A DNA stretch of 64,000 nucleotides. It comes from Candidatus Aminicenantes bacterium. GTDB taxonomy: Bacteria > Acidobacteriota > Aminicenantia > Aminicenantales > JAFGAV01. Made by a program: the position numbers and the translations under genes. The notes beneath the pieces are model-generated. The model saw only the letters and a list, made by a program, of their open reading frames with translations. It ran no database searches and was not told the origin of the DNA. The DNA lies in contig OY969762.1 of NCBI GenBank assembly GCA_963702835.1, positions 2,181,501-2,245,500 of the forward strand, read 5' to 3'. Below are positions 1-64,000 of this stretch, one piece after another; positions within the stretch are counted from its first letter, which is position 1, and each line of letters starts with the position of its first letter.

Positions 1-3000
1 TGAGCAACCCGTCGTCGATGACCATGGCCGCCTGGACGATCCCGCGGAGTGGGGGCCAGTCTTTTTCGATGCGCCGGAACACCCGGCTCACATCGGTGCG
101 GTTGCTGATGTCGGCTTTCCAGACGCTCACCTTGGCCCCCAGCCGGCGGATACGGACCAGGCCGGCGCGGGCTTCATCCGTCGAGGCGCCCCGCCGGCTG
201 ACCAGGATAAGCCGCCGCGCCCCGTTTCGGGCCATCCATTCGGCCACGGCCAGGCCGAACCCGCCCAGGCCGCCCGCTACCAGGTAGCTGGCCCTGGAAT
301 CAAAACGGAGGAGAGGCCAATTCGTCTCGGGGACCGTTCGGACCTGGCCCAGCGACCTGGAAACCACAACCTTGCCCACATGGCGCGCCTGCGACATGTG
401 GCGAAAGGCGTTGACGATCTGATCGATGGGAAAGACCCGATGCGGCAAAGGAGACAGCTGGCCGTGCGCAACCCAATCCATGATCTGCTTCATTTGGGAA
501 ACCAGCAGGGCCGGCTTGTCCTGCATGGCCTGGGCCAGGTCAATGACAAACAGGGCGGCGTTGTTTCGCAGGGGACGCAGGCCGATCCGGCTGTTCTGGA
601 AAACATCCCGTTTTCCTATCTCCAGAAAGCGGCCGTAGGGCGAAAGAACGGACAGTCCCTGGACCAGGGCCTCTCCAGCCAGCGAATTGAGGACTACCTC
701 AACGCCGCGGCCGCCGGTCAGGCGGCGGACCTCATCGGCAAAGGTGAGCGACCGTGAATCCAGCACATGATGGACTCCCAGGGCGCGGAGCAGTTCACGC
801 TTCTCGGTGCTGCCGGCGGTGGCGAAAATTTCGGCTCCCGCCAGCCGGGCCAATTGCACCGCGGCCAGGCCGACACCGCCGGCGGCTGCCTGGATGAGCA
901 CTCGCTCGCCCCGTTTCAGTTGTCCGAGATGATGCAGGGCGTAACAGGCCGTCAAAAACGCGACCGGTACGGTGACGGCTTCTTCGAAGCTCAGGCCCGG
1001 CGGCTTGGGCCTCACCGCCGCCGCCGGCACCATCACCCGCGAAGCGAAGCAGCCCGAGCCGATGGCCACGACCTCCGCGCCGAGGCTCAAGCCCTTCACG
1101 CCCCGGCCTACCGCCGTCACCCGGCCGGCGCACTCGTCGCCGAGCAGCTGGTCCTCATCCTTCTCCGACGGATAGATGTGGAGCGCTTTCATCACGTCGC
1201 GAAAGTTGAGGGCCGCGGCCTGAACTTCGATTTCCACCTCGCCGGGCCCGGGTTTCCGGCGCGGGCGGGAGCGAAAGGCCAGATGGTCGAGCGTTCCACT
1301 GGCTGCCGTTTCCAGCCGGTAGCCTGGGGGCCGCCGCGCCGGTCCCGGCCGCGGCGGCCGGCGGACCTCGGAGAATTTGACCAACCGGCTCATATAGCGG
1401 TCGGACCCGCGGATGGCAACCTCGTCTTCGCTATCCTCGGACAGCAATTCGTCGAACAGAGCCTGCCTATCGTCCTCGTCCGCGGCCGGGCTGAGGTCGA
1501 TCAGCCGGCAGCGGAGGGAGGGCTGTTCATTGATCAGCACACGGCCCAACCCCCATAGCATCGATTGGGATAGGCTGACTTTCTGTCCGGGCCAAATGGC
1601 CTGGGCGCCGTTGGTAACCAGCCAAATTCTGACCGGTTCGGCGGCGCGGCCGGCGGCCAGAGCCTGGACCAGGTGCAAAACGGAGTGGCAGGCGAAGGAT
1701 TCTGCCCGGTCGAGCTGAGAGAGTCCGATATCGTCGAGCCCGTTCGCCTCCAGGGCCCAGCAATGGACGAACCGCGCTACCGGCCCGTCTCCGTTGGCCG
1801 ACAGGTCCGCCAGCAGCCGGGTCATATCGGCAGGCTCAGCGGCCCGAATCTCAAACCGGTCAGGACCGCGGCGCCGATATTCGGCCCCCGGGTTTACCAT
1901 GACCACTCGGTCAGCCCGGCCGCGCAATTTGCCGGCCAAGGCCTCGGCCGTGCCGCTTGAATCGGCAAAGACAACCCAAGCCGCAGCCTGCCTCGCTCGA
2001 GGAATTGCGGGCTGAGCGGTTAATGCATTTGCGGCGCTCGGGGCCCGGGCCAGGAAAACCCTATGGCACAGCCCGGACGATCCGCCGCCGGTCGGCGAGA
2101 CAGCTCGGCCGCCGGCAAAACCCAGCTCCCGGAGGAGGGCCAGCCAGCTGCCCTGGTCGAGCGCTGCCCTGGCGGGCTGGACAGCCTTGTCGGCGGGCAG
2201 CTGCCCGCCGTCCAGCAGGCCTGATACCAGAGAAAACCATCGGCCCGGCAGCTCGGTGTGGAGCATGATCAGAAGCCCTTGCCCAGCCAATAGCTGCCGG
2301 ACCTGGTTCAGCGTTTCGCGGAAGTCTGGACCGGCGGGCCGCGCCTGGGAAGCCAAAACGATATCAAACGAATGCGGCTCGAGTCCCTGTTCCGCGGACG
2401 GTGTCTCCAGGCCGAGCGTCCGGTATCGCACAAAAGGATAATCAAAAAACTTCTGTTCCGCCCGCTGGAAAAATTCGTCCGACTTATCGGTAAAGAAATA
2501 TTCGGTCCGCTCGGCGGGCAAGCGGGGCAGGACGTAGGCCGTCAGGCCGCCCGCCCCGGCGCCGACTTCGAGGATTCGCACCCTGCGCCCCGGCCCCAGC
2601 CTATCAACCACGGCCTCGACGGCTTCGGCCGCGAACAGGTTGTGATCCTGGAACACCCAGGAGTCTTGATAGAAATGTTCGATCAAAGGCCACCACTCGA
2701 TGGAAAAAAGAATGCTCCCCGGGTCGAGGCCGCCCCGCAAAACTCCGGCCAGCCGGCGCCCGCCAAGGCGCAGGAGGGCAAGCACCGGATAAGACGCCGG
2801 GAATCGGCGGAGTATCTTCCGCCAGAGGGAATCCGTGTCGGCCGGCGGGCCGGCCCGGCGCACGGTCCAGCCCGGCCCGGTCCGCTTCAGGATCCGATCT
2901 TCCTCGAGGTACTGTAAGAATCGCCCGGCGGCCTGCCTCTGCCCGGCCACGATGCCCAATTCCTCCATCCAGGGACCCGGCTGGAGGCGCTGTCCGAGGC

Positions 3001-6000
3001 GCAGTTCTCCCCCCAGTTGCCGGAACGCATCAAGGATATAGTGCCGACAGAGAACGTCCAAGTCCGGCACCGCTTCGGCCAGCCGCTCGCTGAGCCGGGT
3101 GTGCGCTTCACGGCGGCGGGCCAGCCGCTCCAGCCGACCGGCGATCTCGTTCAGGCCGGCGGTCTGGCGCTTGGGGAGCGGCCGGGCTTGGGATTGAGGC
3201 AAGGGGCAGGGTTGCCACACGTTTTCGTAAAGCCAGTCGTCCAGGCCGGCCGAGGTTTCTCGCCGGGCGGGCGCGGCGGCCCGGCAATGGAACCCCTCCA
3301 CCGCCATCAGAACCTGTCCCTCCTCATCGAGGAGGTGGATGTCGCCGACGATGAGGCGGGCTGCCCGGCGAACCAAGCGCGCATGGCTCCAGGCCGGCCG
3401 GCCGGCTCCGGCGTACCATTGAAGGCGCTCAATTTGGACCGGCAAGTAAAGGGCGTATCCATCCGGGTTCTCCGGCAATGCCGCGGACAACACCTGGAAA
3501 CAGGCATCCAGCAGCGCCGGGTGAATGACGTATTTGAGCTGCTCGCTTTCAAGATGGGCGGGGAGTTGCAGGCGGCCGATGGCCTCATCCTTGCCCCGCC
3601 AAGCGGCGGCAATTCCCTGGAAGGCCGGGCCGAAGCTGAGGCCGGCCTCCCTGAATCGCCGATAAATCAAATCCGGGGGGATATCCCGGGAGCAGCGTTT
3701 TCGAATTTGGGCGACAGCCTCGGCCGGGGCCGGAACCGAATTGGGGAGCGGTCGGAGGCGGCCGCTGGCATGCTCAACCCACTCAGCGCCGGTCTTGGCC
3801 GGACAGCTGGAGATGGTAAAGGTAGATTCCTGGGGCCGGTAGGTCAGTTGCAGGCGGAGCGGATCTTCGCCTTCCGGAAACATCAAGGCTTTGTGAAAAT
3901 CCATCTCCTCCAGACTGATGGCGAGCGACCCGGAAACCGCCCGGCCGGCCGCCAGGGCCATATCCACGTAAGCAGCGGCCGGCATGACGACGCGTCCCAG
4001 CACTCGATGATCTTGGAAGGTGTTCAGGCTGTCTTTGTCAAGCCAACTCTGCCAGGTGGGTTGGGCCGCCGGCAGTTTATGCTCCAGCAAGGGATGGAGG
4101 GGCGGGTTCAGTCGGGCCTCCCGGCACTCCCCCGCTTCGCTCCAGTAGTGCGCCTGCTGCCAGGGGTAAGTGGGCAGGTCGGCCATTTCCGCTCCGGGGA
4201 ACACTCCCCGCCAATCGACACGGCAGCCGAGCGTATGGAGCGCGCCCAAAGAGCCGAGCAGGGTCAACCGCTCGTTCTCCTGGCGGCGCAGGGAGGGCAA
4301 CACCGTCCCCGTGAGGGAATGGTGAGCCAGGCATTCGGAAATTGAGCCGGACAGCACCGGATGGGGGCTCAATTCGAGAAAAACGCGATAGCCCCGCTCG
4401 AGGAGCGCCTCTATGGCCGGTCCAAACTGGACGGTTCGGCGGATGTTTTCCCACCAATAGGCCCGTCCGAAATCACCCTGGCCGGCTTCCCTCCCCCCTA
4501 CCGTGGAAAACAACGGTACCTCCGGGCGATGGACTTCGAGTTCGCGCAGCGAGGTCAAAAAGTGGTCACGGACCGGGTCCATCTGCTGACTGTGGAAAGC
4601 ATGCCGGACATTGAGAAAACGGCAGAAGACCTGGCGCTTCTCCAGCGTTTCAGCGATGGCCTCGAGAACCCGGCCGTCTCCGGACAGGGTGACTGAGTTC
4701 GGGCTGTTGACGGCAGCCAACGACACCCGCTCCGCGTAGGGGGCGATGATGCGGACGGCCTCCTCGCCGTCCAGGTCGGCGGCCAGCATCCGGCCCTGCC
4801 CGCCCCAGGCTTCCATCGAGCGGGCCCGTTCGTAGATCGCATAAGCGGCATCCTCCAGAGTCAGAAGGCCGGCCACCTGGGCGGCCGCCGCTTCTCCCAC
4901 GCTGTGCCCGACCACTGCCGCCGGCTGGATTCCCCAGGACCGGCACAGCGCGGCCAGGCCCACCTGCAGCGCGAATATGGCCGGCTGGGCAATGGCCGTG
5001 CTGGCCAATCGGGACGACGCTTCATCCCGCATCAGTTCTTCCATCAGCGACCAGCCGCCGAGCTTGGCCAGGAGCCGGTCACAGTCCTCCAGAACCCGGC
5101 GAAAGACAGGTTCCTGGGCCAGTAGTTGCCGGCCCATAGCCCACCATTGCGGGCCTTGGCCGGAAAACACAAACACCGGTTGAGGGTTGTAGTCTTCGGC
5201 CGGGCTGCCGTTATAAGTTCCCGGCCGGCTTTCCTCCTTCACGAACCCCTTGATCGATTCGATCAGCTCCTGGCGGTTTGCCGCAGCGAGGGCCAGCCGA
5301 TGGCGATGGTGGGTCCGCCGGTCGCCGGCTGTATAACAGATGTCGTCTAGAGAGAAACCGGACCCGTTGCCGGCTCCTTCCAGATAACTCTGGTAGGTCT
5401 GGGCCGTGGCGCGCAGAGCTTCCGGGCTTCGGGCCGAAAGAGCCAGCAGCACCGGCCGGCCCGATTCGGGCTGGCGGACCGCGGCGCGCCGGCCCGGGGG
5501 AGGGGCTTCCAGGATGGCGTGAGCGTTCGTGCCGCCGAACCCGAACGAGTTGATGCCCGCCAACAACCTCCGCTCAGGATGCGGAAACGGCTCCAGCCTC
5601 GTGGGGACCCGCAGTTTCAGTCCGCTGAAGTCGATGTTGGGGTTCGGATTCTTAAAATGCAGGTTGGGAGGTATCTGCCGGTGCTTTAACATCAGCGCCA
5701 GCTTGATCAGTCCGGCCAGCCCGGCCCCCGCTTCCAGGTGGCCGATATTGGTTTTGACCGAGCCGATAAGACAGGGATTGTCCGGGGCCCGGCCGGTTCC
5801 CAGCGCATCGCCCAGGGCCTGGGCCTCGATCGGGTCACCCACGGCGGTGCCGGCGCCATGGGCTTCGACGTACTGAATCTCGGCGGGATCGAGGCCGGCC
5901 TGGCGGCAAGCGTCGATGATCAGCTCCCGCTGGGCGGCCCGGCTGGGAACCGTGATGCCGCCGGTTCGCCCATCCTGGTTGACGGCCGTCGCCAGAATGA

Positions 6001-6793
6001 CGGCGTAGATCGGATCGCCGTCCTTCTGGGCGGCCTGGAGCGGCTTGAGCAAGACTACGCCGACGCCCTCGCCGCGCACGAACCCGTTGGCCGCCGCGTC
6101 GAAGGCCTTGCACCGGCCGTCGGGCGAAAGCATCGACATCCGGCTGAACGAAATGAAGGGCGTGAACCCCAGCAGGGCGTTGACGCCCCCGACCAGGGCG
6201 GCCGGGCATTCGCCGCTTCTCAGGCTTTGACAGGCCAGGTGCAGCGCCACCAGCGAAGACGAGCAGGCGGTGTCCACGGCTAGGCTGGGGCCCGACAGGT
6301 TCAGGCAATAGGAAATACGGTTGGCGGCAATGCTCAGGACGCTGCCCGTGGTGGTGTAGATGTCGATCATGTTGAAATCGTGCAGCGTCGACTGCATCAG
6401 CGAATAGTCGTTTGTGGAAATGCCGACGAAGACGCCCACGGACGATTTTTTTCCGGAAGGCAGAACTTGGCCGCCGTCTTCCAGCGCCTCCCAGGCGGCT
6501 TCCAGCAGCAGACGCTGCTGGGGATCCATCGACTCAGCCTCCCGGGGAGAAATCGAGAAGAAGGCCGGGTCGAACTGCCCGATGTCATCGATAAACCCGC
6601 CCCAGCGGGCATTGGTCTTGCCGGCCCGGCCTGGCGCCGGGTCGTAATAAGCCTGGATATTCCACCGGTCGGGCGGGATTTCGGTGATGCCATCGGCGCC
6701 GGAGCACAAAGCTTGCCAAAAGGCCGCCGGATTTTTGGCCCCGCCGGGAAACCGGCAGCCAATGCCGACGATGGCGATCGGATCTACAGTCAT
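1..6793 (-). CDS. Type I polyketide synthase, N-terminal ~2264 codons (KS-AT-DH-cMT-ER-KR); gene continues past the left window edge
   Basis: Absent from the ORF track (no stop in window). Hand translation of the minus strand from ATG 6793..6791 gives MTVDPIAIVGIGCRFPGG. In-frame motifs: KS VDTACSSSL (Cys codon 6265..6263), AT GHSVGE (Ser 4903..4901), DH HRVLGRVVMP (His 4009..4007), SAM-MT ILEVGAGAGG (2575..2546), ER LIQAAAGGVGLAAVQLA (898..848), KR YLVAGGLGGFGLAVA (286..242). All share the frame of 6793, and no listed minus ORF uses that frame. Confidence 0.9.
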   Translation of the reverse strand, partial: MTVDPIAIVGIGCRFPGGAKNPAAFWQALCSGADGITEIPPDRWNIQAYYDPAPGRAGKTNARWGGFIDDIGQFDPAFFSISPREAESMDPQQRLLLEAAWEALEDGGQVLPSGKKSSVGVFVGISTNDYSLMQSTLHDFNMIDIYTTTGSVLSIAANRISYCLNLSGPSLAVDTACSSSLVALHLACQSLRSGECPAALVGGVNALLGFTPFISFSRMSMLSPDGRCKAFDAAANGFVRGEGVGVVLLKPLQAAQKDGDPIYAVILATAVNQDGRTGGITVPSRAAQRELIIDACRQAGLDPAEIQYVEAHGAGTAVGDPIEAQALGDALGTGRAPDNPCLIGSVKTNIGHLEAGAGLAGLIKLALMLKHRQIPPNLHFKNPNPNIDFSGLKLRVPTRLEPFPHPERRLLAGINSFGFGGTNAHAILEAPPPGRRAAVRQPESGRPVLLALSARSPEALRATAQTYQSYLEGAGNGSGFSLDDICYTAGDRRTHHRHRLALAAANRQELIESIKGFVKEESRPGTYNGSPAEDYNPQPVFVFSGQGPQWWAMGRQLLAQEPVFRRVLEDCDRLLAKLGGWSLMEELMRDEASSRLASTAIAQPAIFALQVGLAALCRSWGIQPAAVVGHSVGEAAAAQVAGLLTLEDAAYAIYERARSMEAWGGQGRMLAADLDGEEAVRIIAPYAERVSLAAVNSPNSVTLSGDGRVLEAIAETLEKRQVFCRFLNVRHAFHSQQMDPVRDHFLTSLRELEVHRPEVPLFSTVGGREAGQGDFGRAYWWENIRRTVQFGPAIEALLERGYRVFLELSPHPVLSGSISECLAHHSLTGTVLPSLRRQENERLTLLGSLGALHTLGCRVDWRGVFPGAEMADLPTYPWQQAHYWSEAGECREARLNPPLHPLLEHKLPAAQPTWQSWLDKDSLNTFQDHRVLGRVVMPAAAYVDMALAAGRAVSGSLAISLEEMDFHKALMFPEGEDPLRLQLTYRPQESTFTISSCPAKTGAEWVEHASGRLRPLPNSVPAPAEAVAQIRKRCSRDIPPDLIYRRFREAGLSFGPAFQGIAAAWRGKDEAIGRLQLPAHLESEQLKYVIHPALLDACFQVLSAALPENPDGYALYLPVQIERLQWYAGAGRPAWSHARLVRRAARLIVGDIHLLDEEGQVLMAVEGFHCRAAAPARRETSAGLDDWLYENVWQPCPLPQSQARPLPKRQTAGLNEIAGRLERLARRREAHTRLSERLAEAVPDLDVLCRHYILDAFRQLGGELRLGQRLQPGPWMEELGIVAGQRQAAGRFLQYLEEDRILKRTGPGWTVRRAGPPADTDSLWRKILRRFPASYPVLALLRLGGRRLAGVLRGGLDPGSILFSIEWWPLIEHFYQDSWVFQDHNLFAAEAVEAVVDRLGPGRRVRILEVGAGAGGLTAYVLPRLPAERTEYFFTDKSDEFFQRAEQKFFDYPFVRYRTLGLETPSAEQGLEPHSFDIVLASQARPAGPDFRETLNQVRQLLAGQGLLIMLHTELPGRWFSLVSGLLDGGQLPADKAVQPARAALDQGSWLALLRELGFAGGRAVSPTGGGSSGLCHRVFLARAPSAANALTAQPAIPRARQAAAWVVFADSSGTAEALAGKLRGRADRVVMVNPGAEYRRRGPDRFEIRAAEPADMTRLLADLSANGDGPVARFVHCWALEANGLDDIGLSQLDRAESFACHSVLHLVQALAAGRAAEPVRIWLVTNGAQAIWPGQKVSLSQSMLWGLGRVLINEQPSLRCRLIDLSPAADEDDRQALFDELLSEDSEDEVAIRGSDRYMSRLVKFSEVRRPPRPGPARRPPGYRLETAASGTLDHLAFRSRPRRKPGPGEVEIEVQAAALNFRDVMKALHIYPSEKDEDQLLGDECAGRVTAVGRGVKGLSLGAEVVAIGSGCFASRVMVPAAAVRPKPPGLSFEEAVTVPVAFLTACYALHHLGQLKRGERVLIQAAAGGVGLAAVQLARLAGAEIFATAGSTEKRELLRALGVHHVLDSRSLTFADEVRRLTGGRGVEVVLNSLAGEALVQGLSVLSPYGRFLEIGKRDVFQNSRIGLRPLRNNAALFVIDLAQAMQDKPALLVSQMKQIMDWVAHGQLSPLPHRVFPIDQIVNAFRHMSQARHVGKVVVSRSLGQVRTVPETNWPLLRFDSRASYLVAGGLGGFGLAVAEWMARNGARRLILVSRRGASTDEARAGLVRIRRLGAKVSVWKADISNRTDVSRVFRRIEKDWPPLRGIVQAAMVIDDGLL

Positions 6794-6917
6794 ATTCGGA
6801 ACATCAACTTTTTTGGGGAGCGCGGTTCCGGCCCGGCACTAAAAAATGAATTTGTTTTTCGGCGGCGAAGGCCGCGCGCCTCTTCGCTACGATGGGGCCA
6901 CTCTCCGGTCAGAACAG

Positions 6918-6947
6918 ATAGTAGCCCATGGCCAAAAGGGATGTCAA
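6918..6947 (-). promoter_or_regulatory. Putative sigma70-type promoter of the PKS gene
   Basis: Read on the minus strand: TTGACA (6947..6942), 18 nt spacer, TACTAT (6923..6918), about 125 nt upstream of the PKS ATG. Pattern match only. Confidence 0.3.
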
Positions 6948-6967
6948 CTTGAGTCAGGGAATAGTGA

Positions 6968-7264
6968 CTCCTGACTCATGCGGTCTTCGCCTCGGTGTGG
7001 GGCTATCCCGTGGGGAAAGCCTTTTTGCAGAAAAAGGCGCTCTTCCTGCCCGCCCTGGCCGGCATCCTTCTGGCCGGGCTCTGCCACGGGCTGTTCAACT
7101 TTCTCACCGCATCCCCTAAATTGTGTTTGTTGGGAGCCCTGCTTATCCTGGGCTTGTGGATGTGGGTCATCGTCAAGCTGGAAGGCCACAAGAGGAAAAA
7201 AAGGCCTGCTCGAGCCGGGAAAAAAAATTCGACAAATCAGAATCTTCTAGAGAACAAGCCATAA
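6968..7264 (+). pseudogene. 3' remnant of a PrsW-like membrane protease gene (or small membrane protein)
   Basis: The frame opens after TGA 6965..6967 and translates as LLTHAVFASVWGYPVGKAF...LAGLCHGLFNF followed by a TM helix and a basic tail. This resembles the last two His-containing motifs of PrsW-family proteases. The N-terminal two thirds are missing and the only start is GTG 6995. Confidence 0.35.
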
Positions 7265-7408
7265 TTAATTGAAACAATTGAAATTAGATCCCCCTATAAA
7301 AATATAGTTTTAGCTGCGAGATATTTATAAGATAAAACTAGTTTTATTAATTGATTAATATTCAATAACTTATGCCTGAATTCCGGCCGTGCCGGCCTTC
7401 TCCTGCAT

Positions 7409-7438
7409 TTGACTCGACTTTTTAAAATGTGCTATAAG
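7409..7438 (+). promoter_or_regulatory. Putative extended -10 sigma70 promoter upstream of the JAB gene
   Basis: TTGACT (7409..7414), 18 nt spacer, TGcTATAAG (-10 at 7433..7438), inside the AT-rich tract 7265..7510. Confidence 0.4.
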
Positions 7439-7519
7439 CAAGGCCCGTTCCTGAGCGATTCATACAGGGGAAGAATGAACGTCTTTAACTCATTCATTAG
7501 AAATAGTTTATATAAGTAG

Positions 7520-7966
7520 GTGCGGAATAGAGAGCGTTCGGTGACAAGACTCATTATAAACGCCAAGGACCTCCATCGGTTCAAGAGGCGCGCCAGCCGC
7601 GGCTACCCCCGAGAACTCTACGGCATCCTGCTGGGCAAGAAATTGCAGAACAGCACCTTCAAGATTCTCCGCATTGCCATCCCCCCCATCAAAGAATCCA
7701 CTTATGATTATGTCATCCCCGACTATAAAGAAATCAACCGCATCATCTCCCAGAGCGGCCTTCAGTATATCGGCTCCATCCATTCCCATCCCCAGGCCCC
7801 GCCGACGATGTCCTATCATGACTATATCTATTGGGACAATGAAAAAATTATCGGCATCCTGAGCGTCCGCAAGCGCAATGCCTACAAAGTCACCGAGCTC
7901 AAATTCTGGAAGAAAAACTCTCCCCTGCCGGTGAAATTCAAGACGTTCATCCCGGGGGAAAATTGA
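7520..7966 (+). CDS. JAB/MPN (JAMM) domain metalloprotease, stand-alone
   Basis: 148 aa ORF. Conserved Glu in PRELYGILLG, and GSIHSHPQAPPTMSYHD matches the HxHx7Sx2D JAMM zinc motif. Start is GTG 7520 (alternative GTG 7541). Visibly less GC-rich than its neighbours. Confidence 0.75.
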   Translation: MRNRERSVTRLIINAKDLHRFKRRASRGYPRELYGILLGKKLQNSTFKILRIAIPPIKESTYDYVIPDYKEINRIISQSGLQYIGSIHSHPQAPPTMSYHDYIYWDNEKIIGILSVRKRNAYKVTELKFWKKNSPLPVKFKTFIPGEN

Positions 7967-8030
7967 GCTCCTCCTCGTAGCTTTTCTTTTTTCCAGCCAA
8001 TCCATCAAGAAGGGCGAGGATCCTCAAACA

Positions 8031-8077
8031 GCGCGTTCCCACCCGCCCGCAGCGCATAGTGCCGGGTGGGGACGCGC
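8031..8077. terminator. Long hairpin between convergent genes (possible bidirectional terminator)
   Basis: GCGCGTTCCCACCCG (8031..8045) pairs with CGGGTGGGGACGCGC (8063..8077), 15 bp with 1 mismatch. It lies between the JAB stop (7966) and the ABC permease stop (8126). There is no clean T-tract. Confidence 0.35.
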
Positions 8078-8125
8078 TGTGCCCCTCCTCTCCAAATAGA
8101 GGATGATTAGAGATGCGAAGGGAGC

Positions 8126-9238
8126 CTACCTGGAGATGAACCTCTTGAAATTCAGGAGCGAAAGCGAGGTCAGGACCAGAGCGATGCCGCCCAAGGCCAG
8201 AAGGTCCGGCCAGAAGTAAGCCGGCCCGTTTCCCTTGAGGAATATCTCCCGGATAATTTTGATCAGGTAGCGGAGGGGGTTGATATCGGTCAGGACCGCC
8301 AGCGCCGGAGCCCTGGCCTTGATGCTCTCCAGCGGGGTAAAAAATCCGCTGAGCAGGAGGAACAGAATCAGGGAGAACCAGGTGAAGAACATGGCCTGCG
8401 ACTGGTTGACCACCACCGTGGAGATGATCAGGGCGTAAGACAGGATGGCCGCCAGGTACAGCAGCGAGGCCAGGAAAAGATAGAGGACGCTCCCCCGCAG
8501 GGGGATGCGGAACCAGAGGATGACCACGGCGATGCCCAGCATCATATCCACCAGGCCGATGAGCACGGCCGGCAAGGCTTTGCCGGCATAGATCTCCAAT
8601 GGTTTCAAGCGGGACATGAGCAGGGTGTCCATAGTGTGCTGCTCGCGTTCCCGGACAAAGGAAAAGGCGGTGATGAACATGGACAGCACGGTCAGCAGGA
8701 GAGCCACGATGCCCGGCCCCATGGTGTTAATACTCCTCAGCCGGGGGTTGTAACGGATGAGTGTCTTGGCCTCCACCGGCATCTGCAGACCGACTCGCCG
8801 GAGCTGCGCCTGGAGGTAACCCTTGATGATCCCGTTGACGTAGCCGGCGGCGATCTGGGAGGAGTTGGCGTCGATGCCGTCCATCAGGATATGGATTTCG
8901 GGGAACGTCCAGCCCAAGCCACCCCGGCTGGGAGCATCGCGGAACTCGACCACGGCCCGGACCCGGCCCCGCCGCAGCACTTCCTCGGCATCCACGGGCC
9001 GGCCGGAAACGCTGACAATCCGGAACAGGGGGCTGGCCCGCAGGCGGGCCACAATCTCGCTGGCCGCTCGGGAGCTCGACAGGTTTACCACCTCCACCGG
9101 CACGTTCTTCACGTCGGTGGTGATGACGTAGCCCAGGATGACAATCTGGATGAGCGGGGCCAGGAACAGCAGAACCAGGAGCTCGCGCTGGCGGACGATC
9201 TCCAGGATTTCCTTCTTGACCAGATAGAACAGCCTCAC
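8126..9238 (-). CDS. ABC-2 type transporter permease (YbhR/YbhS-like)
   Basis: 370 aa with one N-terminal TM helix, a large loop and a C-terminal cluster of TM helices, typical of ABC-2 permeases. 4-nt overlap with the upstream permease gene. Confidence 0.85.
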   Translation of the reverse strand: MRLFYLVKKEILEIVRQRELLVLLFLAPLIQIVILGYVITTDVKNVPVEVVNLSSSRAASEIVARLRASPLFRIVSVSGRPVDAEEVLRRGRVRAVVEFRDAPSRGGLGWTFPEIHILMDGIDANSSQIAAGYVNGIIKGYLQAQLRRVGLQMPVEAKTLIRYNPRLRSINTMGPGIVALLLTVLSMFITAFSFVREREQHTMDTLLMSRLKPLEIYAGKALPAVLIGLVDMMLGIAVVILWFRIPLRGSVLYLFLASLLYLAAILSYALIISTVVVNQSQAMFFTWFSLILFLLLSGFFTPLESIKARAPALAVLTDINPLRYLIKIIREIFLKGNGPAYFWPDLLALGGIALVLTSLSLLNFKRFISR

Positions 9239-10356
9239 CGCCGGACCCTCCTCAGGCTGGTGAACTTCAGGACGGCCAGCGAGAGCATGACCAGGCTGAG
9301 GCCGGCCAGGCTGGCCCCTTCCATTAAGAAATGGCGCAGCGCGGCGCCCTTGATGGCCACTCCGCGGATGATGCGCAGGAAGTGGGTGGCCGGAACGATG
9401 AAGGACAGGGCCCGCAGCGGCGGCGATAGTGAATCCAGGGGAAAGATAAAGCCCGACAGCAGGATGGAGGGGAGGAGGGTGGCCAGGATAGACCCCAGCA
9501 TGGCCACCCGTTGGGTGGGGGCCAGGGCCGAGACGAGGATGCCGAAGGACAACCCGGTCAGGACGAAGAGCAGGGCGAAAAGGAGCAGAACCAGCAGGCT
9601 GCCCCGCAGCGGCACGCCGAACCAGAAATGGGAGAAGAGCAGGATGAAACTCCCCGTGGCCAGAGCCACCAGGACATAGGGCAGGGTCTTGCCCAGGATG
9701 ATCTCGCCCGAGCGCAGCGGGGAGATGAACAGAAGCTCGACCGAACCAAGCTCCCGCTCGCGGGAAATGCTGGAGGAAGTGAGCATGGCCGAGATCATGA
9801 GCAGGATGACGGCCACCAGTCCCGGCACGAAAAAGAAGACGCTCTTGCTTTCGGGGTTGAAATAGACCTTGGTCTTGACCTGAAAGACGTCCTGGACGCC
9901 CTTCAGCTCGGCGGCAAAGCGCTGGACGATCATCTCGTTGTATTGAAAAATGCGGTTGGCCACGTTGGAGTCGCTGCCGTCGATGATCAGGCCGACCTCG
10001 GCCGTCCGGCCCTGGCGGACCCGTCCGGCAAAGCCGGCCGGGATGACCAGCACTTCCTTGACCGTGCCCGCCCGGAGAGCCCGTTCAGCCGCCGCTAAGT
10101 CCCCTTCCCGGCTCGCGCCGCTCAGGACCCGCAGGGCAAAAACTGTGGACCGGCCGAAGTCTTGGATCAGCCGGGCCGACGGTTCGGAACGGTCAAGGTC
10201 GATGACCGCCACCGGAATATTCTCCAGGTCGTAGGAAATGGCGTAGCCGAAGATGAAAATCTGGATCAAAGGCATGAGGAAGACCACCGACAGGCTGCGC
10301 GGGTCCCGCAACAGATGGGCAAACTCCTTGATCATAACGGCCCTAAGCCGTCTCAT
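9235..10356 (-). CDS. ABC-2 type transporter permease (YbhS/YbhR-like)
   Basis: 373 aa paralog of 8126..9238 with the same topology. It overlaps the ATPase gene stop by 4 nt. Confidence 0.85.
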   Translation of the reverse strand: MRRLRAVMIKEFAHLLRDPRSLSVVFLMPLIQIFIFGYAISYDLENIPVAVIDLDRSEPSARLIQDFGRSTVFALRVLSGASREGDLAAAERALRAGTVKEVLVIPAGFAGRVRQGRTAEVGLIIDGSDSNVANRIFQYNEMIVQRFAAELKGVQDVFQVKTKVYFNPESKSVFFFVPGLVAVILLMISAMLTSSSISRERELGSVELLFISPLRSGEIILGKTLPYVLVALATGSFILLFSHFWFGVPLRGSLLVLLLFALLFVLTGLSFGILVSALAPTQRVAMLGSILATLLPSILLSGFIFPLDSLSPPLRALSFIVPATHFLRIIRGVAIKGAALRHFLMEGASLAGLSLVMLSLAVLKFTSLRRVRR

Positions 10357-11090
10357 AGCCTTATGGCCTCCCTGAACAATTGCTCCACTGAGCCGGCCCC
10401 CCGAGTTTCGAGCAGGAGGCGGGGGTCGCCCTCCAGAACGATCCTCCCCTGATGGATGACCAGGATGCGGTCGGCGTATTCGGCTTCATCCAGGTTGTGA
10501 GTGGTGACCAGGATGGTCTTGCCCCGCTCCCGCAGGCCGTAAATGGTGTGCCAGAAGGCGCGCCGGGCCTCGGGGTCCACGCCCGAAGTCGGTTCGTCCA
10601 GGAAAATGAGCTCCGGGTCGGCCAGCAGGCTGACAAAGAGAGCCACTTTCTGGCGGAGCCCGGGCGGCAGGTTCCGCACCGGCAGCCGGAACAAATTTTC
10701 AGGCATCTGGCCGGCCAGGGCGGCCTGCCGCTCCCGGATCGCCGGCCGGCCCAGGCCGGAGATCCCGCCGAAGAACTCGATGTTCTCCCCCACCGTCAGC
10801 AGCGGATATAGGGTGAACTGCTGGGACATGTAGCCGATGGTCTTCTTGATGTTCTCCCGGCTCTTCCGGGCGTCCAGGCCTAGGATGGAGATCCGGCCGC
10901 CGCTCGGCTCGAGCAACCCCAGAATCATCTTAATGGTGATCGTCTTGCCGGCGCCGTTGGGCCCCAGGAAGCCCAGGATTTCGCCCCGCTCTACGGAGAA
11001 AGTGATGCGGTCCACGGCCGTGAAATCGCCAAAGCGTTTGGAAAGCTCGTGCACCTCGACGGCTTTCATGGCTTCAGGCCTGCCTTTCAT
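10353..11090 (-). CDS. ABC transporter ATP-binding protein
   Basis: Walker A GPNGAGKT and Walker B LIFLDEPTSGVD. An alternative start at MKAVEV (11069) is possible. Confidence 0.9.
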   Translation of the reverse strand: MKGRPEAMKAVEVHELSKRFGDFTAVDRITFSVERGEILGFLGPNGAGKTITIKMILGLLEPSGGRISILGLDARKSRENIKKTIGYMSQQFTLYPLLTVGENIEFFGGISGLGRPAIRERQAALAGQMPENLFRLPVRNLPPGLRQKVALFVSLLADPELIFLDEPTSGVDPEARRAFWHTIYGLRERGKTILVTTHNLDEAEYADRILVIHQGRIVLEGDPRLLLETRGAGSVEQLFREAIRL

Positions 11091-11964
11091 AATAAATGTA
11101 GATGTCCTCCAAGGTCGGCTTCTCCTCGGCGATGCTCACCGCCTCCACCAGGCGAGAGGGCTCCTCGCCGCCGGTGAGCATGAGGCGAAGCGTTCGGCCG
11201 TGGAGATAGGCGTTCCGGCCCGCTCCCCCCCGCTCTTCGAGCCGCCTGAGGGCCTCGAAGACATTCCCCCGGGGCAGGATTCGAAAGATGCGGGCGGGGA
11301 AGGTCCGCTTCAGCCGGGCGATGCTGTCCTGGAGCAGAACCCGGCCTTTCTTCAGGAAGACGATAGAGTCGCCTTTCTCCGCCTCGGCCAGGTAGGGCGT
11401 GGCCATGAGGATCGTCCGGCCTTCATCCCGCAGCTCCCGGATGATGTCGTAGAACTCGATCCGGCTCAAGGGGTCCACCCCGGTAGTGGGCTCGTCGAGG
11501 AGCAGCAGGCGGGGCGAAGCCAGGAGCATGGCCGACAGGGCTAGTTTCTGTTTCATCCCGCCCGAAAGCGCGCCGGCCCGGCGGCGGCGGAAGGGCAGCA
11601 TGCCGGTCCGCTCCAGGAGCTTTTTTTTCATCTCCTCGCGGCGCCGGCGGGGCACGCCGTGTATGTCGGCGAAAAAATTCAGGTTCTCCTCGACGGTCAG
11701 GTCGGCGTACAGCGAAAACCGCTCGGGCATGAAGCCGGCCGCCTTGGTCATGCGGCTTGGTTCGTCGCCGATATCCCGGCCATCCAGAGTGACGCGTCCG
11801 CTGTCCTGGCTGACGAGCCCGACCACGATCCGCAGCAGGGTGGACTTGCCGGCTCCGTCCGCGCCGGCCAGGACCGTGACCGAACGGGGCGGCACGTCCA
11901 GGGTGACGTCCTCCAGGGCGCGCAGGCCGGCATAGGATTTGGAGATGTGCTCGAGACCAACCAT
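11074..11964 (-). CDS. ABC transporter ATP-binding protein (second ATPase of the operon)
   Basis: Walker A GADGAGKST, signature LSGGMKQK, Walker B LLLLDEPTTGVD. I place the start at ATG 11964 (MVGLEHISKSY), 1 nt after the HlyD stop. The track ORF extends to 12243 only by overlapping the HlyD gene. Confidence 0.85.
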   Translation of the reverse strand: MVGLEHISKSYAGLRALEDVTLDVPPRSVTVLAGADGAGKSTLLRIVVGLVSQDSGRVTLDGRDIGDEPSRMTKAAGFMPERFSLYADLTVEENLNFFADIHGVPRRRREEMKKKLLERTGMLPFRRRRAGALSGGMKQKLALSAMLLASPRLLLLDEPTTGVDPLSRIEFYDIIRELRDEGRTILMATPYLAEAEKGDSIVFLKKGRVLLQDSIARLKRTFPARIFRILPRGNVFEALRRLEERGGAGRNAYLHGRTLRLMLTGGEEPSRLVEAVSIAEEKPTLEDIYIYYERQA

Positions 11965-11965
11965 G

Positions 11966-12859
11966 CTATTGTGGCCGAAAAACAACCGTGACCGGCAGCC
12001 CCTCCTTGAGGACGCCCGTCTCTTTATTAACCTTAACTTTAACCTCGAAGAGGAGCGCTTCCCGCTCTTTCTCGGAAAGGATGTACTTCGGCGAGAACTC
12101 GGCTTCCCGGCCGAAGAAGGAAACCGTGCCGGCCAGGGGCTTTCCGGGAAGGCCGTCCACCCGGACCTCGGCCCGGTCGCCCAGCCGGAGGCGGCCGATT
12201 TCCCGTTCTTCAAGAAAGACCTCGATATACAGGCTGTCCTCATCCAGGATATCGGCCAGGGCTGTGCCGGGCAGGAGCGTTTCTCCGCCGGAAACGAACG
12301 TCTCCAGGACGACGCCGTTGGCCGGCGAGAGGATGATCATATCCTGGCGGGCCAGTTCCAGCGAGCGCCTCTTGTTCCCCAGCTTTTCCTTCTGAATTTT
12401 CAGGGCGGCCAGGCTTTTCTCCGCCTCGAAGAGCCCCGTCTCCGCTTCCAGGAGCTGGAGCCTGGCTTTGTCCAGCTGATCGCCCGGGACGGCCGCTTCT
12501 TTTTCCAGCCGGGCCAGCCGTTCCGCCTGGCGCCGCAAGTAGTCCACGTTGGCCCGCACGGAGGCCAGCTTCTTCAGGAGGCGGGATTCCTGGTTGGCCA
12601 GCTCCTCCCCGGTCAGTTCGAGCTCCTCCAACCCGTTCAAGATTTTGTCCTGGTTGAGCTCGCCCATCACCTCACCGCGCCGGAGGCGCTGGCCTTCGGC
12701 GGCCGTCCATTTATCCAGCCTTCCGGCGGCCAAGGTTCGGACGGTGGCCACCTGCCCCCGAACCGTGCCCGGCGCCCGGATGACATCATCCTTCCGGCGG
12801 CAGGCCAGCAGACCCGCCGCCAGGCCGAGGGCTATGACCGCGCTGATCACTTTCTTCAT
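11966..12859 (-). CDS. HlyD-family membrane fusion protein (YbhG-like)
   Basis: 297 aa with an N-terminal signal anchor (MKKVISAVIALGLAAGLLAC), a long coiled-coil segment and a C-terminal beta domain. 4-nt overlap with the TolC gene. Confidence 0.85.
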   Translation of the reverse strand: MKKVISAVIALGLAAGLLACRRKDDVIRAPGTVRGQVATVRTLAAGRLDKWTAAEGQRLRRGEVMGELNQDKILNGLEELELTGEELANQESRLLKKLASVRANVDYLRRQAERLARLEKEAAVPGDQLDKARLQLLEAETGLFEAEKSLAALKIQKEKLGNKRRSLELARQDMIILSPANGVVLETFVSGGETLLPGTALADILDEDSLYIEVFLEEREIGRLRLGDRAEVRVDGLPGKPLAGTVSFFGREAEFSPKYILSEKEREALLFEVKVKVNKETGVLKEGLPVTVVFRPQ

Positions 12860-14175
12860 CGTCCTGCTCCTTGGCGGCCGATGAGCGTCTGGATGCGGAC
12901 ATCGGCCAGGCTCTGTTCGATGTCGAGCTCCGTCTTCAAAGACCGGTATTTTTCCAGGTTGGCCACGGCCGCCAGATAATCAAGGTTGGAGATCTGGCTC
13001 TCCCGGTAAAGGCTATCTTTGAGCTTGACATCCTCCTCTGCATCCCGGACCAGGCTGCCGGCCAGCGTCTGCTTGGCCCGGAGCGACCTTTTGATCTCGT
13101 AAACCTGCTTGAGTCCCTTCTCCGTCTCCCTTATAAAATCCTGCCGCTGGCTGGCCAGCTTTCTCTTCTCCACCTCGCTCAAGGCCAGGTCGCGGTCCGA
13201 CTGGCTGCGGTTGATGAGGGGCACGGTCAAGGTCAGGCCGGCCTGCACATAGAGCGACCAGTCCTCTTTGAAGAAGTTCACCCCGGGCTTGCCGTAATGC
13301 AGCTCATAGGTGCCGGCCAACTGGGGCAGCCTCGCCGCGGCGGCCGCTTTGCGGCCAGCCTCGACCAGAAGGCCCTGCTCCTCAAAGGCGGCCAGCAGGG
13401 GATGGCCCTGGTTGAAAGCGGCCAAGGAATCCTCGATCGTCCCGGCGGCCTCCAGGCCCGCGGGGTCCACTTCTTCCGGGTCCAGGCCGCACAGGGTCTG
13501 GAAGGCGATCCTCTCCTGCTCGACCTGCTGGCCGATATCTTCCAGGTTGAGCCGGACCTCATCCACCCGGCTTCGCGTCTCCAAGAGATCGGACCGGCGG
13601 GCCAGCTGTTCCCGCACAAAGGCCTCTATTTTTTCGAGGTGCAGGCCGAGGTTTTCCAGGAGCCTGCCCAAGGAATCGCGCTTGGCCAGCAGGAGGCGGT
13701 AGGTCAGGAAGGAGAATTTGACCTGGCCGGCCAGGTCGTTCCTCACCAATTCGGTCCGTTTCTGCTCCAGGAGGCCCTTGATTTCCTCCATCCGGATGGC
13801 CTGGTTGATGGCGCCGCCGGTGTAGAGCGGCTGGACCAGGGTCATCCTCAGGTCGTAAAAATCGTGAGGGGCGGACAGAAGCAGCATATTCTCCGGGATG
13901 CCCAAGTCCGGCGGAAGAATGGGAAAATCTTTGGCCATGACCTGGACCGCCTCCGAAGAGAACCGGTAGGACCCGCCGGCGTCAATCCGGAAGAGCCGCT
14001 GCCGGAGGGCGTAGCTCCGGCCGATACGGGCTGCCTCCTGGCCCAGGAGCTGGCGCTCCACGGCCGGGCTCTGGGCCCAGGCTTGTTCGACCGCCTGTTG
14101 CAGGCTGACCTTGGAAAAGAGCGGACCCGCCGCCGCCAGGATGATTGCCTGAAGAACCCATATCCGCTTATTCAT
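12856..14175 (-). CDS. TolC-family outer membrane efflux protein
   Basis: OEP-type repeats and the signal peptide MNKRIWVLQAIILAAAGPLFS. I start at that Met (14175); the track ORF begins at 14232. Confidence 0.85.
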   Translation of the reverse strand: MNKRIWVLQAIILAAAGPLFSKVSLQQAVEQAWAQSPAVERQLLGQEAARIGRSYALRQRLFRIDAGGSYRFSSEAVQVMAKDFPILPPDLGIPENMLLLSAPHDFYDLRMTLVQPLYTGGAINQAIRMEEIKGLLEQKRTELVRNDLAGQVKFSFLTYRLLLAKRDSLGRLLENLGLHLEKIEAFVREQLARRSDLLETRSRVDEVRLNLEDIGQQVEQERIAFQTLCGLDPEEVDPAGLEAAGTIEDSLAAFNQGHPLLAAFEEQGLLVEAGRKAAAAARLPQLAGTYELHYGKPGVNFFKEDWSLYVQAGLTLTVPLINRSQSDRDLALSEVEKRKLASQRQDFIRETEKGLKQVYEIKRSLRAKQTLAGSLVRDAEEDVKLKDSLYRESQISNLDYLAAVANLEKYRSLKTELDIEQSLADVRIQTLIGRQGAGR

Positions 14176-14648
14176 CTTGACCTCGCCAACGTGACCGTTC
14201 CACTCATTTTCTCCAAACAGCGGATAGAGCACAAGCCCCCGGCCGATTCAGGAAGCATTTCTCTTAATGTGATGAAGGGTCCTTCGGCTTGGAGCATTGG
14301 CCTCGCTCGCCGGCCGGCAAGAAGAATGCCGGAAATCCTCGAAGAGCGCTTCGAAAGGGCTAAATCCGGCCTGATGCTCGCTCCGGCCAGTGCTCCAGCC
14401 TTAAAAGCAATTTTCCCTCAAGTCATCACAGATTTAGAAATGCTTCCGCCAATTCATGCTTCGAAATGCTTCGGAAGCATCTCCTTTTCCGAGTTAAAAC
14501 AGATCCGAATGGGGTCCTGTCGCGGCTCTTCCCCGGCCGTCCTCGCGGCCAAGCCGCTACGGACGGGCGGGGAGCCCCTTCGCCGCGCCACCCCTGCACG
14601 AATAGGCCTTTCACGGAAAATGAGATGCATTCAAATGTTTCGAAATTC

Positions 14649-14678
14649 TTGACAGGGACAGAGGCCGCGCCCTAAGAT
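14649..14678 (+). promoter_or_regulatory. Putative sigma70 promoter of the NRAMP gene
   Basis: TTGACA (14649..14654), 18 nt spacer, TAAGAT (14673..14678), preceded by an AT-rich tract containing the TTTCGAAA palindrome. Confidence 0.35.
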
Positions 14679-14782
14679 AATCGCCGATTGCCCGGGCGGA
14701 CAAAGGAGTGCGGGGCGGGACCCGGCCTCGGCCCGCCGCGGGCGGCCTGAGGGCCAGGCGATGTCCGGACGCGGAGGACGGT

Positions 14783-16042
14783 ATGAAGGAGAATCCCAGG
14801 CTGCGGCGCATGTGGCTGGCCATCCTGGCCTTCCTGGCCGTAATGGGGCCCGGCATCATCACCGGCTCGGTCGATAACGACGCCGGCGGGATCACCACCT
14901 ACTCGGTCCTGGGCGCCGTTCACGGCTACCGGCTCCTGTGGATCCTCATCCCCAGCTTCGTCATCCTCATTGTCGTCCAGGAGATGAACGCACGGATGGG
15001 GATGGTCACCGGCAAGGGGTTGGCCGACCTCATCCGGGAAAGCTACGGAATTAAAATCACCTTTTTCATCTTCGTCGCCCTCGTCCTGGCCGATATCGGC
15101 AATACGGCCACCGAGTTCGCCGGCGTGGCCGGCAGCATGCAGGTCTTCGGGGTGAGCAAATACATTTCCGTCCCCATGGCGGCCGTCCTGGTCTGGTTCC
15201 TCGTCGTCAAAGGGACGTACAAGTCCTCGGAGAAGATCTTCCTCGTCTTCAGCGTTTTCCTCCTGTCCTATGCCATTTCGGCCATCATGGCCAAGCCCAA
15301 CTGGGGCGAGGTCATGACCGGGCTCTTCACCCCGAGCATGCCGTTTGACCGCAGGACCATCGCCCTCGTCCTGGGAACTATCGGCACGACCATCGCCCCC
15401 TGGATGCAGTTCTACATGCAGTCGGCCGTTATCGAGAAAGGGCTGACCATCAAGAACTACAAGTATTCGCTGGTGGACGTCATCGCCGGAAGCACGGCCA
15501 CGGTGGTGGTGGCCTTTTTCATCATCGTCGCCTGCGGGGCGACCCTCCACCCCAACGGGATCGTTATCGAGCAAGCCAAAGACGCGGCCGTGGCCCTGAG
15601 GCCGTTCGCCGGCCACTTGGCCGGGGCCGTCTTCGCCTTCGGCCTGCTGGTGGCTTCGATATTCTCCGCCACGATCCTGCCCATCGCCACGGCCTTCTAC
15701 ATCTGCGAGGCCTTCGGGTTCGAGGCGGGCATCAACAAGAAGTGGAGCGAGGCGCCCTTCTTCTACGGGCTGTTCACCTTCATCGAGCTCATCGCCGTCT
15801 TCATCATCCTCCTGCCCAAGGCCCCGCTTATCAGCATCACCATCTGGACCCAAGTCATCAACGCCATCCTCCTGCCGGTCGTTCTTTTCGCCATGATCCG
15901 GCTGGTCAATAACCCCCGGATCATGGGCAGCCACCGCAACAGGAAAGCCATCAACGTGATCGGCTATGCGACGGTCATCCTGCTGGTCGGCCTGACCATG
16001 GTCATGGTCATCTTAAACGTACTGCCGGGGGCCGGGCCTTAG
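14783..16042 (+). CDS. NRAMP/SLC11-family divalent cation transporter (NRMT-like site signature)
   Basis: MKENPRLRRMWLAILAFLAVMGPGIITGSVDNDAGG... shows NRAMP family similarity. GGAGGA lies 5 nt upstream of ATG 14783. The canonical DPGN is replaced by D-A-G-G and MPHN by A-P-W-M (see findings). Confidence 0.85.
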   Translation: MKENPRLRRMWLAILAFLAVMGPGIITGSVDNDAGGITTYSVLGAVHGYRLLWILIPSFVILIVVQEMNARMGMVTGKGLADLIRESYGIKITFFIFVALVLADIGNTATEFAGVAGSMQVFGVSKYISVPMAAVLVWFLVVKGTYKSSEKIFLVFSVFLLSYAISAIMAKPNWGEVMTGLFTPSMPFDRRTIALVLGTIGTTIAPWMQFYMQSAVIEKGLTIKNYKYSLVDVIAGSTATVVVAFFIIVACGATLHPNGIVIEQAKDAAVALRPFAGHLAGAVFAFGLLVASIFSATILPIATAFYICEAFGFEAGINKKWSEAPFFYGLFTFIELIAVFIILLPKAPLISITIWTQVINAILLPVVLFAMIRLVNNPRIMGSHRNRKAINVIGYATVILLVGLTMVMVILNVLPGAGP

Positions 16043-16044
16043 AT

Positions 16045-18060
16045 CTAAAATATTTTTTTGAATATTCGGCGGCCACCTAGGGTGGCCTTGTCGATGGCCT
16101 GGTGGGGGCAGAGCTCCATGCAGCAGTAGCAGCTCCGGCAGTCCGGGCGGATGAAGCTCGGAAGCCGGCGGCCCTGATGTTCAACCATGACCACGGCCTT
16201 GGGCGCAGCCGGGCAGGCCTCGGCGCAGGAGCCGCAGGATTGACATAATTGAGGGTCGACCACCAGGCGGGCCCGGCGGCTGAAAAGGAATCCAAAGATG
16301 AGCCTATTGGACAGGTAGTTCATCAGGGCGTTTTTCAGAGGACGGCGGTAGGTGGAAGGTTTTTTGAAATGTGCCGGCCGGATAAAGCTCCCCAGAATAT
16401 CCAGTTTCTCCAGGTCGGGTTCGCCCAAGCCCCGCCGGTAGGCTTCCTTAAGAAGCGGAACGGCTGAGCGGTCAAAGCCCATCATCTCGGCCATGACCGT
16501 GTCGGCGTTCACGGCGTTATCAGCCACGATCAGCCGCCTGATGTCGGGGCGAAGGTCAGGCCCGGTCGGGCCGTTGCCTTCCATGCCCGTCACGGCGTCC
16601 ATGATCACCAGGTCGGGCGGCCGGATAAGGTAAATATCGGCCAGGACACGGGCAAAGGCTCGCGGCGTGCGGCCCAGCCTGTGGAGCCGGGCTTTATCCC
16701 CGCCCACGAGATAGCCGTAGCAGTTCTTGAGGCCGCCGGTGATCTGGGTCAACTGGTGCGTTTTGAACTTGGGCAGGGAGACCACCAGGTCTGCCTCCAG
16801 GACAGCCCGGGAGACGGTCAGCTCTCCCAGTTGAGGCGCCCAAGGGAGAACGACGCGCTCCTGCTCCAGCCCGATATTCCGGTAATGGCCGGGGACGGCT
16901 TCGAGGATCCCGGAGGTGCGGAAACACTCCTCATTCCGGCCGTAACCCGGCCGGCCGGGGTTGTCGCCCACAATGACCTTGGCGCCGCGGCGGAGGAGCG
17001 AGTCTGCTACGGCCCGCACCAGCCGGGGATGGGTGGTCACATGTTTTTCGGGCGGACAAGCGGCGATGACGTTGGGCTTAACCAGGACCGTCCGGCCCGT
17101 CCAAGCCAGGGGGAACTCATCCAGCCCGCGCTCTACGGCTTCGGCCACGCGCTCGTAATCCGTTTCCAGGACCAGGACTTTACGGCCGGCCGGCTTGAGG
17201 ACGGGGGAGAATCGGCGGTGGATGCCGACGGCTTGCCGAGTTCGCACCCGATCGGTCCAGTGTTTGATGTCCTCGGCCAGGGGAATGTCCGGCTCAAAAA
17301 AAAGGCAGTGATCGGTTTCCGGATAGGTGATAGCCTCGAGCTTGCCGCGCCATAGACGTTCAAGGACCACCCTTGTCTTATCCTTATGGACAATGCGGTC
17401 GCCTTCCGCCCACAGGACAAGAGCCGGGACCTTCAGCCTCGCCCGCCGGCCGAGGAGGCTTCGCCTGAGGTCGAGCCGCCATCCGATAAGAAACTCCCGC
17501 GCCGGGATCCTCTTTCGGCGAAGCGCGTCGCGGGCGATGAAGTCGAGTCCTTCCGGGCGCCGGGTAAACCAGCGGTCGTCGCTGACGGGCGAGGGATATG
17601 TCCGCCCCGGAGAGAACAGGGCCGCCATAACGGTTTCAAGTTTATGGCCTCTGGGCAGGCCGGCCCGGGTCTTCAGCCCGGGAGAGATAAAAATCAATGA
17701 GTCCGGAATTTCTCGGCGCTCAAGGGCGGCAACCGTAGCCAGCTTGGCCCCGAAACAGAGGGAGGCGAGATGGACCCTTGCTTCGGGGTATTTCCGACGC
17801 AGGAAGTCCAGACAGACGGCGATATCATCGAGCCAGGGTCTAAGGCCCGCCTGAAGATCCTGGTTAAGCCCTGAGCCGCGCCTGTCCAGGGCCAGCACTG
17901 CCGCTCTGAGGCCGGATAGTTTCCGGGCCGTCGAAGCGAACCAGGTGTGATTGCTCTCCAGGCCGTTGAGGATGAGCACGGCCTGGGAGACAGGCTCGGC
18001 CGGCCACAGAGCCGCCCGGACGGTCCGGCTGTCTCGACCTTTAAGTTCAACGAGCTCCAT
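16045..18060 (-). CDS. Fusion protein: alpha/beta-hydrolase + DUF362 domain + 2x[4Fe-4S] ferredoxin-like tail
   Basis: 671 aa. The N-terminal ~270 aa look like a lysophospholipase-like hydrolase fold. The middle has VLVKPNV...VGDNPG, typical of DUF362. The C-terminus has CQSCGSCAEACP and CRSCYCCMELCP. The start overlaps the upstream gene by 14 nt. Confidence 0.75.
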   Translation of the reverse strand: MELVELKGRDSRTVRAALWPAEPVSQAVLILNGLESNHTWFASTARKLSGLRAAVLALDRRGSGLNQDLQAGLRPWLDDIAVCLDFLRRKYPEARVHLASLCFGAKLATVAALERREIPDSLIFISPGLKTRAGLPRGHKLETVMAALFSPGRTYPSPVSDDRWFTRRPEGLDFIARDALRRKRIPAREFLIGWRLDLRRSLLGRRARLKVPALVLWAEGDRIVHKDKTRVVLERLWRGKLEAITYPETDHCLFFEPDIPLAEDIKHWTDRVRTRQAVGIHRRFSPVLKPAGRKVLVLETDYERVAEAVERGLDEFPLAWTGRTVLVKPNVIAACPPEKHVTTHPRLVRAVADSLLRRGAKVIVGDNPGRPGYGRNEECFRTSGILEAVPGHYRNIGLEQERVVLPWAPQLGELTVSRAVLEADLVVSLPKFKTHQLTQITGGLKNCYGYLVGGDKARLHRLGRTPRAFARVLADIYLIRPPDLVIMDAVTGMEGNGPTGPDLRPDIRRLIVADNAVNADTVMAEMMGFDRSAVPLLKEAYRRGLGEPDLEKLDILGSFIRPAHFKKPSTYRRPLKNALMNYLSNRLIFGFLFSRRARLVVDPQLCQSCGSCAEACPAAPKAVVMVEHQGRRLPSFIRPDCRSCYCCMELCPHQAIDKATLGGRRIFKKIF

Positions 18061-19258
18061 CAGACCTCAGAGTATATTCGAAAAGAGGCCTGGCATATTT
18101 TTTAAAATTATTTTGGCTCAAGGTCAGGCCCAGGCCGCAGCCGCTCGTTGGCCACCATCCGGCCGGATGTCGGAAGGCGCGAGCTCTCCGGACGATATCA
18201 CGCTTTAAAAGAAGCGGGCTGAAAGACGGCTCGACAGAGGCCAGGTCCGGCGCGCATTCGGCGAAAAGCCGCTCCGCAGCGGCCAGAATGCCCGTCTCCC
18301 CGACCATCACTCCCAGATGACAAGGGAGGCCGTGTCGACGGGCCAGGGAGGCGATCCGCAGCGAGGGGATGAGTCCTCCGCACTTGGAAAGGCGGACCTG
18401 GAAGGCATGGCAGGCCCGCCGGCCAGCCAGGACTTCGGCCTCCTCCTCGGTCCGCAGAGATTCGTCGGCAATGACCCGAACCGTCCCTGCCTCGGCCGTA
18501 AGGCGGGCCATTCCGTCGAGATCGTCCTTGGCCACCGGCTGCTCTACGGATTCCACTCCCAGTCGTCCGAGCCGCCGGACCATGGACAAAGCTTCCTCAG
18601 CCGTCCAGGCTTCGTTGGCGTCGACCCTGATAACAACCTTTCCGCGAATATTTTTCGAGGCCAGGGTTTCCAGAAAAGCCAGACGCTCCCCGTCCCCGGC
18701 TCCTCCCATCTTAAGCTTGAACTGCCGGAAGCCCAACAGCCTGTAAAGCAGGAAAAACCGGGCGCGCAGCCGGCGCGGCCCCAGGAAAGGAAGCACGGCG
18801 GTTCGCGGAATCAGGCGGAAACATTCCGATAGGGGTTGACTCACCCGCCAGGAGAAGTTGGAGAGTGCGCCTGCCATCCGGCCGGCCTCTCGGCTGAAAA
18901 CTTTTCCGTAGGCATCGAGAAGGGCCAGCTCCACGGCACAGCGGGCAGCATTAAAAACCGTCCGGCCCTCTGTGATGATTGGCAAGCCGGCCGCGGCCGA
19001 AACAGCCTCTTCCATGCGGCCCGGGTCAAGCTCAGCCAGCCGGGGCCCATAGACCTGTTGAATCTTTCGGGCGGCGCTCTCCATGGTCTCGCCCGTCACA
19101 TAGTCGCGGGGGATCCCTTCCCCGACCCCCTCCGCGCCGTTCTCCAAGCGCATCCGGAGGACAAGATTGTCCGTCCTGGAACGCTCGGCGGAGTGATGCC
19201 GGAAAGCAAAGCGGAAAGGCAGGGAGACTCGGAAGAGGCTTAAGGACTCGATCCTCAT
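18047..19258 (-). CDS. Enolase-superfamily enzyme, MLE subgroup (dipeptide epimerase / N-acylamino-acid racemase-like)
   Basis: 403 aa with KLKMGG (KxK), IRVDANEAW, VEQPV, IADES and RLSKCGG. These match the metal-ligand and catalytic-Lys pattern of the muconate-lactonizing subgroup. Confidence 0.8.
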   Translation of the reverse strand: MRIESLSLFRVSLPFRFAFRHHSAERSRTDNLVLRMRLENGAEGVGEGIPRDYVTGETMESAARKIQQVYGPRLAELDPGRMEEAVSAAAGLPIITEGRTVFNAARCAVELALLDAYGKVFSREAGRMAGALSNFSWRVSQPLSECFRLIPRTAVLPFLGPRRLRARFFLLYRLLGFRQFKLKMGGAGDGERLAFLETLASKNIRGKVVIRVDANEAWTAEEALSMVRRLGRLGVESVEQPVAKDDLDGMARLTAEAGTVRVIADESLRTEEEAEVLAGRRACHAFQVRLSKCGGLIPSLRIASLARRHGLPCHLGVMVGETGILAAAERLFAECAPDLASVEPSFSPLLLKRDIVRRARAFRHPAGWWPTSGCGLGLTLSQNNFKKYARPLFEYTLRSDGAR

Positions 19259-19259
19259 G

Positions 19260-20300
19260 TCATCGGAAAACGAACAGGCCGTGCTCCAGCGTCGGGAAGA
19301 CCTGTTTTTCTTCGAGCCGGAAACCGGCCCGGGCGAAAAGCGTCGGCCAATCCTCCGGGCCGGGCAGCGCCTGTCCGGTCAGCCTGTGGCACAGGTTGAA
19401 TTCCCATTTAGCCGCGGGGCTGCGGACCGCCCGGCTGTCCGGCCCGAGACAGACTTCGGCCAGGATGAAGATGCTCCCGGGAAATTTTGTCCTCAGCCTG
19501 GACAGGGCCTTGACCACGCGGAGCTCTCCATCCTTAAGATGAAAGTGCAGCAGGTCCACGGCGGTTATGGCCTCCACAGCCCCGCCGCGCAGCCTAATGG
19601 TCTCCGGCCTCAGGGCATCGCCCTGCAGGACCTTGATCCGTCCTTCATAGGCCGAGCCCCGCAGAGAGGCCCGCGAGGAGGCGACCACCATCCGATCGTT
19701 GTCCACTCCCCAGCCGGTGATGCCGTTGCGGTCGCAGAGATACTTGAGCAGGGCCAAGTTGCTCGAGCCGAGGTCGAGGACCGAGCGGAGGCCTCGTTTC
19801 CGGAGGGCCCGGCTGATCAAAGGGAAAGCCAGCTCGAAGCCGAGGGCCGTGCTTCCCTTTCTGATCTTTTCTTCGTCCCGCTTAAACGGCGGACGCCGCG
19901 ATGGACTCCGGATGAGCTGAGGCAGATGTTCCATGACCGGCCGGTATCCGGAGAATAGGTCCAGGAAACCGCGGGGCTCCCGGAGAAGATTCTTTCCGCG
20001 GCGGGTCAGGCGGACCGCGTCCCCCTTGAGGTCAAGGTAGTTGAGGCCGGCCAGGTAGCGGCACACGGCGCGCAGGCCGGCCGGCCCGGGCTTCTTGCCG
20101 GCCGCTATTTCGGCCAGATCGACCGGCCCCTGCTCGAGCCTCCCGGCCAGCCCCGAGTCGAGGAGCGCATCCCAACATAGAAAGATATGGTAGCCTCTGA
20201 GGATATCCCTGGCCCGGCGCTGCCGCCGCCGGCTTCTCAGAAGCTTTCGCGGAGAAACGACCCCGGCTAGCTTCAAGCCGTCCCTGACTTGCCGGATCAT
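19260..20300 (-). CDS. SAM-dependent methyltransferase with N-terminal winged-helix/dimerisation-like domain (O-MT-like)
   Basis: 346 aa. VLDLGSSN (degenerate motif I) and the downstream GWGVDND acidic loop. ATGA overlap with the GH3 stop, and its own stop lies 1 nt from the next ATG. Confidence 0.6.
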   Translation of the reverse strand: MIRQVRDGLKLAGVVSPRKLLRSRRRQRRARDILRGYHIFLCWDALLDSGLAGRLEQGPVDLAEIAAGKKPGPAGLRAVCRYLAGLNYLDLKGDAVRLTRRGKNLLREPRGFLDLFSGYRPVMEHLPQLIRSPSRRPPFKRDEEKIRKGSTALGFELAFPLISRALRKRGLRSVLDLGSSNLALLKYLCDRNGITGWGVDNDRMVVASSRASLRGSAYEGRIKVLQGDALRPETIRLRGGAVEAITAVDLLHFHLKDGELRVVKALSRLRTKFPGSIFILAEVCLGPDSRAVRSPAAKWEFNLCHRLTGQALPGPEDWPTLFARAGFRLEEKQVFPTLEHGLFVFR

Positions 20301-22018
20301 GGGCGTCCCCGAATTTGGGCCAACAGGCGATCGCGCTCCTCGCCCTCGGCCAGCAGGTGGATGGGCTTGAACTGGGTGTCGAACACGCCGCGTGGGCGGC
20401 GCCTGTCTCGGAGTGCTTCCAAACTGCCTGATTCAAGAAGGAATACCCTGGCCGGAGCGAGCCGTCCGGATAGACGCTTTGACTTGTATTCGATATTTCC
20501 TTCTTTCAGCCGGTCATCCAGGAATTCGGCCAGGCCGGGGGTGGCCCTCAGCTTTTTTCCTCCCCCCGGCCCGCTTTCCAGGAGGAACATATAGGCCGGC
20601 GGAATGTCCGTGGAATGAGTCAGACAGAAGTCCAATTGATCCAGGCCGGCCTCCTGTTGCAGGCGGGAAACGGCGCTCACGGCCTGGTATTCAGTGACCT
20701 TCTCGCCGGTCAAAGACAGCGTCCCTCCCGTCTTATACAGAAAGCGGACCAGCGGCGTGTTTTTGTAGCGGCTGACGACTTCGACGATATCGTCCATGTC
20801 GTACCGGTAGAGGCCTCCCTCCTGGGTGACAATCACCCTGTAGCGCCGGCCTTCCTCCAGCTCGTGGACAAGCAAAGTATCCCGGCCGGCAGAGCCTTCC
20901 TCGATAAATTCAAAAAAGTTGCCGGTCACATGAAGAACGCCGGCGGCCGTCTCATTCTCCAGGGGAATGGCGAAAAAGCCTTCCGAAGCCCGAAACCCGA
21001 CGTCGCGCAGGGGGACCTCCCGGCTGTACATCCGCAGCCGGCCGAGGTAGAGCGACAGGGTCCCGCCCAGCCAGCAGTTGACCAGCTCCAGCCCCGGCCA
21101 CAGCCGGCGGAGAGGAAAAGGGTCCTCGGCCAACCCTGCCTCCACTTCCTCCGCCCGCCGGGGCTGGGGCTTTCTCTTGGCCAGGATCGGAAACAAGCAA
21201 GATCGTTCCTCGGGGGCCAGCGAATCCAGGGCTGCCCGGCCGACTTCGCCCCGTCCGATATCCTCGGCCAGGGCCCGGCGGTTCTCGTGCATGAACCGGC
21301 AGAACTGGACCACGGAGGAAGGGTTGGCGGTGTTGATATTTCCAACTCGGCTGGTCAAGGCCAGATAGGAAATCAAATAAAGCCGGGCGGCCGGGTCTTT
21401 GACCTGGAACACGGCCGACGGGACAGCCATGACCGCCCTGTTCAGAAGGGCGATTCTGAAGACAGGGCGCGACCGGCCGGAGATGATCCGGCCGGAGATG
21501 GAACCGCAGGGAAGGCCGGCTTCCGTGGGCTCTTCTAAATAAGAAGAAACGAGAGCCAGGTATTTCCAGCGGCCGTAAGTGTCCTTGTCCCGGACCAGCC
21601 GGGCGTTCCAATAAACCTGGGCCTGGGTCCAGTCCCGCTCCAGGGAGGCCGTCAGAGGAATAAGCTTGCGGGGGCCGGTCGTTCCGCTGGTCACGGCAAA
21701 GAAAAAGGGGTCTTCGGCCGTCAGGATCCCTTTCTCTCCCCGGGCCGAGCGGTCAATCAGAGGCCGGAGATCGTCGTAGGTCGAGAGGGGGACGCAGCGC
21801 CGGAATTCTTGGATGGCGGAGCATTTGGCAAAACCGTGAAAACGACCGAAGACGGTCCCGGCATTCCGGGACAGGATCGACTTGAGCTTTTCCTCCTGGG
21901 CCCGGTGCGGGTCGGCGAAGGCGGACTCCATGATCCGCAGTTCAGGCCGGCGGAAGAAACTGTAAAGAAAGGACCGCGGGCCCATATGGCTGAAGAACGC
22001 ATCTCGAAGCGGGATCAT
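20297..22018 (-). CDS. GH3-family acyl-acid amido synthetase (adenylating ligase)
   Basis: 573 aa. FAVTSGTTGPRKLIP matches the GH3 P-loop-like SSGTT-x-G-x-x-K motif, with family-like length and C-terminal region. The start is uncertain (ATG 22018 or MESAFADPH at 21931). Confidence 0.8.
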   Translation of the reverse strand: MIPLRDAFFSHMGPRSFLYSFFRRPELRIMESAFADPHRAQEEKLKSILSRNAGTVFGRFHGFAKCSAIQEFRRCVPLSTYDDLRPLIDRSARGEKGILTAEDPFFFAVTSGTTGPRKLIPLTASLERDWTQAQVYWNARLVRDKDTYGRWKYLALVSSYLEEPTEAGLPCGSISGRIISGRSRPVFRIALLNRAVMAVPSAVFQVKDPAARLYLISYLALTSRVGNINTANPSSVVQFCRFMHENRRALAEDIGRGEVGRAALDSLAPEERSCLFPILAKRKPQPRRAEEVEAGLAEDPFPLRRLWPGLELVNCWLGGTLSLYLGRLRMYSREVPLRDVGFRASEGFFAIPLENETAAGVLHVTGNFFEFIEEGSAGRDTLLVHELEEGRRYRVIVTQEGGLYRYDMDDIVEVVSRYKNTPLVRFLYKTGGTLSLTGEKVTEYQAVSAVSRLQQEAGLDQLDFCLTHSTDIPPAYMFLLESGPGGGKKLRATPGLAEFLDDRLKEGNIEYKSKRLSGRLAPARVFLLESGSLEALRDRRRPRGVFDTQFKPIHLLAEGEERDRLLAQIRGRP

Positions 22019-22036
22019 CGTCCCGCCCCAGACTTC

Positions 22037-22094
22037 AAAATAGAGCCTGCCTCTTCAAAAAGAGGACTCCTCTTTCGAGAACATGGGCAGGCTC
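22037..22094 (-). terminator. Nested hairpin + T-tract downstream of the OMP genes
   Basis: On the minus strand, GAGCCTGCC (22094..22086) pairs with GGCAGGCTC (22051..22043). This encloses the inner hairpin AGAGGA-g-TCCTCT and is followed by TATTTT (22042..22037). Confidence 0.45.
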
Positions 22095-22145
22095 ACAGGG
22101 AACCCGCCTCTCAAATCCTCAGAATTTTCAGCCGGTCAGGATCTG

Positions 22146-22778
22146 TCAGAATTTATATCCGATCAGAATGCTGATGTTGGTGCTCTTGGCCGTCTCGCCG
22201 GGCGATGGATGTTTAATGAGGTTCGATAGGCCCAGGGCATAGCGCCCCTCGACCAGGAAGTTCATCGAGGCGATGGCGATCTCCACCCCCCCGCCGAAAA
22301 TAAGGCCATACTGGAAGCGGTTGACATCGTCGGTCATATCATTCTCTGAATGAGATATTCCGGGGCTTACATCCATAATACCTTTCTGGCTGGTGGTGTA
22401 GGCTAGGAAGCCGCCGGTAATGATATAGGGCGTCGTTCCGGGCAGGAAGGACACTTTAAAAAGGACCGGCATGGAGACGGCGTAGCCTTTATATGTCACC
22501 GTGAGGGTGTCCCCCATGTAAGTCCCTTTAAACTCCGCTCCGCCCGGCGCATACATTATGTCCAGCTCCAAAGCAAAGTTGGTGGTGAAGCTGAGCTCAA
22601 AGCCCACTCCCCCGGTGAACTGGAGCAAAGAATTCTTATTGATCCAGCTGGGCAGGCTGCTCTCTTCCGAATAGTTCAAGCTGGTGAAAGCCGGACCGAA
22701 TTGGAGCTTGAGCCCGCTGCCGAAGGCGGGCCAACTGATCAGGAGAACTAAACAAACGGCCGCGAGAATTTTTTTCAT
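22146..22778 (-). CDS. Outer-membrane beta-barrel protein, type A copy 1
   Basis: 210 aa with the signal peptide MKKILAAVCLVLLISWPAFG, alternating beta-strand pattern and a C-terminal GYKF (terminal Phe typical of OMPs). Confidence 0.8.
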   Translation of the reverse strand: MKKILAAVCLVLLISWPAFGSGLKLQFGPAFTSLNYSEESSLPSWINKNSLLQFTGGVGFELSFTTNFALELDIMYAPGGAEFKGTYMGDTLTVTYKGYAVSMPVLFKVSFLPGTTPYIITGGFLAYTTSQKGIMDVSPGISHSENDMTDDVNRFQYGLIFGGGVEIAIASMNFLVEGRYALGLSNLIKHPSPGETAKSTNISILIGYKF

Positions 22779-22834
22779 GGAGCCTCCTTTTGGCCAATAC
22801 TAACGGAAGAAATCGGCTAAGTCAACAGATAGAA

Positions 22835-23362
22835 TCAGAATCTGTATCCGGCTAAAACCGTCCAGGTGGAGGTGCGGACGGATTCACCGGGAAGGGGGTC
22901 CTTGATCATATTGGACAGACCCAACTGATAGCGGACTTCGAGCAAAACGGCCATGGAACTAAGGGCCAGCTGGTAGCCTCCGCTGAAGACCAGCCCGTAT
23001 TGCAGCCGACTGACCTCATCCTTAAGGTCCATATCGCCGCTGGCCCAATCGTATTTATATTTAATTTTCGAGTTCAGCACGTACCCGACTCCTGCTTCGG
23101 CGCCCAGGAAAGGCGTTGAGCCGGGCCCCAGGCGGAGCTTGAACAGGACGGGGAGGGCCAGGGCCGAGCCTTCATAGGTCAAAGTCCCGACTTCTCTTTC
23201 GAACCGGCAGCCGCCCGGGGCGTAGGACAGGTCTACCTCCAGAGCTAGAAACCCGGCCAGGCCGAGCTCGAACCCCAACCCGCCAGCCGGCAGAATCGAG
23301 GCCTTCTGCTTGCCCAGGTCTTCGGAAAAATTCAGGTTGGCCAGGGCCGCCCCGGCCTGCAG
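22835..23362 (-). pseudogene. Outer-membrane beta-barrel protein, type B copy 1, 5'-truncated at the duplication junction (no signal peptide)
   Basis: Homologous to 24063..24665, but the frame is cut at junction 23362/23363 by TAA with no ATG (the track uses TTG 23278). About 25 N-terminal codons, including the signal peptide, are missing. The rest of the frame is intact and ends GYRF. Confidence 0.55.
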
Positions 23363-23373
23363 GTCAGGATCTA

Positions 23374-24006
23374 TCAGAATTTATATCCGACCAGAATGCT
23401 GATGTTGGTGCTCTTGGCCGTTTCGCCGGGCGACGGATGTTTGATCAGGTTCGATAAGGCCAGGCCATAACGCCCCTCGACCAGGAAGTTCATCGAAGCG
23501 ATGGCGATCTCCACCCCGCCGCCAAAAACAAGGCCGTACTGAAAACGGTTGATTTCGTCGGTCATATCATCCTCTGAATGAAGTATTCCGGGGCTTACAT
23601 CCAAGATGGCTTTCTGGCTCGTGGTGTAGGCCAGGAAGCCGCCGGTGATGATATAGGGCGTCGTTCCGGGCAGGAAGGAGACTTTAAAAAGGACCGGCAT
23701 GGAGACGGCATAGCCTTTAAGCGTATAGGTAACGGTGTCTCCCATGAAAGTCCCTTTCCACTCCGCCCCGCCCGGCGCATACATCAGGTCCAACTCCAAG
23801 GCGAAGTTGGTGGTGAAGCTGAGCTCAAACCCCACTCCCCCGGTGAACTGGAGCAAAGAATTCTTATTGATCCAGCTGGGCAGGCTGCTTTCTTCCGAGT
23901 AGTTGATGCTGGTGAAAGCCGGGCCGAATTGAAGCTTGAACCCGCTGCCGAAAGCAGGCCAGCTGATCAGGAGAACCAAACAAACGGCCGCTAAAACTTT
24001 TTTCAT
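23374..24006 (-). CDS. Outer-membrane beta-barrel protein, type A copy 2
   Basis: 210 aa, about 90% identical to 22146..22778, with the same signal peptide and terminal GYKF. Confidence 0.8.
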   Translation of the reverse strand: MKKVLAAVCLVLLISWPAFGSGFKLQFGPAFTSINYSEESSLPSWINKNSLLQFTGGVGFELSFTTNFALELDLMYAPGGAEWKGTFMGDTVTYTLKGYAVSMPVLFKVSFLPGTTPYIITGGFLAYTTSQKAILDVSPGILHSEDDMTDEINRFQYGLVFGGGVEIAIASMNFLVEGRYGLALSNLIKHPSPGETAKSTNISILVGYKF

Positions 24007-24062
24007 GGAGCCTCCTTTTGGCCAATACTAGCGGAAGAAATCGTCTAAGTCAACAGAAAGAA

Positions 24063-24665
24063 TCAGAATTTGTATCCGGCTAAAACCGTCCAGGTGGAAG
24101 TGCGGACGGATTCGCCGGGGAGGGGGTTCTTGATCATGTTGGACAGGCCCAACTGATAGCGGACTTCGAGCGAAACGGCCATGGAACCAAGGGCCAGCTG
24201 GTACCCTCCGCTGAAAACCAACCCGTATTGAAGCCGGCTGACCTCATCCTTAAGGTCCATTTCGCCGCTGCCCCAATCATATTTATATTTGATTTTCGAG
24301 TTCAGCACGTACCCGACCCCTGCTCCGGCGCCCAGGAAAGGCGTTGAGCCGGGCCCCAGGCGAAGCTTGAATAGGACGGAGAGGGCCAGGGCCGAGCCTT
24401 CATAGGTCAGAGTCCCGACTTCTCTTTCAAACCGGCAGCCGCCCGGAGCGTAGGATAGGTCTACCTCCAGGGCTAGAAACTTGGCCAGGCCGATCTCAAA
24501 CCCCAACCCGCCAGCCGGCAGAATTGAGGTTTTCTGTTTGCCCAGGTCTTCGGAAAAATTCAGGTTGGCCAAGGCCGCCCCGGCCTGCACTTTGAACGCA
24601 CCCCAAGCCGCTGAGGTCAGTCCCAAGCAGACAGCCATCAGCAAAGCCATGCGTCGGTTTCGCAT
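24063..24665 (-). CDS. Outer-membrane beta-barrel protein, type B copy 2 (full length)
   Basis: MRNRRMALLMAVCLGLTSAAWG signal peptide, with GGGGAGGAGAG upstream of ATG 24665 (the track ORF starts further upstream at 24719). Ends AGYKF. Confidence 0.8.
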   Translation of the reverse strand: MRNRRMALLMAVCLGLTSAAWGAFKVQAGAALANLNFSEDLGKQKTSILPAGGLGFEIGLAKFLALEVDLSYAPGGCRFEREVGTLTYEGSALALSVLFKLRLGPGSTPFLGAGAGVGYVLNSKIKYKYDWGSGEMDLKDEVSRLQYGLVFSGGYQLALGSMAVSLEVRYQLGLSNMIKNPLPGESVRTSTWTVLAGYKF

Positions 24666-24850
24666 TTCTCTCCTCCCCACAGCTTCTTTATTTCTATGCT
24701 TTTTGCGGCTCGGCATCAACTTGCCTTAAAAACAAGGCATCCCCTTCAACTGGCGCAATGAGCCGGAGAGATAGAGTTGACAGAGGCCCCTATCAATATA
24801 AAAATAACACTCTATGAACCTCCTGCCCGGAACAGGAGAAAGGAGCCGAA

Positions 24851-26149
24851 ATGAAGAAGGTCATTATCATCTTGGCCGTCTTATTCGTTCTTATCAATGT
24901 CTCGATTCTTTCCGCCCTTGAAGAGTCAAAGAAAGACCTCCCCAAACTCACCGCCATCCGAGCCGCGCACCTCGTCGACGTCAAAAACGGCACGGTCCTG
25001 GAAAAACCCGTCATCCTCATCGAGGGCGAACGCATCAAGGCGGCCGGCCCGGGCCTGGCCATCCCCAAGGAAGCCTCCGTCATCGACCTGGGGACGGCCA
25101 CCCTTCTTCCAGGGCTTATCGATTGCCATACCCACCTCACCTTCGAGCCCGGCCCCTACTATGAAGACCTTTTCCGCAAGAGCCCCATCGACGCCGCCGT
25201 CCTCTGCCACATCCAGGCCAGACGCACGCTGGAAGCCGGGTTCACCACCGTCCGCGATGTCGGCGCTGAAGAGTTCATCGACGTAGCGCTGCGCAACGCC
25301 GTCAACACCGGCCGGGTGGCCGGCCCGCGCATCCAGGCGGCCACCCTGGCCGTAGGGGCCACCGGCGGCCATAACGACCTCACCGGGTTCTCCCCTTATC
25401 TCGACTTCAAGGGCTTCTCCGGCATCGCCGACGGCGTTGAGGAAATTCGTAAGCTGGTCCGCTTCGAAGTGAAGAACGGGGCCGACCTGATCAAGATGAT
25501 GGCCACCGCCGGCGTCCTGTCCGAGGAAGAGTCGGTCGGCGCTCCCCAGTATTCCCTGGAAGAGATGAAGGCCTGCGTCGAGGAGGCAGCCAGGTGGGGG
25601 AAGAAGGTGGCCGCCCACGCCCACGGCGCCGAGGGCATCAAGATGGCCGTCCGGGCAGGGGTGGCCTCCATCGAGCATGGGAGCCTGCTGGATGAGGAAG
25701 GAATCCGCCTTATGAAGGAGCGGGGGACTTATCTGGTGGCCGACATCTACAACCACGAGTACATCCTGGAGGCCTACGCCCGAATGGGCTATCCAGACAG
25801 GCTCATCGAAAAAGAAAAACAAATAGGAGAGCTTCAACGGGAAAACTTCCGCCGGGCTGTCCTGGCCGGTGTCAAGACGGCTTTCGGCACGGACGCCGGC
25901 GTTTATCCTCACGGCCAGAACGCCAGGCAATTCGCCTTTATGGTTAAATTCGGGATGACGCCGCTCCAGGCCATCCGGGCGGCCACGGTTGAGGCCGCCG
26001 AGCTGCTGGGCTGGTCGGACAGGGTGGGGGCCGTGGCGGCCGGGAATTATGCCGATATCATTGCCGTGGCCGGCGACCCGCTGCGCGACATCTCCGAGCT
26101 GGAGCGGGTGACCTTCGTTATGAAAGGCGGCGTCGTTTACAAGCGGTAA
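24851..26149 (+). CDS. Exported amidohydrolase-family metallo-hydrolase
   Basis: 432 aa with a signal peptide, GLIDCHTHL and AAHAHG metal-binding motifs of the amidohydrolase superfamily. AGGAG lies upstream of the ATG. Confidence 0.85.
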   Translation: MKKVIIILAVLFVLINVSILSALEESKKDLPKLTAIRAAHLVDVKNGTVLEKPVILIEGERIKAAGPGLAIPKEASVIDLGTATLLPGLIDCHTHLTFEPGPYYEDLFRKSPIDAAVLCHIQARRTLEAGFTTVRDVGAEEFIDVALRNAVNTGRVAGPRIQAATLAVGATGGHNDLTGFSPYLDFKGFSGIADGVEEIRKLVRFEVKNGADLIKMMATAGVLSEEESVGAPQYSLEEMKACVEEAARWGKKVAAHAHGAEGIKMAVRAGVASIEHGSLLDEEGIRLMKERGTYLVADIYNHEYILEAYARMGYPDRLIEKEKQIGELQRENFRRAVLAGVKTAFGTDAGVYPHGQNARQFAFMVKFGMTPLQAIRAATVEAAELLGWSDRVGAVAAGNYADIIAVAGDPLRDISELERVTFVMKGGVVYKR

Positions 26150-26178
26150 AGGAAATTATCATCAAATGGAGGTTTAAA

Positions 26179-28590
26179 ATGCTGAAGCGAAAAATCCGGT
26201 TTGATTATCGAAGGCTCGTTATTTTGCTCATGAGCTTGGCCGCCTTGGGCGCGGCCGCCGCTCAGGAGCGCAGCGGGGAGGCTCGCCGCACTCTGACCGC
26301 CGCCGACTACGCCCAAGCCGAGAAGTTCATGCCCTACAGCGTGGCCACGCTGGTCTATCGGGCCGGGGTGCGCCCGGTGTGGCTCCCCGGCGACCGCTTC
26401 TGGTATAGGAACTCCATTGAAAACGAAGGGGGTGAATTCATCCTGGTCGACCCGGCGCCCGGGACCCGCGGGCCGGCCTTCAATCAGGCCGGGGTCGCTG
26501 CGGCTCTTTCGGCGCTCTCGGGGAAGACATATGACGGCTCCCACCTTCCCTTTACGATTTTTGAGTTCTCGGCGGACGGGAAGACGATCTCTTTCAGGGC
26601 GGATGGCCGAGGATGGTCGTGTGACCGGGAGGGCAAAACCTGCCGGCCCCTGGAGGGCCGCGGGGCGGCGCCCGCCGAAAGACAGGGCGGCCAAGGCGGC
26701 CGCTCCGGCGCGGCCGAGATCCCCGAGGTGCTGTCCCCGGATGGGCTTTTGGCCGCCTTCCTCCGCAGCGACAACCTCTGGGTCCGCGACGCCGTGACCG
26801 GCAGAGAAAAACAGCTCACCACGGACGGGGTGAAGGATTTCGGCTATGCCACCGATAATGCCGGCTGGATTAAAAGCGACCGGCCGGTCGTCCTCTGGTC
26901 GCCGGATTCCAAGAAGATCGCCACCTTTCAGCAGGATCAGCGCGGGGTCGGCGAGATGTATCTCGTCGAGACCAAGGTGGGCCGCCCCGTTTTGCAGGCC
27001 TGGAAATACCCGCTCCCGGGAGACGAGGTGGTGACGACCATCCAGCGCGTCATCATCCACCTCAACGGCCCGCGCACGGTCCGCTTGAAGATGCCGCCCG
27101 ACCAGCACCGCTCCACCTTTACCGACGATATCAAGTCGCGCACCGGCGTCATGGAGGATGTGCAGTGGAGTGCGGATGGATCACAATTCGCCTTCGTCTC
27201 GACCTCCCGCGATCACCAGCAAGAAGTGCTTCGCCTGGCCGAGGCCGAAACGGGTGATGTCCGCGACGTCTTCGAAGAGAAGGCCGCCACTTTCTTTGAG
27301 TCGGGGGACGACCGCGCCAACTGGCGCTTCCTTCCCGCATCGAAAGAAGTGATCTGGTTCTCCGAGCGCGACAACTGGGGGCAGCTCTATCTCTACGACC
27401 TGCAGACGGGCCGGCTGAAAAATCAGATGACCTCAGGCCCAGGGAACGTGACTCAGCTGCTGGCGGTCGACGAGAAAAACCGGTCGGTCACCTTTCTGGC
27501 CGTCGGCCGCGAAAAGAATCGCGACCCATACTTCCGGCATCTGTACCGCGTCGGGTTCGACGGCAAGAATCTTCGCCTGCTCACGCCGGAGGAGGCCGAC
27601 CACGAGGTCAGCCTGTCGCTCTCCGGCCGCTTTTTCGTCGACAGCTACTCGAAACCCGACCTTCCTCCGGTCGCTACGCTGCGGGACGCCCAGGGGAAGC
27701 TCCTCCTGACCCTCGAAAAATCCGATATTTCGCCTCTCCTGGCCGCCGGCTGGAAACCGCCCTTGCCCTTCACGGTCAAAGCCCGCGACGGCATCACCGA
27801 CCTTTACGGCCTGATGTTCCGGCCGACGAACTTCGACCCGGCTAAAAAGTATCCGATCATCAACAACATCTATCCGGGCCCGCAATCGGGCAGCATCGCC
27901 AGCCGCAGCTTCGTGCCCGCCCGCGGCGATACCCAAGCCCTGGCCGAGCTGGGGTTCATCGTCGTGCAGTTGGACGGGATGGGGACTCCCGGCCGCTCCA
28001 AGAAGTTCCACGAGACATATTACGGCAACATGGGCGACAACACGCTGCCCGACCAGGTAGCCGGAATGAAGCAGCTCGCCCAGCGCTACCCATGGATCGA
28101 CATTGACCGGGCGGGGATTTACGGCCACTCCGGCGGCGGCTACGCCGCCTGCGACGCGATGTTCCGCTATCCGGATTTCTTCAAGGTCGGCGTCTCCCAG
28201 GCGGGGAACCATGACAACCGCGTTTACGAGGACGACTGGGGGGAAAAGTGGCAAGGGCTGCTGGCGCGCAATCCCGACGGCACGACAAACTACGACGGCC
28301 AGGCCAACCAGAATATAGCCAAGAACCTCAAGGGGAAACTGCTGCTGGCCCACGGCACCCTGGACAACAACGTGCCGCCCTACAATACGCTGCTGGTGGT
28401 CAACGAGCTGATCAAGGCCAACAAGGATTTCGACCTGATCCTGTTGCCTAACCGCGGCCACGGGTTCGGGAGCGAGCCCTATATGGTGCGGCGGCGATGG
28501 GATTACTTTGTCCGGTACCTGCTGGGGCTCGAGCCGCCCAAGGAGTTCGAGCTGAAGCCTCCCGCCCCGCGGCCTGGCCCCCCGAGGTAA
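26179..28590 (+). CDS. S9B dipeptidyl-peptidase IV family serine peptidase
   Basis: 803 aa with a signal peptide and a DPP-IV N-terminal propeller-like region (WSPDSKKIATFQQDQRGVGEMYLV). The catalytic motif is GIYGHSGGGY, and a late GHG region is present. Confidence 0.85.
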   Translation: MLKRKIRFDYRRLVILLMSLAALGAAAAQERSGEARRTLTAADYAQAEKFMPYSVATLVYRAGVRPVWLPGDRFWYRNSIENEGGEFILVDPAPGTRGPAFNQAGVAAALSALSGKTYDGSHLPFTIFEFSADGKTISFRADGRGWSCDREGKTCRPLEGRGAAPAERQGGQGGRSGAAEIPEVLSPDGLLAAFLRSDNLWVRDAVTGREKQLTTDGVKDFGYATDNAGWIKSDRPVVLWSPDSKKIATFQQDQRGVGEMYLVETKVGRPVLQAWKYPLPGDEVVTTIQRVIIHLNGPRTVRLKMPPDQHRSTFTDDIKSRTGVMEDVQWSADGSQFAFVSTSRDHQQEVLRLAEAETGDVRDVFEEKAATFFESGDDRANWRFLPASKEVIWFSERDNWGQLYLYDLQTGRLKNQMTSGPGNVTQLLAVDEKNRSVTFLAVGREKNRDPYFRHLYRVGFDGKNLRLLTPEEADHEVSLSLSGRFFVDSYSKPDLPPVATLRDAQGKLLLTLEKSDISPLLAAGWKPPLPFTVKARDGITDLYGLMFRPTNFDPAKKYPIINNIYPGPQSGSIASRSFVPARGDTQALAELGFIVVQLDGMGTPGRSKKFHETYYGNMGDNTLPDQVAGMKQLAQRYPWIDIDRAGIYGHSGGGYAACDAMFRYPDFFKVGVSQAGNHDNRVYEDDWGEKWQGLLARNPDGTTNYDGQANQNIAKNLKGKLLLAHGTLDNNVPPYNTLLVVNELIKANKDFDLILLPNRGHGFGSEPYMVRRRWDYFVRYLLGLEPPKEFELKPPAPRPGPPR

Positions 28591-28658
28591 ACCGAGCGCT
28601 CTCCATATGATATTCTAGATATGACATTCTAGGGGCCGGTCCCAAAGAAGTGCCGGCT

Positions 28659-28688
28659 CAGGGCCGTCCAGCCTGGGCCCTGCTTTTT
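28659..28688 (+). terminator. Rho-independent terminator after the peptidase gene
   Basis: CAGGGCC (28659..28665), 10-nt loop (28666..28675), GGCCCTG (28676..28682), then CTTTTT (28683..28688). Confidence 0.6.
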
Positions 28689-28703
28689 CGGCCTGATGGG
28701 TTT

Positions 28704-29399
28704 TTACTTGGAGCGGAAACGGTAGCCGACGCCGTGCACGGTCAGGATGTGCCGGGGGTCGGCCGGGTGGTCTTCGACCTTCTGCCGGAGCTTGGCGATG
28801 TGCTGGTCCAGGGTGCGGGTGGTGCCCTCGTACTTGATCCCCCACACGGCGTCCAGCAGGGCGAACCTCTCCACGACTTCGCCGTCATGGTCCAGGAAGT
28901 GGCGCAGAAGCTGGAGCTCCCGGCCGGTGACGGTGAACGTCTTTTTCCCTCTTCGGCCCTCGTAAGTCCGGGGGTCGATCCTCACCCGGCCGAAGGCGAT
29001 GGGGCTCATGTCTTTGGCCGGCTTTTCCTCGCGGTTGCGGCGGAGTAGGGCCCGGACGCGGGCCAGGAGCTCGCTGACGCCGAAGGGCTTGACCACATAG
29101 TCATCCGCGCCGAGCTCCAGCCCGGCCACCTTGTCCGCCTCCTGACCCTTGGCCGTCAGCATCAAGATGGGCGTCAGGGAGTCTTGGGCTCGGATCTCGC
29201 GGCAAACGTCGTAGCCGCTTTTCTCCGGGATCATGATGTCGAGCAGGATCAGGTTCGGCCGAGCTTGGGCATAGGCTCGCAGGGCCTCTTTCCCATCCTC
29301 GGCCGCCGCGACTTCGTATCCTTCCCCGCGCAGTAAGTCCACCAGTCCGGTGAGAATAGGCCGGTCGTCCTCGACCACCAGGACCTTCACTTTTTTCAT
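28704..29399 (-). CDS. OmpR/PhoB-family response regulator
   Basis: 231 aa with a receiver domain (VLVVEDD...LLDIMIP...LTAKG) and a winged-helix output (LDQHIAKLRQKVE...ILTVHGVGY). Confidence 0.9.
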   Translation of the reverse strand: MKKVKVLVVEDDRPILTGLVDLLRGEGYEVAAAEDGKEALRAYAQARPNLILLDIMIPEKSGYDVCREIRAQDSLTPILMLTAKGQEADKVAGLELGADDYVVKPFGVSELLARVRALLRRNREEKPAKDMSPIAFGRVRIDPRTYEGRRGKKTFTVTGRELQLLRHFLDHDGEVVERFALLDAVWGIKYEGTTRTLDQHIAKLRQKVEDHPADPRHILTVHGVGYRFRSK

Positions 29400-31402
29400 G
29401 ATGGCTCGCTCCGGGGCAGCCGGAGCTCGAACACGCTGCCGCCGCCCTCTCGGGGCGCATAGGTGATGTCGCCGCCGTGGTCTCGGGCGATGCGGCGGGC
29501 GATAGGCAACCCCAGGCCGGTGCCTTTGGTCCGGGAGGTAAGCGATTCATCGGCGCGGTAGAATTCCTGGAAGATTTTCTTGGCTTGGGCGGCGGGCACT
29601 CCCACTCCCCTGTCCTTGACCCGGAGGCAGGCCAGGCTTCCTTGGGAAGAGACCTCGACCTCAATCTCTTGGCGGGCCTCGGAGTACTTCTCGGCGTTCG
29701 ACAGCAGGTTCAGGACGGCCTGCTTGATGGCCTCTTCGTCGGCCCGGACGAAAACGGGCTCGGCCGCTTGCCGCAGCTCGACCTTGAACCCGTTGTGTTC
29801 CAGCCGGAGGCGCTGGCTTTGGACCAGGTCTTGGGCCAGTCGGTTCGCCTCCAGGAGCTTGGAGCTGTACTGCTTCTGCCCCTTCTCCAGCCGCGAGAAA
29901 TCAAGGACGTTGTTGATAAGCCGGGTCAAACGGTCGGTCTCCGAGACCATCAGGTCAAGGTATTGCTCCCGGCGCCGCGGGTCGGGCTGACGTCCCTCCT
30001 TAAGCATCTCGGCGAACATGCGGATCGAGGTCAGGGGCGTCTTGAGCTCGTGGGAAACGTTGGTGACGAAGGTCGTCTTCTTGCGGGCCAGGTCCATTTC
30101 GCTGCGGAGCGTCCGCAGCACCAGAGTGCCGCCGGCCAGGATGGACACCAGGAAGGTCAGGACCAGTGCCCACAAGACAAAGGCGGTCAGGTCGACTCGG
30201 GAGCGGATGAGGCCGGGGTCGGTCAGGTAGGCCGCCGCTTCCCAGCGGGGGAGAAGTGCGCTGATCTCCCGCGAGACGAAGGGCCGGCGCCAGTCGCGGG
30301 CCTGTTTCTCCCGGGGAGTGACCAGCGGCCGGCCGGCTTCGTCCAGAACGGTCAGCACCCGGGAGGCGGTAAAGGCCGCCGGCAGGCGGCCGGTGAGCCG
30401 GGCCCGGAGCACAGCCTCCTCGATGACGCAGCCCACGATCCGGCCGCCCCCGTCCTTTTTCCAAAAGAAGAGGCTGAAGTCTTCACCGAGAAAGCGGGGA
30501 ATCAGGCCGGATTCCCGGCCGGCAATGATCTGGCTGAATTTTTTCGGCTCGGAGATGAATATCGACTCCGGCCGCTTGCCCTTTTCCGGCCGGGCCTCGC
30601 CCGCGCCGGGCGCGACGTTTCGCAGCGTGGGCTGCTGGCCCCGTTCCCGCGCCTGCTGATAGACCTGCTGCCGGATATTCTCATTCTCCTCAAAGTCTCT
30701 CACGGCCTGCTGGCTCTTGAGGGAGTCGGCCTGGGCCTCCTGCGGCTGCGGGCCGGGGGATGCCTTCCGCCTATCCTGGGAAGTGGCTGGAGGGGCGCCG
30801 GCCGCTTTATTCTCGTCCTTTTTTTCGGCCATCGACATAGTTTTAGAAATAGCGGAAGGCTGAGCCTCGGCCTGCCGCGTTTCAACCTGGCCCGGCTTGG
30901 TCTCGGCTTCGACCTGGGCGCCGGAGGGAAGCTGGGCCAGCCCGGCGATCTCCGTCTGGTAGACGACGGCGATGTTCTGATAAACCGGGATTTCCTTCTG
31001 GTTCGTGACGAACTCCCTATTCCTGTTGATGAAAGCGAGTTCATCCGGGGATGAAGCGGACGATGGATTTGGCCAAAGGATCTCAAACTGGGGGGACAGG
31101 AGGAAGGGCGTGCGGACCAGGGGGGTCGCCTCTTTCCATTGGGCGAAGGGTAGGCGCGCGTTATCCGCGGCAACCGAGGGAGCCGTCCGGTCAAGCTCCT
31201 CCCGGACCCGGTCCAGCTCGTCGGTCATGAGCCCGACCACATGGACCAGCTCGGCGGAGAAGGTCCGTTCGTATTGTCTTTCAATAAAGGCCTCCTCCCG
31301 GTTGATGGCCCGGACGGCCAGGAAGGCCAGGAGCGCCGCCGGGATGACCACGGCCACGATGAACAGAAGCCGCAGATGAGAGGAGAGCCTGGGTTTCTTC
31401 AT
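29396..31402 (-). CDS. Sensor histidine kinase
   Basis: H-box SHELKTPLTSI, N-box LLSNAEKY, G-boxes DRGVGV and GTGLGL, two TM helices and a Q/P/A-rich low-complexity stretch. ATG 31402 is preferred; the track uses TTG 31441. Confidence 0.85.
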   Translation of the reverse strand: MKKPRLSSHLRLLFIVAVVIPAALLAFLAVRAINREEAFIERQYERTFSAELVHVVGLMTDELDRVREELDRTAPSVAADNARLPFAQWKEATPLVRTPFLLSPQFEILWPNPSSASSPDELAFINRNREFVTNQKEIPVYQNIAVVYQTEIAGLAQLPSGAQVEAETKPGQVETRQAEAQPSAISKTMSMAEKKDENKAAGAPPATSQDRRKASPGPQPQEAQADSLKSQQAVRDFEENENIRQQVYQQARERGQQPTLRNVAPGAGEARPEKGKRPESIFISEPKKFSQIIAGRESGLIPRFLGEDFSLFFWKKDGGGRIVGCVIEEAVLRARLTGRLPAAFTASRVLTVLDEAGRPLVTPREKQARDWRRPFVSREISALLPRWEAAAYLTDPGLIRSRVDLTAFVLWALVLTFLVSILAGGTLVLRTLRSEMDLARKKTTFVTNVSHELKTPLTSIRMFAEMLKEGRQPDPRRREQYLDLMVSETDRLTRLINNVLDFSRLEKGQKQYSSKLLEANRLAQDLVQSQRLRLEHNGFKVELRQAAEPVFVRADEEAIKQAVLNLLSNAEKYSEARQEIEVEVSSQGSLACLRVKDRGVGVPAAQAKKIFQEFYRADESLTSRTKGTGLGLPIARRIARDHGGDITYAPREGGGSVFELRLPRSEPS

Positions 31403-31494
31403 TTTAAATCTATCATCCCATGTCCGTCTGGGCCATTTCAAGACGGCACCGGCTCTTTTACGAATTGTGTGCTTAGTCCCCTATTGTTGCGGAC

Positions 31495-31936
31495 GGCCTG
31501 GGGGAGGAGCGAGGCGCCATGAGCGGTTTAGCCACGAAATCTTTTTGGAGGGGGAACCCGCTTCGCGTTTCCCCCTTCCAACGGGAGCTGCGCTCCCTGC
31601 CTCCCTTTCTCGGGCGCGGCTCCAGCCGCGCCCTGCGACCAAGGGGACGTCTCCCCTTGGAACCCCTGACGATCGGCTAGACGCCGATCGTCGACGGGTT
31701 TCGAAGGCTGCTGACATATTCTTGTCGGCAGGTGAGCAGCCTGAGCTTCCGCAGGAAGCGAGTTGCGCAACCGCCGAGAAAATGCCGGAGACACCCCCTA
31801 TTTCGAACTGAAATTTACTTAATCCCCTAGAGCCCCCTTTGCCAATAAAGGGGGCGAAAGGTAGGTGTCTCCGGAGAGGTCGGAGAATCCGCGGCGTGAA
31901 GAACCGCGGCCAGGCGCCGAGCCCTTCATCCAGGCC
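31495..31936. repeat. Repeat family R1, copy A (expanded by two insertions)
   Basis: Shares with 53576..53769 these blocks: GGCCTGGGGGAGGAG(C/T)GAGGCGCCATGAGCGGTTTAGCC; GGGTTTCGAAGGCT; TTGTCGGCAGG; GCGAGTTGCGCA(A/G)CCGCCGAGAAA; CCGCGGCGT..AACCGCGGCCAGGCGCCGAGCCCTTC. The termini are imperfect inverted repeats. Confidence 0.8.
31785..31883. repeat. Repeat family R2, copy 1 (nested inside R1 copy A)
   Basis: CCGGAGACACC (31785..31795) pairs with GGTGTCTCCGG (31864..31874), then AGAGGTCGG follows. Internal hairpin GCCCCCTTT-gccaat-AAAGGGGGC. Alignable to 54857..54954. Confidence 0.75.
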
Positions 31937-32090
31937 ATCTATCCCTATCCCACTTTTCGTCATTGAGCCGAAATGCCTGAAGCTAATATTCCAGAAAAAC
32001 TCAGCCATAAAAACAGCACCGGGCGCCCTTCTCAACGGGCGTCCGGTGCCGTGGCCCATGGTCAACACAATCTCAGCGAGACCGCTGCTC

Positions 32091-33140
32091 TTACCGGATA
32101 ACGGGCATCCTCTGCTCCGGACTATCGCCGATTTTCACCTTGCTCTCATCCTGGGGAAAACCGGTCAGGTGAATGACCGCCTCTTGGTGGACCAGGGCTT
32201 TGACCATGACGGCCGAGTCGGAAGCTTCCAGCTCATAACCCAGGTCCAAGGCCGCTTTGCGTCTGTACTCCTTGCCGGCCAGGCCTTTCAAGAAATCGGC
32301 CGCCTCCTTCTGGCCGATATGGCCTTGTGGGTCGCCCTGCAGGGCGGACAGCGCCGAGGACCGCAGGATCTTCGGCCACTGCTTCTTGAAGAGGGCGGCG
32401 TTGGCGAAGACATCCATGCTGACAATCCGGCTGCCCACGCCGATGACCACGCCGACCGTGTCCTCGGCCAGGCGCAATTCTTCATTCATTTTGCGCTCGA
32501 TGCCGGAGATGGCCGCTTGGTTTTCTTTATTGTCGTAGGCGTCCTGATAGGCGCTGGTGCCGGAGGCCACGTTCAGCTTTTCATTCTGAGCCCGGACCTC
32601 GCTCCAGATCTCGGACTGGGCGGCGGGCGCTTGTTCAGCAGCCTTGGCCCGGAGCTTGTAGGTCCCCAGGTTGGATTTGCTGTAAAAATTCTGGGAGGTA
32701 TAGACCCAGCGTCCCTGCTCCACGCAGAACACGGAGACCATCAGGTTGTGGGTGGCCGGGCCGAGCAGCACATCCTGGGCCAGGATGCGGTCTTGGCGGG
32801 CGCCGGTCAGGATCTCTCCGCCCATCAGGAACAGGACGTGCTTGGACAGGTTGGAGATCTTGACCTGGGGCACACGGCCGCCCTCCACCTCAGTGACCTC
32901 GATCCATTTCATCTTCAGGGCCTCTTCCAGAGTGACGTACTCGCTCTGGTCGAAGACCTTCCGGGTGTAAACGGGGATGATGGTCAATCCCTTGGTGCTG
33001 ACCGGCTTCCCCACTTCCAGCACGCGGATGAGCGAGGCCACCGGATTGTCCTGGTCCGCCCGGGCCGCCGGCCCGGCGGTGAAGGCCGGCAGCATCAAAA
33101 ACAAAGTCAAAATTCCCATAAGAGCCAGTATGCGTTTCAT
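32091..33140 (-). CDS. Exported DUF6569 / ARPP-1-like protein
   Basis: Signal peptide MKRILALMGILTLFLMLPAF after an AAGGAG RBS (ATG 33140). The segment ...YVTLEEAL...IEVTEV...GGEILTGARQDRIL...VFCVEQGRW matches my recollection of the DUF6569 consensus (LDEAL, GEeLvGAkQNR, VSCVEQGRW). Confidence 0.55.
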   Translation of the reverse strand: MKRILALMGILTLFLMLPAFTAGPAARADQDNPVASLIRVLEVGKPVSTKGLTIIPVYTRKVFDQSEYVTLEEALKMKWIEVTEVEGGRVPQVKISNLSKHVLFLMGGEILTGARQDRILAQDVLLGPATHNLMVSVFCVEQGRWVYTSQNFYSKSNLGTYKLRAKAAEQAPAAQSEIWSEVRAQNEKLNVASGTSAYQDAYDNKENQAAISGIERKMNEELRLAEDTVGVVIGVGSRIVSMDVFANAALFKKQWPKILRSSALSALQGDPQGHIGQKEAADFLKGLAGKEYRRKAALDLGYELEASDSAVMVKALVHQEAVIHLTGFPQDESKVKIGDSPEQRMPVIR

Positions 33141-33264
33141 TTTCGTTTTCTCCTTTCTGGCTTCTTCGTTGAGGTGCATTGTCATCACCTTCCACACTCT
33201 TTATACAAGCCGGAGGAAGAGGATGTGTCACCGGAGGGTAAAAGAATTGTAAAAAAAACGTAAA

Positions 33265-34941
33265 TCAGGCGGTCCGTTTGATAATGACCAGGGTGGTGTC
33301 GTCGAAAGGATTGACGCCGGCGGTGAATTCCAGGAACAGCGCCTTAAGCTCCTGCAGGATTTCGTTTGCCGGCCGGTGGAAGTTGCGCCGGAGGAAGTCG
33401 ATGATCCGCTCCTCGCCTAGCTCCTGGCCGGATTTGTTGCGGCTCTCGGTCAGGCCGTCGGTAAAGATCAGGATGATATCTCCGCTCTCCACCTTGGTCT
33501 GCTTGGCCTCGTAGGCGGAACCGGGGAACATGCCCAGGCACAGGCCGCAGGGATCCAGGTGCTCGGTCTTGCCCCGGCTGTTGAGGACCACCGGCGGGTT
33601 GTGCCCGGCGTTGACGTAGCGTACCTCGCCCGTCCTGAGGTTGAGCTCACAGAAGACAAAGGTGATGAAGCTGTTGGCCGCCGAAGAGCGGTGGACGAAT
33701 TCGTTCAGCCGGGCGGTCATGGCCGTCAGGTTGTAGCCGGGGTTGAGCTCGGTATGGAGGGAAGCCCGCAGGGAGGCCATGAGCAGGGCGGCGCTGACGC
33801 CCTTGCCCGAAACGTCGGCCACCACGATGCCCATCCGTTCGTGGTCTATGGGGATAAAATCGAAATAATCTCCGCCCACCTCGTAGCAGGGCAGGTTGAG
33901 GCCGGACACCTCGAACCCCTTCATCAGGGGGCTGTCCTTGGGCATGAAGTCGCGCTGGATCTGAGCGGCCAGGGCCAGCTCCTTATCCATGCGTTCCTTC
34001 TCTATGATTTGTTCCACCTTGCGGGAATTCTCGATCTTGACCGCGGCCAGGTTCGACAGCAGCGTCAGCAGCCGCAGGTCCTCCTCGGAAAACTGTTCGA
34101 GATGTGAGACGCGGTCGGCGTAGATGATGCCGATGACCTTCTCGTTGTTCCACAGGGGCACGCAGGCCGCCGAATGGATATGGGAGGTGATGATGCTGTC
34201 CCGAGCCTTGAAGCGGGGGTCGGTCGAGGCGTCCAAAGTCCTCACTGCCAGTTGCTGCTCATTGGCCATATTGACGATCGTCTGGCTGAGCAGCAGCTTC
34301 TGGTTCTTCAGGCTCGGCTCATTGATGCGGACCACTTTGGGGATGAGCTGCTCGGGGCTGCCTTCCTTGAGCAGGAGCACGCCGCGGTCCATGGGCAGGT
34401 ACTGGCAGATGAGGTCCATGATGTAGTCCAGCAGCTCGCCCAGCGGGCGGTGGAGGAGAAGAGCCTGGCTGACCTCGGTCATGACCGCGTACATCCTGTG
34501 CTCGGCCCTGAGGCGCTCCAGGTCCTCGGGCTTGGCCAGGGCCCGCGTGGCCGGCTGGTCGGCCGGTTTCTTCAGAATTTCGTTGAGCCGCATGATGGTG
34601 TTGAAGCTGGTGGAGGGTAGGGGGCCGTCGGACACCTCGACGTTGGTCAGAAGCTGCCGGTCCAAGCTGAGGCGCGTTTGGCCCAGGAGGATCTCATCCC
34701 CGGGCCGGATTTCGACTTCGCCGGCCACCCGCTTGCCGTTGAGGAAGATGCCGTTCTTGCTGCCGGCGTCCCGAATCAGGTACCGGCCTTCGCTCTGGAC
34801 CAGGACCGCGTGGCGGCTGGAGCAGAAGGGATCGGGCAGGGCCAGGGTGTTGTCCGCCGAACGGCCTATGGACACCTCGCCCCGGCCCAGGGGAATGGTC
34901 AGCGCATCGCCCCTTTTAGGATAAACATACAGGGTGGCCAT
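33265..34941 (-). CDS. FHA-GAF-PP2C (SpoIIE/RsbU-type) serine phosphatase
   Basis: 558 aa with an N-terminal FHA domain (GRSADNTLALPD...SSRHAVL...DAGSKNGIFLNGKRV), a central GAF-like region and a C-terminal PP2C/SpoIIE domain (GGDYFDF...VADVSGKG...FTDGLTE). Confidence 0.85.
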   Translation of the reverse strand: MATLYVYPKRGDALTIPLGRGEVSIGRSADNTLALPDPFCSSRHAVLVQSEGRYLIRDAGSKNGIFLNGKRVAGEVEIRPGDEILLGQTRLSLDRQLLTNVEVSDGPLPSTSFNTIMRLNEILKKPADQPATRALAKPEDLERLRAEHRMYAVMTEVSQALLLHRPLGELLDYIMDLICQYLPMDRGVLLLKEGSPEQLIPKVVRINEPSLKNQKLLLSQTIVNMANEQQLAVRTLDASTDPRFKARDSIITSHIHSAACVPLWNNEKVIGIIYADRVSHLEQFSEEDLRLLTLLSNLAAVKIENSRKVEQIIEKERMDKELALAAQIQRDFMPKDSPLMKGFEVSGLNLPCYEVGGDYFDFIPIDHERMGIVVADVSGKGVSAALLMASLRASLHTELNPGYNLTAMTARLNEFVHRSSAANSFITFVFCELNLRTGEVRYVNAGHNPPVVLNSRGKTEHLDPCGLCLGMFPGSAYEAKQTKVESGDIILIFTDGLTESRNKSGQELGEERIIDFLRRNFHRPANEILQELKALFLEFTAGVNPFDDTTLVIIKRTA

Positions 34942-35000
34942 GTTCGGTCGAGCGCTTTGATTGTAGCCGGGCGGCGGTCAAAATTCAAGAAGGTGAGGAA

Positions 35001-37484
35001 CTATCCGCCGACCCTGTCCAGCGCCTTAAGCAGGCGGCGGGCGTTCTTGGCCTTCTCCGCCAGCGGAATGTCATCCACCAGCGGCAACAAATAGGGTTTG
35101 ATGTCTTTGTCCAGCAGGCTGTCCAGCAGCTCGATCGAATAATCAATGGCCTTCTTGGTACCGGCCAGCAGGTTCTGATAGGCTTTGCGGATGTCCTCAG
35201 CCGGGTAGATGAGGCCGAGCAGAGCGAAGATGCTCTTCAGAAACCGAGACAGGGAGGGCTCCAGGCCGCGGGCTAAATCATCCTTCTTCTGTCCGGGGCT
35301 CAATTCGGTCAGCTCCTGGAGGCTCATATAGGATCGTTTGAGGAGGCGGAGCACGCCGCTGTCGATAATGGAATCAGAGAAAACAAGGTCGGGGTGGGCG
35401 GACTTGATTTTGGCCATGGCCTCGATCAGCTCGGCCTCCAGGTCCGCCCCGTCCCGGCCAAACTCCTGCTGCAGGATGTCGGCCGCCCGCTGGGTGCCGA
35501 TGCGGGCCAGAATGTCCGGAATGGCCCGCCGCAGCCGCAGGTCCTCTTGGGGGTCGGCCAGATAATCCTTGAGCGCGCCGACGATCTTCTCTCCGTATTC
35601 GACCAGCGCCCGGCTGGCCGCCTGAGCCACCGCCGGCCGGGCCAGGCCGGCCACGACGTAGGGCAGGAGGTCGCGCCGCTTCAAGCGGCCGGCGCTGTCT
35701 AGGGCATAGTTGGCCACTTCGGCTGATTCGTCCCGCAGCAAACGGACCAGGTTGCCGCCCAGCGTAGAATCGGCATCCATCAGGCCCAACGCTTTGGCCG
35801 CCTCCAAGCGGGCCGTCTCCGACTCCCGGCTGCGGCCGGCCATCACTTTTTTAAAATATCGGCCGATGGTTTCCTGATAAATGCTCAGGTTCATGATTTT
35901 CTGAACCTCGGCGTCGAGCGCCTCCTCGGGCAGGCTGTCGTCCAATTCCGGGAACAGCGTTTCGCCGTCCACCCCGAGGAGAGAATCCAGAGCTCCAGCC
36001 CGCAGCTCCCCCGACCGCTGGGCGATAATCCGCCTCAGTTCGGGGCTAAGCTGCTCGCGATGGATGAGGTCGTACAGGTTCATGGCATAAAGGACCGAAC
36101 TCCGGTTCCGGCTCTCCAGGGTATCGAACACGAGCTTGGTCATGTCCACATCGATCTGCTCCAGGACCAGGCGGTCGGCGTCCTCCCACTTGATCTTGAG
36201 GTGGTTCTTGACCTCTGAAGCGTATTCCCGGGTGATGAGGACGGCCAGGGCCGCCCAGCCCAGGGCGAAGGCGGCCGCCAGCAGGCTCACCCCCCGCACC
36301 GTGAGCGGAAGAACGAGGAGCAGGATGGCGGCGATGGCGTCGGCGAATTTGTTGACGAACATGTCGATGAAGACTTTGGCCTTGTATTTGATGTCCGCCG
36401 GGACGGGGATGTAGAGCAGTTCCCGAATGGACTGGTTCAGGGTATGGCTCAAGCTCTTATCCAAACCCTTGACCGGGACCGCCCAGAATAGGAGCGAGGC
36501 GACGGGCACGAAAAAGATGGCTCCTGCTCCCAGGACCATCAAGGCCGGCGCCACCAGCAAGCCGGTCAGAAGGCCGAAGTGCTTGAGGATACGGTTGGCC
36601 AGCAGAAGATTGAGCAGAGTGGAAAAGACCAGCAGCCCCAGGAAGAACGTGCCCAAAAAGGAGGTCAGGGCATCTTTATGGGGAAAAGCTTTATTCACGA
36701 TCGCGCTGAATTGGTAGTCCAGCAAGGTGGTCACCACAATGCCGGAGAGCATGAGCCCGGCCAGCAGGACGAGGTAGCGGTTCCGCCGCACGATTCGGAA
36801 GCTCTCCGCGTAGCCGACCTTCTGACGGTCGCGGCTGGCCGAAGCTTCGGGCTTGGCCTCCCCTTCCTCCCGCCGGAAGGCTCCCAGGCGGCGGACGACG
36901 AGCAGGGCCAGGGCCAGCAGGGCCGGGCAGATCAGGAGAAGGTTTTCGGTGCCGAGGACTTTGGCCAAGCGCCAGGCGAGGAGAGCGCCGGCCACCCCGC
37001 CCAGCAGCCCGCCGCTCACCAGGAAGGTCACCAGCCTCCGTGCCTGGCGCGGGTTGTAGATGTCGTTGACCATCATCCAGAATTGCATGACCGAGGTGAC
37101 GATAAACAAGTCGGACCAGAACCAGAATATAATGGACAGCCACGGCCAGCGGAAGCGGAACAGCCACCAGAAGAGAAACAGGTTGGAGATGAAAAACAGA
37201 AGGCTGGCGGAGAGGTAGGCCAGCCGGTCGAGCCGGGCCAGCAGCCGGGAGTTGAGGGAGACGGCCAGGATCATCAACGCGGCGGTGAGGAGGTAGGCGT
37301 AGGGCAGCCGCTCGATGTGCATCCTGTCCAGATAGAGCGACAGCTTGACGGGCTTGATGACATAGACGGCGAAGGTGATGAGGAAAAAATAGAGGAACAG
37401 CCCGAAAACCGGCCGGGATTCATCGGGCCGGACGTCGGTCAGGCGCTTCAGGAACCGATAGCCCAGGCCCTCCGGCCCCTTCAC
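35001..37484 (-). CDS. TLC/Npt-like (ATP:ADP antiporter family-like) MFS transporter fused to a C-terminal HEAT-repeat domain
   Basis: 827 aa. The N-terminus FLKRLTDVRPDESRPVFGLFLYFFLITFAVYVIKPVK plus about 11-12 TM helices resemble TLC/Npt carriers. The C-terminal ~380 aa is helical with PBS-lyase/HEAT-like repeats (ARLEAAKALG...LLRDESAEVANYALDSAG). GTG start in a GTGA overlap with the upstream paralog. Confidence 0.7.
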   Translation of the reverse strand: MKGPEGLGYRFLKRLTDVRPDESRPVFGLFLYFFLITFAVYVIKPVKLSLYLDRMHIERLPYAYLLTAALMILAVSLNSRLLARLDRLAYLSASLLFFISNLFLFWWLFRFRWPWLSIIFWFWSDLFIVTSVMQFWMMVNDIYNPRQARRLVTFLVSGGLLGGVAGALLAWRLAKVLGTENLLLICPALLALALLVVRRLGAFRREEGEAKPEASASRDRQKVGYAESFRIVRRNRYLVLLAGLMLSGIVVTTLLDYQFSAIVNKAFPHKDALTSFLGTFFLGLLVFSTLLNLLLANRILKHFGLLTGLLVAPALMVLGAGAIFFVPVASLLFWAVPVKGLDKSLSHTLNQSIRELLYIPVPADIKYKAKVFIDMFVNKFADAIAAILLLVLPLTVRGVSLLAAAFALGWAALAVLITREYASEVKNHLKIKWEDADRLVLEQIDVDMTKLVFDTLESRNRSSVLYAMNLYDLIHREQLSPELRRIIAQRSGELRAGALDSLLGVDGETLFPELDDSLPEEALDAEVQKIMNLSIYQETIGRYFKKVMAGRSRESETARLEAAKALGLMDADSTLGGNLVRLLRDESAEVANYALDSAGRLKRRDLLPYVVAGLARPAVAQAASRALVEYGEKIVGALKDYLADPQEDLRLRRAIPDILARIGTQRAADILQQEFGRDGADLEAELIEAMAKIKSAHPDLVFSDSIIDSGVLRLLKRSYMSLQELTELSPGQKKDDLARGLEPSLSRFLKSIFALLGLIYPAEDIRKAYQNLLAGTKKAIDYSIELLDSLLDKDIKPYLLPLVDDIPLAEKAKNARRLLKALDRVGG

Positions 37485-39970
37485 GGCCGCGCCTCCGGCA
37501 GGTCTTTCAACAGGGAGCGGAAGCGCCGCACCCGCTCGCGGAGCGGATAGTCCTCCAAGATGGGGAACAGGGCATCCCTGATGTTTGTGTTCAAGAAACT
37601 GTCCAGGAGCTCCAGGGCATAGGCCCTGGATTCCCGGGTTCCGGACAGCCAGTTCTGGTAAGCTTTGAAAATATCTTCATGGGCATAGACCAGGCCCACA
37701 AGCTTGAAAATGCTTAAAAGGACCGCTTCCAGAGTCCTGGGCCGGTCCGGCCCTTCGGCCTTAACCGTTCCATCGCCGGAGCCCTCCTTGGCCTCGGCCA
37801 GAAAGGCCTGATAGTAGCGCTTGAATTCCTGCTCGAGCTTTTTCAGGACCAAGGCCGGATCAAAACTGACCTTGGCCTGGCCGGACCGGACCCTGTCCAG
37901 GGCGTCGATGATTTCGTCATCCAGGTCCCCTTGGCCGCAGCCGAGTTGCCAGAGCAAAAAATCCACGGCCTCCTGGTTCCCCACCCGGCCCAGAGCGGCG
38001 GCCATGTTTTTCCGCCGCTCCAAAGGCTCATGAACATCGGCCAAATGGTCGGCCAGGGTCCCAGCGATCCTGGCCCCGTATCTCTCCAGGGCCTCGGCGG
38101 CGTCCTGCCTGAACCTGGGGTCGCCCAGCCGCCGCACCAACTCGGGCACAAACTCCCGGCGGCCCGATCGTCCGGCGCTGTCTATGGCGTAGCGGACAAC
38201 CTCGGCCGAATCGTCTGCCAGCAGATCCTCCAGCCGCTGCACCAGGGGGGATTGTCCGGGCAGGAGGCCCAGCATCTTGGCGATTTCCATGCGGGTCACG
38301 GCGTCGGTGGCTTTTCGCTCCCCCAGAGTCCGCTCCAGGTAGCCCTGCATGACCTCCTGATAGACGTCCAGGGCCATGATCTCCTCGACATCGCGCTTCA
38401 GCGCCTCCTCCTCGGGCGCGCTGAATACTTGGGCCAGCGGCCCGGCCGACTCCGACTCGATCAAGCCGGCCAAGGCCGAGGGCCGCCCCTCCTCGGGCTC
38501 GGCCAGGAGAAGCGTTCTGACCTCGGGGGTCAGCTTGTTCTGCCGGATAAGCTCGTAGACATGCAGGGCGTAGAGGACCGGGCTCCGCCGTCGGCTTTCC
38601 AGCAGGTCGAAGACGGTTTTGGTGAAAGCGACATCCACCTGCACCTCGACCAGACGATCCCCGCGGTCCCAGCGGCCGCGCAGTTTTTCCTTGATGAGGC
38701 GCACGTAATCGGAGCCGGCGCGGAAGTTGAGCCCGATCCAGGCCACCAGACAGAGGAGCGACAGGAAGCTGACTTTCAACAAATCATGGGGCCAGGGCAG
38801 GGCCAAAGCCCCCAGCAGCAGAAGAGCCCCCAGGGTCCTGGAAAGACGATTGAGGAACATGTCGATAAAGACCTTGGCCCGGTATTTCTGCTCGGGAGCC
38901 ACCGGAAAATAGAGCAGTTCGCGGGCGGACTGGTTGACCGAATAGGACAGGCTTTTCTCGCTGCCCTTGAGGGCCACGGCCAAGGCCAGCACCGGCCAGG
39001 CCGTGAGGCCCAGGGTGCAGGCCAGGATGATCACCGGGTAGAGAAGGAGAATGCGGCGTATTCCGTAACGGTCCACGAAGCGGCTGGTGCCCAGGAATTG
39101 GAGCAAGAAGGAGAAGACCAGCAGCCCGGAATTGAACAGGCCGAAAAAGGAGGTCAGGTTGCCCCTGACCGTCCTCTCGATGACGTGCTTGGACTGCCAG
39201 TCGATGAAGGTGGCGATCAGGCCGGAGAGCAGGACGATCCCGGCCAGGAGGCGGAGGTAACGGTCCTGCCGGACGGTCTGCAGGCCATCCCTGAAGCCCG
39301 CCTTCTCCTGACCGGCCGAACGGCCGGCCGTCTGGGCCGGACCGGGGGGAGCCTCAGCCGCCCGTTTTCTCTGCTGGCCATAGACCCGATTCACGACCGG
39401 GATGGCGGCACACAGCAGGCCGCCGCTCAGCCACAACAGATTGTAGGACCATCGATCGGCCAATACATAAGTCAGGAGGCCGCCCAGGATGCCGCCCAGA
39501 ATGCCGCCGCTGACGATGAAACCGATGAGCCGTTTGGCCTCCCGGGGATTGTACACATCATTGACCGCGATCCAGAACTGGGTCATCAGGACCACGGCCA
39601 GAACATTGGCCCACACATAGTAGACCAGAACCAGCCACTTTCCGCTGCGGGGAAAAAGAAAAAAGAAGGCCGTGCCGGTCAGGGCGAAAAAAAGCAGAGT
39701 GGCGACGAGCAGCGATTGCCGCCTGACCCGGGCCTGGAGCCTGGCCATGAAGGCGGCCACCAGGGCAACGAAAAAGGTCGTGGCGTAGGCCAGGGGAAGG
39801 TTCTCCGAACCCAGCCGGTTGAGGAAGCTCGCGTCCCTGATGCTCTTGAAGATGGTGAAAGGCGCGGTAATGAGGAAGAAATAGAAGAAAAAGAGGAGTG
39901 CGGTCGCCTCCTCGCCGGGCTTGACCCACGGCAGGCGCGGGAAGAACCTTGAAGGCCGATCCATCCGCAT
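37481..39970 (-). CDS. TLC/Npt-like MFS transporter fused to a C-terminal HEAT-repeat domain (paralog)
   Basis: 829 aa with the same architecture as 35001..37484 (PGEEATALLFFFYFFLITAPFTIFKSIRDA...; C-terminal LLADDSAEVVRYAIDSAGRSG...). Confidence 0.7.
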   Translation of the reverse strand: MRMDRPSRFFPRLPWVKPGEEATALLFFFYFFLITAPFTIFKSIRDASFLNRLGSENLPLAYATTFFVALVAAFMARLQARVRRQSLLVATLLFFALTGTAFFFLFPRSGKWLVLVYYVWANVLAVVLMTQFWIAVNDVYNPREAKRLIGFIVSGGILGGILGGLLTYVLADRWSYNLLWLSGGLLCAAIPVVNRVYGQQRKRAAEAPPGPAQTAGRSAGQEKAGFRDGLQTVRQDRYLRLLAGIVLLSGLIATFIDWQSKHVIERTVRGNLTSFFGLFNSGLLVFSFLLQFLGTSRFVDRYGIRRILLLYPVIILACTLGLTAWPVLALAVALKGSEKSLSYSVNQSARELLYFPVAPEQKYRAKVFIDMFLNRLSRTLGALLLLGALALPWPHDLLKVSFLSLLCLVAWIGLNFRAGSDYVRLIKEKLRGRWDRGDRLVEVQVDVAFTKTVFDLLESRRRSPVLYALHVYELIRQNKLTPEVRTLLLAEPEEGRPSALAGLIESESAGPLAQVFSAPEEEALKRDVEEIMALDVYQEVMQGYLERTLGERKATDAVTRMEIAKMLGLLPGQSPLVQRLEDLLADDSAEVVRYAIDSAGRSGRREFVPELVRRLGDPRFRQDAAEALERYGARIAGTLADHLADVHEPLERRKNMAAALGRVGNQEAVDFLLWQLGCGQGDLDDEIIDALDRVRSGQAKVSFDPALVLKKLEQEFKRYYQAFLAEAKEGSGDGTVKAEGPDRPRTLEAVLLSIFKLVGLVYAHEDIFKAYQNWLSGTRESRAYALELLDSFLNTNIRDALFPILEDYPLRERVRRFRSLLKDLPEARP

Positions 39971-40004
39971 CCTTCGCCTTTAGGCGTTCGGTCCGGCCCG
40001 GGTC

Positions 40005-40352
40005 TCAGTCCTTGAGAAAACTCTGCAGGGCCATCTCCTCTTCGTCAAAGATCTCCAGCACCTTGGTCAGCATGGTGATTTGGAAGATGAGATAGAGCTT
40101 CTTGGAAATCCGGGCGATTTTGAGCTTGCCGCCCAGGTTGTGAGTGGAGATGTAGCTGGCCAGGATCTCGCCTACGCCGAAGCTGTCGATGAACTCGACC
40201 TTTTCAAAATTGAGCAGGATGTGCTTCTTCCCGGATTCGAGCTGGTCCTTGACCAGTTGATGGAGGGTCAGGTCGGTGATGTCGGAGCGTCTGATCTCCC
40301 CCTCGATATCGAAAATAACGATATCGTTCTTTTCGCGTTTCTTGATGTCCAT
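40005..40352 (-). CDS. STAS-domain anti-sigma-factor antagonist-like protein (SpoIIAA/RsbV type)
   Basis: 115 aa. NFEKVEFIDSFGVGEIL keeps the phosphorylatable Ser of the DSSG-type motif. It is the first gene of the minus-strand operon. Confidence 0.85.
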   Translation of the reverse strand: MDIKKREKNDIVIFDIEGEIRRSDITDLTLHQLVKDQLESGKKHILLNFEKVEFIDSFGVGEILASYISTHNLGGKLKIARISKKLYLIFQITMLTKVLEIFDEEEMALQSFLKD

Positions 40353-40414
40353 CGGTTGTCCCTACCCTTCGCCGGGAACGATCGCCCTATGGAATGAGAT
40401 TGGCGCTACCCTAG

Positions 40415-40443
40415 CTTTTACCAGAAGACGGCCGGCCTGTCAA
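40415..40443 (-). promoter_or_regulatory. Putative sigma70 promoter of the STAS-led operon
   Basis: On the minus strand: TTGACA (40443..40438), 17 nt spacer, TAAAAG (40420..40415), about 60 nt upstream of ATG 40352. Confidence 0.4.
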
Positions 40444-40749
40444 TCAAAGAGGGAAGGCATCCTTTTTTCCTTGATTTGAAGCGATAAGGATGGGTCCTGT
40501 CGCGGTGCATTCCCTGAATGTCCACATCATAATAACAGGCCGGGAAGCTGGCCGGAGCGGTCTCGCTCCCGGGAAGGTTTTTAACGCCGTTCCCTGATGG
40601 TCGCTGCGACCGCCCCGGCCATCTCCCCTTCGAGAAAAACTCATTAAATTTGATTCAGATACATAGGGGTTAGCACCGCGCCACCCATCCACTTTGTCTC
40701 TCCGGATGCTTATCGGAAAAAAGGATACCTTTAAAAAGGGAAGATAAAC

Positions 40750-40778
40750 TTGAACAATCTTGGCTGTTCTTCTAGTAT
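40750..40778 (+). promoter_or_regulatory. Putative sigma70 promoter of the phosphatase/kinase-like operon
   Basis: TTGAAC (40750..40755), 17 nt spacer, TAGTAT (40773..40778), about 30 nt upstream of ATG 40811. Confidence 0.4.
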
Positions 40779-40810
40779 TTAAATGGAGAATAAATAAGAA
40801 AGGACGGGAA

Positions 40811-41851
40811 ATGAAAAGAAAAGCAGGTCTCAAAATCCTGCTTGGATTGTTAGCCTTCTGCCTGCCCCTGTGCGCCGAGACCCCCTGTATCTGGACGGGA
40901 GTGGAGCGGATCGTAGCCGTGGGCGACCTGCACGGCGATTATGCCAATTTCGTCGCCATCCTTGAAGGAACGAATGTTGTGAACCGAGACCTCCACTGGG
41001 TCGCCGGCCGGACTCATCTGGTCCAGACCGGCGACATCCTGGACCGGGGGCCCGAAGGCAAGAATATCTTCAACCTTTTGATAAACTTGGAAAGAGAGGC
41101 TGAGGCCGCAGGGGGGCATGTCCACTGCCTGACCGGCAACCATGAGGAAATGAACATGGCGGGCATCGCCTTTGATTATCCCGAGTATATGACCGTGGAG
41201 CAGTTCCTGTCTTTCCTGCCCGATGGCTACCAACAAATGAGAGAAAGCCGGTTTCGGCAAAGATGGGTAGCCCAGAATCGCTCCGCCACTCGCGACGATG
41301 GTCCGCCGCGTAAAGCTTTGCACGATTTCTGGACGGAGGTGATCAGCTCCGACCAGGAGGCCCGGTCCCAATATCTCAAATTTTTTCGCCAACACTACGG
41401 CCAGTGGATCGCCCAGCACAATGCCGTGATCAAGATCAACGAGACGGTCTTCGCTCACGGCGGCATCAACGAGAAATATTCCTTGAAGCCGCTGGCCGAG
41501 ATCAACGACATGGTGCGTTCCGATTTTCAGGACCTTTTAAGCCAAAGACAATTTATCCCCAAGGTTCTCTATGCCCGCGACAGCCCGATGTGGGATCGCG
41601 ATCTGGCCCAGCAGGACGAGGCCCTCTTTGAGGACACGGTGAATTCGATCCTGGCCCATCTCGGAGCCCGGCACATCGTCATCGCCCACACGCGCCTGAC
41701 CCCCCCTTCGGCCAAAGCCATGGAACGTTTCGGGGGGAAAGTGTGGGACATCGATACGGGCATTTCCTCGTTCTACGGCGGTCATCTGAGTGCCTTGATA
41801 ATCGAAGGGGATAATTTTCAGGTTTGGGGGTTGAGCGATGAACATAACTAA
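40811..41851 (+). CDS. Exported PPP-family (calcineurin-like/Shelph-like) metallophosphatase
   Basis: Signal peptide MKRKAGLKILLGLLAFCLPLCA, with the GDLHGD, GDILDRG and GNHE motifs in canonical order. The track ORF starts earlier (40760). Confidence 0.85.
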   Translation: MKRKAGLKILLGLLAFCLPLCAETPCIWTGVERIVAVGDLHGDYANFVAILEGTNVVNRDLHWVAGRTHLVQTGDILDRGPEGKNIFNLLINLEREAEAAGGHVHCLTGNHEEMNMAGIAFDYPEYMTVEQFLSFLPDGYQQMRESRFRQRWVAQNRSATRDDGPPRKALHDFWTEVISSDQEARSQYLKFFRQHYGQWIAQHNAVIKINETVFAHGGINEKYSLKPLAEINDMVRSDFQDLLSQRQFIPKVLYARDSPMWDRDLAQQDEALFEDTVNSILAHLGARHIVIAHTRLTPPSAKAMERFGGKVWDIDTGISSFYGGHLSALIIEGDNFQVWGLSDEHN

Positions 41852-42641
41852 AAACTTAGGGCTGGCGGCCCTTATGTTGACCGGAATCGGCTTGAGCCTG
41901 GCCTGCCGGCCGCGAACTATGCCCCCCCCGCCCTCTCCCGGCGAGCTTCTGGAACGGTTCCTGCTCGAAGCGCGGGTAACCGCCGTGGCCAAAGAACTTC
42001 AGTCAGGCCGGATGAGTGCCTGGCTGGTGACGCTCAATGACGGGAAAACGACGCGGAAGGCCTTCTTCAAATCCGTCCGCCGGCCAAGGCCGACCCTGAT
42101 GCCTGACAGCTACACCTATGAGCTGGCCGCTTTTGCGCTAAACAAACTCCTCGGCTTGGAACTAGTGCCGATAACTGTGGAGAGGCAAATCGACGGCCGG
42201 AGCGGCTCTCTGCAGCTGTTTCTGGAAGGCGTTGAAACAGAAAAGTCCAGGCTGCTCAAAAATCTCCAACCTCCGGATCTGCAGGCCTATCAGGATCAAC
42301 TTGATGAGATCACCCTGTTGGAAAACCTGACCTGTACCCCCCGGCAGGATCTGGGAGATATTCTGATCCAGACGGACACCTGGAAGGTGTGGCGGGTAGA
42401 TTTTTCGGAAGCCTTCATGCCGGCCAGGGAGCTCCAGCCGGAACGTCTCATCCGGCGCGCCTCACGAAGGTTCGTCAATGCCCTGCGCAACTTGGACGAA
42501 GCGCTGGCCCGGCGGAGGCTGGCCCGCTATCTCAATGCCTCCGAAATGGAGGCCTTGTTCAAACGCCGGCAGCTCATTCTCGACGAGATTGACCGGCTCA
42601 TCAAAGAAAAAGGAGAAGCCGCCGTCCTTTTTTCTCCTTAG
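41838..42641 (+). CDS. Exported PI3K/PI4K-like kinase-fold paralog 1 (catalytic motifs degenerate; probable pseudokinase)
   Basis: 267 aa with a hydrophobic N-terminus ending LSLAC. It aligns with paralogs 2 and 3 (DSYTYELAAFALNKLLGLELVP, GSLQLF), but the catalytic loop reads TCTPRQDLGDIL and VDFSEAF. 14-nt overlap with the phosphatase gene. Confidence 0.55.
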   Translation: MNITKNLGLAALMLTGIGLSLACRPRTMPPPPSPGELLERFLLEARVTAVAKELQSGRMSAWLVTLNDGKTTRKAFFKSVRRPRPTLMPDSYTYELAAFALNKLLGLELVPITVERQIDGRSGSLQLFLEGVETEKSRLLKNLQPPDLQAYQDQLDEITLLENLTCTPRQDLGDILIQTDTWKVWRVDFSEAFMPARELQPERLIRRASRRFVNALRNLDEALARRRLARYLNASEMEALFKRRQLILDEIDRLIKEKGEAAVLFSP

Positions 42642-42751
42642 CTTTCCCCGGCCTGACACATCCGCCCATGTTGATATTTGATTTTAGCCGGCGTCTTATT
42701 TAAGATAAGGCCATAAGGGAGCGGAAGCACGAGCCGGCGGGGAGAAAATAA

Positions 42752-43591
42752 ATGAAAAAGGGGCGAACAGCCGTATGTGCCGTTTTCATTTTTCTGGCCC
42801 TGGGCTGGGGCCAGCGCGCTGGGGGGCAGTTCACCGCCGCCGAGCTGGCCCAACGGCCGAAATGGGAAGAATTCCTCAAGACGGCCGAGATCGTCAAATG
42901 GGAGGATATCGGCGAGGGCGTGACCAAGCCGGTGAAGCTCTATCTCCAGAAAGGCGACTTGGAAGCCAAAGCGGTGTGGAAGAATCCCAGCGCCATCCAG
43001 ATGGGTGTCCCGGACAGCTGGACATACGAAATCGCCGCCTATGAGATGGACAAGCTCATCGGGTTGAACATGGCGCCGCCCACCGTGGAGCGGGAATTCC
43101 AGGGCAAGAAGGGATCGCTCCAGCTGTGGGCCACGACCAAGTACTCCTTGCTCAAGATCATGGAGCAGGGACTCTCCATCCCGGAAGCGGCCCGGGAGAG
43201 CACCGACAAGATGAAATATGTCGTCCGAGTGTTCGACTGCCTGATCGCCAACGACGACCGAACCCAACAGAACCTCTTGTACACCGAGGACTGGCGGACG
43301 ATCGTCATCGATCATTCCCGGGCCTTCCGCTCCACCAAAGAGTATGTCCAGAGGCTGGTCTATGGTCGAAACGGCATTAAGAGCGCCGAGGGACGGCTCC
43401 TTCTCTTTCGCCGCGTCCCGCGGAGCCTGGTGGACAGTATCCGAGCTCTCGACGCAAACAAGATCCGTCAGGCCGTCGGCCCTTATCTCAGCGAAGAAGA
43501 GATCCAGGCCGTCATGGCCCGGCAAAAACTCCTGCTTGAGGAGATCGCCCTCATGATCAAAGAGCAGGGGGAAAACGCGGTCTTATACTGA
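42752..43591 (+). CDS. Exported PI3K/PI4K-like kinase-fold paralog 2
   Basis: 279 aa with a signal peptide, AVWK, DSWTYEIAAYEMDKLIGLNMAPPT, LIANDDRTQQNLL and VIDHSRAF. Confidence 0.6.
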   Translation: MKKGRTAVCAVFIFLALGWGQRAGGQFTAAELAQRPKWEEFLKTAEIVKWEDIGEGVTKPVKLYLQKGDLEAKAVWKNPSAIQMGVPDSWTYEIAAYEMDKLIGLNMAPPTVEREFQGKKGSLQLWATTKYSLLKIMEQGLSIPEAARESTDKMKYVVRVFDCLIANDDRTQQNLLYTEDWRTIVIDHSRAFRSTKEYVQRLVYGRNGIKSAEGRLLLFRRVPRSLVDSIRALDANKIRQAVGPYLSEEEIQAVMARQKLLLEEIALMIKEQGENAVLY

Positions 43592-43619
43592 TTCTTATGA
43601 TGTCCAAGGGAGGGGAAGG

Positions 43620-44450
43620 ATGAACAGACGCTTCATGATCCTGGTTTCCATTCTTGGCTTGGTGGGCCTAAGCCTTCCGGCTGCCGCCCAGTTCCTGCCC
43701 GAAGAGGTGGCCGAACGGGCCAAGTGGGAGGATTTCCTGACCACGGCCGAGATCGTCGGCCAGGAACAGTTGAAAGGCGAAGGGGCGGTGACCAACCCCT
43801 GGAAGCTGACCCTGAAAAAGGATGACCTTCAGCACTATGCCCTGTGGAAGAACATCAACGTGATGGTGGGGCGCTACACGGACAGCTGGAAATGGGAGGT
43901 GGCCGCCTACCGGATCGATAAGCTCTTGGACCTGAATATGGTGCCGCCCACCATGGAGCGCCGCTTCCAGGGCGACCACGGGTCAATCCAGATTTGGGCC
44001 GACGTGGAAATGACGCTCAAACAGAAAATGGACAAAAACATCAAGATGCCTTCCTATAAGATCTTCTTCTGGAACAGGGCCCTCTACCTGCAGCGATTTT
44101 TCGACAACTTGATCGGCAACGAAGACCGTCACCAGAACAACTACCTCATCACCAAGGATTGGCGCTTGATTCTCATCGACCATTCCCGGAGCTTCCGCAC
44201 CTCTAAAAAATTCACCACGGAGCTCCTCTACACCGAAAAGCGGCCGGAAGGGCCGATGGAAATGAAGGAGCTGCCCCGGACGCTGGTGGACAAGCTCAAG
44301 GCTCTGACCGCGGAAAGCGTCAAGGCCGCCGTGGGAGAGTATCTGACCGATGAAGAGGTCAAGGCCGTGCTCCTTCGGCGCGACCTGATGCTCCTGGAAA
44401 TCGACAAGCTGATCAAAAAATACGGCGGAGAAGACAAGGTCCTGTACTGA
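43620..44450 (+). CDS. Exported PI3K/PI4K-like atypical kinase paralog 3 (motifs intact)
   Basis: 276 aa with the signal peptide ...LSLPAAAQ, ALWK, DSWKWEVAAYRIDKLLDLNMVPPT, the catalytic loop LIGNEDRHQNNYLI (DRHxxN) and LILIDHSRSF. A strong RBS (GGGAGGGGAAGG) precedes the ATG. Confidence 0.65.
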   Translation: MNRRFMILVSILGLVGLSLPAAAQFLPEEVAERAKWEDFLTTAEIVGQEQLKGEGAVTNPWKLTLKKDDLQHYALWKNINVMVGRYTDSWKWEVAAYRIDKLLDLNMVPPTMERRFQGDHGSIQIWADVEMTLKQKMDKNIKMPSYKIFFWNRALYLQRFFDNLIGNEDRHQNNYLITKDWRLILIDHSRSFRTSKKFTTELLYTEKRPEGPMEMKELPRTLVDKLKALTAESVKAAVGEYLTDEEVKAVLLRRDLMLLEIDKLIKKYGGEDKVLY

Positions 44451-44492
44451 GCGGCCTCTCTTCATCCGGCGCCACCGCCTCAGCCAAGCGCC

Positions 44493-44915
44493 CTAGCCGG
44501 AAGGAATCGTCATCCACAAGGTCAGGACGTTTTGTTTTTCTTCCCGGCGGTAATCAAGGCCTTCCATCAGAGTGCGCATGAGATGAACGCCGAACCCGCC
44601 CTTGACCCCATCCCTCACATAACGGTCCAGGTCCGGCGGCTCAACGTCCCGGGGATCGAAGGGATGGCCGTCGTCCCTGATCTCGATGGTGAGCCGGCCG
44701 CCCTCGAGCCTGGCCCAAAGACGGATCTCGCCCTGGCCCTGGGCATAGGCATAGCAGATGATGTTGAGACAGGCTTCGGTCACGGCCAGCTCCAAGTGAT
44801 AGGTCGGTTCGGCCGGCAGGTTGAGCCGGACGGCGACATCTTTCAGGAAGAGGCGGACCAGGGCGACCCCGGCCATATCGCCCTGGACAACGATCTTCTC
44901 GTTCAAACCCACCAT
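44493..44915 (-). CDS. RsbW/SpoIIAB-type anti-sigma-like Ser/Thr kinase (HATPase_c)
   Basis: HLELAVTEACLNIICYAY (N-box), IRDDGHPFD (G1) and GGFGVHLMRTL (G2). I start at MVGLNEK (ATG 44915); the track ORF runs to 45038. Confidence 0.8.
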   Translation of the reverse strand: MVGLNEKIVVQGDMAGVALVRLFLKDVAVRLNLPAEPTYHLELAVTEACLNIICYAYAQGQGEIRLWARLEGGRLTIEIRDDGHPFDPRDVEPPDLDRYVRDGVKGGFGVHLMRTLMEGLDYRREEKQNVLTLWMTIPSG

Positions 44916-44984
44916 TTTTCGATTTCCCCACCATTTTACCAGAACAGGCATCGGGGAGAAACTTTTAATGTTGGATTGCCGGAT

Positions 44985-45013
44985 TTGACATTTTGCAGAT
45001 GATCCATTAAGAA
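44985..45013 (+). promoter_or_regulatory. Putative sigma70 promoter of the TLC-EF-hand gene
   Basis: TTGACA (44985..44990), 17 nt spacer, TAAGAA (45008..45013). An AAGGAGGG RBS precedes ATG 45048. Confidence 0.35.
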
Positions 45014-45047
45014 ATAGACATTCAACGGGAGTGGACAAGGAGGGACT

Positions 45048-46556
45048 ATGAGCGATTCCCCCGGCTCACCCAACGTTTTCTATAAGTTCCTCAGGCTGTT
45101 CACCGACATCCGGCCCGGAGAGGCGCCCAAAGCCCTGCTCCTAGCCCTGAACATTTTCCTGTTGCTCCTAGCCTATTATCTCATCAAGCCGGTCCGGGAG
45201 GCGCTCTTGCTTGTGGATAAAGACGCGCCCAGGATCAAGAGCTATCTCAGCGGCGCCCAGGCCTTCCTCCTGGTCTTCGTCATCATGGCCTTCAGCCTCC
45301 TTGCCTCCAAGGTGCCCCGGCATAAGCTCATTACCTGGGTGACCCTATTCTTCATCTCCAACTTGGTCATCTTTTATATCCTGCACCTGGCGGGCGTCGG
45401 CGCCGGCGCCATGGGCATCGTCTTTTTTATCTGGATCGGTATTTTCAACCTGCTGGTGGTGGCCCAGTTCTGGGGTTTCGCCAATGATCTCTACATAGAT
45501 GAGGTCGGCAAGCGAATTTTCCCCCTGATCGCTTTCGGCGCCACCCTGGGCGCCGTAACCGGCAGCCGAATCGCCAAGCTGATCATCGAGCCTCTGGGCA
45601 AGTTTAACTTGATGCTCCTCTCCGGCGCAGTGTTGGGGGTGTGCATCCTTATGGCGGTCTTGATTCATCGGCGGGAGGTCCGCTCACCCCAGAGCGGGGG
45701 ACAGCCCGACGCCCACCTGCAGGAGAAGCCGCTCAAACCGGGCGACGGATTCAGCCTGGTGGTCAAGACCCGCTACTTGCTTTACATTGCCCTGGCCATC
45801 CTGGTTTATAATTTCATCAACACCATCGGCGAATACATCATCTCCGACGTCAGCACCCGGTCGGGGGGAAAGGCTTTTGAGGCTACCTCCTCCGTTCAAG
45901 AACAGCTCAATCTTAAGTGGTTTCGGGAAAGGGATCTCAACAACGATAATATTCTGGCCGATAAGGAAGTCCCCAATAAAAAAACCTTTGAACGGCTGGA
46001 TGACAACAAGGACAAAGTCATTACTTTAAAAGAAGCGCGCGAATTTTTCATCGGGGAATATAACGGCAAGTTTTTCTCCGACTACCAGTTCCTGACCAAC
46101 ATCCTGGCCTTGGTCATTCAGTTATTTCTGGTATCCCGCATCTTCCGCTGGGTGGGAGTGGGGGGGGCGCTTTTCGTCCTGCCCTTCATCGCCCTGGGCG
46201 GGTATGCCTTCATCTCCCTGGGCGCCACCCTGCTCCTGGTCAAGTGGGTCAAGTCCTTGGAAAACGGGACGGACTATTCCTTGATGAACACCATCAAGGC
46301 CGCCTTATTCCTGGTCACGCCCCGCGAGGAAAAGTACAAGGCCAAGGCGGCCATCGACACTTTCTTCGTCCGGGGCGGGGACGCCCTGGCCGCCCTGGCC
46401 GTATTCATCGGTACGACCTTCCTGGCCATGAAGATCGAAAAATTCGCTATCCTGAACATCGCCATCGTCCTTGTCTGGCTATTACTGGCTTACCTGATCA
46501 TGCGGCAGTATAAGCTGAAAAAAGCCCAGTCGGCGGTTGTTCAGGACCATAAATAA
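45048..46556 (+). CDS. TLC/Npt-like MFS transporter with an inserted EF-hand pair
   Basis: 502 aa. FLRLFTDIRPGEAPKALLLALNIFLLLLAYYLIKPVREA belongs to the same family as the two HEAT fusions. A loop insertion carries DLNNDNILADKE (45933..45968) and DDNKDKVITLKE (45999..46034). Confidence 0.75.
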   Translation: MSDSPGSPNVFYKFLRLFTDIRPGEAPKALLLALNIFLLLLAYYLIKPVREALLLVDKDAPRIKSYLSGAQAFLLVFVIMAFSLLASKVPRHKLITWVTLFFISNLVIFYILHLAGVGAGAMGIVFFIWIGIFNLLVVAQFWGFANDLYIDEVGKRIFPLIAFGATLGAVTGSRIAKLIIEPLGKFNLMLLSGAVLGVCILMAVLIHRREVRSPQSGGQPDAHLQEKPLKPGDGFSLVVKTRYLLYIALAILVYNFINTIGEYIISDVSTRSGGKAFEATSSVQEQLNLKWFRERDLNNDNILADKEVPNKKTFERLDDNKDKVITLKEAREFFIGEYNGKFFSDYQFLTNILALVIQLFLVSRIFRWVGVGGALFVLPFIALGGYAFISLGATLLLVKWVKSLENGTDYSLMNTIKAALFLVTPREEKYKAKAAIDTFFVRGGDALAALAVFIGTTFLAMKIEKFAILNIAIVLVWLLLAYLIMRQYKLKKAQSAVVQDHK

Positions 46557-46580
46557 AATCAAAACGAGGAGGAAAAGATC

Positions 46581-47342
46581 ATGAAGATGGTCACGATCAT
46601 CATGAGAACAGCAATCATTCTGGCCTTGGCAGCGGGCATCCTGGCCGGCCAGGCGCAGACTCAGGCTCAAACGCAGCCCCAGACCCCCGCCCCCCAGGAG
46701 CCGGCCTTCCGGCCGGCCCTGCTGGAGCAGCCCTTTCCCGACTTCAGCCTGCCCACCTACCAGGGCGGCAGCCTGACCCTCTCCAGCCTCCGGGGCAAGA
46801 ACGTCGTTCTCATCATTTCCCGCGTCTATGCCGGAGAAGGACGCTACTGCACCATCTGCGACTACAAGTACGCCGAAGCTGTGGAAATCGAGAATAAAGC
46901 CAAGCTCCGCGAAAAATATAATGCCGAGGTGTTGTTCCTTTTCGCCTTCAGCCGGGAAGAAGTGGCCAAATGGCTGGCGGCCTTGCCCGCTCAACTGGAG
47001 AAGATCAAAAACTGGAAGAACCCTCCGGAGCCGGAAAAACTTGACCAGCAGGGAAAAGAGCGAATGGAGCGCATGCGCAAGTTTTTTCCCCTTGACTTGA
47101 GCCTGAAGGAGGGCGAAGTCCCCCTGCCCTTCCCCCTGCTCCTCGATGCCGACCGGAAGCTGTCCAAGACTCTGGGTGTCTTCGCCGCGGAATGGAGCGG
47201 CAGCAAGGCGGACCAAGGCATCCCCAGCGTCTTTATCCTGGACAAGAACGGCGTCCTCCAGTTCAAGTACATCGGCCAGAACACGGCGGACCGGCCCAGC
47301 TACGAGTATTTGATGAAGATCCTGAACATGATCGGAAGGTAA
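46581..47342 (+). CDS. Exported redoxin/AhpC-TSA-like thioredoxin-fold protein
   Basis: 253 aa with a signal peptide and a QT-rich linker. FPDFSLPTYQGGSLTLSSLRGKNVVLI...YCTIC is a peroxiredoxin-like N-terminal pattern. It lies 24 nt after the transporter gene. Confidence 0.65.
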   Translation: MKMVTIIMRTAIILALAAGILAGQAQTQAQTQPQTPAPQEPAFRPALLEQPFPDFSLPTYQGGSLTLSSLRGKNVVLIISRVYAGEGRYCTICDYKYAEAVEIENKAKLREKYNAEVLFLFAFSREEVAKWLAALPAQLEKIKNWKNPPEPEKLDQQGKERMERMRKFFPLDLSLKEGEVPLPFPLLLDADRKLSKTLGVFAAEWSGSKADQGIPSVFILDKNGVLQFKYIGQNTADRPSYEYLMKILNMIGR

Positions 47343-47506
47343 GAATACGCCCGTATCTTTCAAGAAATGGCAAAATTATAAAAAGATATTCACAGTATTG
47401 TGAATAACCCTGTGAATAACTCTATTTTTCTTATGCCAACCCGCTGCATTCACGGAGGATATGACAAATTGCACTCGAATATGTGCATCGGCCGGCCCTC
47501 AAAATT

Positions 47507-50500
47507 CTAACGGACGGTATTCTTCTTTTTGAATCGAAGGGCCAAGTCGTCTAAGAGCGAATAGACGACCGGGACGATGACCAGGGTCAACAGGGTTGAG
47601 CTGGTCAGCCCGCCGATGATGGTGAAGCCGATGGCTTGCCGGAAGTTGGAGCTGGCGCCCAGCCCCGCCGCCACGGGAATCATGCCCAGGATCATGGCCA
47701 TAGTGGTCATCAGGATCGGCCGCAGACGGGTCGAGCCCGCTTCGACGATAGCTTCAGCCCGCTTTAAGCCCCGCCGGCGCAGGGTGTTCGTGTAATCGAT
47801 GAGCAGGATGGAGTTTTTGGTGACCAGCCCCATGAGCATGATCAGGCCAATAAAGGCCACCATGTCGAACAGCTTGTTGGCCAGGAGCAGGCCCAAGACG
47901 GCCCCAATGATGGACAGGGGGAGGGCCAGCATGATGACAAAAGGCTGGATAAAGGAGCCGAACTGCGCGGCCAGGACCATATAGACAAAGACGATGGCCA
48001 AGAAAAGGGCCAGGGTCAGGGAGCCGAACATTTGCCGGGTCATTTCCACCTGGCCGCTGTACTCATAGCTGACGTCGCCGGGGAAGCGCACGGCGGCCAG
48101 CGCGGCGTCGGCCTTGCGGGTGATCTCGTTCAAGGCCCGGCCCTTCAGGACGTTGGCCGAGATGCTGATGCGGCGGATGCGGTTGGCGCGCTTGATCTGG
48201 GTCGGCCCGCTAACGATCTTGAGCTGGGCCACCTGGTCCAAGGTGATGGACCCGCCTCTCATAGTGGGCAGGTAGGCTTCCCGGATCTTTTCCAGGTTGA
48301 AGCGAAGGTCCTCCGTGGCCCGGACGCGGATGTCGATGAGCTTTTCTCCCTCGCGGTACTTGGAAGCCAGGTCACCGTCGATCATGGAGCGCATCAGGGA
48401 GGCGACTTGATAGGTCCCGGCCCCGAGCCGGGTGGCGCGCTCGCGGTCGATCTGAATCTGGATTTCGGGCTTGGGCGGCCGGTTGTTGCTGTTGATGTCC
48501 ACCAACCCGCTGACGCTCTGCAGGGCTTGGACGACGTTGTCGCTGGCCTTGCTCAGGTGGCCGAGGTCCGTGCCCTTGAGGTCGATTTGGACGGGCAACT
48601 GCTGCATGGAAGAGAAGGCCGCCCCGCCCATGCTCATGGCCTCCTGGAAGGTGATGGTCGCCCCGGGGATGACGGCCAGCAGGGGGCGCAGCCGGTCTTG
48701 ATAGGCCTGGGAATCTTTGGGGGGCAGGTTGAGCTTGACGTTGACGCTGGCCACGTCGGAGGAGCCGTCGGACGAGCCGACGATGGTGGACAGATCTGTG
48801 ATTTCCTTCTGCTGCCGGAGAACCGTCTCGATCCGCCGGACGATCTGGTCGGTCTGCTCCAAGGAGCTGCCCGAAGCGGTCTGGATGGACAGGTTGAATT
48901 CGGGCTGCTGCCCGTGCGGTGCTCCGCCCGTGCCCACCAGGGTGAAAAGGTAGGCGCTCAGGATGAAGACCAGAGTAGTGATGAGGACGATCGTCTTGCG
49001 GTGGCCCAAGGCCCAGCGTAGGACCGGGCGATAGTTGTTTCCCAGCTTCTCATAGAACTTGGAGACCAGTCCCCCGAAGCGCGACGACAGGGTTTTCCGC
49101 CCGTCCTTTTCGGCCTTGCGGAAGAAGTAGGCCGAGAGCATGGGGGCGAAGGTGAAGGCCTCGAACAGGGAGATAAGGACTGCGGCCGCCACGGTCACCC
49201 CGAACTGCCGGAAGAACTTGCCGGCAATGCCCGCGGTGAAGGCCACCGGCAGGAAGACGGCCACGATGGTCAGGGTGGTGGCCATGACCGCCAGGCCGAC
49301 CTCTGAGGTGCCGTCGCTGGCCGCCTGGCGAGGTGTCTGGCCCAGCTTATCCATGTGGCGGAATATGTTCTCCCGGACGACGATGGCGTCGTCGATCAGC
49401 AGCCCAACCGACAAACTCAAGGCCATAAGGGTGATGACGTTGACCGTGTAGCCCAGGGCGCTCATCACGGCGAAAACGGCGATGATGCACACCGGCAGAC
49501 CGGCCACAGTGATGAGTGTGTTGCGCAGGTCACCGAAGGAGAAAAAGACGACCAGGCCGGCGAAAAGAATGCCCAGGATCAGGCTGTTGATGACCTCATT
49601 TCGGGAGTTTCTGATGATGACCGAGGTGTCCACCGTCGGCCGGATTTCGAGGTTGGGGTAGGCGGCCTTGATGCGGTCTATGGTTTTATAGACCTGGTCG
49701 GCCACCTTGATCGTGTTTGTCCCGGACTGCTTCTGCACTACGAGGGAGATGTTCTCCAGGCCGTTCAGGCGGGAGATCGTCCGCTTGGTCTTGAAACCGT
49801 CCTTGACCGTGCCGATGTCCTTGAGGTAAACGGGATTGCCGGCCACCGTGGCCACCACGATGTCCAGCATTTCCTGCAAGCTGCCGAACTCGGCCTTGGT
49901 CCGGATGAGAAAATCCTGGGTCTTTTCGGTCACCCGGCCGGCAGGCAGGTTAAGGTTTTCCCCCCGGATAGCCTGGGTGACCTGGGCGATGGAGATGCCC
50001 AGGGCGTTCATTTTATTGAGGTCCACCTCGACCTGGATTTCCCGCTCCAGGCCGCCGATGATGTTCACCGCGCCGACGCCGTCCACTTGTTGGATGCTGG
50101 GCTTGATGTTGTCTTCGATCAGGGTCCGCAGCTCGGGAAGGCCCACAGAGTTGCCCTTGCTCTGGATGCCGAAGGACACCACCGGCACGGCCGAGGGGTC
50201 GAATTTGTCGATGATGGGTTCGATGATCTCCCGGGGCAGGGTGTTGCGGATAGTGGCCACCTTTTCCCGGACTTCGGAGGAGGCCTGCTGGGTGTCCTTC
50301 TCCAGGACGAACTGGGCAACGATGACCGAAACCCCTTCCGAGGAGGTGGAATAAAGCTTGTCCAGGCCGTTGAGGGTGCTCAGCACGTCCTCGATGGGCT
50401 TGGTCACCTGGGATTCCATCTCCTCAGGGCCCACGCCGGGGTTGGCCACGGTGACGGCCACGATGGGCAGGGTGATGTCGGGCATGAGGTCTACGCCCAG

Positions 50501-50593
50501 CCGGGAGTAGGACAGGGCACCTATGACCACCAGGGCGATGATGATCATGGTGATGAAGACGGGTTGCTTGATGGAAACGTCGGCAATTTTCAT
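47507..50593 (-). CDS. RND-family efflux permease (AcrB/HAE-type)
   Basis: 1028 aa. The N-terminus MKIADVSIKQPVFITMIIIALVVIGALSY and the 12-TM, two-large-loop architecture are typical of AcrB-family pumps. Confidence 0.9.
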   Translation of the reverse strand: MKIADVSIKQPVFITMIIIALVVIGALSYSRLGVDLMPDITLPIVAVTVANPGVGPEEMESQVTKPIEDVLSTLNGLDKLYSTSSEGVSVIVAQFVLEKDTQQASSEVREKVATIRNTLPREIIEPIIDKFDPSAVPVVSFGIQSKGNSVGLPELRTLIEDNIKPSIQQVDGVGAVNIIGGLEREIQVEVDLNKMNALGISIAQVTQAIRGENLNLPAGRVTEKTQDFLIRTKAEFGSLQEMLDIVVATVAGNPVYLKDIGTVKDGFKTKRTISRLNGLENISLVVQKQSGTNTIKVADQVYKTIDRIKAAYPNLEIRPTVDTSVIIRNSRNEVINSLILGILFAGLVVFFSFGDLRNTLITVAGLPVCIIAVFAVMSALGYTVNVITLMALSLSVGLLIDDAIVVRENIFRHMDKLGQTPRQAASDGTSEVGLAVMATTLTIVAVFLPVAFTAGIAGKFFRQFGVTVAAAVLISLFEAFTFAPMLSAYFFRKAEKDGRKTLSSRFGGLVSKFYEKLGNNYRPVLRWALGHRKTIVLITTLVFILSAYLFTLVGTGGAPHGQQPEFNLSIQTASGSSLEQTDQIVRRIETVLRQQKEITDLSTIVGSSDGSSDVASVNVKLNLPPKDSQAYQDRLRPLLAVIPGATITFQEAMSMGGAAFSSMQQLPVQIDLKGTDLGHLSKASDNVVQALQSVSGLVDINSNNRPPKPEIQIQIDRERATRLGAGTYQVASLMRSMIDGDLASKYREGEKLIDIRVRATEDLRFNLEKIREAYLPTMRGGSITLDQVAQLKIVSGPTQIKRANRIRRISISANVLKGRALNEITRKADAALAAVRFPGDVSYEYSGQVEMTRQMFGSLTLALFLAIVFVYMVLAAQFGSFIQPFVIMLALPLSIIGAVLGLLLANKLFDMVAFIGLIMLMGLVTKNSILLIDYTNTLRRRGLKRAEAIVEAGSTRLRPILMTTMAMILGMIPVAAGLGASSNFRQAIGFTIIGGLTSSTLLTLVIVPVVYSLLDDLALRFKKKNTVR

Positions 50594-50605
50594 GGAGAAC
50601 GCTCC

Positions 50606-51517
50606 TCAGTTCCGGACCGGCTGGGGGGTGATGATCTTGATCTTGTCCTTGTCGTTGAGCTGGCTGGCCCCCGTGGTGACGACCTGCTGGCCGGCCTGGA
50701 GGCCGGTCAGGATCTCGATGACGTCGCCCTCCACTTGGCCCACGGTCACCGGCTGGATCTGGGCTTGGCCGCCGTCGGCCAGGAAGACGTATTTTTGGCC
50801 GGCCCGGTCAACCACCGCAGCCAAGGACACAACCAGGGCCTGGCGCTGACCGGTGGTCCACTCCACTTCGGCATACATTCCCGGTTTGATCCGGTAGCCG
50901 GGGTTGGGCAGGCTCAGCTCGACGTCGATGGTTCGGTTGACGGGGTTGGCCACGGGGGAGATGTTGGTCACCTGGGCTTTGAAGGTTTCGCCCGGATAGG
51001 ATTCCAGGGTCACCTTGGCGGCCTGGCCCATTTTGATGAAGCGGATCTTCTTTTCGTCCACGGAGGCCATGACCTTGACCCGGTCGATATCGACCAGGGT
51101 CATCAGGGGAACGGCCGGGTTGACGGCCGCGCCCGGGTTCTGGAGCAGCCGGGAGACGACGCCCTTGACGTCGCTCTTGACCTCGAAATCCTTGAATTCA
51201 AACCCCACTTCGTCCCGGCTGACGATGGCCACCGTCTGTCCGGGCTGGACGACGCTGCCCATCTTGACCAGGTTCTTGGCGACCTTGCCCATGACCTTGG
51301 AGTAGAGGGTGATCTCGGAATCAGCCTGGATATTGGCCGAAGCGTGAAAGCTGTCCACGATGTTGATCGTCGAAGGCTGGGCGGTTTCGACCGCGACGAT
51401 TTTTTGAGGAACGGGCTGGTTGGCCGCCTTTTTCTTGGCGGCGTAGTTGACATAGGCCCGGAAGCCGATGAAGCCCAAGATCAGGACCAGGACCAGGATG
51501 ATGATGACTTTCTTCAT
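50606..51517 (-). CDS. RND efflux periplasmic adaptor (membrane fusion protein)
   Basis: 303 aa with a signal anchor and lipoyl/beta-barrel segments (ITLYSKVMGKVAK...VQPGQTVAIV). It sits immediately upstream of the RND pump. Confidence 0.85.
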   Translation of the reverse strand: MKKVIIILVLVLILGFIGFRAYVNYAAKKKAANQPVPQKIVAVETAQPSTINIVDSFHASANIQADSEITLYSKVMGKVAKNLVKMGSVVQPGQTVAIVSRDEVGFEFKDFEVKSDVKGVVSRLLQNPGAAVNPAVPLMTLVDIDRVKVMASVDEKKIRFIKMGQAAKVTLESYPGETFKAQVTNISPVANPVNRTIDVELSLPNPGYRIKPGMYAEVEWTTGQRQALVVSLAAVVDRAGQKYVFLADGGQAQIQPVTVGQVEGDVIEILTGLQAGQQVVTTGASQLNDKDKIKIITPQPVRN

Positions 51518-51533
51518 GATCTGCTCCCTTTGC

Positions 51534-52850
51534 TCAATCGTATATTTTTTTCCCGACGGAGAGGTAAAGGTTGAATGTGCCCAGGATATGGCTGTAAACG
51601 AGCTGGAGAGTGTTGAGCTTGGCCATCTCCAGGCTGTTCTGGGTGTCGATAAAATCTTGGGCGCTCAACAGCCCCTTTTGGTAGCGGTCCTCGGCGATGC
51701 GCAGCGCGTCCTCGGCCAGCTTGATTTTGACCTTTTCGATGTCCAGTTTCTGCTCGACGGTCTTCAGGTCGGCCAGGATGGTGTCGATGTCCATCCGGAC
51801 GTTTTGTTCCAGGGTCTGGCGCTGGAGTTGGATGGCCCTCAGACCGGATTCGCCCTCGGCCACCTGGGCGCTCGCCCGGAAGCCGTCGAACAGGGGAATG
51901 TTCAGACTCAGGGTGGCCATGAAATTGCCCGTGAGTTTTTCGATATCGGGCAAGTAGCCGTTGCGATAATCGTAGGTGAGGGCCAGGGCCAGGCTGGGCT
52001 TGTTGGCGGTTTTGACCAGCTCGATTCCGAGCTCGGTCATTCGCGTCTGGTTGTTGAGCTGCTCGAATTCGATGCGCTGGGCCAGGGAGGCCTGGATGAG
52101 CTGCGCTCGGTCGAGAGGCTGAACGTTGTGCTCCAGCGCGCCGGCCGGGTTGAGCGGCGCCTCGGCCGGCCGTCCGGCCAAGGCGTTGTAGGCCAGGCTC
52201 AGCTTGCGGATGCTATTCTCGAAATCGAGCTTCTGGGCCTGGAGGGCGCTGACCTGGACCTGGAGGGTGGAGGCGTCGAAGCTGGAGGCCAGCCCGGCCT
52301 TGTAGCGCTCGGTCATAATGGCCGCTTTTTTGTCAAAAGATTTGATATTGTCCTCCAGGACCTGGATCGATTCCTTGAAGAACAGGATGCCGTAGAACAG
52401 GGGAGCCACCTGATAGGAAACGGCCTGCCGCGTCAGGGCCAGGCCGTCCTTGGCCATGTCCACCCCTGTCCGGCTGAGCTCGATCGATTTCCGGATGCGG
52501 CCCCAAGCGAAGAGGGGTTCAGCCAATGTCGCCCGGAAGTCATAGTTGTTGGCCAGGCCGAATTTCATGTTAAAAGTCTGGCCCATGAAGGACATTTCGA
52601 GTTCTTGGACCAAGGACATCCGGGTGTAGGTCCCGCCCAGGCTGACCTGGGGCCACAACAGGCTGTTGCTCTCCTTGACCTTCAGCTCCGCCCCGGTCAC
52701 CGACTCGGAGGCGGTTTGAAGAAGGAGGCTACCCTCCAGGGCTAAGTCGATGCACTCCTTGAGAGTCATCGGCTTCTCTTGAGCCCCGGCCGGGAGGCTG
52801 GCCGCCGTCAGGGCAGCTAAGATTAAAAGGACCAACCATCGTCTGATCAT
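51534..52850 (-). CDS. TolC-family outer membrane efflux protein
   Basis: Starts at [24 protein letters not shown] (ATG 52850, ATGA overlap with the tetR stop). OEP repeats are present. The track ORF extends to 53114 only by overlapping tetR. Confidence 0.85.
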
Positions 52851-53458
52851 GAGGTCTCCTCCATGTTCCGTCGGATGAGGTCGAGAAAGAAGCGGGCGGC
52901 CGCCTGGGCTTCGTCCCGGCGGCCTTCCAGGAGCTTGAGGCCAATGCCGATCTGCATCGTCTTGATGAACTCCAGGAGCTCGTCCACCCGGATGGGCAAG
53001 CCTTCCTGGCGGATCTTCTGACTCAGGATCTCCCGGATGAACTCGCCGTGGGCCTCGAAGCCCTGGGTGGACCGCGCTACAAGGTCTTTCTTCTTGAAGG
53101 CGATAAAACCGCACATGCAGGGCAAAACCATCTTGAGAAAGCTGCGATTCTTCTCGAAATATTCCAGGCTGAAGGCGACGATCTGCTCCAAGGCCTCCCG
53201 GAAGGAACAGTCTTCCGGGATCCGTCGCCGGATCTCTTCGTTGACTTTCCGCGATTCCCGTTCCAGAAGACGGACAAAGATCTCGTCCTTGCTCTTGAAA
53301 TAATAGTAGAGGGTTCCCTTGGCCAGCTCGGCCGCCTCGGCAATGTCTTCCATCCGGGCGTTAAAATAGCCGTTCCGGGTGAAGACAGCCTCGGCCGCCG
53401 ACAAAATGTCCCGATGACGGGCCTGCTCTTCACGCTCTCTTCGTTCTTTAATGCTCAT
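52847..53458 (-). CDS. TetR/AcrR-family transcriptional regulator
   Basis: HTH region [37 protein letters not shown]. It is the first gene of the efflux operon. ATG 53458 is preferred; the track uses TTG 53476. Confidence 0.85.
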
Positions 53459-53575
53459 TTTCGACTCTATAGTCAAATTTCAACTGGCCGGTCATACTAT
53501 AGAAATCTGACGTGCGTGTCAAGAGGCGGGAGGCTCTATAACTAATTGCTTGGCAGGTCCCCAATTGGCACCGGG

Positions 53576-53769
53576 GGCCTGGGGGAGGAGTGAGGCGCCA
53601 TGAGCGGTTTAGCCCGGAATCTGCGGGTTTCGAAGGCTTCTGACATAATATTGTCGGCAGGCGAGCATGTCTGAGCCCCCGCAGGGGGCGAGTTGCGCAG
53701 CCGCCGAGAAACCCGCAGATTCCGCGGCGTTAAAAACCGCGGCCAGGCGCCGAGCCCTTCCCCCAGGCC
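53576..53769. repeat. Repeat family R1, copy B (compact, 194 bp)
   Basis: Termini GGCCTGGGGGAGGAGTGAGGCGCC (53576..53599) and GGCGCCGAGCCCTTCCCCCAGGCC (53746..53769) are inverted repeats (17/24). An internal perfect 17-bp stem joins CGGAATCTGCGGGTTTC (53615..53631) and GAAACCCGCAGATTCCG (53708..53724). Hairpin GCCCCC-gca-GGGGGC lies at 53685..53699. Confidence 0.8.
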
Positions 53770-53770
53770 C

Positions 53771-54760
53771 CTATTTGCTTCCTATCTCACTCTTCGCAAT
53801 AGAGCGGCATCGGTGAGAGCAATTGGCCTTGTCGCGGCGTCTGAGTTCTTGCCAGACCTCGTCGAGTCCGATGTCGGCCACCTCTTCGGCGCTAAGCAGG
53901 GCGACTCGGCCGCAGGGCCTCCAGAGCTCTTGGGCTTCCCGCCGGAAAAGGGCCAGGACGGGCGCCCCGCAGGCAGCAGCCAAGTGGGTTATGCCGGAAT
54001 CATTGCCCAGGTAAACCCGGCAGGCCGAAAGCCGAGCGGCCAGCCGGACAAGCGGCGGCTGTGCAACCCAGGTCCATCCCGGAGGAAAGCGGTGTCTCTT
54101 CAACTCCGGCTCAAGCCAGCCCTCGGCCTCGCCGGTAACGATTAAGCCGGCAATATTATTTTCGGCCAGCCGGCCGGCCACGTCCAGAAAACGATCGAGC
54201 GGCCAGCATTTCTTCCGGCTGCCGCTCCCCGGATGAATCACCGCCGGAAGGTTCTCGGCCCTGGCCGCCAAGGCCTGCCCTTCCCGCAGCTTGAGCCGGC
54301 AGAATGAATCAAATTCTCCCGCAAGAGCCGCGCCCGCTCCCCCCAGGGCCTCTGCCGTCAGGTCGAAATAATGCCGGCTGAGAGGCCGGGACGGTCCGGC
54401 CGGCGGTCCGATGATCCGAACCGACTTTGCGCCGTGCCGCCTCAGCGCCGCTTCGAGGTCGAGGCTGGATTCCCCGAGCCTCCAGCCCCAGATTTGATCG
54501 GTACTTTTAAGCCAAGTCTCGAGTTTCGGGTCCGAATAACCATCCCTGCCGAACAAGCCGGTGAATCGGCTCGACCCGGCATCCAGGACCTCCTCCACCA
54601 GAGCGGCGCTCTTCAACAGAAGGCCGTATTCGGCCCGGCCAACAAGAGTGAAGCGGCTTCCGGGATAGAACCGGCGCAGGAGCCGCAGGCTGGGCAGGAC
54701 GGCCAGCAGGTCGCCCAGCCCGCCCAGGCAAATTAGCAAGATGCTGATCTTTTTTTTCAC
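53771..54760 (-). CDS. Glycosyltransferase family 9 (LPS heptosyltransferase-like)
   Basis: 329 aa. ILLICLGGLGDLLAVLPSLRLLRRFYPG and GNDSGITHLAAACGAPVLALF match GT9 hallmarks. Confidence 0.85.
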   Translation of the reverse strand: MKKKISILLICLGGLGDLLAVLPSLRLLRRFYPGSRFTLVGRAEYGLLLKSAALVEEVLDAGSSRFTGLFGRDGYSDPKLETWLKSTDQIWGWRLGESSLDLEAALRRHGAKSVRIIGPPAGPSRPLSRHYFDLTAEALGGAGAALAGEFDSFCRLKLREGQALAARAENLPAVIHPGSGSRKKCWPLDRFLDVAGRLAENNIAGLIVTGEAEGWLEPELKRHRFPPGWTWVAQPPLVRLAARLSACRVYLGNDSGITHLAAACGAPVLALFRREAQELWRPCGRVALLSAEEVADIGLDEVWQELRRRDKANCSHRCRSIAKSEIGSK

Positions 54761-54856
54761 GGAAGGGGGATGCTCAGAATAGCATCTCCAGACGTGTGAT
54801 ACCTGGGGAGGGGTGGCACGGCGGAGGGGCTCCCCACCCGCGCGCAGCTTTGCATA

Positions 54857-54954
54857 GCTGGAGACACCTATGATTTCTCTTTATTATATTTATCCCCCTC
54901 TAGCCCCCCTTGGCGAAACAAGAGGGGCAAATGTTGGTGTCTCCGGAAAGGTCG
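54857..54954. repeat. Repeat family R2, copy 2
   Basis: CTGGAGACACC (54857..54867) pairs with GGTGTCTCCGG (54935..54945), then AAAGGTCGG follows. The internal hairpin GCCCCCCTTG-gcgaaa-CAAGAGGGGC is alignable to 31785..31883. Confidence 0.75.
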
Positions 54955-55017
54955 GCCGTGACAGGACCCCTCCTCTTTTTGATCGCTAGATCACACAATT
55001 GGAGATGCGATCATTGT

Positions 55018-57330
55018 TCAGCCTCGGCCGGCCAGGATGGATTCGGCAACCTTCTCCGCCGACAGCCCGAACAAGTCCTCGATGGCCACCCTGTCCAGCC
55101 AGCGGTCGTCCCAGGAGGCGCCCGTCTCCTGGACGATGTTCTTGATGTGCTCGTATTTGCCGCCCAAGGCCCGGACCTTGGCCTCCAGGGCCACCCCTTC
55201 GCGGAAAGTGATGTGCAGCAGGAGCAGGTACTCGATCATGTTGGGCTTGGAGGGCGAGGCGGATAGGATGGGGATGACCAGAATGCTGCGGCCGTCCTTG
55301 CGTCCCTTGCCGATATAGACGTTGCCCTGGCGGACGATGATATGCTTGGTCCCCTGCAGGCGGTTGTCTGTTTCCACCCGGGAGGGGATATCCTGGAGCG
55401 TCCCGCCTTTGCGCAGGACCTCGATGGTCGTCTGGTCGGTCGGCTCGCCCAGCAAGTTCAAGCCCTCAATGCGGTAGTAGGACGAGCCGGTGATGCCGGC
55501 CACCACAGCCTGAAGATATTTAAGCACGTTCACGTTCCGGGCGGTGAGCTGCGAAACGCGGACATCATGGCCGGCCAACGTATCGAATAAAAGCCCCTCC
55601 AGCCGGTCGCTGATCCGGCTGGTGCCCACGGTTACGGTTTTGGCCTGGTGCCGGATGGCGTCCACCGGCCGGGCCAGGCGGTTGATGGCCTCGCCCAGGC
55701 AGGCCAGCAGCGTGTTGAGCATGTTCAGGGCCGTTCCTTTGACTCCGAAATCCAGCTCGAAGTCGGAGGCGGGCAGCCGGCCCGAAAGATACTTGAGCAG
55801 CAGGAACAAGTCGGTTAACCGGTCGAAGCCGGAGGCCAGGGGCAGCTTGCCCTCCCTTTCACGCCGGCGCAGCTCGGCATAGAAGCGGGCCATCGTCTCC
55901 CGGAAAGACTGGTCCAGAACGAGGTCATAGACGTCCTGGCCTTGCCGGGCGCAACGCTCTACGGCGGCCTGGACGTCGCGGCGGAACCCATCCAGAAAGC
56001 GCGACCCGTCGTTGATGGCCAGGGCGGCGTAGTAGCCCCACAGGTGGCCGGCCAGGGTGACGATTACCGGAGTCAGGTGCTCCTCCAGACGGGGCACGTG
56101 GAAGACGTCCTCGGCGTAGGGCGCGAAGCGGTCCTCGTCCTCGTCGGCGATGACGAGCGGCACGGCTTTGTGAGCGCGGAAGATGGCGGTTTCCTTGACC
56201 AGGTCGGTGAGCACCGCTTCGGCCGCTCCCGCGGCGCAGACGATGATCATCGGTTCCGAAGATAAGTCGATGTGCTTCTTGTCCTCGACAAAATCGGAGG
56301 AGATGGTCTTATAGCACAGCTCGCTGAGCTTGATGCGAATCTCATCGGCGGCCACCTTGTTGGGCCCGCTGCCCACCACAGCCCAGTATGTCCGGAGCAG
56401 GGCCGTCCGGCGGGCCGAGGCCTGGAAGCGTTCCCGGAGGTCCAGGACGCGGCGCATGGCTTCCGGCAGGCGGAGGAGCTGCCGGACCTGGTCGGAGACA
56501 TATTCCTCGCTCCGGCGGCCGCGCAGGCGGGACACGGCCAGGCCCAGCAAGGCGCCGGCCACGATTTGTGCATAGAAGGCCTTGGTCGAGGCCACCGACA
56601 TTTCAATATCCCGGCCGCTGGAGGTGTAGAGAACACCGTCCACCTTGAAGGTCAGGTCCGAGTCCCGGCGGTTGATGACGCCCAGGGTGTGAGCGCCGCG
56701 GGCCCGGATAAGGTCCACGGTCCGGTTGGTGTCGGTGGTCGTGCCGGATTGGCTGATGGCCACCACCAGGGTATCCTGGAGGGAGGCGGGGTCGGCCTCC
56801 GGGCCCAGATGAAGGCTGCTCAACTCGGAGGCCTTCATGGATTGGACCTGAACCGAAGCGTCGGCAAGGTAGCCCCTCATGAGCTCGGCGCAGGCCTGGG
56901 CAGCCACCCCGGCCGTTCCCTGTCCGATGAATACGATCCGCCGGATGCGATCCTGGGCCAAGGCAGTCCGGAGCCGGGCCGTGAGCACTGACTCGTCCAG
57001 GGCCACCTCAAAGCGGGGCTTCCCGTCGCCCGCCACCCGCCATCGGCCCTGCAGCGTCTTTTCCACCGATAGGGGCGACTCGTTAATCTCCTTCATGAAA
57101 TAATGCGGATAGCCCTGACGGTCGGTGTCGCGAGAAGTGATGGGAGTGGATTTGATGTCCTGCTCTTTCAAGGTGACCGGAGCCCCATCATAGCCCACAG
57201 CCCGGATACCTGGGAGGCCCCCCGGCGAGTCCTGGTCCAAAATAAAGATCTGTCCTTGGCTGGGCCCCTTCCGGCCCCGGACGGCTTTTTCGCCTTCGAG
57301 CTTAATATATGAGGAAGTGGCCTCCACCAA
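55018..57330 (-). CDS. GlmS-like protein, C-terminal part with SIS (sugar isomerase) domains
   Basis: 770 aa with FIGQGTAGVAAQ and AISQSGTTTDT (SIS motifs) plus a second SIS-like half. It continues the reading frame of the upstream fragment after a 1-nt shift. Confidence 0.75.
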   Translation of the reverse strand: MVEATSSYIKLEGEKAVRGRKGPSQGQIFILDQDSPGGLPGIRAVGYDGAPVTLKEQDIKSTPITSRDTDRQGYPHYFMKEINESPLSVEKTLQGRWRVAGDGKPRFEVALDESVLTARLRTALAQDRIRRIVFIGQGTAGVAAQACAELMRGYLADASVQVQSMKASELSSLHLGPEADPASLQDTLVVAISQSGTTTDTNRTVDLIRARGAHTLGVINRRDSDLTFKVDGVLYTSSGRDIEMSVASTKAFYAQIVAGALLGLAVSRLRGRRSEEYVSDQVRQLLRLPEAMRRVLDLRERFQASARRTALLRTYWAVVGSGPNKVAADEIRIKLSELCYKTISSDFVEDKKHIDLSSEPMIIVCAAGAAEAVLTDLVKETAIFRAHKAVPLVIADEDEDRFAPYAEDVFHVPRLEEHLTPVIVTLAGHLWGYYAALAINDGSRFLDGFRRDVQAAVERCARQGQDVYDLVLDQSFRETMARFYAELRRREREGKLPLASGFDRLTDLFLLLKYLSGRLPASDFELDFGVKGTALNMLNTLLACLGEAINRLARPVDAIRHQAKTVTVGTSRISDRLEGLLFDTLAGHDVRVSQLTARNVNVLKYLQAVVAGITGSSYYRIEGLNLLGEPTDQTTIEVLRKGGTLQDIPSRVETDNRLQGTKHIIVRQGNVYIGKGRKDGRSILVIPILSASPSKPNMIEYLLLLHITFREGVALEAKVRALGGKYEHIKNIVQETGASWDDRWLDRVAIEDLFGLSAEKVAESILAGRG

Positions 57331-58616
57331 ACCATAGACCTCCGAGACGGCCAGGTAAAAACCCGGAGCCAGGCCGACAAAAGGGCCTGGCCGCTGCCCC
57401 GCTGGGCCAGGAACAGCTTGCCCGGCGCAAGGTCGCTCTGGAGGACGATGGCATGTGAGCCCTTGAATTCATTCAAGGCCAGGCGAAAAGCTTCCAGCAC
57501 ATCCTTGGTCTGCCGGTAATGATGGGCCACCCTCAGGGGGATGACCTTGGTGTCGGAGCCGATATCGCCGGCCAGGGCCAGCCCCTGCCGCTCCAGGTCC
57601 GCCTTGAGCTCGAGGTAGTTATCGATGTCGCCGTTCAGGCAGGCCTGGATGATGGGGAAGGAAGCCTCCGAACCGGCAAGCCGGCCGCGGCTGCGATTGT
57701 CCTGGGGATGACAGTTCAGCTCGGTGATGGCGCCCACCGAAGCCCAGCGGGTGTGGGAGACGATAGTTCGATGAGCGGCCGGCCGGTGCAGGGCGGTCCG
57801 GAAGAGCGCATCCCCGGCGATTTGACCTCTGAGGAAGCGGACATTATCGCCCAAGCAGCCGATCTCGGCAGCGATCTTGTAGGTAAAGACAGCCGCCGTC
57901 CGTCCGTCGGGGAGGCTGCCGAGGGAGATGGTGCGATTCAGGAGTTCTTTATCAGCCGCCCTCTGTTCAAGCTCAGCGGCCAGCCCCGCTTTCCGCAGCT
58001 CATCCATCCAAAGACCGAATTCCGCCGCGTCGAAGAGCATCAGCACCGACAGGCCGGCCGAATCACGGCCCCTCACCTCCAGCCGGTCCAGGCTGTTCAA
58101 GGCCAGGTTGAGGTTCCGCAGAATTTCGGCCGAATCCGGCGAAAGGGGCGGCCGGCTGAGGCTGCCGCCGGCCAAGGCCCTGACCTTTTCCACATTTTCC
58201 AGGACCTCGGCCTTGAGACACCAGGCCGTATCCTTCAGCTTTTCAAGCGCCTCGGACTGATGCTGGAGGCCGAGGCTGTCCGGCCGGCCCAGCTGCAGGG
58301 AATAGCGCTTTTCTTCCCTGCTGATCAGTTCCGAAAAGCGGCCGGCCAGGCCGGTCAAAGCCTTTTGGAGATCGGGCCGCTGCAAGAGAGCATAGAAAGG
58401 CTCCATCTCCCGAAGCGCGCAGACCGCTTCCCCAAGAGAGCTGAGATGTTCCTTCCCCCCTAGATATCCCTTCTCCAAAGAAATTCCGGCCGCCTCACAG
58501 GCCTCCCGGTCCCGGCCCTCGGCCAGCTCAACCATCTTCTCCAGCCGCGGCACATCGGGGAGGAGGCCGGAGAGCGGCTTGTGTTTGACCGACAGGATCC
58601 CCGCAATTCCGCACAT
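57168..58616 (-). CDS. GlmS-like protein, N-terminal class-II glutamine amidotransferase part (frame broken near 57379..57382)
   Basis: Starts MCGIAGIL (Ntn Cys), then a ~150-aa insertion, then RGRDSAG...SHTRWASVG...HPQ. After ...AQRGSGQAL the frame becomes nonsense, while the +1 frame continues with FVGLAPGFYLAVSEVYGLVEATSSYI. Confidence 0.75.
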   Translation of the reverse strand: MCGIAGILSVKHKPLSGLLPDVPRLEKMVELAEGRDREACEAAGISLEKGYLGGKEHLSSLGEAVCALREMEPFYALLQRPDLQKALTGLAGRFSELISREEKRYSLQLGRPDSLGLQHQSEALEKLKDTAWCLKAEVLENVEKVRALAGGSLSRPPLSPDSAEILRNLNLALNSLDRLEVRGRDSAGLSVLMLFDAAEFGLWMDELRKAGLAAELEQRAADKELLNRTISLGSLPDGRTAAVFTYKIAAEIGCLGDNVRFLRGQIAGDALFRTALHRPAAHRTIVSHTRWASVGAITELNCHPQDNRSRGRLAGSEASFPIIQACLNGDIDNYLELKADLERQGLALAGDIGSDTKVIPLRVAHHYRQTKDVLEAFRLALNEFKGSHAIVLQSDLAPGKLFLAQRGSGQALLSAWLRVFTWPSRRSMVWWRPLPHILSSKAKKPSGAGRGPAKDRSLFWTRTRRGASQVSGLWAMMGLRSP

Positions 58617-58680
58617 GGCCTTAATTTTACAGTGGACATTCTACCAAAAAAAATAGATAGGAGCGAATTGACACTTTTCA

Positions 58681-58710
58681 ATTGACAGGAGTCAGCCACT
58701 CCTGTTAGTT
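58681..58710 (+). promoter_or_regulatory. Putative promoter with overlapping palindrome upstream of the TPR/thioredoxin-like gene
   Basis: TTGACA (58681..58686), 18 nt spacer, TAGTTA (58705..58710). The spacer contains the perfect inverted repeat ACAGGAGT (58684..58691) / ACTCCTGT (58697..58704). Confidence 0.35.
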
Positions 58711-58741
58711 ATCATGTTTAAGGCCATGAAAAGGAATTGAT

Positions 58742-59905
58742 ATGAAACAAGCAAAGATCATCCTCGGACTCGTTCTTCTTCTCTATGTGGCGGCTTCCCC
58801 TCTCCGGCTGATCGGCCTCCAGGACCGGCCGGAGCAGCCTCCGGAATTCGCCCAATTCCGCAAGGCCATGAAGATCGAAGACCCGGCGGCCCGCCTCACC
58901 GAACTGGAACGTATCCAGGCCGCTTACTCCAACAGTCAGATTAAACAGATGTTGGAGAGCGCCATCATCTCAACTCGAGTGGAGATGAGCACCGACCTAG
59001 CCACGGTCCTCGACCTCCAAAAAAAACTCCTCCAAGAGGCCCGGGGACTGGAACGGCTGACCATCCTGGTCGATTCCGGCCGGGAAATCCTGGAACATCC
59101 CAACCTGAAGCGGTTCGACCCAAAAGCTGCGGCCGTTGCCGTGGTGGACTACTCTTCCCAGGGCTTGAAACTGGCCGAAGACCCGGACTTCTTGAAGTCG
59201 GTGAGTGAGAACGAAAAGCCCTATATTCAGATGTTCGTTCTTTACCTTGTTCAAACCAAGGCCCAAGCCTATCTTTCGGTCAAGGACGTCGACAACGCCC
59301 TCCGGGTTCTGGAAGAAAACAAGGCCAAGGGCGGGGACCAGGATAAGGTCAGCAACTACCAAATGGGAACCATTATGGAGCTCAAAGGCCAGGACAAAGA
59401 AGCCCTGGAATATTATTTCCGGGCCGCCGCCGAAAATTACATGGACAGTTCCGACAAGGCCCTTTATTTATATAAGAAGATCACCGGCTCGGCCGAAGGT
59501 TTCCAAGCCAAGCTGGAAGCCAAGCAGCACGAGTTACCTTTTGAACCCCAGAAATTCCAGCCCGGCCCGGAATGGAAGGGGAAGGCGGTTGTGGTAGAGT
59601 TGTTCACCGGTTCGGAATGCCCGCCCTGTGTGGCCGCCGACGTGGCTGTGGACGGCCTGCTCGAAACTCTGACGCCCAAATACTTGGCGGTCCTGGAATA
59701 CCATCTGCCTATCCCCCGGCCCGACCCCATGATGAATCAGGCCACCGCGCTACGGGCGGGTCACTACGGCGTCCGGAGCACGCCCAGCATTTTTATCGAC
59801 GGCCAGCCCTTGGCCGGGGGGGAGGGCCGATTTTCATGGCCAAGGCAAAATACAATCTCTACCTCGAAGAGCTCAAGAAACGGATCAATATTGATCCAGG
59901 CCTGA
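58742..59905 (+). CDS. Exported helical-repeat (TPR-like) + thioredoxin-fold CxxC protein, 5' part (frame broken at G7 tract 59816..59822)
   Basis: Signal peptide MKQAKIILGLVLLLYVAASP, helical repeats, then VVELFTGSECPPCVAADVA (DUF1223-like CPPC). The meaningful sequence ends at ...IDGQPLAGG. Confidence 0.7.
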   Translation: MKQAKIILGLVLLLYVAASPLRLIGLQDRPEQPPEFAQFRKAMKIEDPAARLTELERIQAAYSNSQIKQMLESAIISTRVEMSTDLATVLDLQKKLLQEARGLERLTILVDSGREILEHPNLKRFDPKAAAVAVVDYSSQGLKLAEDPDFLKSVSENEKPYIQMFVLYLVQTKAQAYLSVKDVDNALRVLEENKAKGGDQDKVSNYQMGTIMELKGQDKEALEYYFRAAAENYMDSSDKALYLYKKITGSAEGFQAKLEAKQHELPFEPQKFQPGPEWKGKAVVVELFTGSECPPCVAADVAVDGLLETLTPKYLAVLEYHLPIPRPDPMMNQATALRAGHYGVRSTPSIFIDGQPLAGGEGRFSWPRQNTISTSKSSRNGSILIQA

Positions 59906-60294
59906 AGATGAGGCTGGAGGCTTCACTCCAGGGAGACGATATTCAGGTCTCCTACACATTAGACAAACTTCCGGATAACGCCGACTGCCACTTAGCCCTG
60001 GTCCAGAAAGAGGAAAAATTCAAGGGCGGGAACGGCATCATCTTCCACAAAATGGTCGTTCGCGAGTTTAAAACCATGGCCGGCCCACCCGGCCTTTCCG
60101 GCCGGCTGACCATCAACCTCCCCAGCTCGGAACAGTCCGCCCTCCAACGAGTCAGCCAATACGAAAAGCAGATGTCTTTCACTTTCAAGGAGAAGCATGC
60201 GGCCATCGACCGGACCCGGCTCCGGATAGTTTTCTTCGTCCAGGACAAGAGCACGGACAAGGTCTATACAGCCGCCGTAGCGGATGTGAAATAG
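59836..60294 (+). CDS. 3' part of the same thioredoxin-fold gene (other frame)
   Basis: The frame of track ORF 59572..60294 reads ...GGGPIFMAKAKYNLYLEELKKRI... from the G-tract onward. This is a plausible continuation of the upstream domain, and ATG 59836 is the first Met after the shift. Confidence 0.6.
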   Translation: MAKAKYNLYLEELKKRINIDPGLKMRLEASLQGDDIQVSYTLDKLPDNADCHLALVQKEEKFKGGNGIIFHKMVVREFKTMAGPPGLSGRLTINLPSSEQSALQRVSQYEKQMSFTFKEKHAAIDRTRLRIVFFVQDKSTDKVYTAAVADVK

Positions 60295-60301
60295 AGCCTT
60301 C

Positions 60302-61090
60302 ATGACCTGGATCGACGCGCTCTTCCTGGGACTGGTCCAGGGGTTGGCCGAGTTTCTGCCCATCTCCAGCTCCGGACACCTGGAGCTGGCCCATGTCCTC
60401 CTGGGCACGCGCCAAGCCGAAAACCTGACCTTTTCAGTCGCCCTTCATGGCGCTACGGTCCTGGCCACGCTCATCGTCTTCTGGGCGGAAATCGTCCGTT
60501 TGATAAAGGGCGCGGCGGCCAAGGGCCGGAACTCTGAAAAAGATTATATCCTGAAGATTGGCCTATCGATGATTCCCATTGTCATCGTCGGGCTGTTCTT
60601 AAAGAACTGGGTCGAGAGTTTTTTCCGCGGCCGTTTGCTGGTGGTGGGTCTGTTTTTACTGCTCACGGCCGCCCTCCTGGCCCTGGCCTCTATCAAAAAG
60701 CCGGGCTCCCGGGACATTTCCTTCCTGGATGCCCTGATCATGGGCTTGGCCCAAGCTGCGGCGGTCATGCCCGGCTTATCACGCTCGGGGTCGACCATCG
60801 CCACCGGGATGCTGCAGGGCAACCGGAGAGAAGACCTGGCTAAATTTTCATTCCTCATGCCCGTTGTGCCTATCCTGGGGGCCAACCTGTTGGAGCTGGG
60901 GAAAGGGCAGTTCTCTTCGGCCGCGATCGGCTGGCTGCCCTTGGCCGTAGGCTTCCTGGCGGCCTTGGGCATGGGTCTTTTCACCTGCCGGTGGATGATT
61001 CGTCTCGTCCGCCGGGGCAAGCTGGCCGGCTTCGCCGTTTATTGTTTGGCCGCCGGCCTGGCCGCCATCCTGTTTTCGATTCTTAAGTAA
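60302..61090 (+). CDS. uppP: Undecaprenyl-diphosphate phosphatase
   Basis: 262 aa. MTWIDALFLGLVQGLAEFLPISSSGHL and PGLSRSGSTI are the conserved BacA/UppP motifs. Confidence 0.9.
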   Translation: MTWIDALFLGLVQGLAEFLPISSSGHLELAHVLLGTRQAENLTFSVALHGATVLATLIVFWAEIVRLIKGAAAKGRNSEKDYILKIGLSMIPIVIVGLFLKNWVESFFRGRLLVVGLFLLLTAALLALASIKKPGSRDISFLDALIMGLAQAAAVMPGLSRSGSTIATGMLQGNRREDLAKFSFLMPVVPILGANLLELGKGQFSSAAIGWLPLAVGFLAALGMGLFTCRWMIRLVRRGKLAGFAVYCLAAGLAAILFSILK

Positions 61091-61100
61091 GAGGGAAAGC

Positions 61101-62873
61101 TTATTCTTTGATCTTCAGCCCCAGCTCCTCGAGCTGGCGCGGATTGACGGCCCAAGGCGAATTGGTAAGCAGGCACAGGGCGCTGGTGGTCTTGGGGAAA
61201 GGGATGACCTCCCGGATGGACTCCTCGCCGGCCAGGAGCATGACGATACGGTCGAACCCCAGGGCGATCCCGCCGTGGGGGGGAGCGCCGTAGCTGAGCG
61301 CTTCCAGGAAGAAGCCGAACTTCTCCTCGGCCTCGGCCGGCTCCAAGCCCAGCGCTTTGAAAATCCGCTGCTGGAGTTCCGCCTCATGGATACGGATCGA
61401 GCCCCCGCCCGCCTCGACCCCGTTCAGCACCAGGTCGTAGGCCTTGGCCCGCACCCTCTGCGGTTCACTCTCCAGGAAGGCCAGGTCATCCTCATGAGGC
61501 GAGGTAAAGGGATGGTGCATGGACACCAGCCGTTTCTCTGCCTCGCTCCACTCGAAGAGCGGAAAATCCGTTATCCAGCAGAAGCGGAATTCATTTTTTC
61601 CGGGGGATTGTTCCGCCGCGGCCTCGCGGCGAATTTCGCCCAAAGCCTTGAGCGTTGTTTCTCTAGGTCCGGCCAGCAGCAGGGCCAGGTCCCCGTCGGA
61701 GGCGCCCAGCGCCTTCCACAGCGAGACCAGCTCAGCCTCGTCCAGCTTGAGCGAGGATTTCAGGCCTTCGGCCTTTTTGATCCAGGCCAGGCCCGAAGCG
61801 CCCAAGCTCCTGGCCTTCTGGTCGAGCTTGTCTAGCTGGCTCCGCGACAGGACGCCCGCTCCGGGCAGGGCCAACCCCTTAAGCCGTCCTCCCGCTTCCA
61901 GCGCCGCACGAAGGTGGCCGGAGCCCAGGCTGCGGCCGGCCGCCGTAAGGTCTTTAATCTCGGCGGGCAAGCGCAAATCGGGTTTGTCCGTGCCGTATTT
62001 ATCCATGCTCTCGGCGTAGGACAAGCGGGGGAAGGGCAGGCTGAGCGTCTGGCCGATAAGGTTGAAAACAGTTTGCATCAAGCCTTCAACCAGGGAGTAG
62101 ATGTCCTCCCGGCCGATAAAGCTCATCTCGATATCGATCTGGGTGAACTCGGGCTGCCGGTCGGCCCGCAGGTCCTCGTCCCGGAAGCAGCGCACGATCT
62201 GGAAGTACCGGTCGAAGCCGGACATCATCAGAAGCTGCTTGAACAATTGCGGGGATTGGGGCAGGGCGTAGAAACGGCCCTTATAGATGCGGCTGGGGAC
62301 CAGGTAATCGCGGGCGCCCTCCGGCGTGGATTTGCCCAGGAAGGGAGTCTCGATCTCCAGAAAGCCGTTCCGGGCCAGGTGGTTCCGGACGGCGAGGGCG
62401 GCCTCGTGCCGCAGCCTGATGTTGCGCTGCATCCGCGGCCGCCTCAGGTCGAGGTAGCGGTGCTTGAAGCGCAGCTCTTCGGAGGCCTTGGGCGGGTCGG
62501 CCACAACAAATGGCGGAACCCGCGCCGCGCTGTAAATGATGAACTCCTCGGCCTCGACTTCGATCCGGCCGGTGGGCATTCCGGGGTTGACGGATTTGGC
62601 CTCGCGCTTGCGGACCAAGCCCTTGACTCCGACCACATATTCCGGCCGGGCCTTCTTGGCTTCGGCCTGGAGCTCCGGCCGGCTGGAAGGAAACACGACC
62701 TGGACTAGGCCCTCCCGGTCGCGGAGGTCGAGGAAGACCAGGCTCCCCATGTCCCGCTGGCGCTGAACCCAGCCCAGGAGGGTGACCCGCGAGCCGGCCT
62801 GTTCCTCGCCCAGCTCCCCGCAATAGTGGGTGCGTTTCCAAATCGGCGGCGGCGAAGGTTTCTGTTGGTTCAT
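61101..62873 (-). CDS. aspS: Aspartate--tRNA ligase
   Basis: 590 aa with an OB anticodon-binding N-terminus (THYCGELG...VTLLGWVQRQRDMGSLVFLDLRDREG), FRDEDLRADRQPEFTQID (motif 2 region) and a GGIALGFDR motif 3 region. Confidence 0.95.
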   Translation of the reverse strand: MNQQKPSPPPIWKRTHYCGELGEEQAGSRVTLLGWVQRQRDMGSLVFLDLRDREGLVQVVFPSSRPELQAEAKKARPEYVVGVKGLVRKREAKSVNPGMPTGRIEVEAEEFIIYSAARVPPFVVADPPKASEELRFKHRYLDLRRPRMQRNIRLRHEAALAVRNHLARNGFLEIETPFLGKSTPEGARDYLVPSRIYKGRFYALPQSPQLFKQLLMMSGFDRYFQIVRCFRDEDLRADRQPEFTQIDIEMSFIGREDIYSLVEGLMQTVFNLIGQTLSLPFPRLSYAESMDKYGTDKPDLRLPAEIKDLTAAGRSLGSGHLRAALEAGGRLKGLALPGAGVLSRSQLDKLDQKARSLGASGLAWIKKAEGLKSSLKLDEAELVSLWKALGASDGDLALLLAGPRETTLKALGEIRREAAAEQSPGKNEFRFCWITDFPLFEWSEAEKRLVSMHHPFTSPHEDDLAFLESEPQRVRAKAYDLVLNGVEAGGGSIRIHEAELQQRIFKALGLEPAEAEEKFGFFLEALSYGAPPHGGIALGFDRIVMLLAGEESIREVIPFPKTTSALCLLTNSPWAVNPRQLEELGLKIKE

Positions 62874-62892
62874 GGTCGTCCCTGGAAAATAG

Positions 62893-64000
62893 TTATTCGG
62901 CAGGCTGTCCGGGCCGGACCTGGCCGCGGAGATAATGCAAGAGCTCTTCTTGAGTCGATTCGACCTGGCCTCCGGTGGCCAAATCCTTGAGCGGATACCG
63001 GCCCTTGCGGATCTCGTCCTCGCCCACCATCAGCACCCAGGCCGCGGCCAGCTTGCTGGCCCGGCCAAGATGCTCCCGAAGCCCCCGCTCCTTGAACTCA
63101 AGCAGGCATTCGATGCCTTGGCTTCGAAAAAGGCGGGCCAGTTGCGCGGCCCGCACCTTGGCCTCCTCGCCCAGATAAGCCAGATAAAGGACCTTTTCCT
63201 CCCGCCCGACCGGCCGGGCCGCTTCCAGAAGCCTTTCCATGCCCATGGCGAACCCGGTGGCGCACATATCCGGCCCCCCGTACTGCCGCATCAGGTCGTC
63301 GTACCGGCCGCCGCCCAGGATGGCGTTTTGCTGTCCGGCCTGGGAAGTGATCACCTCAAAAGTTGTTCTGGTGTAGTAGTCGATGCCCCGCACCAGCCGC
63401 GGCTCTACCCGGTAGCGGAGGCCGTAGGCGTCCAGGTGGCGGCGGAATCCGGCGAAATGATCGGCGCACTCCCGGCAGAGATATTCGCTGAGGAGGGGGA
63501 ACCCGGCGGCCAGCTCCCGACAGCGCTTGACTTTGCAGTCGAAGATCCGCAGCGGGTTCGTCTCGATCTTCCGCTGACAATCGGGGCAGAACTCGGAGCG
63601 CTTGGACTCGGCCGCGCCGCGAAGGCTCTGCAAATAAGCGGGCCGGCATTTGGAGCAGCCGACCGAGTTGATCAAAATCTCCACCCCCCCGACCTTGAGC
63701 TTGCCGAGCAGCGAGTCGGCCATCTCCACCAGCTCGGCGTCGATGGCCGGGTCGGGTTCATTTAAGACCTCGACGTCCGCCTGGTGGAACTGGCGGTAGC
63801 GGCCCTTCTGGGGTTTGTCGTAGCGGAACATTGGCCCGATGTAGTAGAAGCGCAGGGGGGCGGGCTCAAGGTGCAAGCGGTGCTCAATGACGGCCCGGGC
63901 GATGGAGGGGGTGTACTCGGGCCGCAGGCTGATTGACCGACCGCCCTTGTCGATGAAGGTGTACATTTCCTTGGTCACGATGTCCGAGGTCTGGCCGGTG
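62893..64000 (-). CDS. hisS: Histidine--tRNA ligase, C-terminal ~369 codons; 5' end lies beyond the right window edge
   Basis: KEMYTFIDKGGRSISLRPEYTPSIARA, FRYDKPQKGRYRQFHQ, and GGGRYDDL followed by GFAMGMERL. The frame stays open upstream of the track Met at 63978 through position 64000. Confidence 0.9.
   Translation of the reverse strand, partial: TGQTSDIVTKEMYTFIDKGGRSISLRPEYTPSIARAVIEHRLHLEPAPLRFYYIGPMFRYDKPQKGRYRQFHQADVEVLNEPDPAIDAELVEMADSLLGKLKVGGVEILINSVGCSKCRPAYLQSLRGAAESKRSEFCPDCQRKIETNPLRIFDCKVKRCRELAAGFPLLSEYLCRECADHFAGFRRHLDAYGLRYRVEPRLVRGIDYYTRTTFEVITSQAGQQNAILGGGRYDDLMRQYGGPDMCATGFAMGMERLLEAARPVGREEKVLYLAYLGEEAKVRAAQLARLFRSQGIECLLEFKERGLREHLGRASKLAAAWVLMVGEDEIRKGRYPLKDLATGGQVESTQEELLHYLRGQVRPGQPAE

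Follow-up and report, generated by a model that had tools for sequence, protein, structure and literature searches.

The gene cluster described here combines exported kinase-fold proteins, an exported PPP-family phosphatase, and an inner-membrane carrier of the NTT/TLC type related to ATP/ADP translocators. It was found in a 64-kb stretch of Candidatus Aminicenantes DNA (the window), where a partner switch is added to this three-part core as an Aminicenantes-specific regulator. We assign a probability of about 50% to the reading that the carriers export ATP and retrieve ADP and Pi, that the ATP supports extracytoplasmic phosphorylation, and that the switch gates the HEAT-domain carriers. Such a scheme was proposed in an initial annotation of this DNA and is partly supported by our analysis; it came through tests of gene co-localisation, of fold and export of the kinase-like proteins, and of the absence of a sigma factor. 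All twelve genes named in that annotation were present, the AhpC/redoxin gene lying just past the end then assigned to the locus (position 46556). No published description of the module was found, and the cluster matched no known defence system.

The plus-strand operon begins with the PPP gene (40811-41851; ORF from 40760), followed by three exported kinase-fold paralogs, K1 (41838-42641), K2 (42752-43591), and K3 (43620-44450). The PPP and K1 reading frames overlap by 14 nt, and the paralogs share 26-46% pairwise identity in alignments. A Foldseek search with the AF2 model of K3 (pLDDT 84, pTM 0.83) gave Fam20C (5yh0_E, 1e-8) as the best match, followed by PI4KII-alpha and Vps34; the modeled fold is thus consistent with the kinase-like assignment made earlier. 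Fam20B and Fam20A led a K3 profile search against PDB sequences. K2 matched Pfam HipA_2 (28.5 bits; cut-off 27) and TIGR03843 (2.9e-11), and had a weak Fam20C match. The catalytic motif is intact in K2 (NDDRTQQN … IDHSRAF) and in K3 (NEDRHQNN … IDHSRSF). In the K1 alignment, TPRQDLGD stands where N(E/D)DRxxxN is expected, and the catalytic-loop Asp is missing; K1 does keep the Glu, the beta3 Lys, and the Asp of VDFSEAF. K1 is therefore a probable pseudokinase, and stand-alone kinase-like genes of Terriglobia lack the beta3 lysine. In view of these two departures, part of the kinase-like family may be non-catalytic; some members appear catalytically competent and others pseudokinase-like.

Signal-like N-terminal segments are carried by K1 (lipoprotein-type, with lipobox-like LSLAC), K2, K3, PPP (MKRKAGLKILLGLLAFCLPLCA), the AhpC/redoxin-like protein, and the ARPP-1/DUF6569 protein. 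Such N-termini were found in 120/120 K3 homologs and in 131/150 representatives of the family, which numbers 4494 representatives at 50% identity. The kinase-like ORFs are predicted to be exported, as had been proposed; for all these cluster proteins, the prediction derives from hydrophobic N-termini alone.

The phosphatase is of the Shewanella-like ("Shelph") PPP type, with a Metallophos domain and the PPP signature motifs GDLHGD, GDILDRG, GNHE, and IDTG (motif definitions as in the available text of PMC535813). Its nearest solved structure is Shewanella phosphatase I, a cold-active protein-tyrosine phosphatase (1v73/2z72; matched in two stretches at E 2e-30). Many of the family representatives are single proteins made up of a signal peptide, a PPP domain, and a kinase-like domain; the fusions occur in genomes of Myxococcota, Acidobacteriota, Gammaproteobacteria, and Gemmatimonadota. 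K1 is fused in frame to PPP in relatives L036, L051, L066, L067, and L071. These widespread PPP–kinase gene fusions strongly support the idea that the PPP enzyme may serve as the eraser of the kinase-made modification.

The gene set was co-localised in related genomes, as the initial annotation would predict, and the kinase/PPP/TLC core was co-localised across phyla as well. Conservation was scored in loci flanked on each side by 4 kb or more of sequence (n = 52, of which 48 were non-Aminicenantes). In 29/52 of these loci, the PPP/kinase genes had a TLC-family gene no more than 1 kb away. Outside Aminicenantes (Acidobacteriota, Gammaproteobacteria), a TLC/NTT gene was within 1 kb in 26/48 loci, and no TLC gene was present within 10 kb in 22/48. 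As an internal control, 52 of 59 TLC ORF matches lay within 1 kb of PPP/kinase genes, and the single match more than 3.5 kb away in 639 kb of far-flank DNA was the second copy of a tandem pair. In Terriglobia, the order is PPP, NTT-HEAT, kinase on the same strand; in Gammaproteobacteria, including the isolate Thioalkalivibrio sp. XN8, a PPP-kinase fusion is convergent with a short TLC carrier. Recurrence in relatives within Aminicenantes (63-69% identity between their K3 orthologs and the K3 of the window), together with the core in other phyla, indicates that the arrangement is beyond chance. Shared ancestry could explain the conserved order within Aminicenantes alone; however, functionally meaningless synteny is contradicted by the fusion of PPP and kinase domains in several phyla and by carrier adjacency in two architectures with TLC genes essentially absent elsewhere in the flanks, and is highly improbable. 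The fusions and the carrier adjacency define the conserved core as exported kinase, exported phosphatase, and nucleotide-type carrier.

The minus-strand operon encodes two carriers of 827 and 829 aa, a (37481-39970) and b (35001-37484), which are 38% identical; the b start overlaps the a stop by 4 nt. Carrier b consists of a TLC/NTT-type 12-TM domain and a C-terminal HEAT domain of ~400 aa. Pfam TLC scored 43 and 40 bits in the pair (cut-off 21; carrier b 43 bits, 3e-11); both matched HEAT_2, and carrier a also matched MFS_1. A short TLC/NTT-type carrier without HEAT (502 aa; 45048-46556, plus strand) matched Pfam TLC (1.5e-9, 37.7 bits vs 21). Among solved structures it is closest to C. pneumoniae NTT1 (9j3n), and its orthologs (1e-60 to 1e-82) include the Gammaproteobacteria carriers adjoining PPP-kinase fusions. 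The EF-hands ascribed to it are two canonical-looking 12-residue loops, but they score below the Pfam threshold (16 bits vs 25), and the insert is confined to the window's short carrier, orthologous carriers being without it.

With the AF2 model of carrier a (pLDDT 76.6), the top three Foldseek PDB matches were the AtNTT1 and Chlamydia pneumoniae NTT1 ATP/ADP translocators (E 1.6e-8, TM 0.70-0.74), with E-values ~100-fold better than that of the next MFS transporter. This structural ranking above every other MFS transporter favors the earlier placement of the carriers as probable ATP:ADP-antiporter relatives. The NTT signature YS..ELLYxP....K.x.K..ID is conserved in carrier a, and signature and conserved lysines are retained in 51-54/54 carriers. 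The carriers are, however, far from characterised NTTs (18-20% identity; TIGR00769 41-45 bits vs cut-off 387), and may therefore have a different substrate. They might move a non-nucleotide organophosphate or a kinase substrate or product (phosphorylated sugar, lipid head group, glycan precursor), with the kinase/PPP set acting outside on a donor other than exported ATP. G6PT and GlpT (organophosphate:Pi antiporters) and SPNS2 and MFSD2A (lipid-transporting MFS) were also significant structural matches of carrier a, and the nearest kinase relatives include the sugar kinase Fam20B and the lipid kinases PI4KII and Vps34. The donor for periplasmic phosphorylation of lipid A is undecaprenyl-PP, not ATP, according to the available text of PMC2229476. 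This alternative is nevertheless unlikely, given the lead of NTT translocators among the structural matches, Pfam TLC scores above gathering in all three carriers, and retention of the NTT motif and lysines. Kinase-fold enzymes as a rule use nucleotide triphosphates, which also speaks against it.

All characterised NTTs import ATP, other nucleotides, or NAD (available text of PMC5381601 and PMC2606016). The exported PPP and kinase-like proteins could accordingly process extracellular nucleotides or phosphoesters for salvage, with the TLC carrier importing nucleotides or Pi. PPP weakly matches diadenosine tetraphosphatases (NF001204, 1.6e-7), genes of the Pho-regulon type (PhoB/PhoR-like, PhoU, ABC ATPase) lie 5-10 kb off in L001 and L003, and a Ppx/GppA-like gene adjoins the cluster in L017. 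However, the Pho-like genes are neither adjacent to nor conserved beside the cluster, the two-component pair encoded in the window has no specific resemblance to PhoBR, and the closest solved relative of PPP is a protein-tyrosine phosphatase, no nucleotidase. Salvage supplies no phosphate donor, still needed by a kinase outside the cytoplasm, and a kinase-phosphatase fusion better suits reversible modification than a linear route. We therefore consider salvage quite improbable.

The first gene of the minus-strand operon encodes a STAS-domain protein (40005-40352), and the last an FHA-GAF-PP2C (SpoIIE-type) phosphatase (33265-34941). The STAS protein, an RsbV/SpoIIAA-like antagonist, matched Pfam STAS (1e-11), TIGR00377 (54.8 bits; cut-off 53.45), and the anti-sigma antagonist superfamily (7e-15), and has the phosphorylatable-serine motif F-I-D-S57-F-G-V-G. 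The phosphatase matched FHA (3.5e-19), GAF (6e-16), and SpoIIE (2e-50 across the full profile). The gene for an RsbW-type GHKL serine kinase, an anti-sigma-like switch protein (44493-44951, ORF to 45038; Pfam HATPase_c_2, 5e-27), is present as annotated; its strand is to be specified as minus, which makes it convergent with the kinase operon and no member of it. In all Aminicenantes-type loci, STAS lies 34-44 nt upstream of NTT-HEAT; PP2C is directly downstream in every such locus in range. STAS–NTT-HEAT–PP2C was contiguous in all examined Aminicenantes-type loci, including L085, where no PPP/kinase gene is present within 10 kb. RsbW orthologs (136-163 aa) lie beside the cluster in Aminicenantes loci, and in L036, L051, and L071 share the operon with STAS–NTT-HEAT–PP2C. 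The full STAS–RsbW–FHA/GAF-PP2C switch was seen solely in Aminicenantes-type loci. In the non-Aminicenantes locus L017, FHA-GAF-PP2C immediately precedes NTT-HEAT and a PPP-kinase fusion, all in one co-directional block, with no STAS near FHA-GAF-PP2C/NTT-HEAT.

Sigma factors are the targets of canonical RsbW/RsbV/PP2C modules. The switch could likewise control a sigma factor or other regulator encoded elsewhere, sharing the carrier operon for co-expression only, with the carrier not gated. One relative (L086) has an RpoD-like sigma gene oriented divergently from STAS, and other Acidobacteriota pair HEAT carriers with PPP/kinase genes without switch genes. However, the L086 neighbour is a 515-aa primary-type sigma not conserved at other loci, and no sigma-70-family ORF was detected across the 64-kb window, in agreement with the initial annotation. 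The contiguity of STAS–NTT-HEAT–PP2C even apart from kinase genes, and the adjacency of FHA-GAF-PP2C to NTT-HEAT in L017, also argue against an uncoupled switch, which we regard as doubtful. Of the proposal that the switch gates the carriers through HEAT, the gene linkage of STAS/PP2C to the carriers is upheld in Aminicenantes-type loci, but HEAT as simply a switch receptor is not: in most Acidobacteriota, HEAT carriers adjoin PPP/kinase genes without STAS or RsbW, and HEAT therefore evidently has a switch-independent role.

Two peripheral genes are set apart from the core. The AhpC/redoxin-like gene (46581-47342, plus strand; Pfam AhpC-TSA 1e-13) begins 24 nt past the end of the short-carrier gene; L001-L003 have it, other related loci do not, and it is at most an accessory, lineage-restricted member. 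The ARPP-1/DUF6569 gene (32091-33197, minus strand; domain match 8e-73), suggested earlier as the possible last member of the minus operon, is missing in all related loci and is thus outside the system.

The architecture of carriers a and b, N-terminal NTT/TLC (PF03219) and C-terminal HEAT (PF13646), is that of NTT-HEAT fusions of free-living bacteria (Major, Embley & Williams 2017, PMC5381601). The available text of that paper lists one Aminicenantes NTT sequence and treats the fusions as a widespread, monophyletic clade that is functionally uncharacterised. It gives operon or fusion links solely for cyclic-nucleotide-binding domains and suggests that the carriers take up or exchange ATP; partner-switch genes, PPP phosphatases, and exported kinases are not mentioned. 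In the present cluster, by contrast, regulation would fall to GAF/FHA-PP2C together with STAS and RsbW, and the neighbours that are conserved encode exported kinase-fold and PPP proteins. The cluster's PPP shares all four signature motifs with Shelph phosphatases (1v73, 2z72); the kinase-fold/TLC-carrier linkage or fusion consistent here is not mentioned in the available text of PMC535813. LpxT likewise transfers a phosphoryl group at the periplasmic face of the inner membrane, and avoids ATP by taking undecaprenyl pyrophosphate as donor (available text of PMC2229476). Here, kinase folds of the ATP type occur together with a homolog of ATP/ADP carriers, implying a different donor solution.

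The eukaryotic Fam20 secretory-pathway kinases (Fam20C/A/B) gave the best structural (5yh0) and sequence-profile matches to the K paralogs, and like them go to an extracytoplasmic compartment. Fam20 kinases rely on ATP brought into a compartment unable to make ATP. In both systems, pseudokinase paralogs accompany members that are active (Fam20) or appear to be (K2 and K3); Fam20A and Fam20C form such a pair (available text of PMC4421793). The K paralogs differ in their ~16% identity to Fam20 (Pfam Fam20C scores are below the gathering threshold), much smaller size (~250 aa after the signal peptide), fusion or linkage to a PPP phosphatase, and a proposed ATP supplier from a transporter family unrelated to that of the Fam20 system. 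Partner switches with non-sigma outputs include Bordetella BtrU/V/W, Vibrio SypE/SypA, and Pseudomonas HsbR/HsbA. The same triad is present here (STAS with phosphorylatable serine, RsbW-type GHKL kinase, PP2C), with no sigma nearby; unlike in those systems, the switch genes share an operon with membrane carriers. We found no description in the literature of a transporter as partner-switch output.

In the favored reading, the core would consist of at least one exported kinase-fold protein of the Fam20/PI4K-like type, an exported PPP enzyme (often in fusion with it), and an inner-membrane NTT/TLC carrier. The nucleotide gradients of a free-living cell would set the carrier's direction, with cytoplasmic ATP moving out and ADP and Pi back. 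Exported ATP would fuel phosphorylation or other nucleotide modification of some envelope target by the kinase-fold enzymes, and the PPP enzyme would undo it. The net reaction of kinase and phosphatase outside the cytoplasm would be ATP to ADP and Pi. Characterised NTTs swap ATP for ADP and Pi at 1:1 (PMC2606016); these are the same three substrates, which favors this reading. ATP in a porin-permeable periplasm could leak away, and no channelling feature against leakage was identified in the cluster. In Aminicenantes, the HEAT carriers would be co-transcribed with a cytoplasmic sigma-less switch (STAS Ser57, RsbW-type kinase, FHA–GAF–PP2C), whose output would most plausibly be the carriers' cytoplasmic HEAT domain; nucleotide export may thereby be gated by signals sensed through FHA/GAF. 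The recurrence of this trio in distant phyla suggests an undescribed route for ATP-dependent chemistry outside the cytoplasm.

The window belongs to a Candidatus Aminicenantes (Acidobacteriota) genome, and close homologs of the locus proteins bear the same label. Its gene list, built by GC3-guided ORF selection with Pfam/NCBIfam scans, recovered every gene that the initial annotation had placed in the locus. The minus-strand operon consists of a STAS gene (window 40005-40352; Pfam/NCBIfam), two genes for MFS/TLC carriers with a HEAT domain (NTT-HEAT a, 829 aa, 37481-39970; NTT-HEAT b, 827 aa, 35001-37484, overlapping the former by 4 nt), and an FHA–GAF–PP2C gene (33265-34941; these domains by Pfam). 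Approximately 400 nt separate it from the divergent plus-strand operon, which contains a Metallophos/PPP phosphatase gene (40811-41851) and the paralogs K1 (41838-42641), K2 (42752-43591), and K3 (43620-44450). An RsbW-like gene (44493-44951, minus strand) is convergent with K3 and divergent from a plus-strand gene for a 502-aa TLC protein (45048-46556; termed here the short carrier). Downstream of the latter is an AhpC/redoxin gene (46581-47342, plus strand). The flanks hold unrelated genes (RND efflux pump, two-component pair, peptidases, tRNA synthetases).

Pfam/NCBIfam scans named no family clearly for K1-K3 and gave weak matches to HipA_2, PI3_PI4_kinase, Fam20C, and TIGR03843. Curated cut-offs were missed for Fam20C (PF06702; 18.1 and 16.0 vs. 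26.8), PI3_PI4_kinase (PF00454; 20.2 vs. 27.1), and TIGR03843 (SCO1664 family; 34-45 vs. 172), indicating that the family is an unnamed relative of these families rather than a member. The sole marginal pass was that of K2 for HipA_2 (28.5 vs. 27). The AF2 model of K3, obtained from a 19-sequence alignment, was confident (pLDDT 84, pTM 0.83); its best PDB matches were Fam20C (E 1e-8), PI4KII-alpha, and Vps34, over a range of E 1e-8 to 1e-6. K3 is accordingly modelled as a bilobal kinase fold of the Fam20 / PI3-PI4-kinase / HipA branch. Fam20B and Fam20A led a profile search of PDB sequences, in which the motifs 'EiAAyrLDkLLgL..vPP' and 'FDnLIgNxDRHxxN…iDHsrsF' were aligned. By alignment, K2 and K3 retain the beta3 Lys, helix-C Glu, catalytic-loop Asp/Asn, and metal-binding Asp (K77, E93, D169-R-H…N174, and D187 in K3; motifs NDDRTQQN and IDH in K2). 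The catalytic-loop Asp is missing from K1, which is therefore pseudokinase-like.

All three paralogs have signal-type N-termini, with a lipobox-like LSLAC in K1. A crude hydropathy test found such N-termini in 120/120 close homologs and 131/150 family representatives. The family comprised 4494 representatives at 50% identity (E<=1e-3), annotated throughout by the sources as 'hypothetical protein'. Stand-alone kinase-like genes downstream of NTT-HEAT in Terriglobia (L037, e.g. 14303-15154, L038, L049, L058, L075, and other loci) carry Gln where other members have the beta3 Lys, and their catalytic loop reads DxDxNLTN; these residues set them apart as a separate subfamily, atypical or pseudokinase. 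An additional exported protein, ~350 aa long and with the motif 'FEYLIGNTDF … YDFDLSG', was observed in L084 (773-1819, minus strand), L057, L062, L064, and L068, which are Woeseiaceae and other gammaproteobacterial loci with no TLC neighbour. It may represent another Fam20/CotH-like kinase family.

The PPP protein has a predicted signal peptide, and its translation carries GDLHGD, GDILDRG, GNHE, and IDTG. These motifs correspond to the PPP signature with a bacterial-type fourth motif, and suggest a phosphatase of the bacterial 'Shelph' type. The closest solved protein was the Shewanella cold-active protein-tyrosine phosphatase / phosphatase I (PPI) (E 2e-30). Many representatives of the kinase-like family, 540-900 aa long, are fusions in which a signal peptide, a PPP domain, and a kinase-like domain form one polypeptide. 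One such fusion has two kinase domains, and one comes from Myxococcota.

Within Aminicenantes, the arrangement recurs in rearranged form where K3 orthologs are 63-69% identical: the short carrier is relocated or lost, NTT-HEAT is present in one or two copies, and PPP is either fused to K1 or encoded apart from it. The AhpC/redoxin gene was found in some Aminicenantes loci only. A cross-phylum scan with the fusion alignment against one genome per GTDB species yielded 80 loci, from Myxococcota, several Acidobacteriota classes, Gammaproteobacteria (Lysobacteraceae, Steroidobacteraceae, Chromatiales, Woeseiaceae, Thioalkalivibrio), and Gemmatimonadota. When all ORFs of the loci were searched with the window's proteins, the PPP/kinase genes had a TLC-family gene no more than 1 kb away in 29/52 loci with 4 kb or more of flank on each side, and in 26 of the 48 such loci outside Aminicenantes. 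The kinase-like family and TLC carriers, whose co-occurrence the initial annotation had offered as a check, are co-localised in related genomes. As an internal control, 52/59 TLC matches were at most 1 kb from PPP/kinase genes; beyond 3.5 kb, 639 kb of outer flank gave a single match, the outer copy of a tandem pair. Terriglobia and Thermoanaerobaculia have the long HEAT carrier, and a single strand often carries PPP, NTT-HEAT, and kinase one after the other. Gammaproteobacteria have the short carrier, convergent with the fusion gene. The core module occurs in at least one cultured organism, Thioalkalivibrio sp. XN8. Clustering of neighbours across the 80 loci revealed no further consistent partners, yielding generic TPR, histidine kinase, RidA-like, and ABC proteins only. 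These findings indicate, from gene adjacency across genomes, that the conserved core is an exported PPP phosphatase, an exported kinase-fold protein, and a TLC carrier.

All three window carriers passed the Pfam TLC cut-off (PF03219; 43.1, 39.9, and 37.7 bits vs. 21). They did not reach that of TIGR00769 for NTP/NDP exchangers (41-45 bits vs. 387), and to judge from these scores they are far from characterised NTTs despite passing the TLC gathering score. The AF2 model of NTT-HEAT a (pLDDT 76.6) showed ~12 long (membrane) helices before residue 445 and a C-terminal helical-repeat region of ~400 aa (residues 445-828). Its top three Foldseek matches were Arabidopsis NTT1 and Chlamydia pneumoniae NTT1 (2025 structures; E 1.6e-8, TM 0.70-0.74); the next MFS transporter was ~100-fold worse (2e-6). 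The predicted fold is thus closest to solved NTT translocators and not to other MFS proteins. In 54 carriers, drawn from all lineages, a segment of the TLC signature is conserved, and two of its lysines are nearly invariant. In the carrier segment aligned by HMMER to 'KVKGKAAID' of CpNTT1, K/R was found in 54/54 and K in 51/54, at positions whose correspondence to K527/K446 is uncertain. In AtNTT1 and PamNTT1, respectively, K527 and K446 are the lysine contacting the ATP gamma-phosphate or Pi (PMC2606016). A less likely rival reading has the carrier move a non-nucleotide organophosphate or a lipid; the low TIGR00769 scores leave room for it, and the Foldseek ranking and the conserved signature segment speak against it.

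The NTT-HEAT carriers combine Pfam TLC and HEAT_2 in one polypeptide, and alpha-Rep HEAT proteins matched residues 550-705 in a PDB sequence search. With an NTT domain followed by a C-terminal HEAT domain, they have the architecture of the NTT-HEAT clade of Major et al. 2017, a survey that describes these fusions as a monophyletic family, widespread among free-living bacteria and of uncharacterised function (PMC5381601). Twelve helices, the last of them followed by a basic stretch, would place the HEAT domain in the cytoplasm. The short carrier had been credited with EF-hands. Two insert loops, DLNNDNILADKE and DDNKDKVITLKE, match the canonical EF-hand pattern by eye only; the best Pfam EF-hand score was below threshold (16.2 bits vs. 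25.4), and the insert was not found in 14 orthologs. EF-hand regulation was rejected as a general feature, the insert being restricted to this one carrier of the window. In Thioalkalivibrio sp. XN8, the short TLC carrier (L040, 11598-13361, minus strand; NZ_JAALFH010000060.1) bears a putative Ig domain, He_PIG (1.4e-9), at its C-terminus. The position of this domain after the last membrane helix was unexpected, because the C-terminus is presumed cytoplasmic.

The partner switch was recovered in full: the STAS protein has the phospho-site motif DS57FG, the RsbW-like protein matched HATPase_c_2 (5e-27), and the FHA–GAF–PP2C protein matched SpoIIE/PP2C (2e-50). By these domain matches, the locus encodes a triad of STAS antagonist, GHKL serine kinase, and PP2C phosphatase of the RsbV/RsbW/RsbU type. 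STAS, RsbW, and FHA–GAF–PP2C co-occur only in Aminicenantes-type loci. In L036, L051, and L071, RsbW lies inside the STAS–NTT-HEAT–PP2C operon. In L085, which comes from a complete genome, STAS, two NTT-HEAT genes, and FHA/GAF stand alone, with PPP/kinase genes absent within 10 kb. By gene order, the switch genes of Aminicenantes thus go with NTT-HEAT and not with the kinases. One non-Aminicenantes acidobacterium (L017) has a co-directional block of FHA–GAF–PP2C, NTT-HEAT, and a PPP–kinase fusion, with no STAS.

The initial annotation saw no sigma factor in the locus, and phmmer with an RpoD-type query (E<=10; limited sensitivity for ECF sigmas) detected no sigma-70-family ORF in the 64-kb window. 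A less likely rival reading has the switch act on a target encoded elsewhere; the window result and the repeated placement of switch genes in NTT-HEAT operons speak against it. In other bacteria, NTT-HEAT proteins are associated with cyclic-nucleotide-binding domains through linkage or fusion (PMC5381601). The idea that the HEAT domain serves as a regulatory docking platform would fit by analogy, and the GAF-bearing phosphatase agrees with it. In a single relative, L086, a gene for a 515-aa RpoD-type sigma factor (7861-9408, minus strand) is divergent from the STAS–NTT-HEAT operon; this arrangement is not conserved. Large Pkinase–TPR proteins are encoded nearby in L086 and L087.

Other genes and signals of the region were also surveyed. 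An exported ARPP-1/DUF6569 gene (PF20208 8e-73; window 32091-33197, minus strand) lies directly downstream of the PP2C gene and had been considered a possible last member of the minus operon. It was excluded, since it is missing from every related locus, and is probably an unrelated insertion. Several Aminicenantes relatives (L001 8095-8934, minus; L003 8158-9000, minus; L086 705-1523, plus; L087 4772-5590, plus) carry an SdiA-regulated/Phytase-like beta-propeller gene inside the PPP–kinase cluster. This gene is missing from the window; judged by its position, its product is a candidate partner or substrate. Two relatives (L001 17237-20828, L003 17524-20828) have genes for PhoB/PhoR-like, PhoU, and ABC-ATPase proteins at a distance of 5-10 kb from the cluster, and a Ppx/GppA-like gene (2233-3744, minus strand) adjoins the cluster in L017. 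These neighbours, which are not conserved, hint weakly at a connection with phosphate metabolism. A Pho regulon link was unsupported: the Pho genes are neither adjacent nor conserved, and the window's two-component pair is generic. Known anti-phage defence systems were discounted, PADLOC giving motif-level matches at 1e-4 only. Intergenic regions contained no riboswitch or known RNA element (three chance-level Rfam matches only). Promoter-like sites were about as numerous as in shuffled controls, with a modest excess for terminator-like sites (26 vs. 16.1, sd 3.7); both were uninformative. A palindromic hairpin with both-strand matches (window 47366-47440), between the redoxin gene and a convergent AcrB gene, is likely a bidirectional terminator at the right edge of the locus. 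Four tandem paralogous genes for OMP_b-brl_2 outer-membrane beta-barrels (window 22146-24719, minus strand; 210, 147, 210, and 218 aa) are apparently a duplicated pair.

Characterised NTTs exchange ATP for ADP + Pi at 1:1 (PMC2606016). Where ATP is abundant inside the cell, as in a free-living organism, this exchange would proceed outward and could supply ATP to the exported kinases; the carrier would then take back ADP + Pi, the exact products of a kinase/phosphatase cycle. This reading would account for three dissimilar genes travelling together and for the frequent kinase–phosphatase fusion. A less likely rival reading takes the module for an import or salvage system. The substrate and direction of transport, the enzyme activity, its target, and the switch–HEAT contact are what we infer. 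We give a probability of roughly one in three (0.35) to the proposal that diderms of several phyla have a dedicated route of ATP supply to the extracytoplasmic space: in free-living bacteria, NTT/TLC carriers would export ATP and retrieve ADP + Pi to power exported Fam20-like kinases, with a fused or linked PPP phosphatase as the eraser and the partner switch as a throttle in Aminicenantes.

A full-text literature search (open-access papers and bioRxiv) found no paper in which these genes are described together or kinases are supplied with ATP in the periplasm. The nearest reports are the 2017 NTT survey (PMC5381601) and work on LpxT, which carries out an ATP-independent periplasmic phosphorylation. 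The components belong to known superfamilies; the conserved module and its implied function match no described bacterial system.

In the textbook view the periplasm lacks ATP, and envelope processes are therefore ascribed to ATP-independent chemistry or to energy transduced by the inner membrane. Exported kinase folds genetically coupled to ATP/ADP-carrier homologs would challenge this view. NTT/TLC carriers have long been regarded as hallmarks of energy parasitism. Their wide distribution, with that of NTT-HEAT, in free-living bacteria was reported in 2017 (PMC5381601); the present reading, if true, would provide the first concrete, testable function for these proteins. It would also turn a large unnamed family, which forms thousands of clusters at 50% identity, into a source of candidate envelope kinases. 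The partner switch of Aminicenantes would have a transporter rather than a sigma factor as its output, and a membrane carrier would join the short list of non-sigma partner-switch outputs. The bacterial envelope would then have reversible ATP-dependent phosphorylation, analogous to the eukaryotic secretory-pathway kinase system.

What the first reader, a model, noticed from the sequence alone, without database searches (positions are those of the whole stretch)
41838..44450. Three tandem exported PI3K/PI4K-like paralogs with graded decay of the catalytic loop
The three ORFs (267, 279 and 276 aa) are mutually alignable, and each begins with a hydrophobic signal-like segment. Paralog 3 has LIGNEDRHQNNYLI followed by LILIDHSRSF. 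This is the DRHxxN catalytic loop plus a downstream D-containing metal-binding segment, as in PI3K/PI4K-like (and HipA-like) atypical kinases. A conserved Lys (ALWK / AVWK / AFFK) is present. The segment W-x-(Y/W)-E-(I/V)-AAY-x-x-DKL-x-x-LNM-x-PPT parallels the [20 protein letters not shown] segment of type II PI 4-kinase as I recall it. Paralog 2 reads ANDDRTQQNLL (His lost). Paralog 1 reads TCTPRQDLGDIL (motif lost). That pattern suggests one enzyme plus pseudokinase partners. Exported kinase-fold proteins of this type are rare in bacteria.
Basis: partly seen in the sequence, partly recalled or inferred. Interest (0 to 1): 0.8.

Follow-up and report, generated by a model that had tools for sequence, protein, structure and literature searches.

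The report
Exported bacterial Fam20-like kinase module
Three neighbouring genes in an Aminicenantes bacterium encode exported proteins whose closest known relatives are the animal secreted Fam20 kinases, and they sit in a conserved cluster with an exported protein phosphatase and ATP/ADP-exchanger-like transporters, which suggests bacteria may run ATP-dependent phosphorylation outside the cytoplasm.

Summary
Three tandem ORFs (267, 279 and 276 aa) are paralogs with signal-peptide-like N-termini and the quoted motifs. Confident AlphaFold models (pLDDT 89 and 92) match Fam20C/Fam20A best (TM 0.63-0.69), then type II PI4K. The family profile hits solved Fam20A/B/C at E=1e-8 to 1e-5, and PI4K2B only at 0.012.

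"Graded decay" is the wrong reading. Each paralog is a conserved orthogroup across Aminicenantes. Paralog 2's DRT loop is a fixed variant, and the commonest family-wide loop is DRN, so paralog 2 keeps every near-universal catalytic residue. Paralog 1 lacks the catalytic Asp but conserves other residues, which makes it a candidate pseudokinase.

The cluster context is the new part. An exported Shelph-type PPP phosphatase lies directly upstream and is often fused in frame to the paralog-1-type domain. NTT/TLC nucleotide-exchanger-like transporters are linked to these genes in Aminicenantes, other Acidobacteriota and Gammaproteobacteria.

Best reading: an extracytoplasmic kinase/phosphatase module with its own ATP supply. 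Export, enzyme activity, substrate and ATP export are all inferred, not shown. The family is large (6,871 clusters at 50% identity) and I found no description of it in the literature searched.

The parts
43620..44450 (+). Paralog 3 (orthogroup G3), 276 aa. Exported Fam20-like atypical kinase with the full residue set: K77, D88, E93, N167, D169-R-H171, N174, D187-H-S-R.
   Evidence: ORF. These residues are invariant in 120/120 orthologs, except position 88, which is D or E in 119/120. AF2 pLDDT 89.1, pTM 0.85. Foldseek top hit Fam20C 5yh0, TM 0.63. Sec-type N-terminus MNRRFMILVSILGLVGLSLPAAA|QF. RBS GGGAGGGGAAGG directly before the ATG.
42752..43591 (+). Paralog 2 (G2), 279 aa. Exported sister paralog of G3 with a fixed D-R-T-Q-Q-N loop. 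All other catalytic-type residues are intact, so it is probably active.
   Evidence: ORF. T171 in 117/120 orthologs; K77, E93, N167, D169, N174 and D187 in 120/120. Pfam HipA_2 28.5 bits against cut-off 27, partial coverage. G2 and G3 are sister clades. G2 lies immediately upstream of G3 in 68/76 loci.
41838..42641 (+). Paralog 1 (G1), 267 aa. Divergent kinase-fold protein with a lipoprotein-like signal (conserved Cys23). The catalytic Asp and DRH are missing; the loop is conserved as D-x-G-D and the downstream motif as D-F-S-E-A-F. Candidate pseudokinase and partner of the phosphatase.
   Evidence: ORF. Orthogroup profile. AF2 pLDDT 92.2. The top nine Foldseek hits are Fam20C/Fam20A, TM 0.64-0.69. 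Conserved Cys after the hydrophobic region in close relatives. In-frame fusions to the phosphatase in other genomes. The start overlaps the phosphatase stop by 14 nt.
40808..41851 (+). Exported Shelph-type PPP-family phosphatase and first gene of the operon. It carries the GDLHG, GDILDRG and GNHE motifs. The listed ORF starts at TTG 40760; the probable start is ATG 40808, which gives the N-terminus MKRKAGLKILLGLLAFCLPLCA.
   Evidence: Pfam Metallophos E=5.6e-11. Homolog of the Shewanella cold-active protein-tyrosine phosphatase 2z72/1v73, E=2e-30. Upstream of G1 in 44/53 loci and in the same ORF as G1 in 14/53. Fusions also occur in other phyla.
45048..46556 (+). NTT/TLC-family (ATP:ADP antiporter family) transporter-like membrane protein, here carrying a lineage-specific two-EF-hand insertion. 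Proposed nucleotide supplier for the exported kinases.
   Evidence: Pfam TLC 37.7 bits against cut-off 21. TIGR00769 E=1e-13, below its cut-off. PDB ADP,ATP carrier 9j3n E=2.4e-4. In most Aminicenantes loci it lies inside the operon between G1 and G2 (36/53). EF-hand loops.
37481..39970 (-). NTT-HEAT fusion transporter (TLC/MFS domain plus C-terminal HEAT repeats), in the divergent operon.
   Evidence: Pfam MFS_1 53.9, TLC 39.9 (cut-off 21), HEAT_2 40.1 (cut-off 27.7). Present in 24/34 large Aminicenantes loci. Adjacent to PPP/kinase genes in distant Acidobacteriota.
35001..37484 (-). Second NTT-HEAT paralog (827 aa), downstream of the first on the minus strand.
   Evidence: ORF. 38% identity over 99% of the first NTT-HEAT protein.
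40005..40352 (-). STAS-domain anti-sigma-factor antagonist, first gene of the divergent operon. Probably a cytoplasmic regulator of the cluster.
   Evidence: Pfam STAS E=1e-11. TIGR00377 54.8 bits against cut-off 53.45. 75-86% identical in many Aminicenantes loci and present in 25/34 large loci.
44493..45038 (-). RsbW-like anti-sigma factor / serine kinase (HATPase_c_2), convergent with paralog 3. Probable partner-switching regulator working with the STAS protein.
   Evidence: Pfam HATPase_c_2 E=5e-27. RsbW models E=3e-15, below cut-off. Downstream of G3 on the opposite strand in 65/77 loci.

Best explanation
The three genes encode exported members of a large bacterial family of atypical kinase-fold proteins for which I found no annotation or published description. 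Its closest characterised relatives are the metazoan secretory-pathway Fam20 kinases. The genes form an operon with an exported Shelph-type PPP phosphatase.

Proposed mechanism:
- Paralog 3 (DRH loop) and paralog 2 (DRT loop) are active phosphotransferases that work outside the cytoplasmic membrane on envelope or secreted substrates, most likely proteins.
- The phosphatase reverses the modification.
- Paralog 1 has lost the catalytic Asp but keeps the fold and the nucleotide-pocket Lys, Glu and Asp. It is a lipid-anchored pseudokinase-type subunit that binds and regulates or targets the phosphatase, and possibly the kinases, much as Fam20A does for Fam20C.
- The linked NTT/TLC and NTT-HEAT transporters exchange cytoplasmic ATP for periplasmic ADP and so supply the phosphate donor. 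This would be analogous to the ER ATP/ADP exchanger SLC35B1 in eukaryotes.
- The STAS and RsbW-like pair regulates the cluster from the cytoplasm.

Shown here: homology, fold, residue conservation, signal-like N-termini, gene fusions and synteny. Inferred: export itself, catalytic activity, protein substrates, direction of nucleotide transport, and complex formation.
For: Fold and homology:
- AF2 models have pLDDT 89.1 and 92.2.
- Foldseek puts Fam20C/Fam20A first (TM 0.63-0.69) and then PI4KII and Vps34.
- The family profile hits Fam20A/B/C at E=9e-9 to 7e-6, from beta3 through the catalytic loop to the C-terminal helix.
- The acidic residue at position 88 aligns with the Mn-coordinating Glu of Fam20C that is Gln in the pseudokinase Fam20A (PMC7948968).

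Catalytic residues:
- They are invariant in the G3 and G2 orthogroups.
- D169, N174 and D187 are near-universal across the family.

Export:
- Signal-like N-termini occur in 119/119 G3, 114/115 G2 and 129/138 diverse representatives, with a conserved A-x-A|QF junction.
- G1 has a conserved Cys after its hydrophobic region.

Phosphatase link:
- The upstream gene is homologous to a solved protein-tyrosine phosphatase of the PPP family (E=2e-30).
- Its stop overlaps the G1 start.
- In-frame PPP-G1 fusions without an internal signal peptide were read in 8 loci; the two share one ORF in 14/53 loci.
- PPP-kinase fusions also occur in other Acidobacteriota, Gemmatimonadota, Myxococcota and Gammaproteobacteria, including cultured Thioalkalivibrio sp. 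XN8.

Transporter link:
- A TLC gene lies inside the operon in 36/53 Aminicenantes loci.
- In 80 loci seeded only by phosphatase motifs, 31 of the 45 with a detected kinase domain also carry an NTT or NTT-HEAT gene, at a median gap of 92 nt.
- The TLC protein is weakly homologous to solved ADP/ATP carriers.
Against: - No biochemical data exist for any member.
- The three window proteins are below the gathering threshold of every Pfam kinase model, except for a marginal, partial HipA_2 hit for paralog 2.
- Signal peptides were judged by heuristics only, not by SignalP or LipoP.
- All characterised NTTs are importers or exchangers in parasites and plastids. Export of ATP to a periplasm has never been shown, and a leaky outer membrane would make a periplasmic ATP pool costly.
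- The TLC and NTT-HEAT hits to TIGR00769 are far below its cut-off.
- The relatives include a sugar kinase (Fam20B) and lipid kinases (PI4KII), so protein substrates are not established.
- Many non-Aminicenantes members have Arg, Gln or His in place of the beta3 Lys, which raises doubt about canonical ATP use in parts of the family.
- 14 of the 45 distant loci with a kinase domain have no transporter within the fetched flank.
Confidence: 0.55

Rival explanations
1. One reading: one active PI3K/PI4K-like enzyme (paralog 3) plus two progressively decaying pseudokinase partners (paralogs 2 and 1).
For: Paralog 3 alone has DRHxxN. Its best Pfam hit is PI3_PI4_kinase at 20.2 bits. PI4KII-alpha/beta and Vps34 are strong Foldseek hits. 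Paralog 1 does lack the catalytic Asp.
Against: Paralog 2's Thr is fixed in 117/120 orthologs and every other catalytic residue is invariant. The His position varies across the family, with DRN commonest. The Fam20 proteins score far better than PI4K by profile, 1e-8 against 0.012. PF00454 is below its cut-off for all three proteins. All three orthogroups are monophyletic and under conservation.
Confidence: 0.12
2. The proteins are exported kinases of non-protein envelope components (glycan, lipid or lipopolysaccharide-type sugars), as Fam20B phosphorylates xylose and PI4KII phosphorylates inositol lipid. The phosphoesterase would then trim the same phosphomonoesters.
For: Fam20B xylosylkinase is the third-best profile hit (E=3e-7). 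Type II PI4Ks are strong structural matches. The review cited (PMC7948968) treats Fam20B, the glycan kinase, as the ancestral Fam20 activity. Paralog 1 looks lipid-anchored. Metallophos enzymes have broad substrate ranges.
Against: The phosphatase's closest solved homolog is a protein-tyrosine phosphatase with the full PPP motif set. No glycosyltransferase or lipid-biosynthesis genes are conserved in the cluster. Nothing tested here separates protein from glycan substrates.
Confidence: 0.2
3. The fold is used for chemistry other than phosphotransfer, such as AMPylation or glutamylation as in SelO and SidJ, or only for nucleotide sensing. The NTT transporters would then deliver the nucleotide ligand rather than a phosphate donor.
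For: Paralog 1 has relocated acidic residues, with conserved Asp at the positions equivalent to H171 and N174. Many relatives replace the beta3 Lys with Arg, Gln or His. Reviews found note that some pseudokinases catalyse other reactions (PMC10211241, abstract only; also PMC7948968).
Against: Paralogs 2 and 3 keep the canonical Lys, Glu, Asp, Asn and Asp set in the canonical positions. A co-encoded, and often fused, phosphomonoesterase-type PPP enzyme fits phosphorylation best.
Confidence: 0.1
4. They are cytoplasmic HipA-like toxin kinases of a toxin-antitoxin or defence system.
For: Paralog 2 has a marginal Pfam HipA_2 hit (28.5 bits against 27), and 43/149 relatives have weak HipA_2 hits.
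Against: The hit covers only about 58 of 240 profile positions, around the catalytic loop. There is no HipA_N or HipA_C hit and no HipB-like neighbour in 160 loci. Signal peptides are near-universal. The conserved partners are a phosphatase and transporters instead.
Confidence: 0.02

Closest known systems
Fam20 secretory-pathway kinases (Fam20C Golgi casein kinase, Fam20B xylosylkinase, Fam20A pseudokinase; Pfam PF06702)
   Same: They are the best profile and structural matches. Shared motifs are A-x-F/W-K (beta3), an acidic residue five positions before E-[IV]-A-A-[FY]-x-[LI]-D-[KR]-[LI]-L...P-P, G-N-x-D-R-H, a [LI]-D-[NH]-[GS]-R-x-F metal-binding segment, and a C-terminal helix ending G-x-x-x-V-[LI]. 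Both groups work outside the cytosol behind a signal sequence. Both have paralog sets that include a catalytically impaired member (Fam20A here; paralog 1 in the window).
   Different: The window proteins are bacterial and only 267-279 aa, against roughly 400-580 aa for Fam20. They have almost no Cys (paralog 3 has none), whereas Fam20 proteins have disulfides (those of Fam20A are described in PMC7948968). The loop is DRHxxN, as in PI3K/PI4K, rather than Fam20's DRHHYE. They fall below the PF06702 threshold (18.1 and 16.0 bits against 26.8). Paralog 1 loses the catalytic Asp rather than the Mn-binding Glu lost in Fam20A. They are genetically coupled to a PPP phosphatase and NTT transporters. 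The papers I read describe Fam20 only in animals, or call it Metazoa-specific (PMC7948968, PMC9758233).
Type II phosphatidylinositol 4-kinases and PI3K/PI4K (Pfam PF00454)
   Same: Paralog 3 has the DRHxxN catalytic loop. Fold similarity reaches TM 0.53-0.60 to PI4KII-alpha. PF00454 gives a weak hit at 20.2 bits, and a few orthologs carry precomputed PF00454 hits.
   Different: The window proteins are below the family threshold. The profile hit to PI4K2B is only E=0.012 and covers only the catalytic-loop region. There is no helical accessory domain and no Cys-rich membrane-anchoring motif. The proteins are exported rather than on the cytosolic face.
HipA / HipA_2 (PF20613) and the actinobacterial SCO1664 family (TIGR03843)
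   Same: They belong to the same kinase clan. TIGR03843 aligns over about 180 residues with E=1e-8 to 1e-11 for all three paralogs. HipA_2 is marginally above threshold for paralog 2.
   Different: TIGR03843 scores are 34-45 bits against a cut-off of 172. There is no HipA N-terminal domain, no antitoxin, and a different location (exported). SCO1664 proteins are themselves uncharacterised.
NTT-HEAT nucleotide-transporter fusions of free-living bacteria (Major et al. 2017, PMC5381601), and the ER ATP/ADP exchanger SLC35B1/AXER as a functional analogy
   Same: The cluster's 829-aa and 827-aa proteins have the NTT(TLC)+HEAT architecture that the paper describes as widespread and of unknown function. 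Like SLC35B1, they would supply ATP to a compartment that cannot make it (PMC6113206 and PMC12267056, abstracts seen).
   Different: No transport data exist for these proteins. SLC35B1 belongs to an unrelated transporter family. The published NTT-HEAT contexts involve cyclic-nucleotide-binding domains, not kinases or phosphatases.

Membership tests
Fam20 (PF06702, secretory-pathway kinases) | Score at or above Pfam's gathering threshold (26.8 bits) | tested here: not met
   par2 18.1 bits, par3 16.0 bits, par1 no hit. 24/149 relatives give weak hits. One tandem-domain relative, P0313, reaches 29.4 bits.
Fam20 (PF06702, secretory-pathway kinases) | Significant sequence homology to solved Fam20A/B/C | tested here: met
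   Family profile A2: 5wrr E=9.3e-9, 5xom 3.3e-7, 5yh0 2.1e-6, 5yh3_C 7.3e-6, each in two collinear stretches covering the N-lobe and C-lobe.
Fam20 (PF06702, secretory-pathway kinases) | Fam20-type kinase fold | tested here: met
   Foldseek top hits are Fam20C and Fam20A: TM 0.63 for the par3 model and 0.64-0.69 for the par1 model. The AF2 models are confident.
Fam20 (PF06702, secretory-pathway kinases) | Catalytic residue set: beta3 Lys, Mn-coordinating Glu (Gln in Fam20A), alpha-C Glu, DRH Asp, metal-binding Asp | tested here: met
   par3 has K77, D88, E93, D169-R-H and D187, invariant in its orthologs. par2 has the same set except H171T. par1 lacks D169-R-H. The correspondence to Fam20 residues comes from the alignments and from PMC7948968.
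Fam20 (PF06702, secretory-pathway kinases) | Delivery outside the cytosol through an N-terminal signal | tested here: met
   Heuristic only: a basic n-region, a hydrophobic h-region and an A-x-A junction, in 119/119 G3 and 114/115 G2 homologs. par1 has a lipobox-like LSLAC. SignalP and LipoP were not available.
Fam20 (PF06702, secretory-pathway kinases) | Metazoan distribution, about 400-580 aa, disulfides | tested here: not met
   The window proteins are bacterial (Aminicenantes and other phyla), 267-279 aa long, with 0-2 Cys.
Fam20 (PF06702, secretory-pathway kinases) | Demonstrated kinase activity | not testable with these tools
   Requires biochemistry.
PI3K/PI4K (PF00454) | Score at or above the gathering threshold (27.1 bits) | tested here: not met
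   par3 20.2 bits, par2 13.2 bits, par1 none. 34/149 relatives give weak hits.
PI3K/PI4K (PF00454) | DRHxxN catalytic loop followed by a DFG-type metal-binding Asp | tested here: inconclusive
   par3 has DRHQNN and then IDHS in place of DFG. par2 has DRTQQN. par1 has neither.
PI3K/PI4K (PF00454) | Fold similarity to lipid-kinase catalytic domains | tested here: met
   PI4KII-alpha TM 0.53-0.60 and Vps34 TM 0.40-0.48, all ranked below the Fam20 proteins by TM.
HipA toxin kinases | HipA_N and HipA_C domains, an adjacent HipB antitoxin, and a cytoplasmic location | tested here: not met
   No HipA_N or HipA_C hit. The HipA_2 hit is marginal and partial. No antitoxin-like neighbour appears in the conserved synteny. 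Signal peptides are present.
SCO1664 family (TIGR03843) | Score at or above the NCBIfam cut-off (172.4 bits) | tested here: not met
   34.4, 43.2 and 44.6 bits: homologous, but not members.
Shelph / bacterial-like PPP phosphatases (upstream gene) | GDxHG, GDxxDRG and GNHE motifs, and homology to the Shewanella cold-active phosphatase | tested here: met
   GDLHG, GDILDRG and GNHE are in the translation. 2z72/1v73/2zbm match at E=2e-30 in two collinear stretches. Pfam Metallophos is above its cut-off.
NTT / TLC ATP:ADP antiporter family (linked transporters) | Pfam PF03219 above threshold; nucleotide exchange activity | tested here: inconclusive
   PF03219 scores 37.7 and 39.9 bits against a cut-off of 21. 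TIGR00769 scores only 51 and 41 bits against 387. PDB 9j3n matches at E=2.4e-4. Transport activity cannot be tested here.

The most novel reading that the evidence does not exclude
Many bacteria (Acidobacteriota including Aminicenantes, some Gammaproteobacteria, and others) run a true ATP-dependent phosphorylation system outside the cytoplasmic membrane. NTT or NTT-HEAT exchangers export ATP into the periplasm, Fam20-like kinases write the modification, a Shelph PPP phosphatase (often fused to a pseudokinase-type domain) erases it, and cytoplasmic STAS/RsbW partner switching controls the system. This would also give a function to the enigmatic NTT-HEAT transporters of free-living bacteria. It would further identify a prokaryotic sister group, and a possible source, of the animal secretory-pathway Fam20 kinases.
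Probability: 0.3. Interest if true: 0.9.

Novelty: new variant of a known kind. Interest (0 to 1): 0.75.

Why it matters
The periplasm is normally treated as free of ATP, and ATP-dependent kinases acting in the secretory or extracellular space are so far described from animals and a few other eukaryotes. Here a large family, with thousands of clusters across several phyla, combines exported Fam20-like kinase-fold proteins with an exported protein phosphatase and ATP/ADP-exchanger-like transporters. The link to the phosphatase includes gene fusions.

If the inferred mechanism holds, three things follow:
1. Bacteria would have extracytoplasmic phospho-regulation with its own ATP supply.
2. The NTT-HEAT transporters of free-living bacteria, whose role is an acknowledged open question (PMC5381601), would gain a testable function.
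3. There would be a bacterial relative against which to study how Fam20 kinases and kinase/pseudokinase pairing evolved.

The module also occurs in a cultured Thioalkalivibrio strain and in MAGs assigned to Lysobacter, so experiments may be feasible.

Tried and rejected
- A single-protein locus search with paralog 3 returned only 5 loci. A profile query was needed to reach more.
- Sigma-70 promoter and intrinsic-terminator scans of 39900-47500 found no more sites than in shuffled sequence, so they were uninformative.
- An Rfam gathering scan of the whole window found nothing.
- My regular expressions for detecting kinase domains in distant loci were too strict and found only 3 hits. I replaced them with HMM search and hmmalign.
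- Literature searches for Aminicenantes kinases, periplasmic kinases or ATP, and 'Fam20-like' in bacteria found no description of this family. One search failed on a syntax error.
- HipA toxin-antitoxin reading: rejected, because there is no HipA_N or HipA_C domain, no antitoxin, and the proteins carry signal peptides.
- 'Recent decay of duplicated genes': rejected, because each paralog is a conserved, monophyletic orthogroup.
- The idea that the phosphatase-fused domain is always the degenerate G1 type: rejected. Fusions outside Aminicenantes mostly keep a D-R-N..N loop, although many replace the beta3 Lys.
- I could not inspect model coordinates, so the geometry of the nucleotide pocket in paralog 1 was not checked.

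Full report
OBSERVATION. They align end to end. Paralogs 2 and 3 are about 44% identical, and paralog 1 is 26-28% identical to either. Every quoted motif is present. The junctions indicate an operon. The stop codon of the upstream phosphoesterase gene (41849-41851) overlaps the ATG of paralog 1 (41838). Paralog 2 follows after 110 nt and paralog 3 after 28 nt. All three kinase-like genes have G-rich ribosome-binding sites. Homolog names and locus titles identify the source as Candidatus Aminicenantes (Acidobacteriota).

FOLD AND NEAREST RELATIVES. Single-sequence Pfam hits are weak and all lie in the kinase clan:

| Paralog | Pfam hits (bits; cut-off in brackets) |
|---|---|
| 2 | HipA_2 28.5 (27; covers only the catalytic-loop region), Fam20C 18.1, PI3_PI4 13.2 |
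| 3 | PI3_PI4 20.2 (27.1), Fam20C 16.0, HipA_2 14.0 |
| 1 | none |

All three give sub-threshold hits to the uncharacterised actinobacterial SCO1664 family, TIGR03843. A profile built from 149 family members hits solved structures in this order: Fam20A (E=9e-9), Fam20B (3e-7), Fam20C (2e-6 and 7e-6), C. elegans Fam20 (1e-3), and only then PI4K2B (0.012). The Fam20 alignments cover the beta3 Lys, the alpha-C segment, the catalytic loop, the metal-binding Asp and the C-terminal helix.

AlphaFold models of paralog 3 (pLDDT 89.1, pTM 0.85) and paralog 1 (pLDDT 92.2, pTM 0.85) are confident. Foldseek ranks Fam20C first for paralog 3 (TM 0.63). For paralog 1, Fam20C and Fam20A fill the first nine places (TM 0.64-0.69). 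Type II PI4K (TM 0.53-0.60) and Vps34/PI3K/mTOR follow. So the kinase fold is supported, and the family lies between Fam20 and type II PI4K, nearer to Fam20. Scanning all 149 members against Pfam gives only weak hits; the recurrent ones are to kinase-clan families: HipA_2 43, PI3_PI4 34, Fam20C 24, FAM198 12 and ABC1 5. No existing Pfam model captures the family.

'GRADED DECAY' DOES NOT HOLD. Each paralog represents a conserved orthogroup.
- Among 120 paralog-3-type sequences, K77, E93, N167, D169, R170, H171 and D187-H are invariant, S189 and R190 are in 119-120, and position 88 is always D or E apart from one Ala.
- Among 120 paralog-2-type sequences, K77, E93, N167, D169, Q172, N174 and D187 are invariant, and the former His is Thr in 117.
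- Across divergent relatives the same position is mostly Asn (DRN..N), then His, then Thr. D169, N174 and D187 are nearly universal.

Paralog 2 therefore carries a fixed variant at a tolerant position and is probably active.

Paralog 1's group (72 sequences) mostly keeps the Lys (62 K, 9 R) and the alpha-C Glu (59 E, 11 D), and always keeps D187. Its loop has no Asp-Arg-His at the canonical place. Instead it conserves Asp at the positions equivalent to H171 (62/72) and N174 (67/72), followed by an invariant D-F-S-E-A-F type segment. In a neighbour-joining analysis G2 and G3 are sister groups. G1 is a separate long branch with about twice the within-group divergence (0.80 against 0.39 and 0.40). 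That is the profile of an old, functionally shifted paralog and a candidate pseudokinase, not a decaying gene.

Position 88 aligns with the Mn-coordinating Glu of Fam20C, which is Gln in the pseudokinase Fam20A (PMC7948968). All three window paralogs keep an acidic residue there. Paralog 1 is therefore impaired in a different way from Fam20A.

EXPORT. No signal-peptide predictor was available, so I used a heuristic. It looks for basic residues followed by an 11-residue hydrophobic window (Kyte-Doolittle mean >= 1.8) in the first 45-50 residues. It is met by 119/119 G3, 114/115 G2, 61/70 G1 and 129/138 diverse representatives. G2 and G3 have a conserved A-x-A|Q-F junction ahead of a conserved mature N-terminus. 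In the window's clade, G1 has a conserved Cys directly after the hydrophobic segment (LSLAC|R), which looks like a lipoprotein signal. The upstream phosphatase has a similar N-terminus. Export is therefore likely but not proven.

CONTEXT. The upstream gene (probable start 40808) has the PPP signature motifs GDLHG, GDILDRG and GNHE. It matches the Shewanella cold-active protein-tyrosine phosphatase (2z72, 1v73) at E=2e-30, so it is a Shelph-type bacterial PPP phosphatase.

Among the 81 Aminicenantes-type loci, counting only loci with enough flanking sequence for each comparison:

| Feature | Loci |
|---|---|
| G2 directly before G3 | 68/76 |
| RsbW-like gene convergent downstream | 65/77 |
| G1 upstream | 45/53 |
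| Phosphatase upstream | 44/53 |
| TLC/NTT transporter gene between G1 and G2 | 36/53 |
| STAS gene nearby | 25/34 |
| NTT-HEAT gene nearby | 24/34 |

In the window and its closest relatives the TLC gene has moved to just beyond the RsbW-like gene.

In 14/53 loci the phosphatase and G1 share one open reading frame. In eight of those I read the junction sequence. It is a short Pro/Ala/Ser linker with no internal hydrophobic segment, so these are true fusions.

The exhaustive search found 6,871 clusters at 50% identity (E<=1e-3), and 968 at E<=1e-30. Many of the best 150 are 600-900 aa PPP-kinase fusions.

Seeding a genome search with those fusions used only phosphatase-motif patterns. It returned 80 loci from Thermoanaerobaculia, Terriglobales, Vicinamibacterales, Gemmatimonadota, Myxococcota and Gammaproteobacteria. 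Of these, 45 had a detectable kinase-like domain, and 31 of the 45 also had an NTT or NTT-HEAT gene, with a median gap of 92 nt. In the cultured Thioalkalivibrio sp. XN8, a 575-aa signal-peptide-bearing PPP-kinase fusion converges on a TLC-like gene. The recurring core is therefore phosphatase plus kinase-like domain(s) plus NTT-type transporter. The STAS and RsbW-like genes are mainly an Aminicenantes addition.

MECHANISM. What is shown: fold, homology, residue conservation, signal-like N-termini, operon structure, fusions and cross-phylum synteny. What I infer:
1. Paralogs 3 and 2 are active phosphotransferases acting outside the cytoplasmic membrane.
2. The Shelph phosphatase reverses their action.
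3. Paralog 1 is a membrane-anchored pseudokinase-type partner of the phosphatase and possibly of the kinases. The argument is the Rosetta-stone fusion, plus the analogy with Fam20A activating Fam20C (PMC7948968).
4. The NTT/TLC and NTT-HEAT proteins exchange ATP for ADP across the inner membrane to supply the donor. They are homologous to ADP/ATP carriers: Pfam TLC is above its cut-off and PDB 9j3n matches at E=2.4e-4. The ER solves the same problem with SLC35B1/AXER (PMC6113206 and PMC12267056, abstracts seen).
5. The STAS/RsbW-like pair controls expression or activity from the cytoplasm.

Step 4 is the weakest, because no NTT is known to export ATP into a periplasm. Substrate class is also open, since Fam20B is a sugar kinase and PI4KII a lipid kinase. 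The protein-phosphatase homology of the partner favours proteins.

COMPARISON WITH WHAT IS KNOWN. The proteins work like, and are related to, Fam20 kinases. They fail formal membership on the Pfam threshold, size, disulfides and taxonomy. They are not PI3K/PI4K members by threshold either, although paralog 3's DRHxxN loop is of the PI3K/PI4K type rather than Fam20's DRHHYE. They are not HipA toxins. The papers I read describe Fam20 only in animals or call it Metazoa-specific (PMC7948968, PMC9758233), and my searches found no description of this bacterial family. NTT-HEAT fusions are known to be widespread in free-living bacteria with unknown function (PMC5381601). The association reported here offers a testable role for at least a subset of them.

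VERDICT. This is a new bacterial variant of the secreted atypical-kinase theme, set in a conserved module for which I found no published description. The mechanistic core (extracytoplasmic phosphorylation with a dedicated nucleotide exchanger) is plausible but unproven. I give the overall explanation about 0.55, and about 0.3 to the full ATP-export reading.

Noticed in passing
window 45933-46034 (inside the TLC-like gene 45048-46556, + strand): Two canonical EF-hand loops (DLNNDNILADKE and DDNKDKVITLKE) are inserted in a loop of the transporter. They occur only in the window and its closest relative L001, and are absent from 58 other orthologs. This hints at Ca2+ control of the transporter in this lineage.
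   Followed up: partly
L027 8076-8894 (- strand), and the equivalent position in about 32 other loci: A conserved 272-aa lipoprotein-like gene (N-terminus MKIRFFLLSALILLANC...) lies between the TLC gene and G2 on the opposite strand in many Aminicenantes loci. It is absent from the window. It could be a partner or a substrate; I did not assign it to a family.
   Followed up: partly
L037, L041, L043, L062, L079 (two G2 copies); L055 (two G3 copies): Some Aminicenantes genomes carry an extra tandem copy of the paralog-2-type or paralog-3-type gene, so the array size varies from two to four kinase-like genes.
   Followed up: no
L158 7968-9695 (+) and 9598-11361 (-), Thioalkalivibrio sp. XN8: A cultured gammaproteobacterium encodes a 575-aa fusion (signal peptide, PPP phosphatase, kinase-like domain with a DRN loop and IDHSRAF) that converges on a TLC-like transporter gene. 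This could serve as an experimental model.
   Followed up: partly
L082-L161 kinase-like domains and the representative set P0313-P0458: Outside Aminicenantes the beta3 Lys is often Arg, Gln or His (e.g. A-[IV]-F-R), while the D-R-N..N loop and D187 are retained. Nucleotide binding in those members may be non-canonical.
   Followed up: partly
L027 versus L028; also L002, L004, L013, L067, L160 and others: Several MAG records that carry these Aminicenantes/Acidobacteriota-type loci are titled 'uncultured Eubacteriales', 'Hydrothermarchaeota archaeon', 'Clostridiales' or 'Bifidobacteriaceae'. L028 encodes a lipoprotein 100% identical to that of L027 (Aminicenantia). These are probably taxonomic mislabels or binning contamination.
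   Followed up: no
window 46581-47342 (+): An AhpC/TSA-type peroxiredoxin-like protein with a signal-like N-terminus (MKMVTIIMRTAIILALAAGILAGQAQ) lies directly after the TLC gene. It is conserved there only in the window's close relatives (L001, L006, L007).
   Followed up: no
P0313 (671 aa, metagenomic representative): This protein has two tandem kinase-like domains in one polypeptide. It exceeds Pfam's gathering thresholds for both Fam20C (29.4 bits) and HipA_2 (29.8 bits), and is the only family member seen here to pass the Fam20C cut-off.
   Followed up: partly
L027 11579-13819 (- strand): A Hanks-type Ser/Thr protein kinase with C-terminal TPR repeats lies just beyond the RsbW-like gene in this locus. 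I did not check whether it is conserved in other loci.
   Followed up: no
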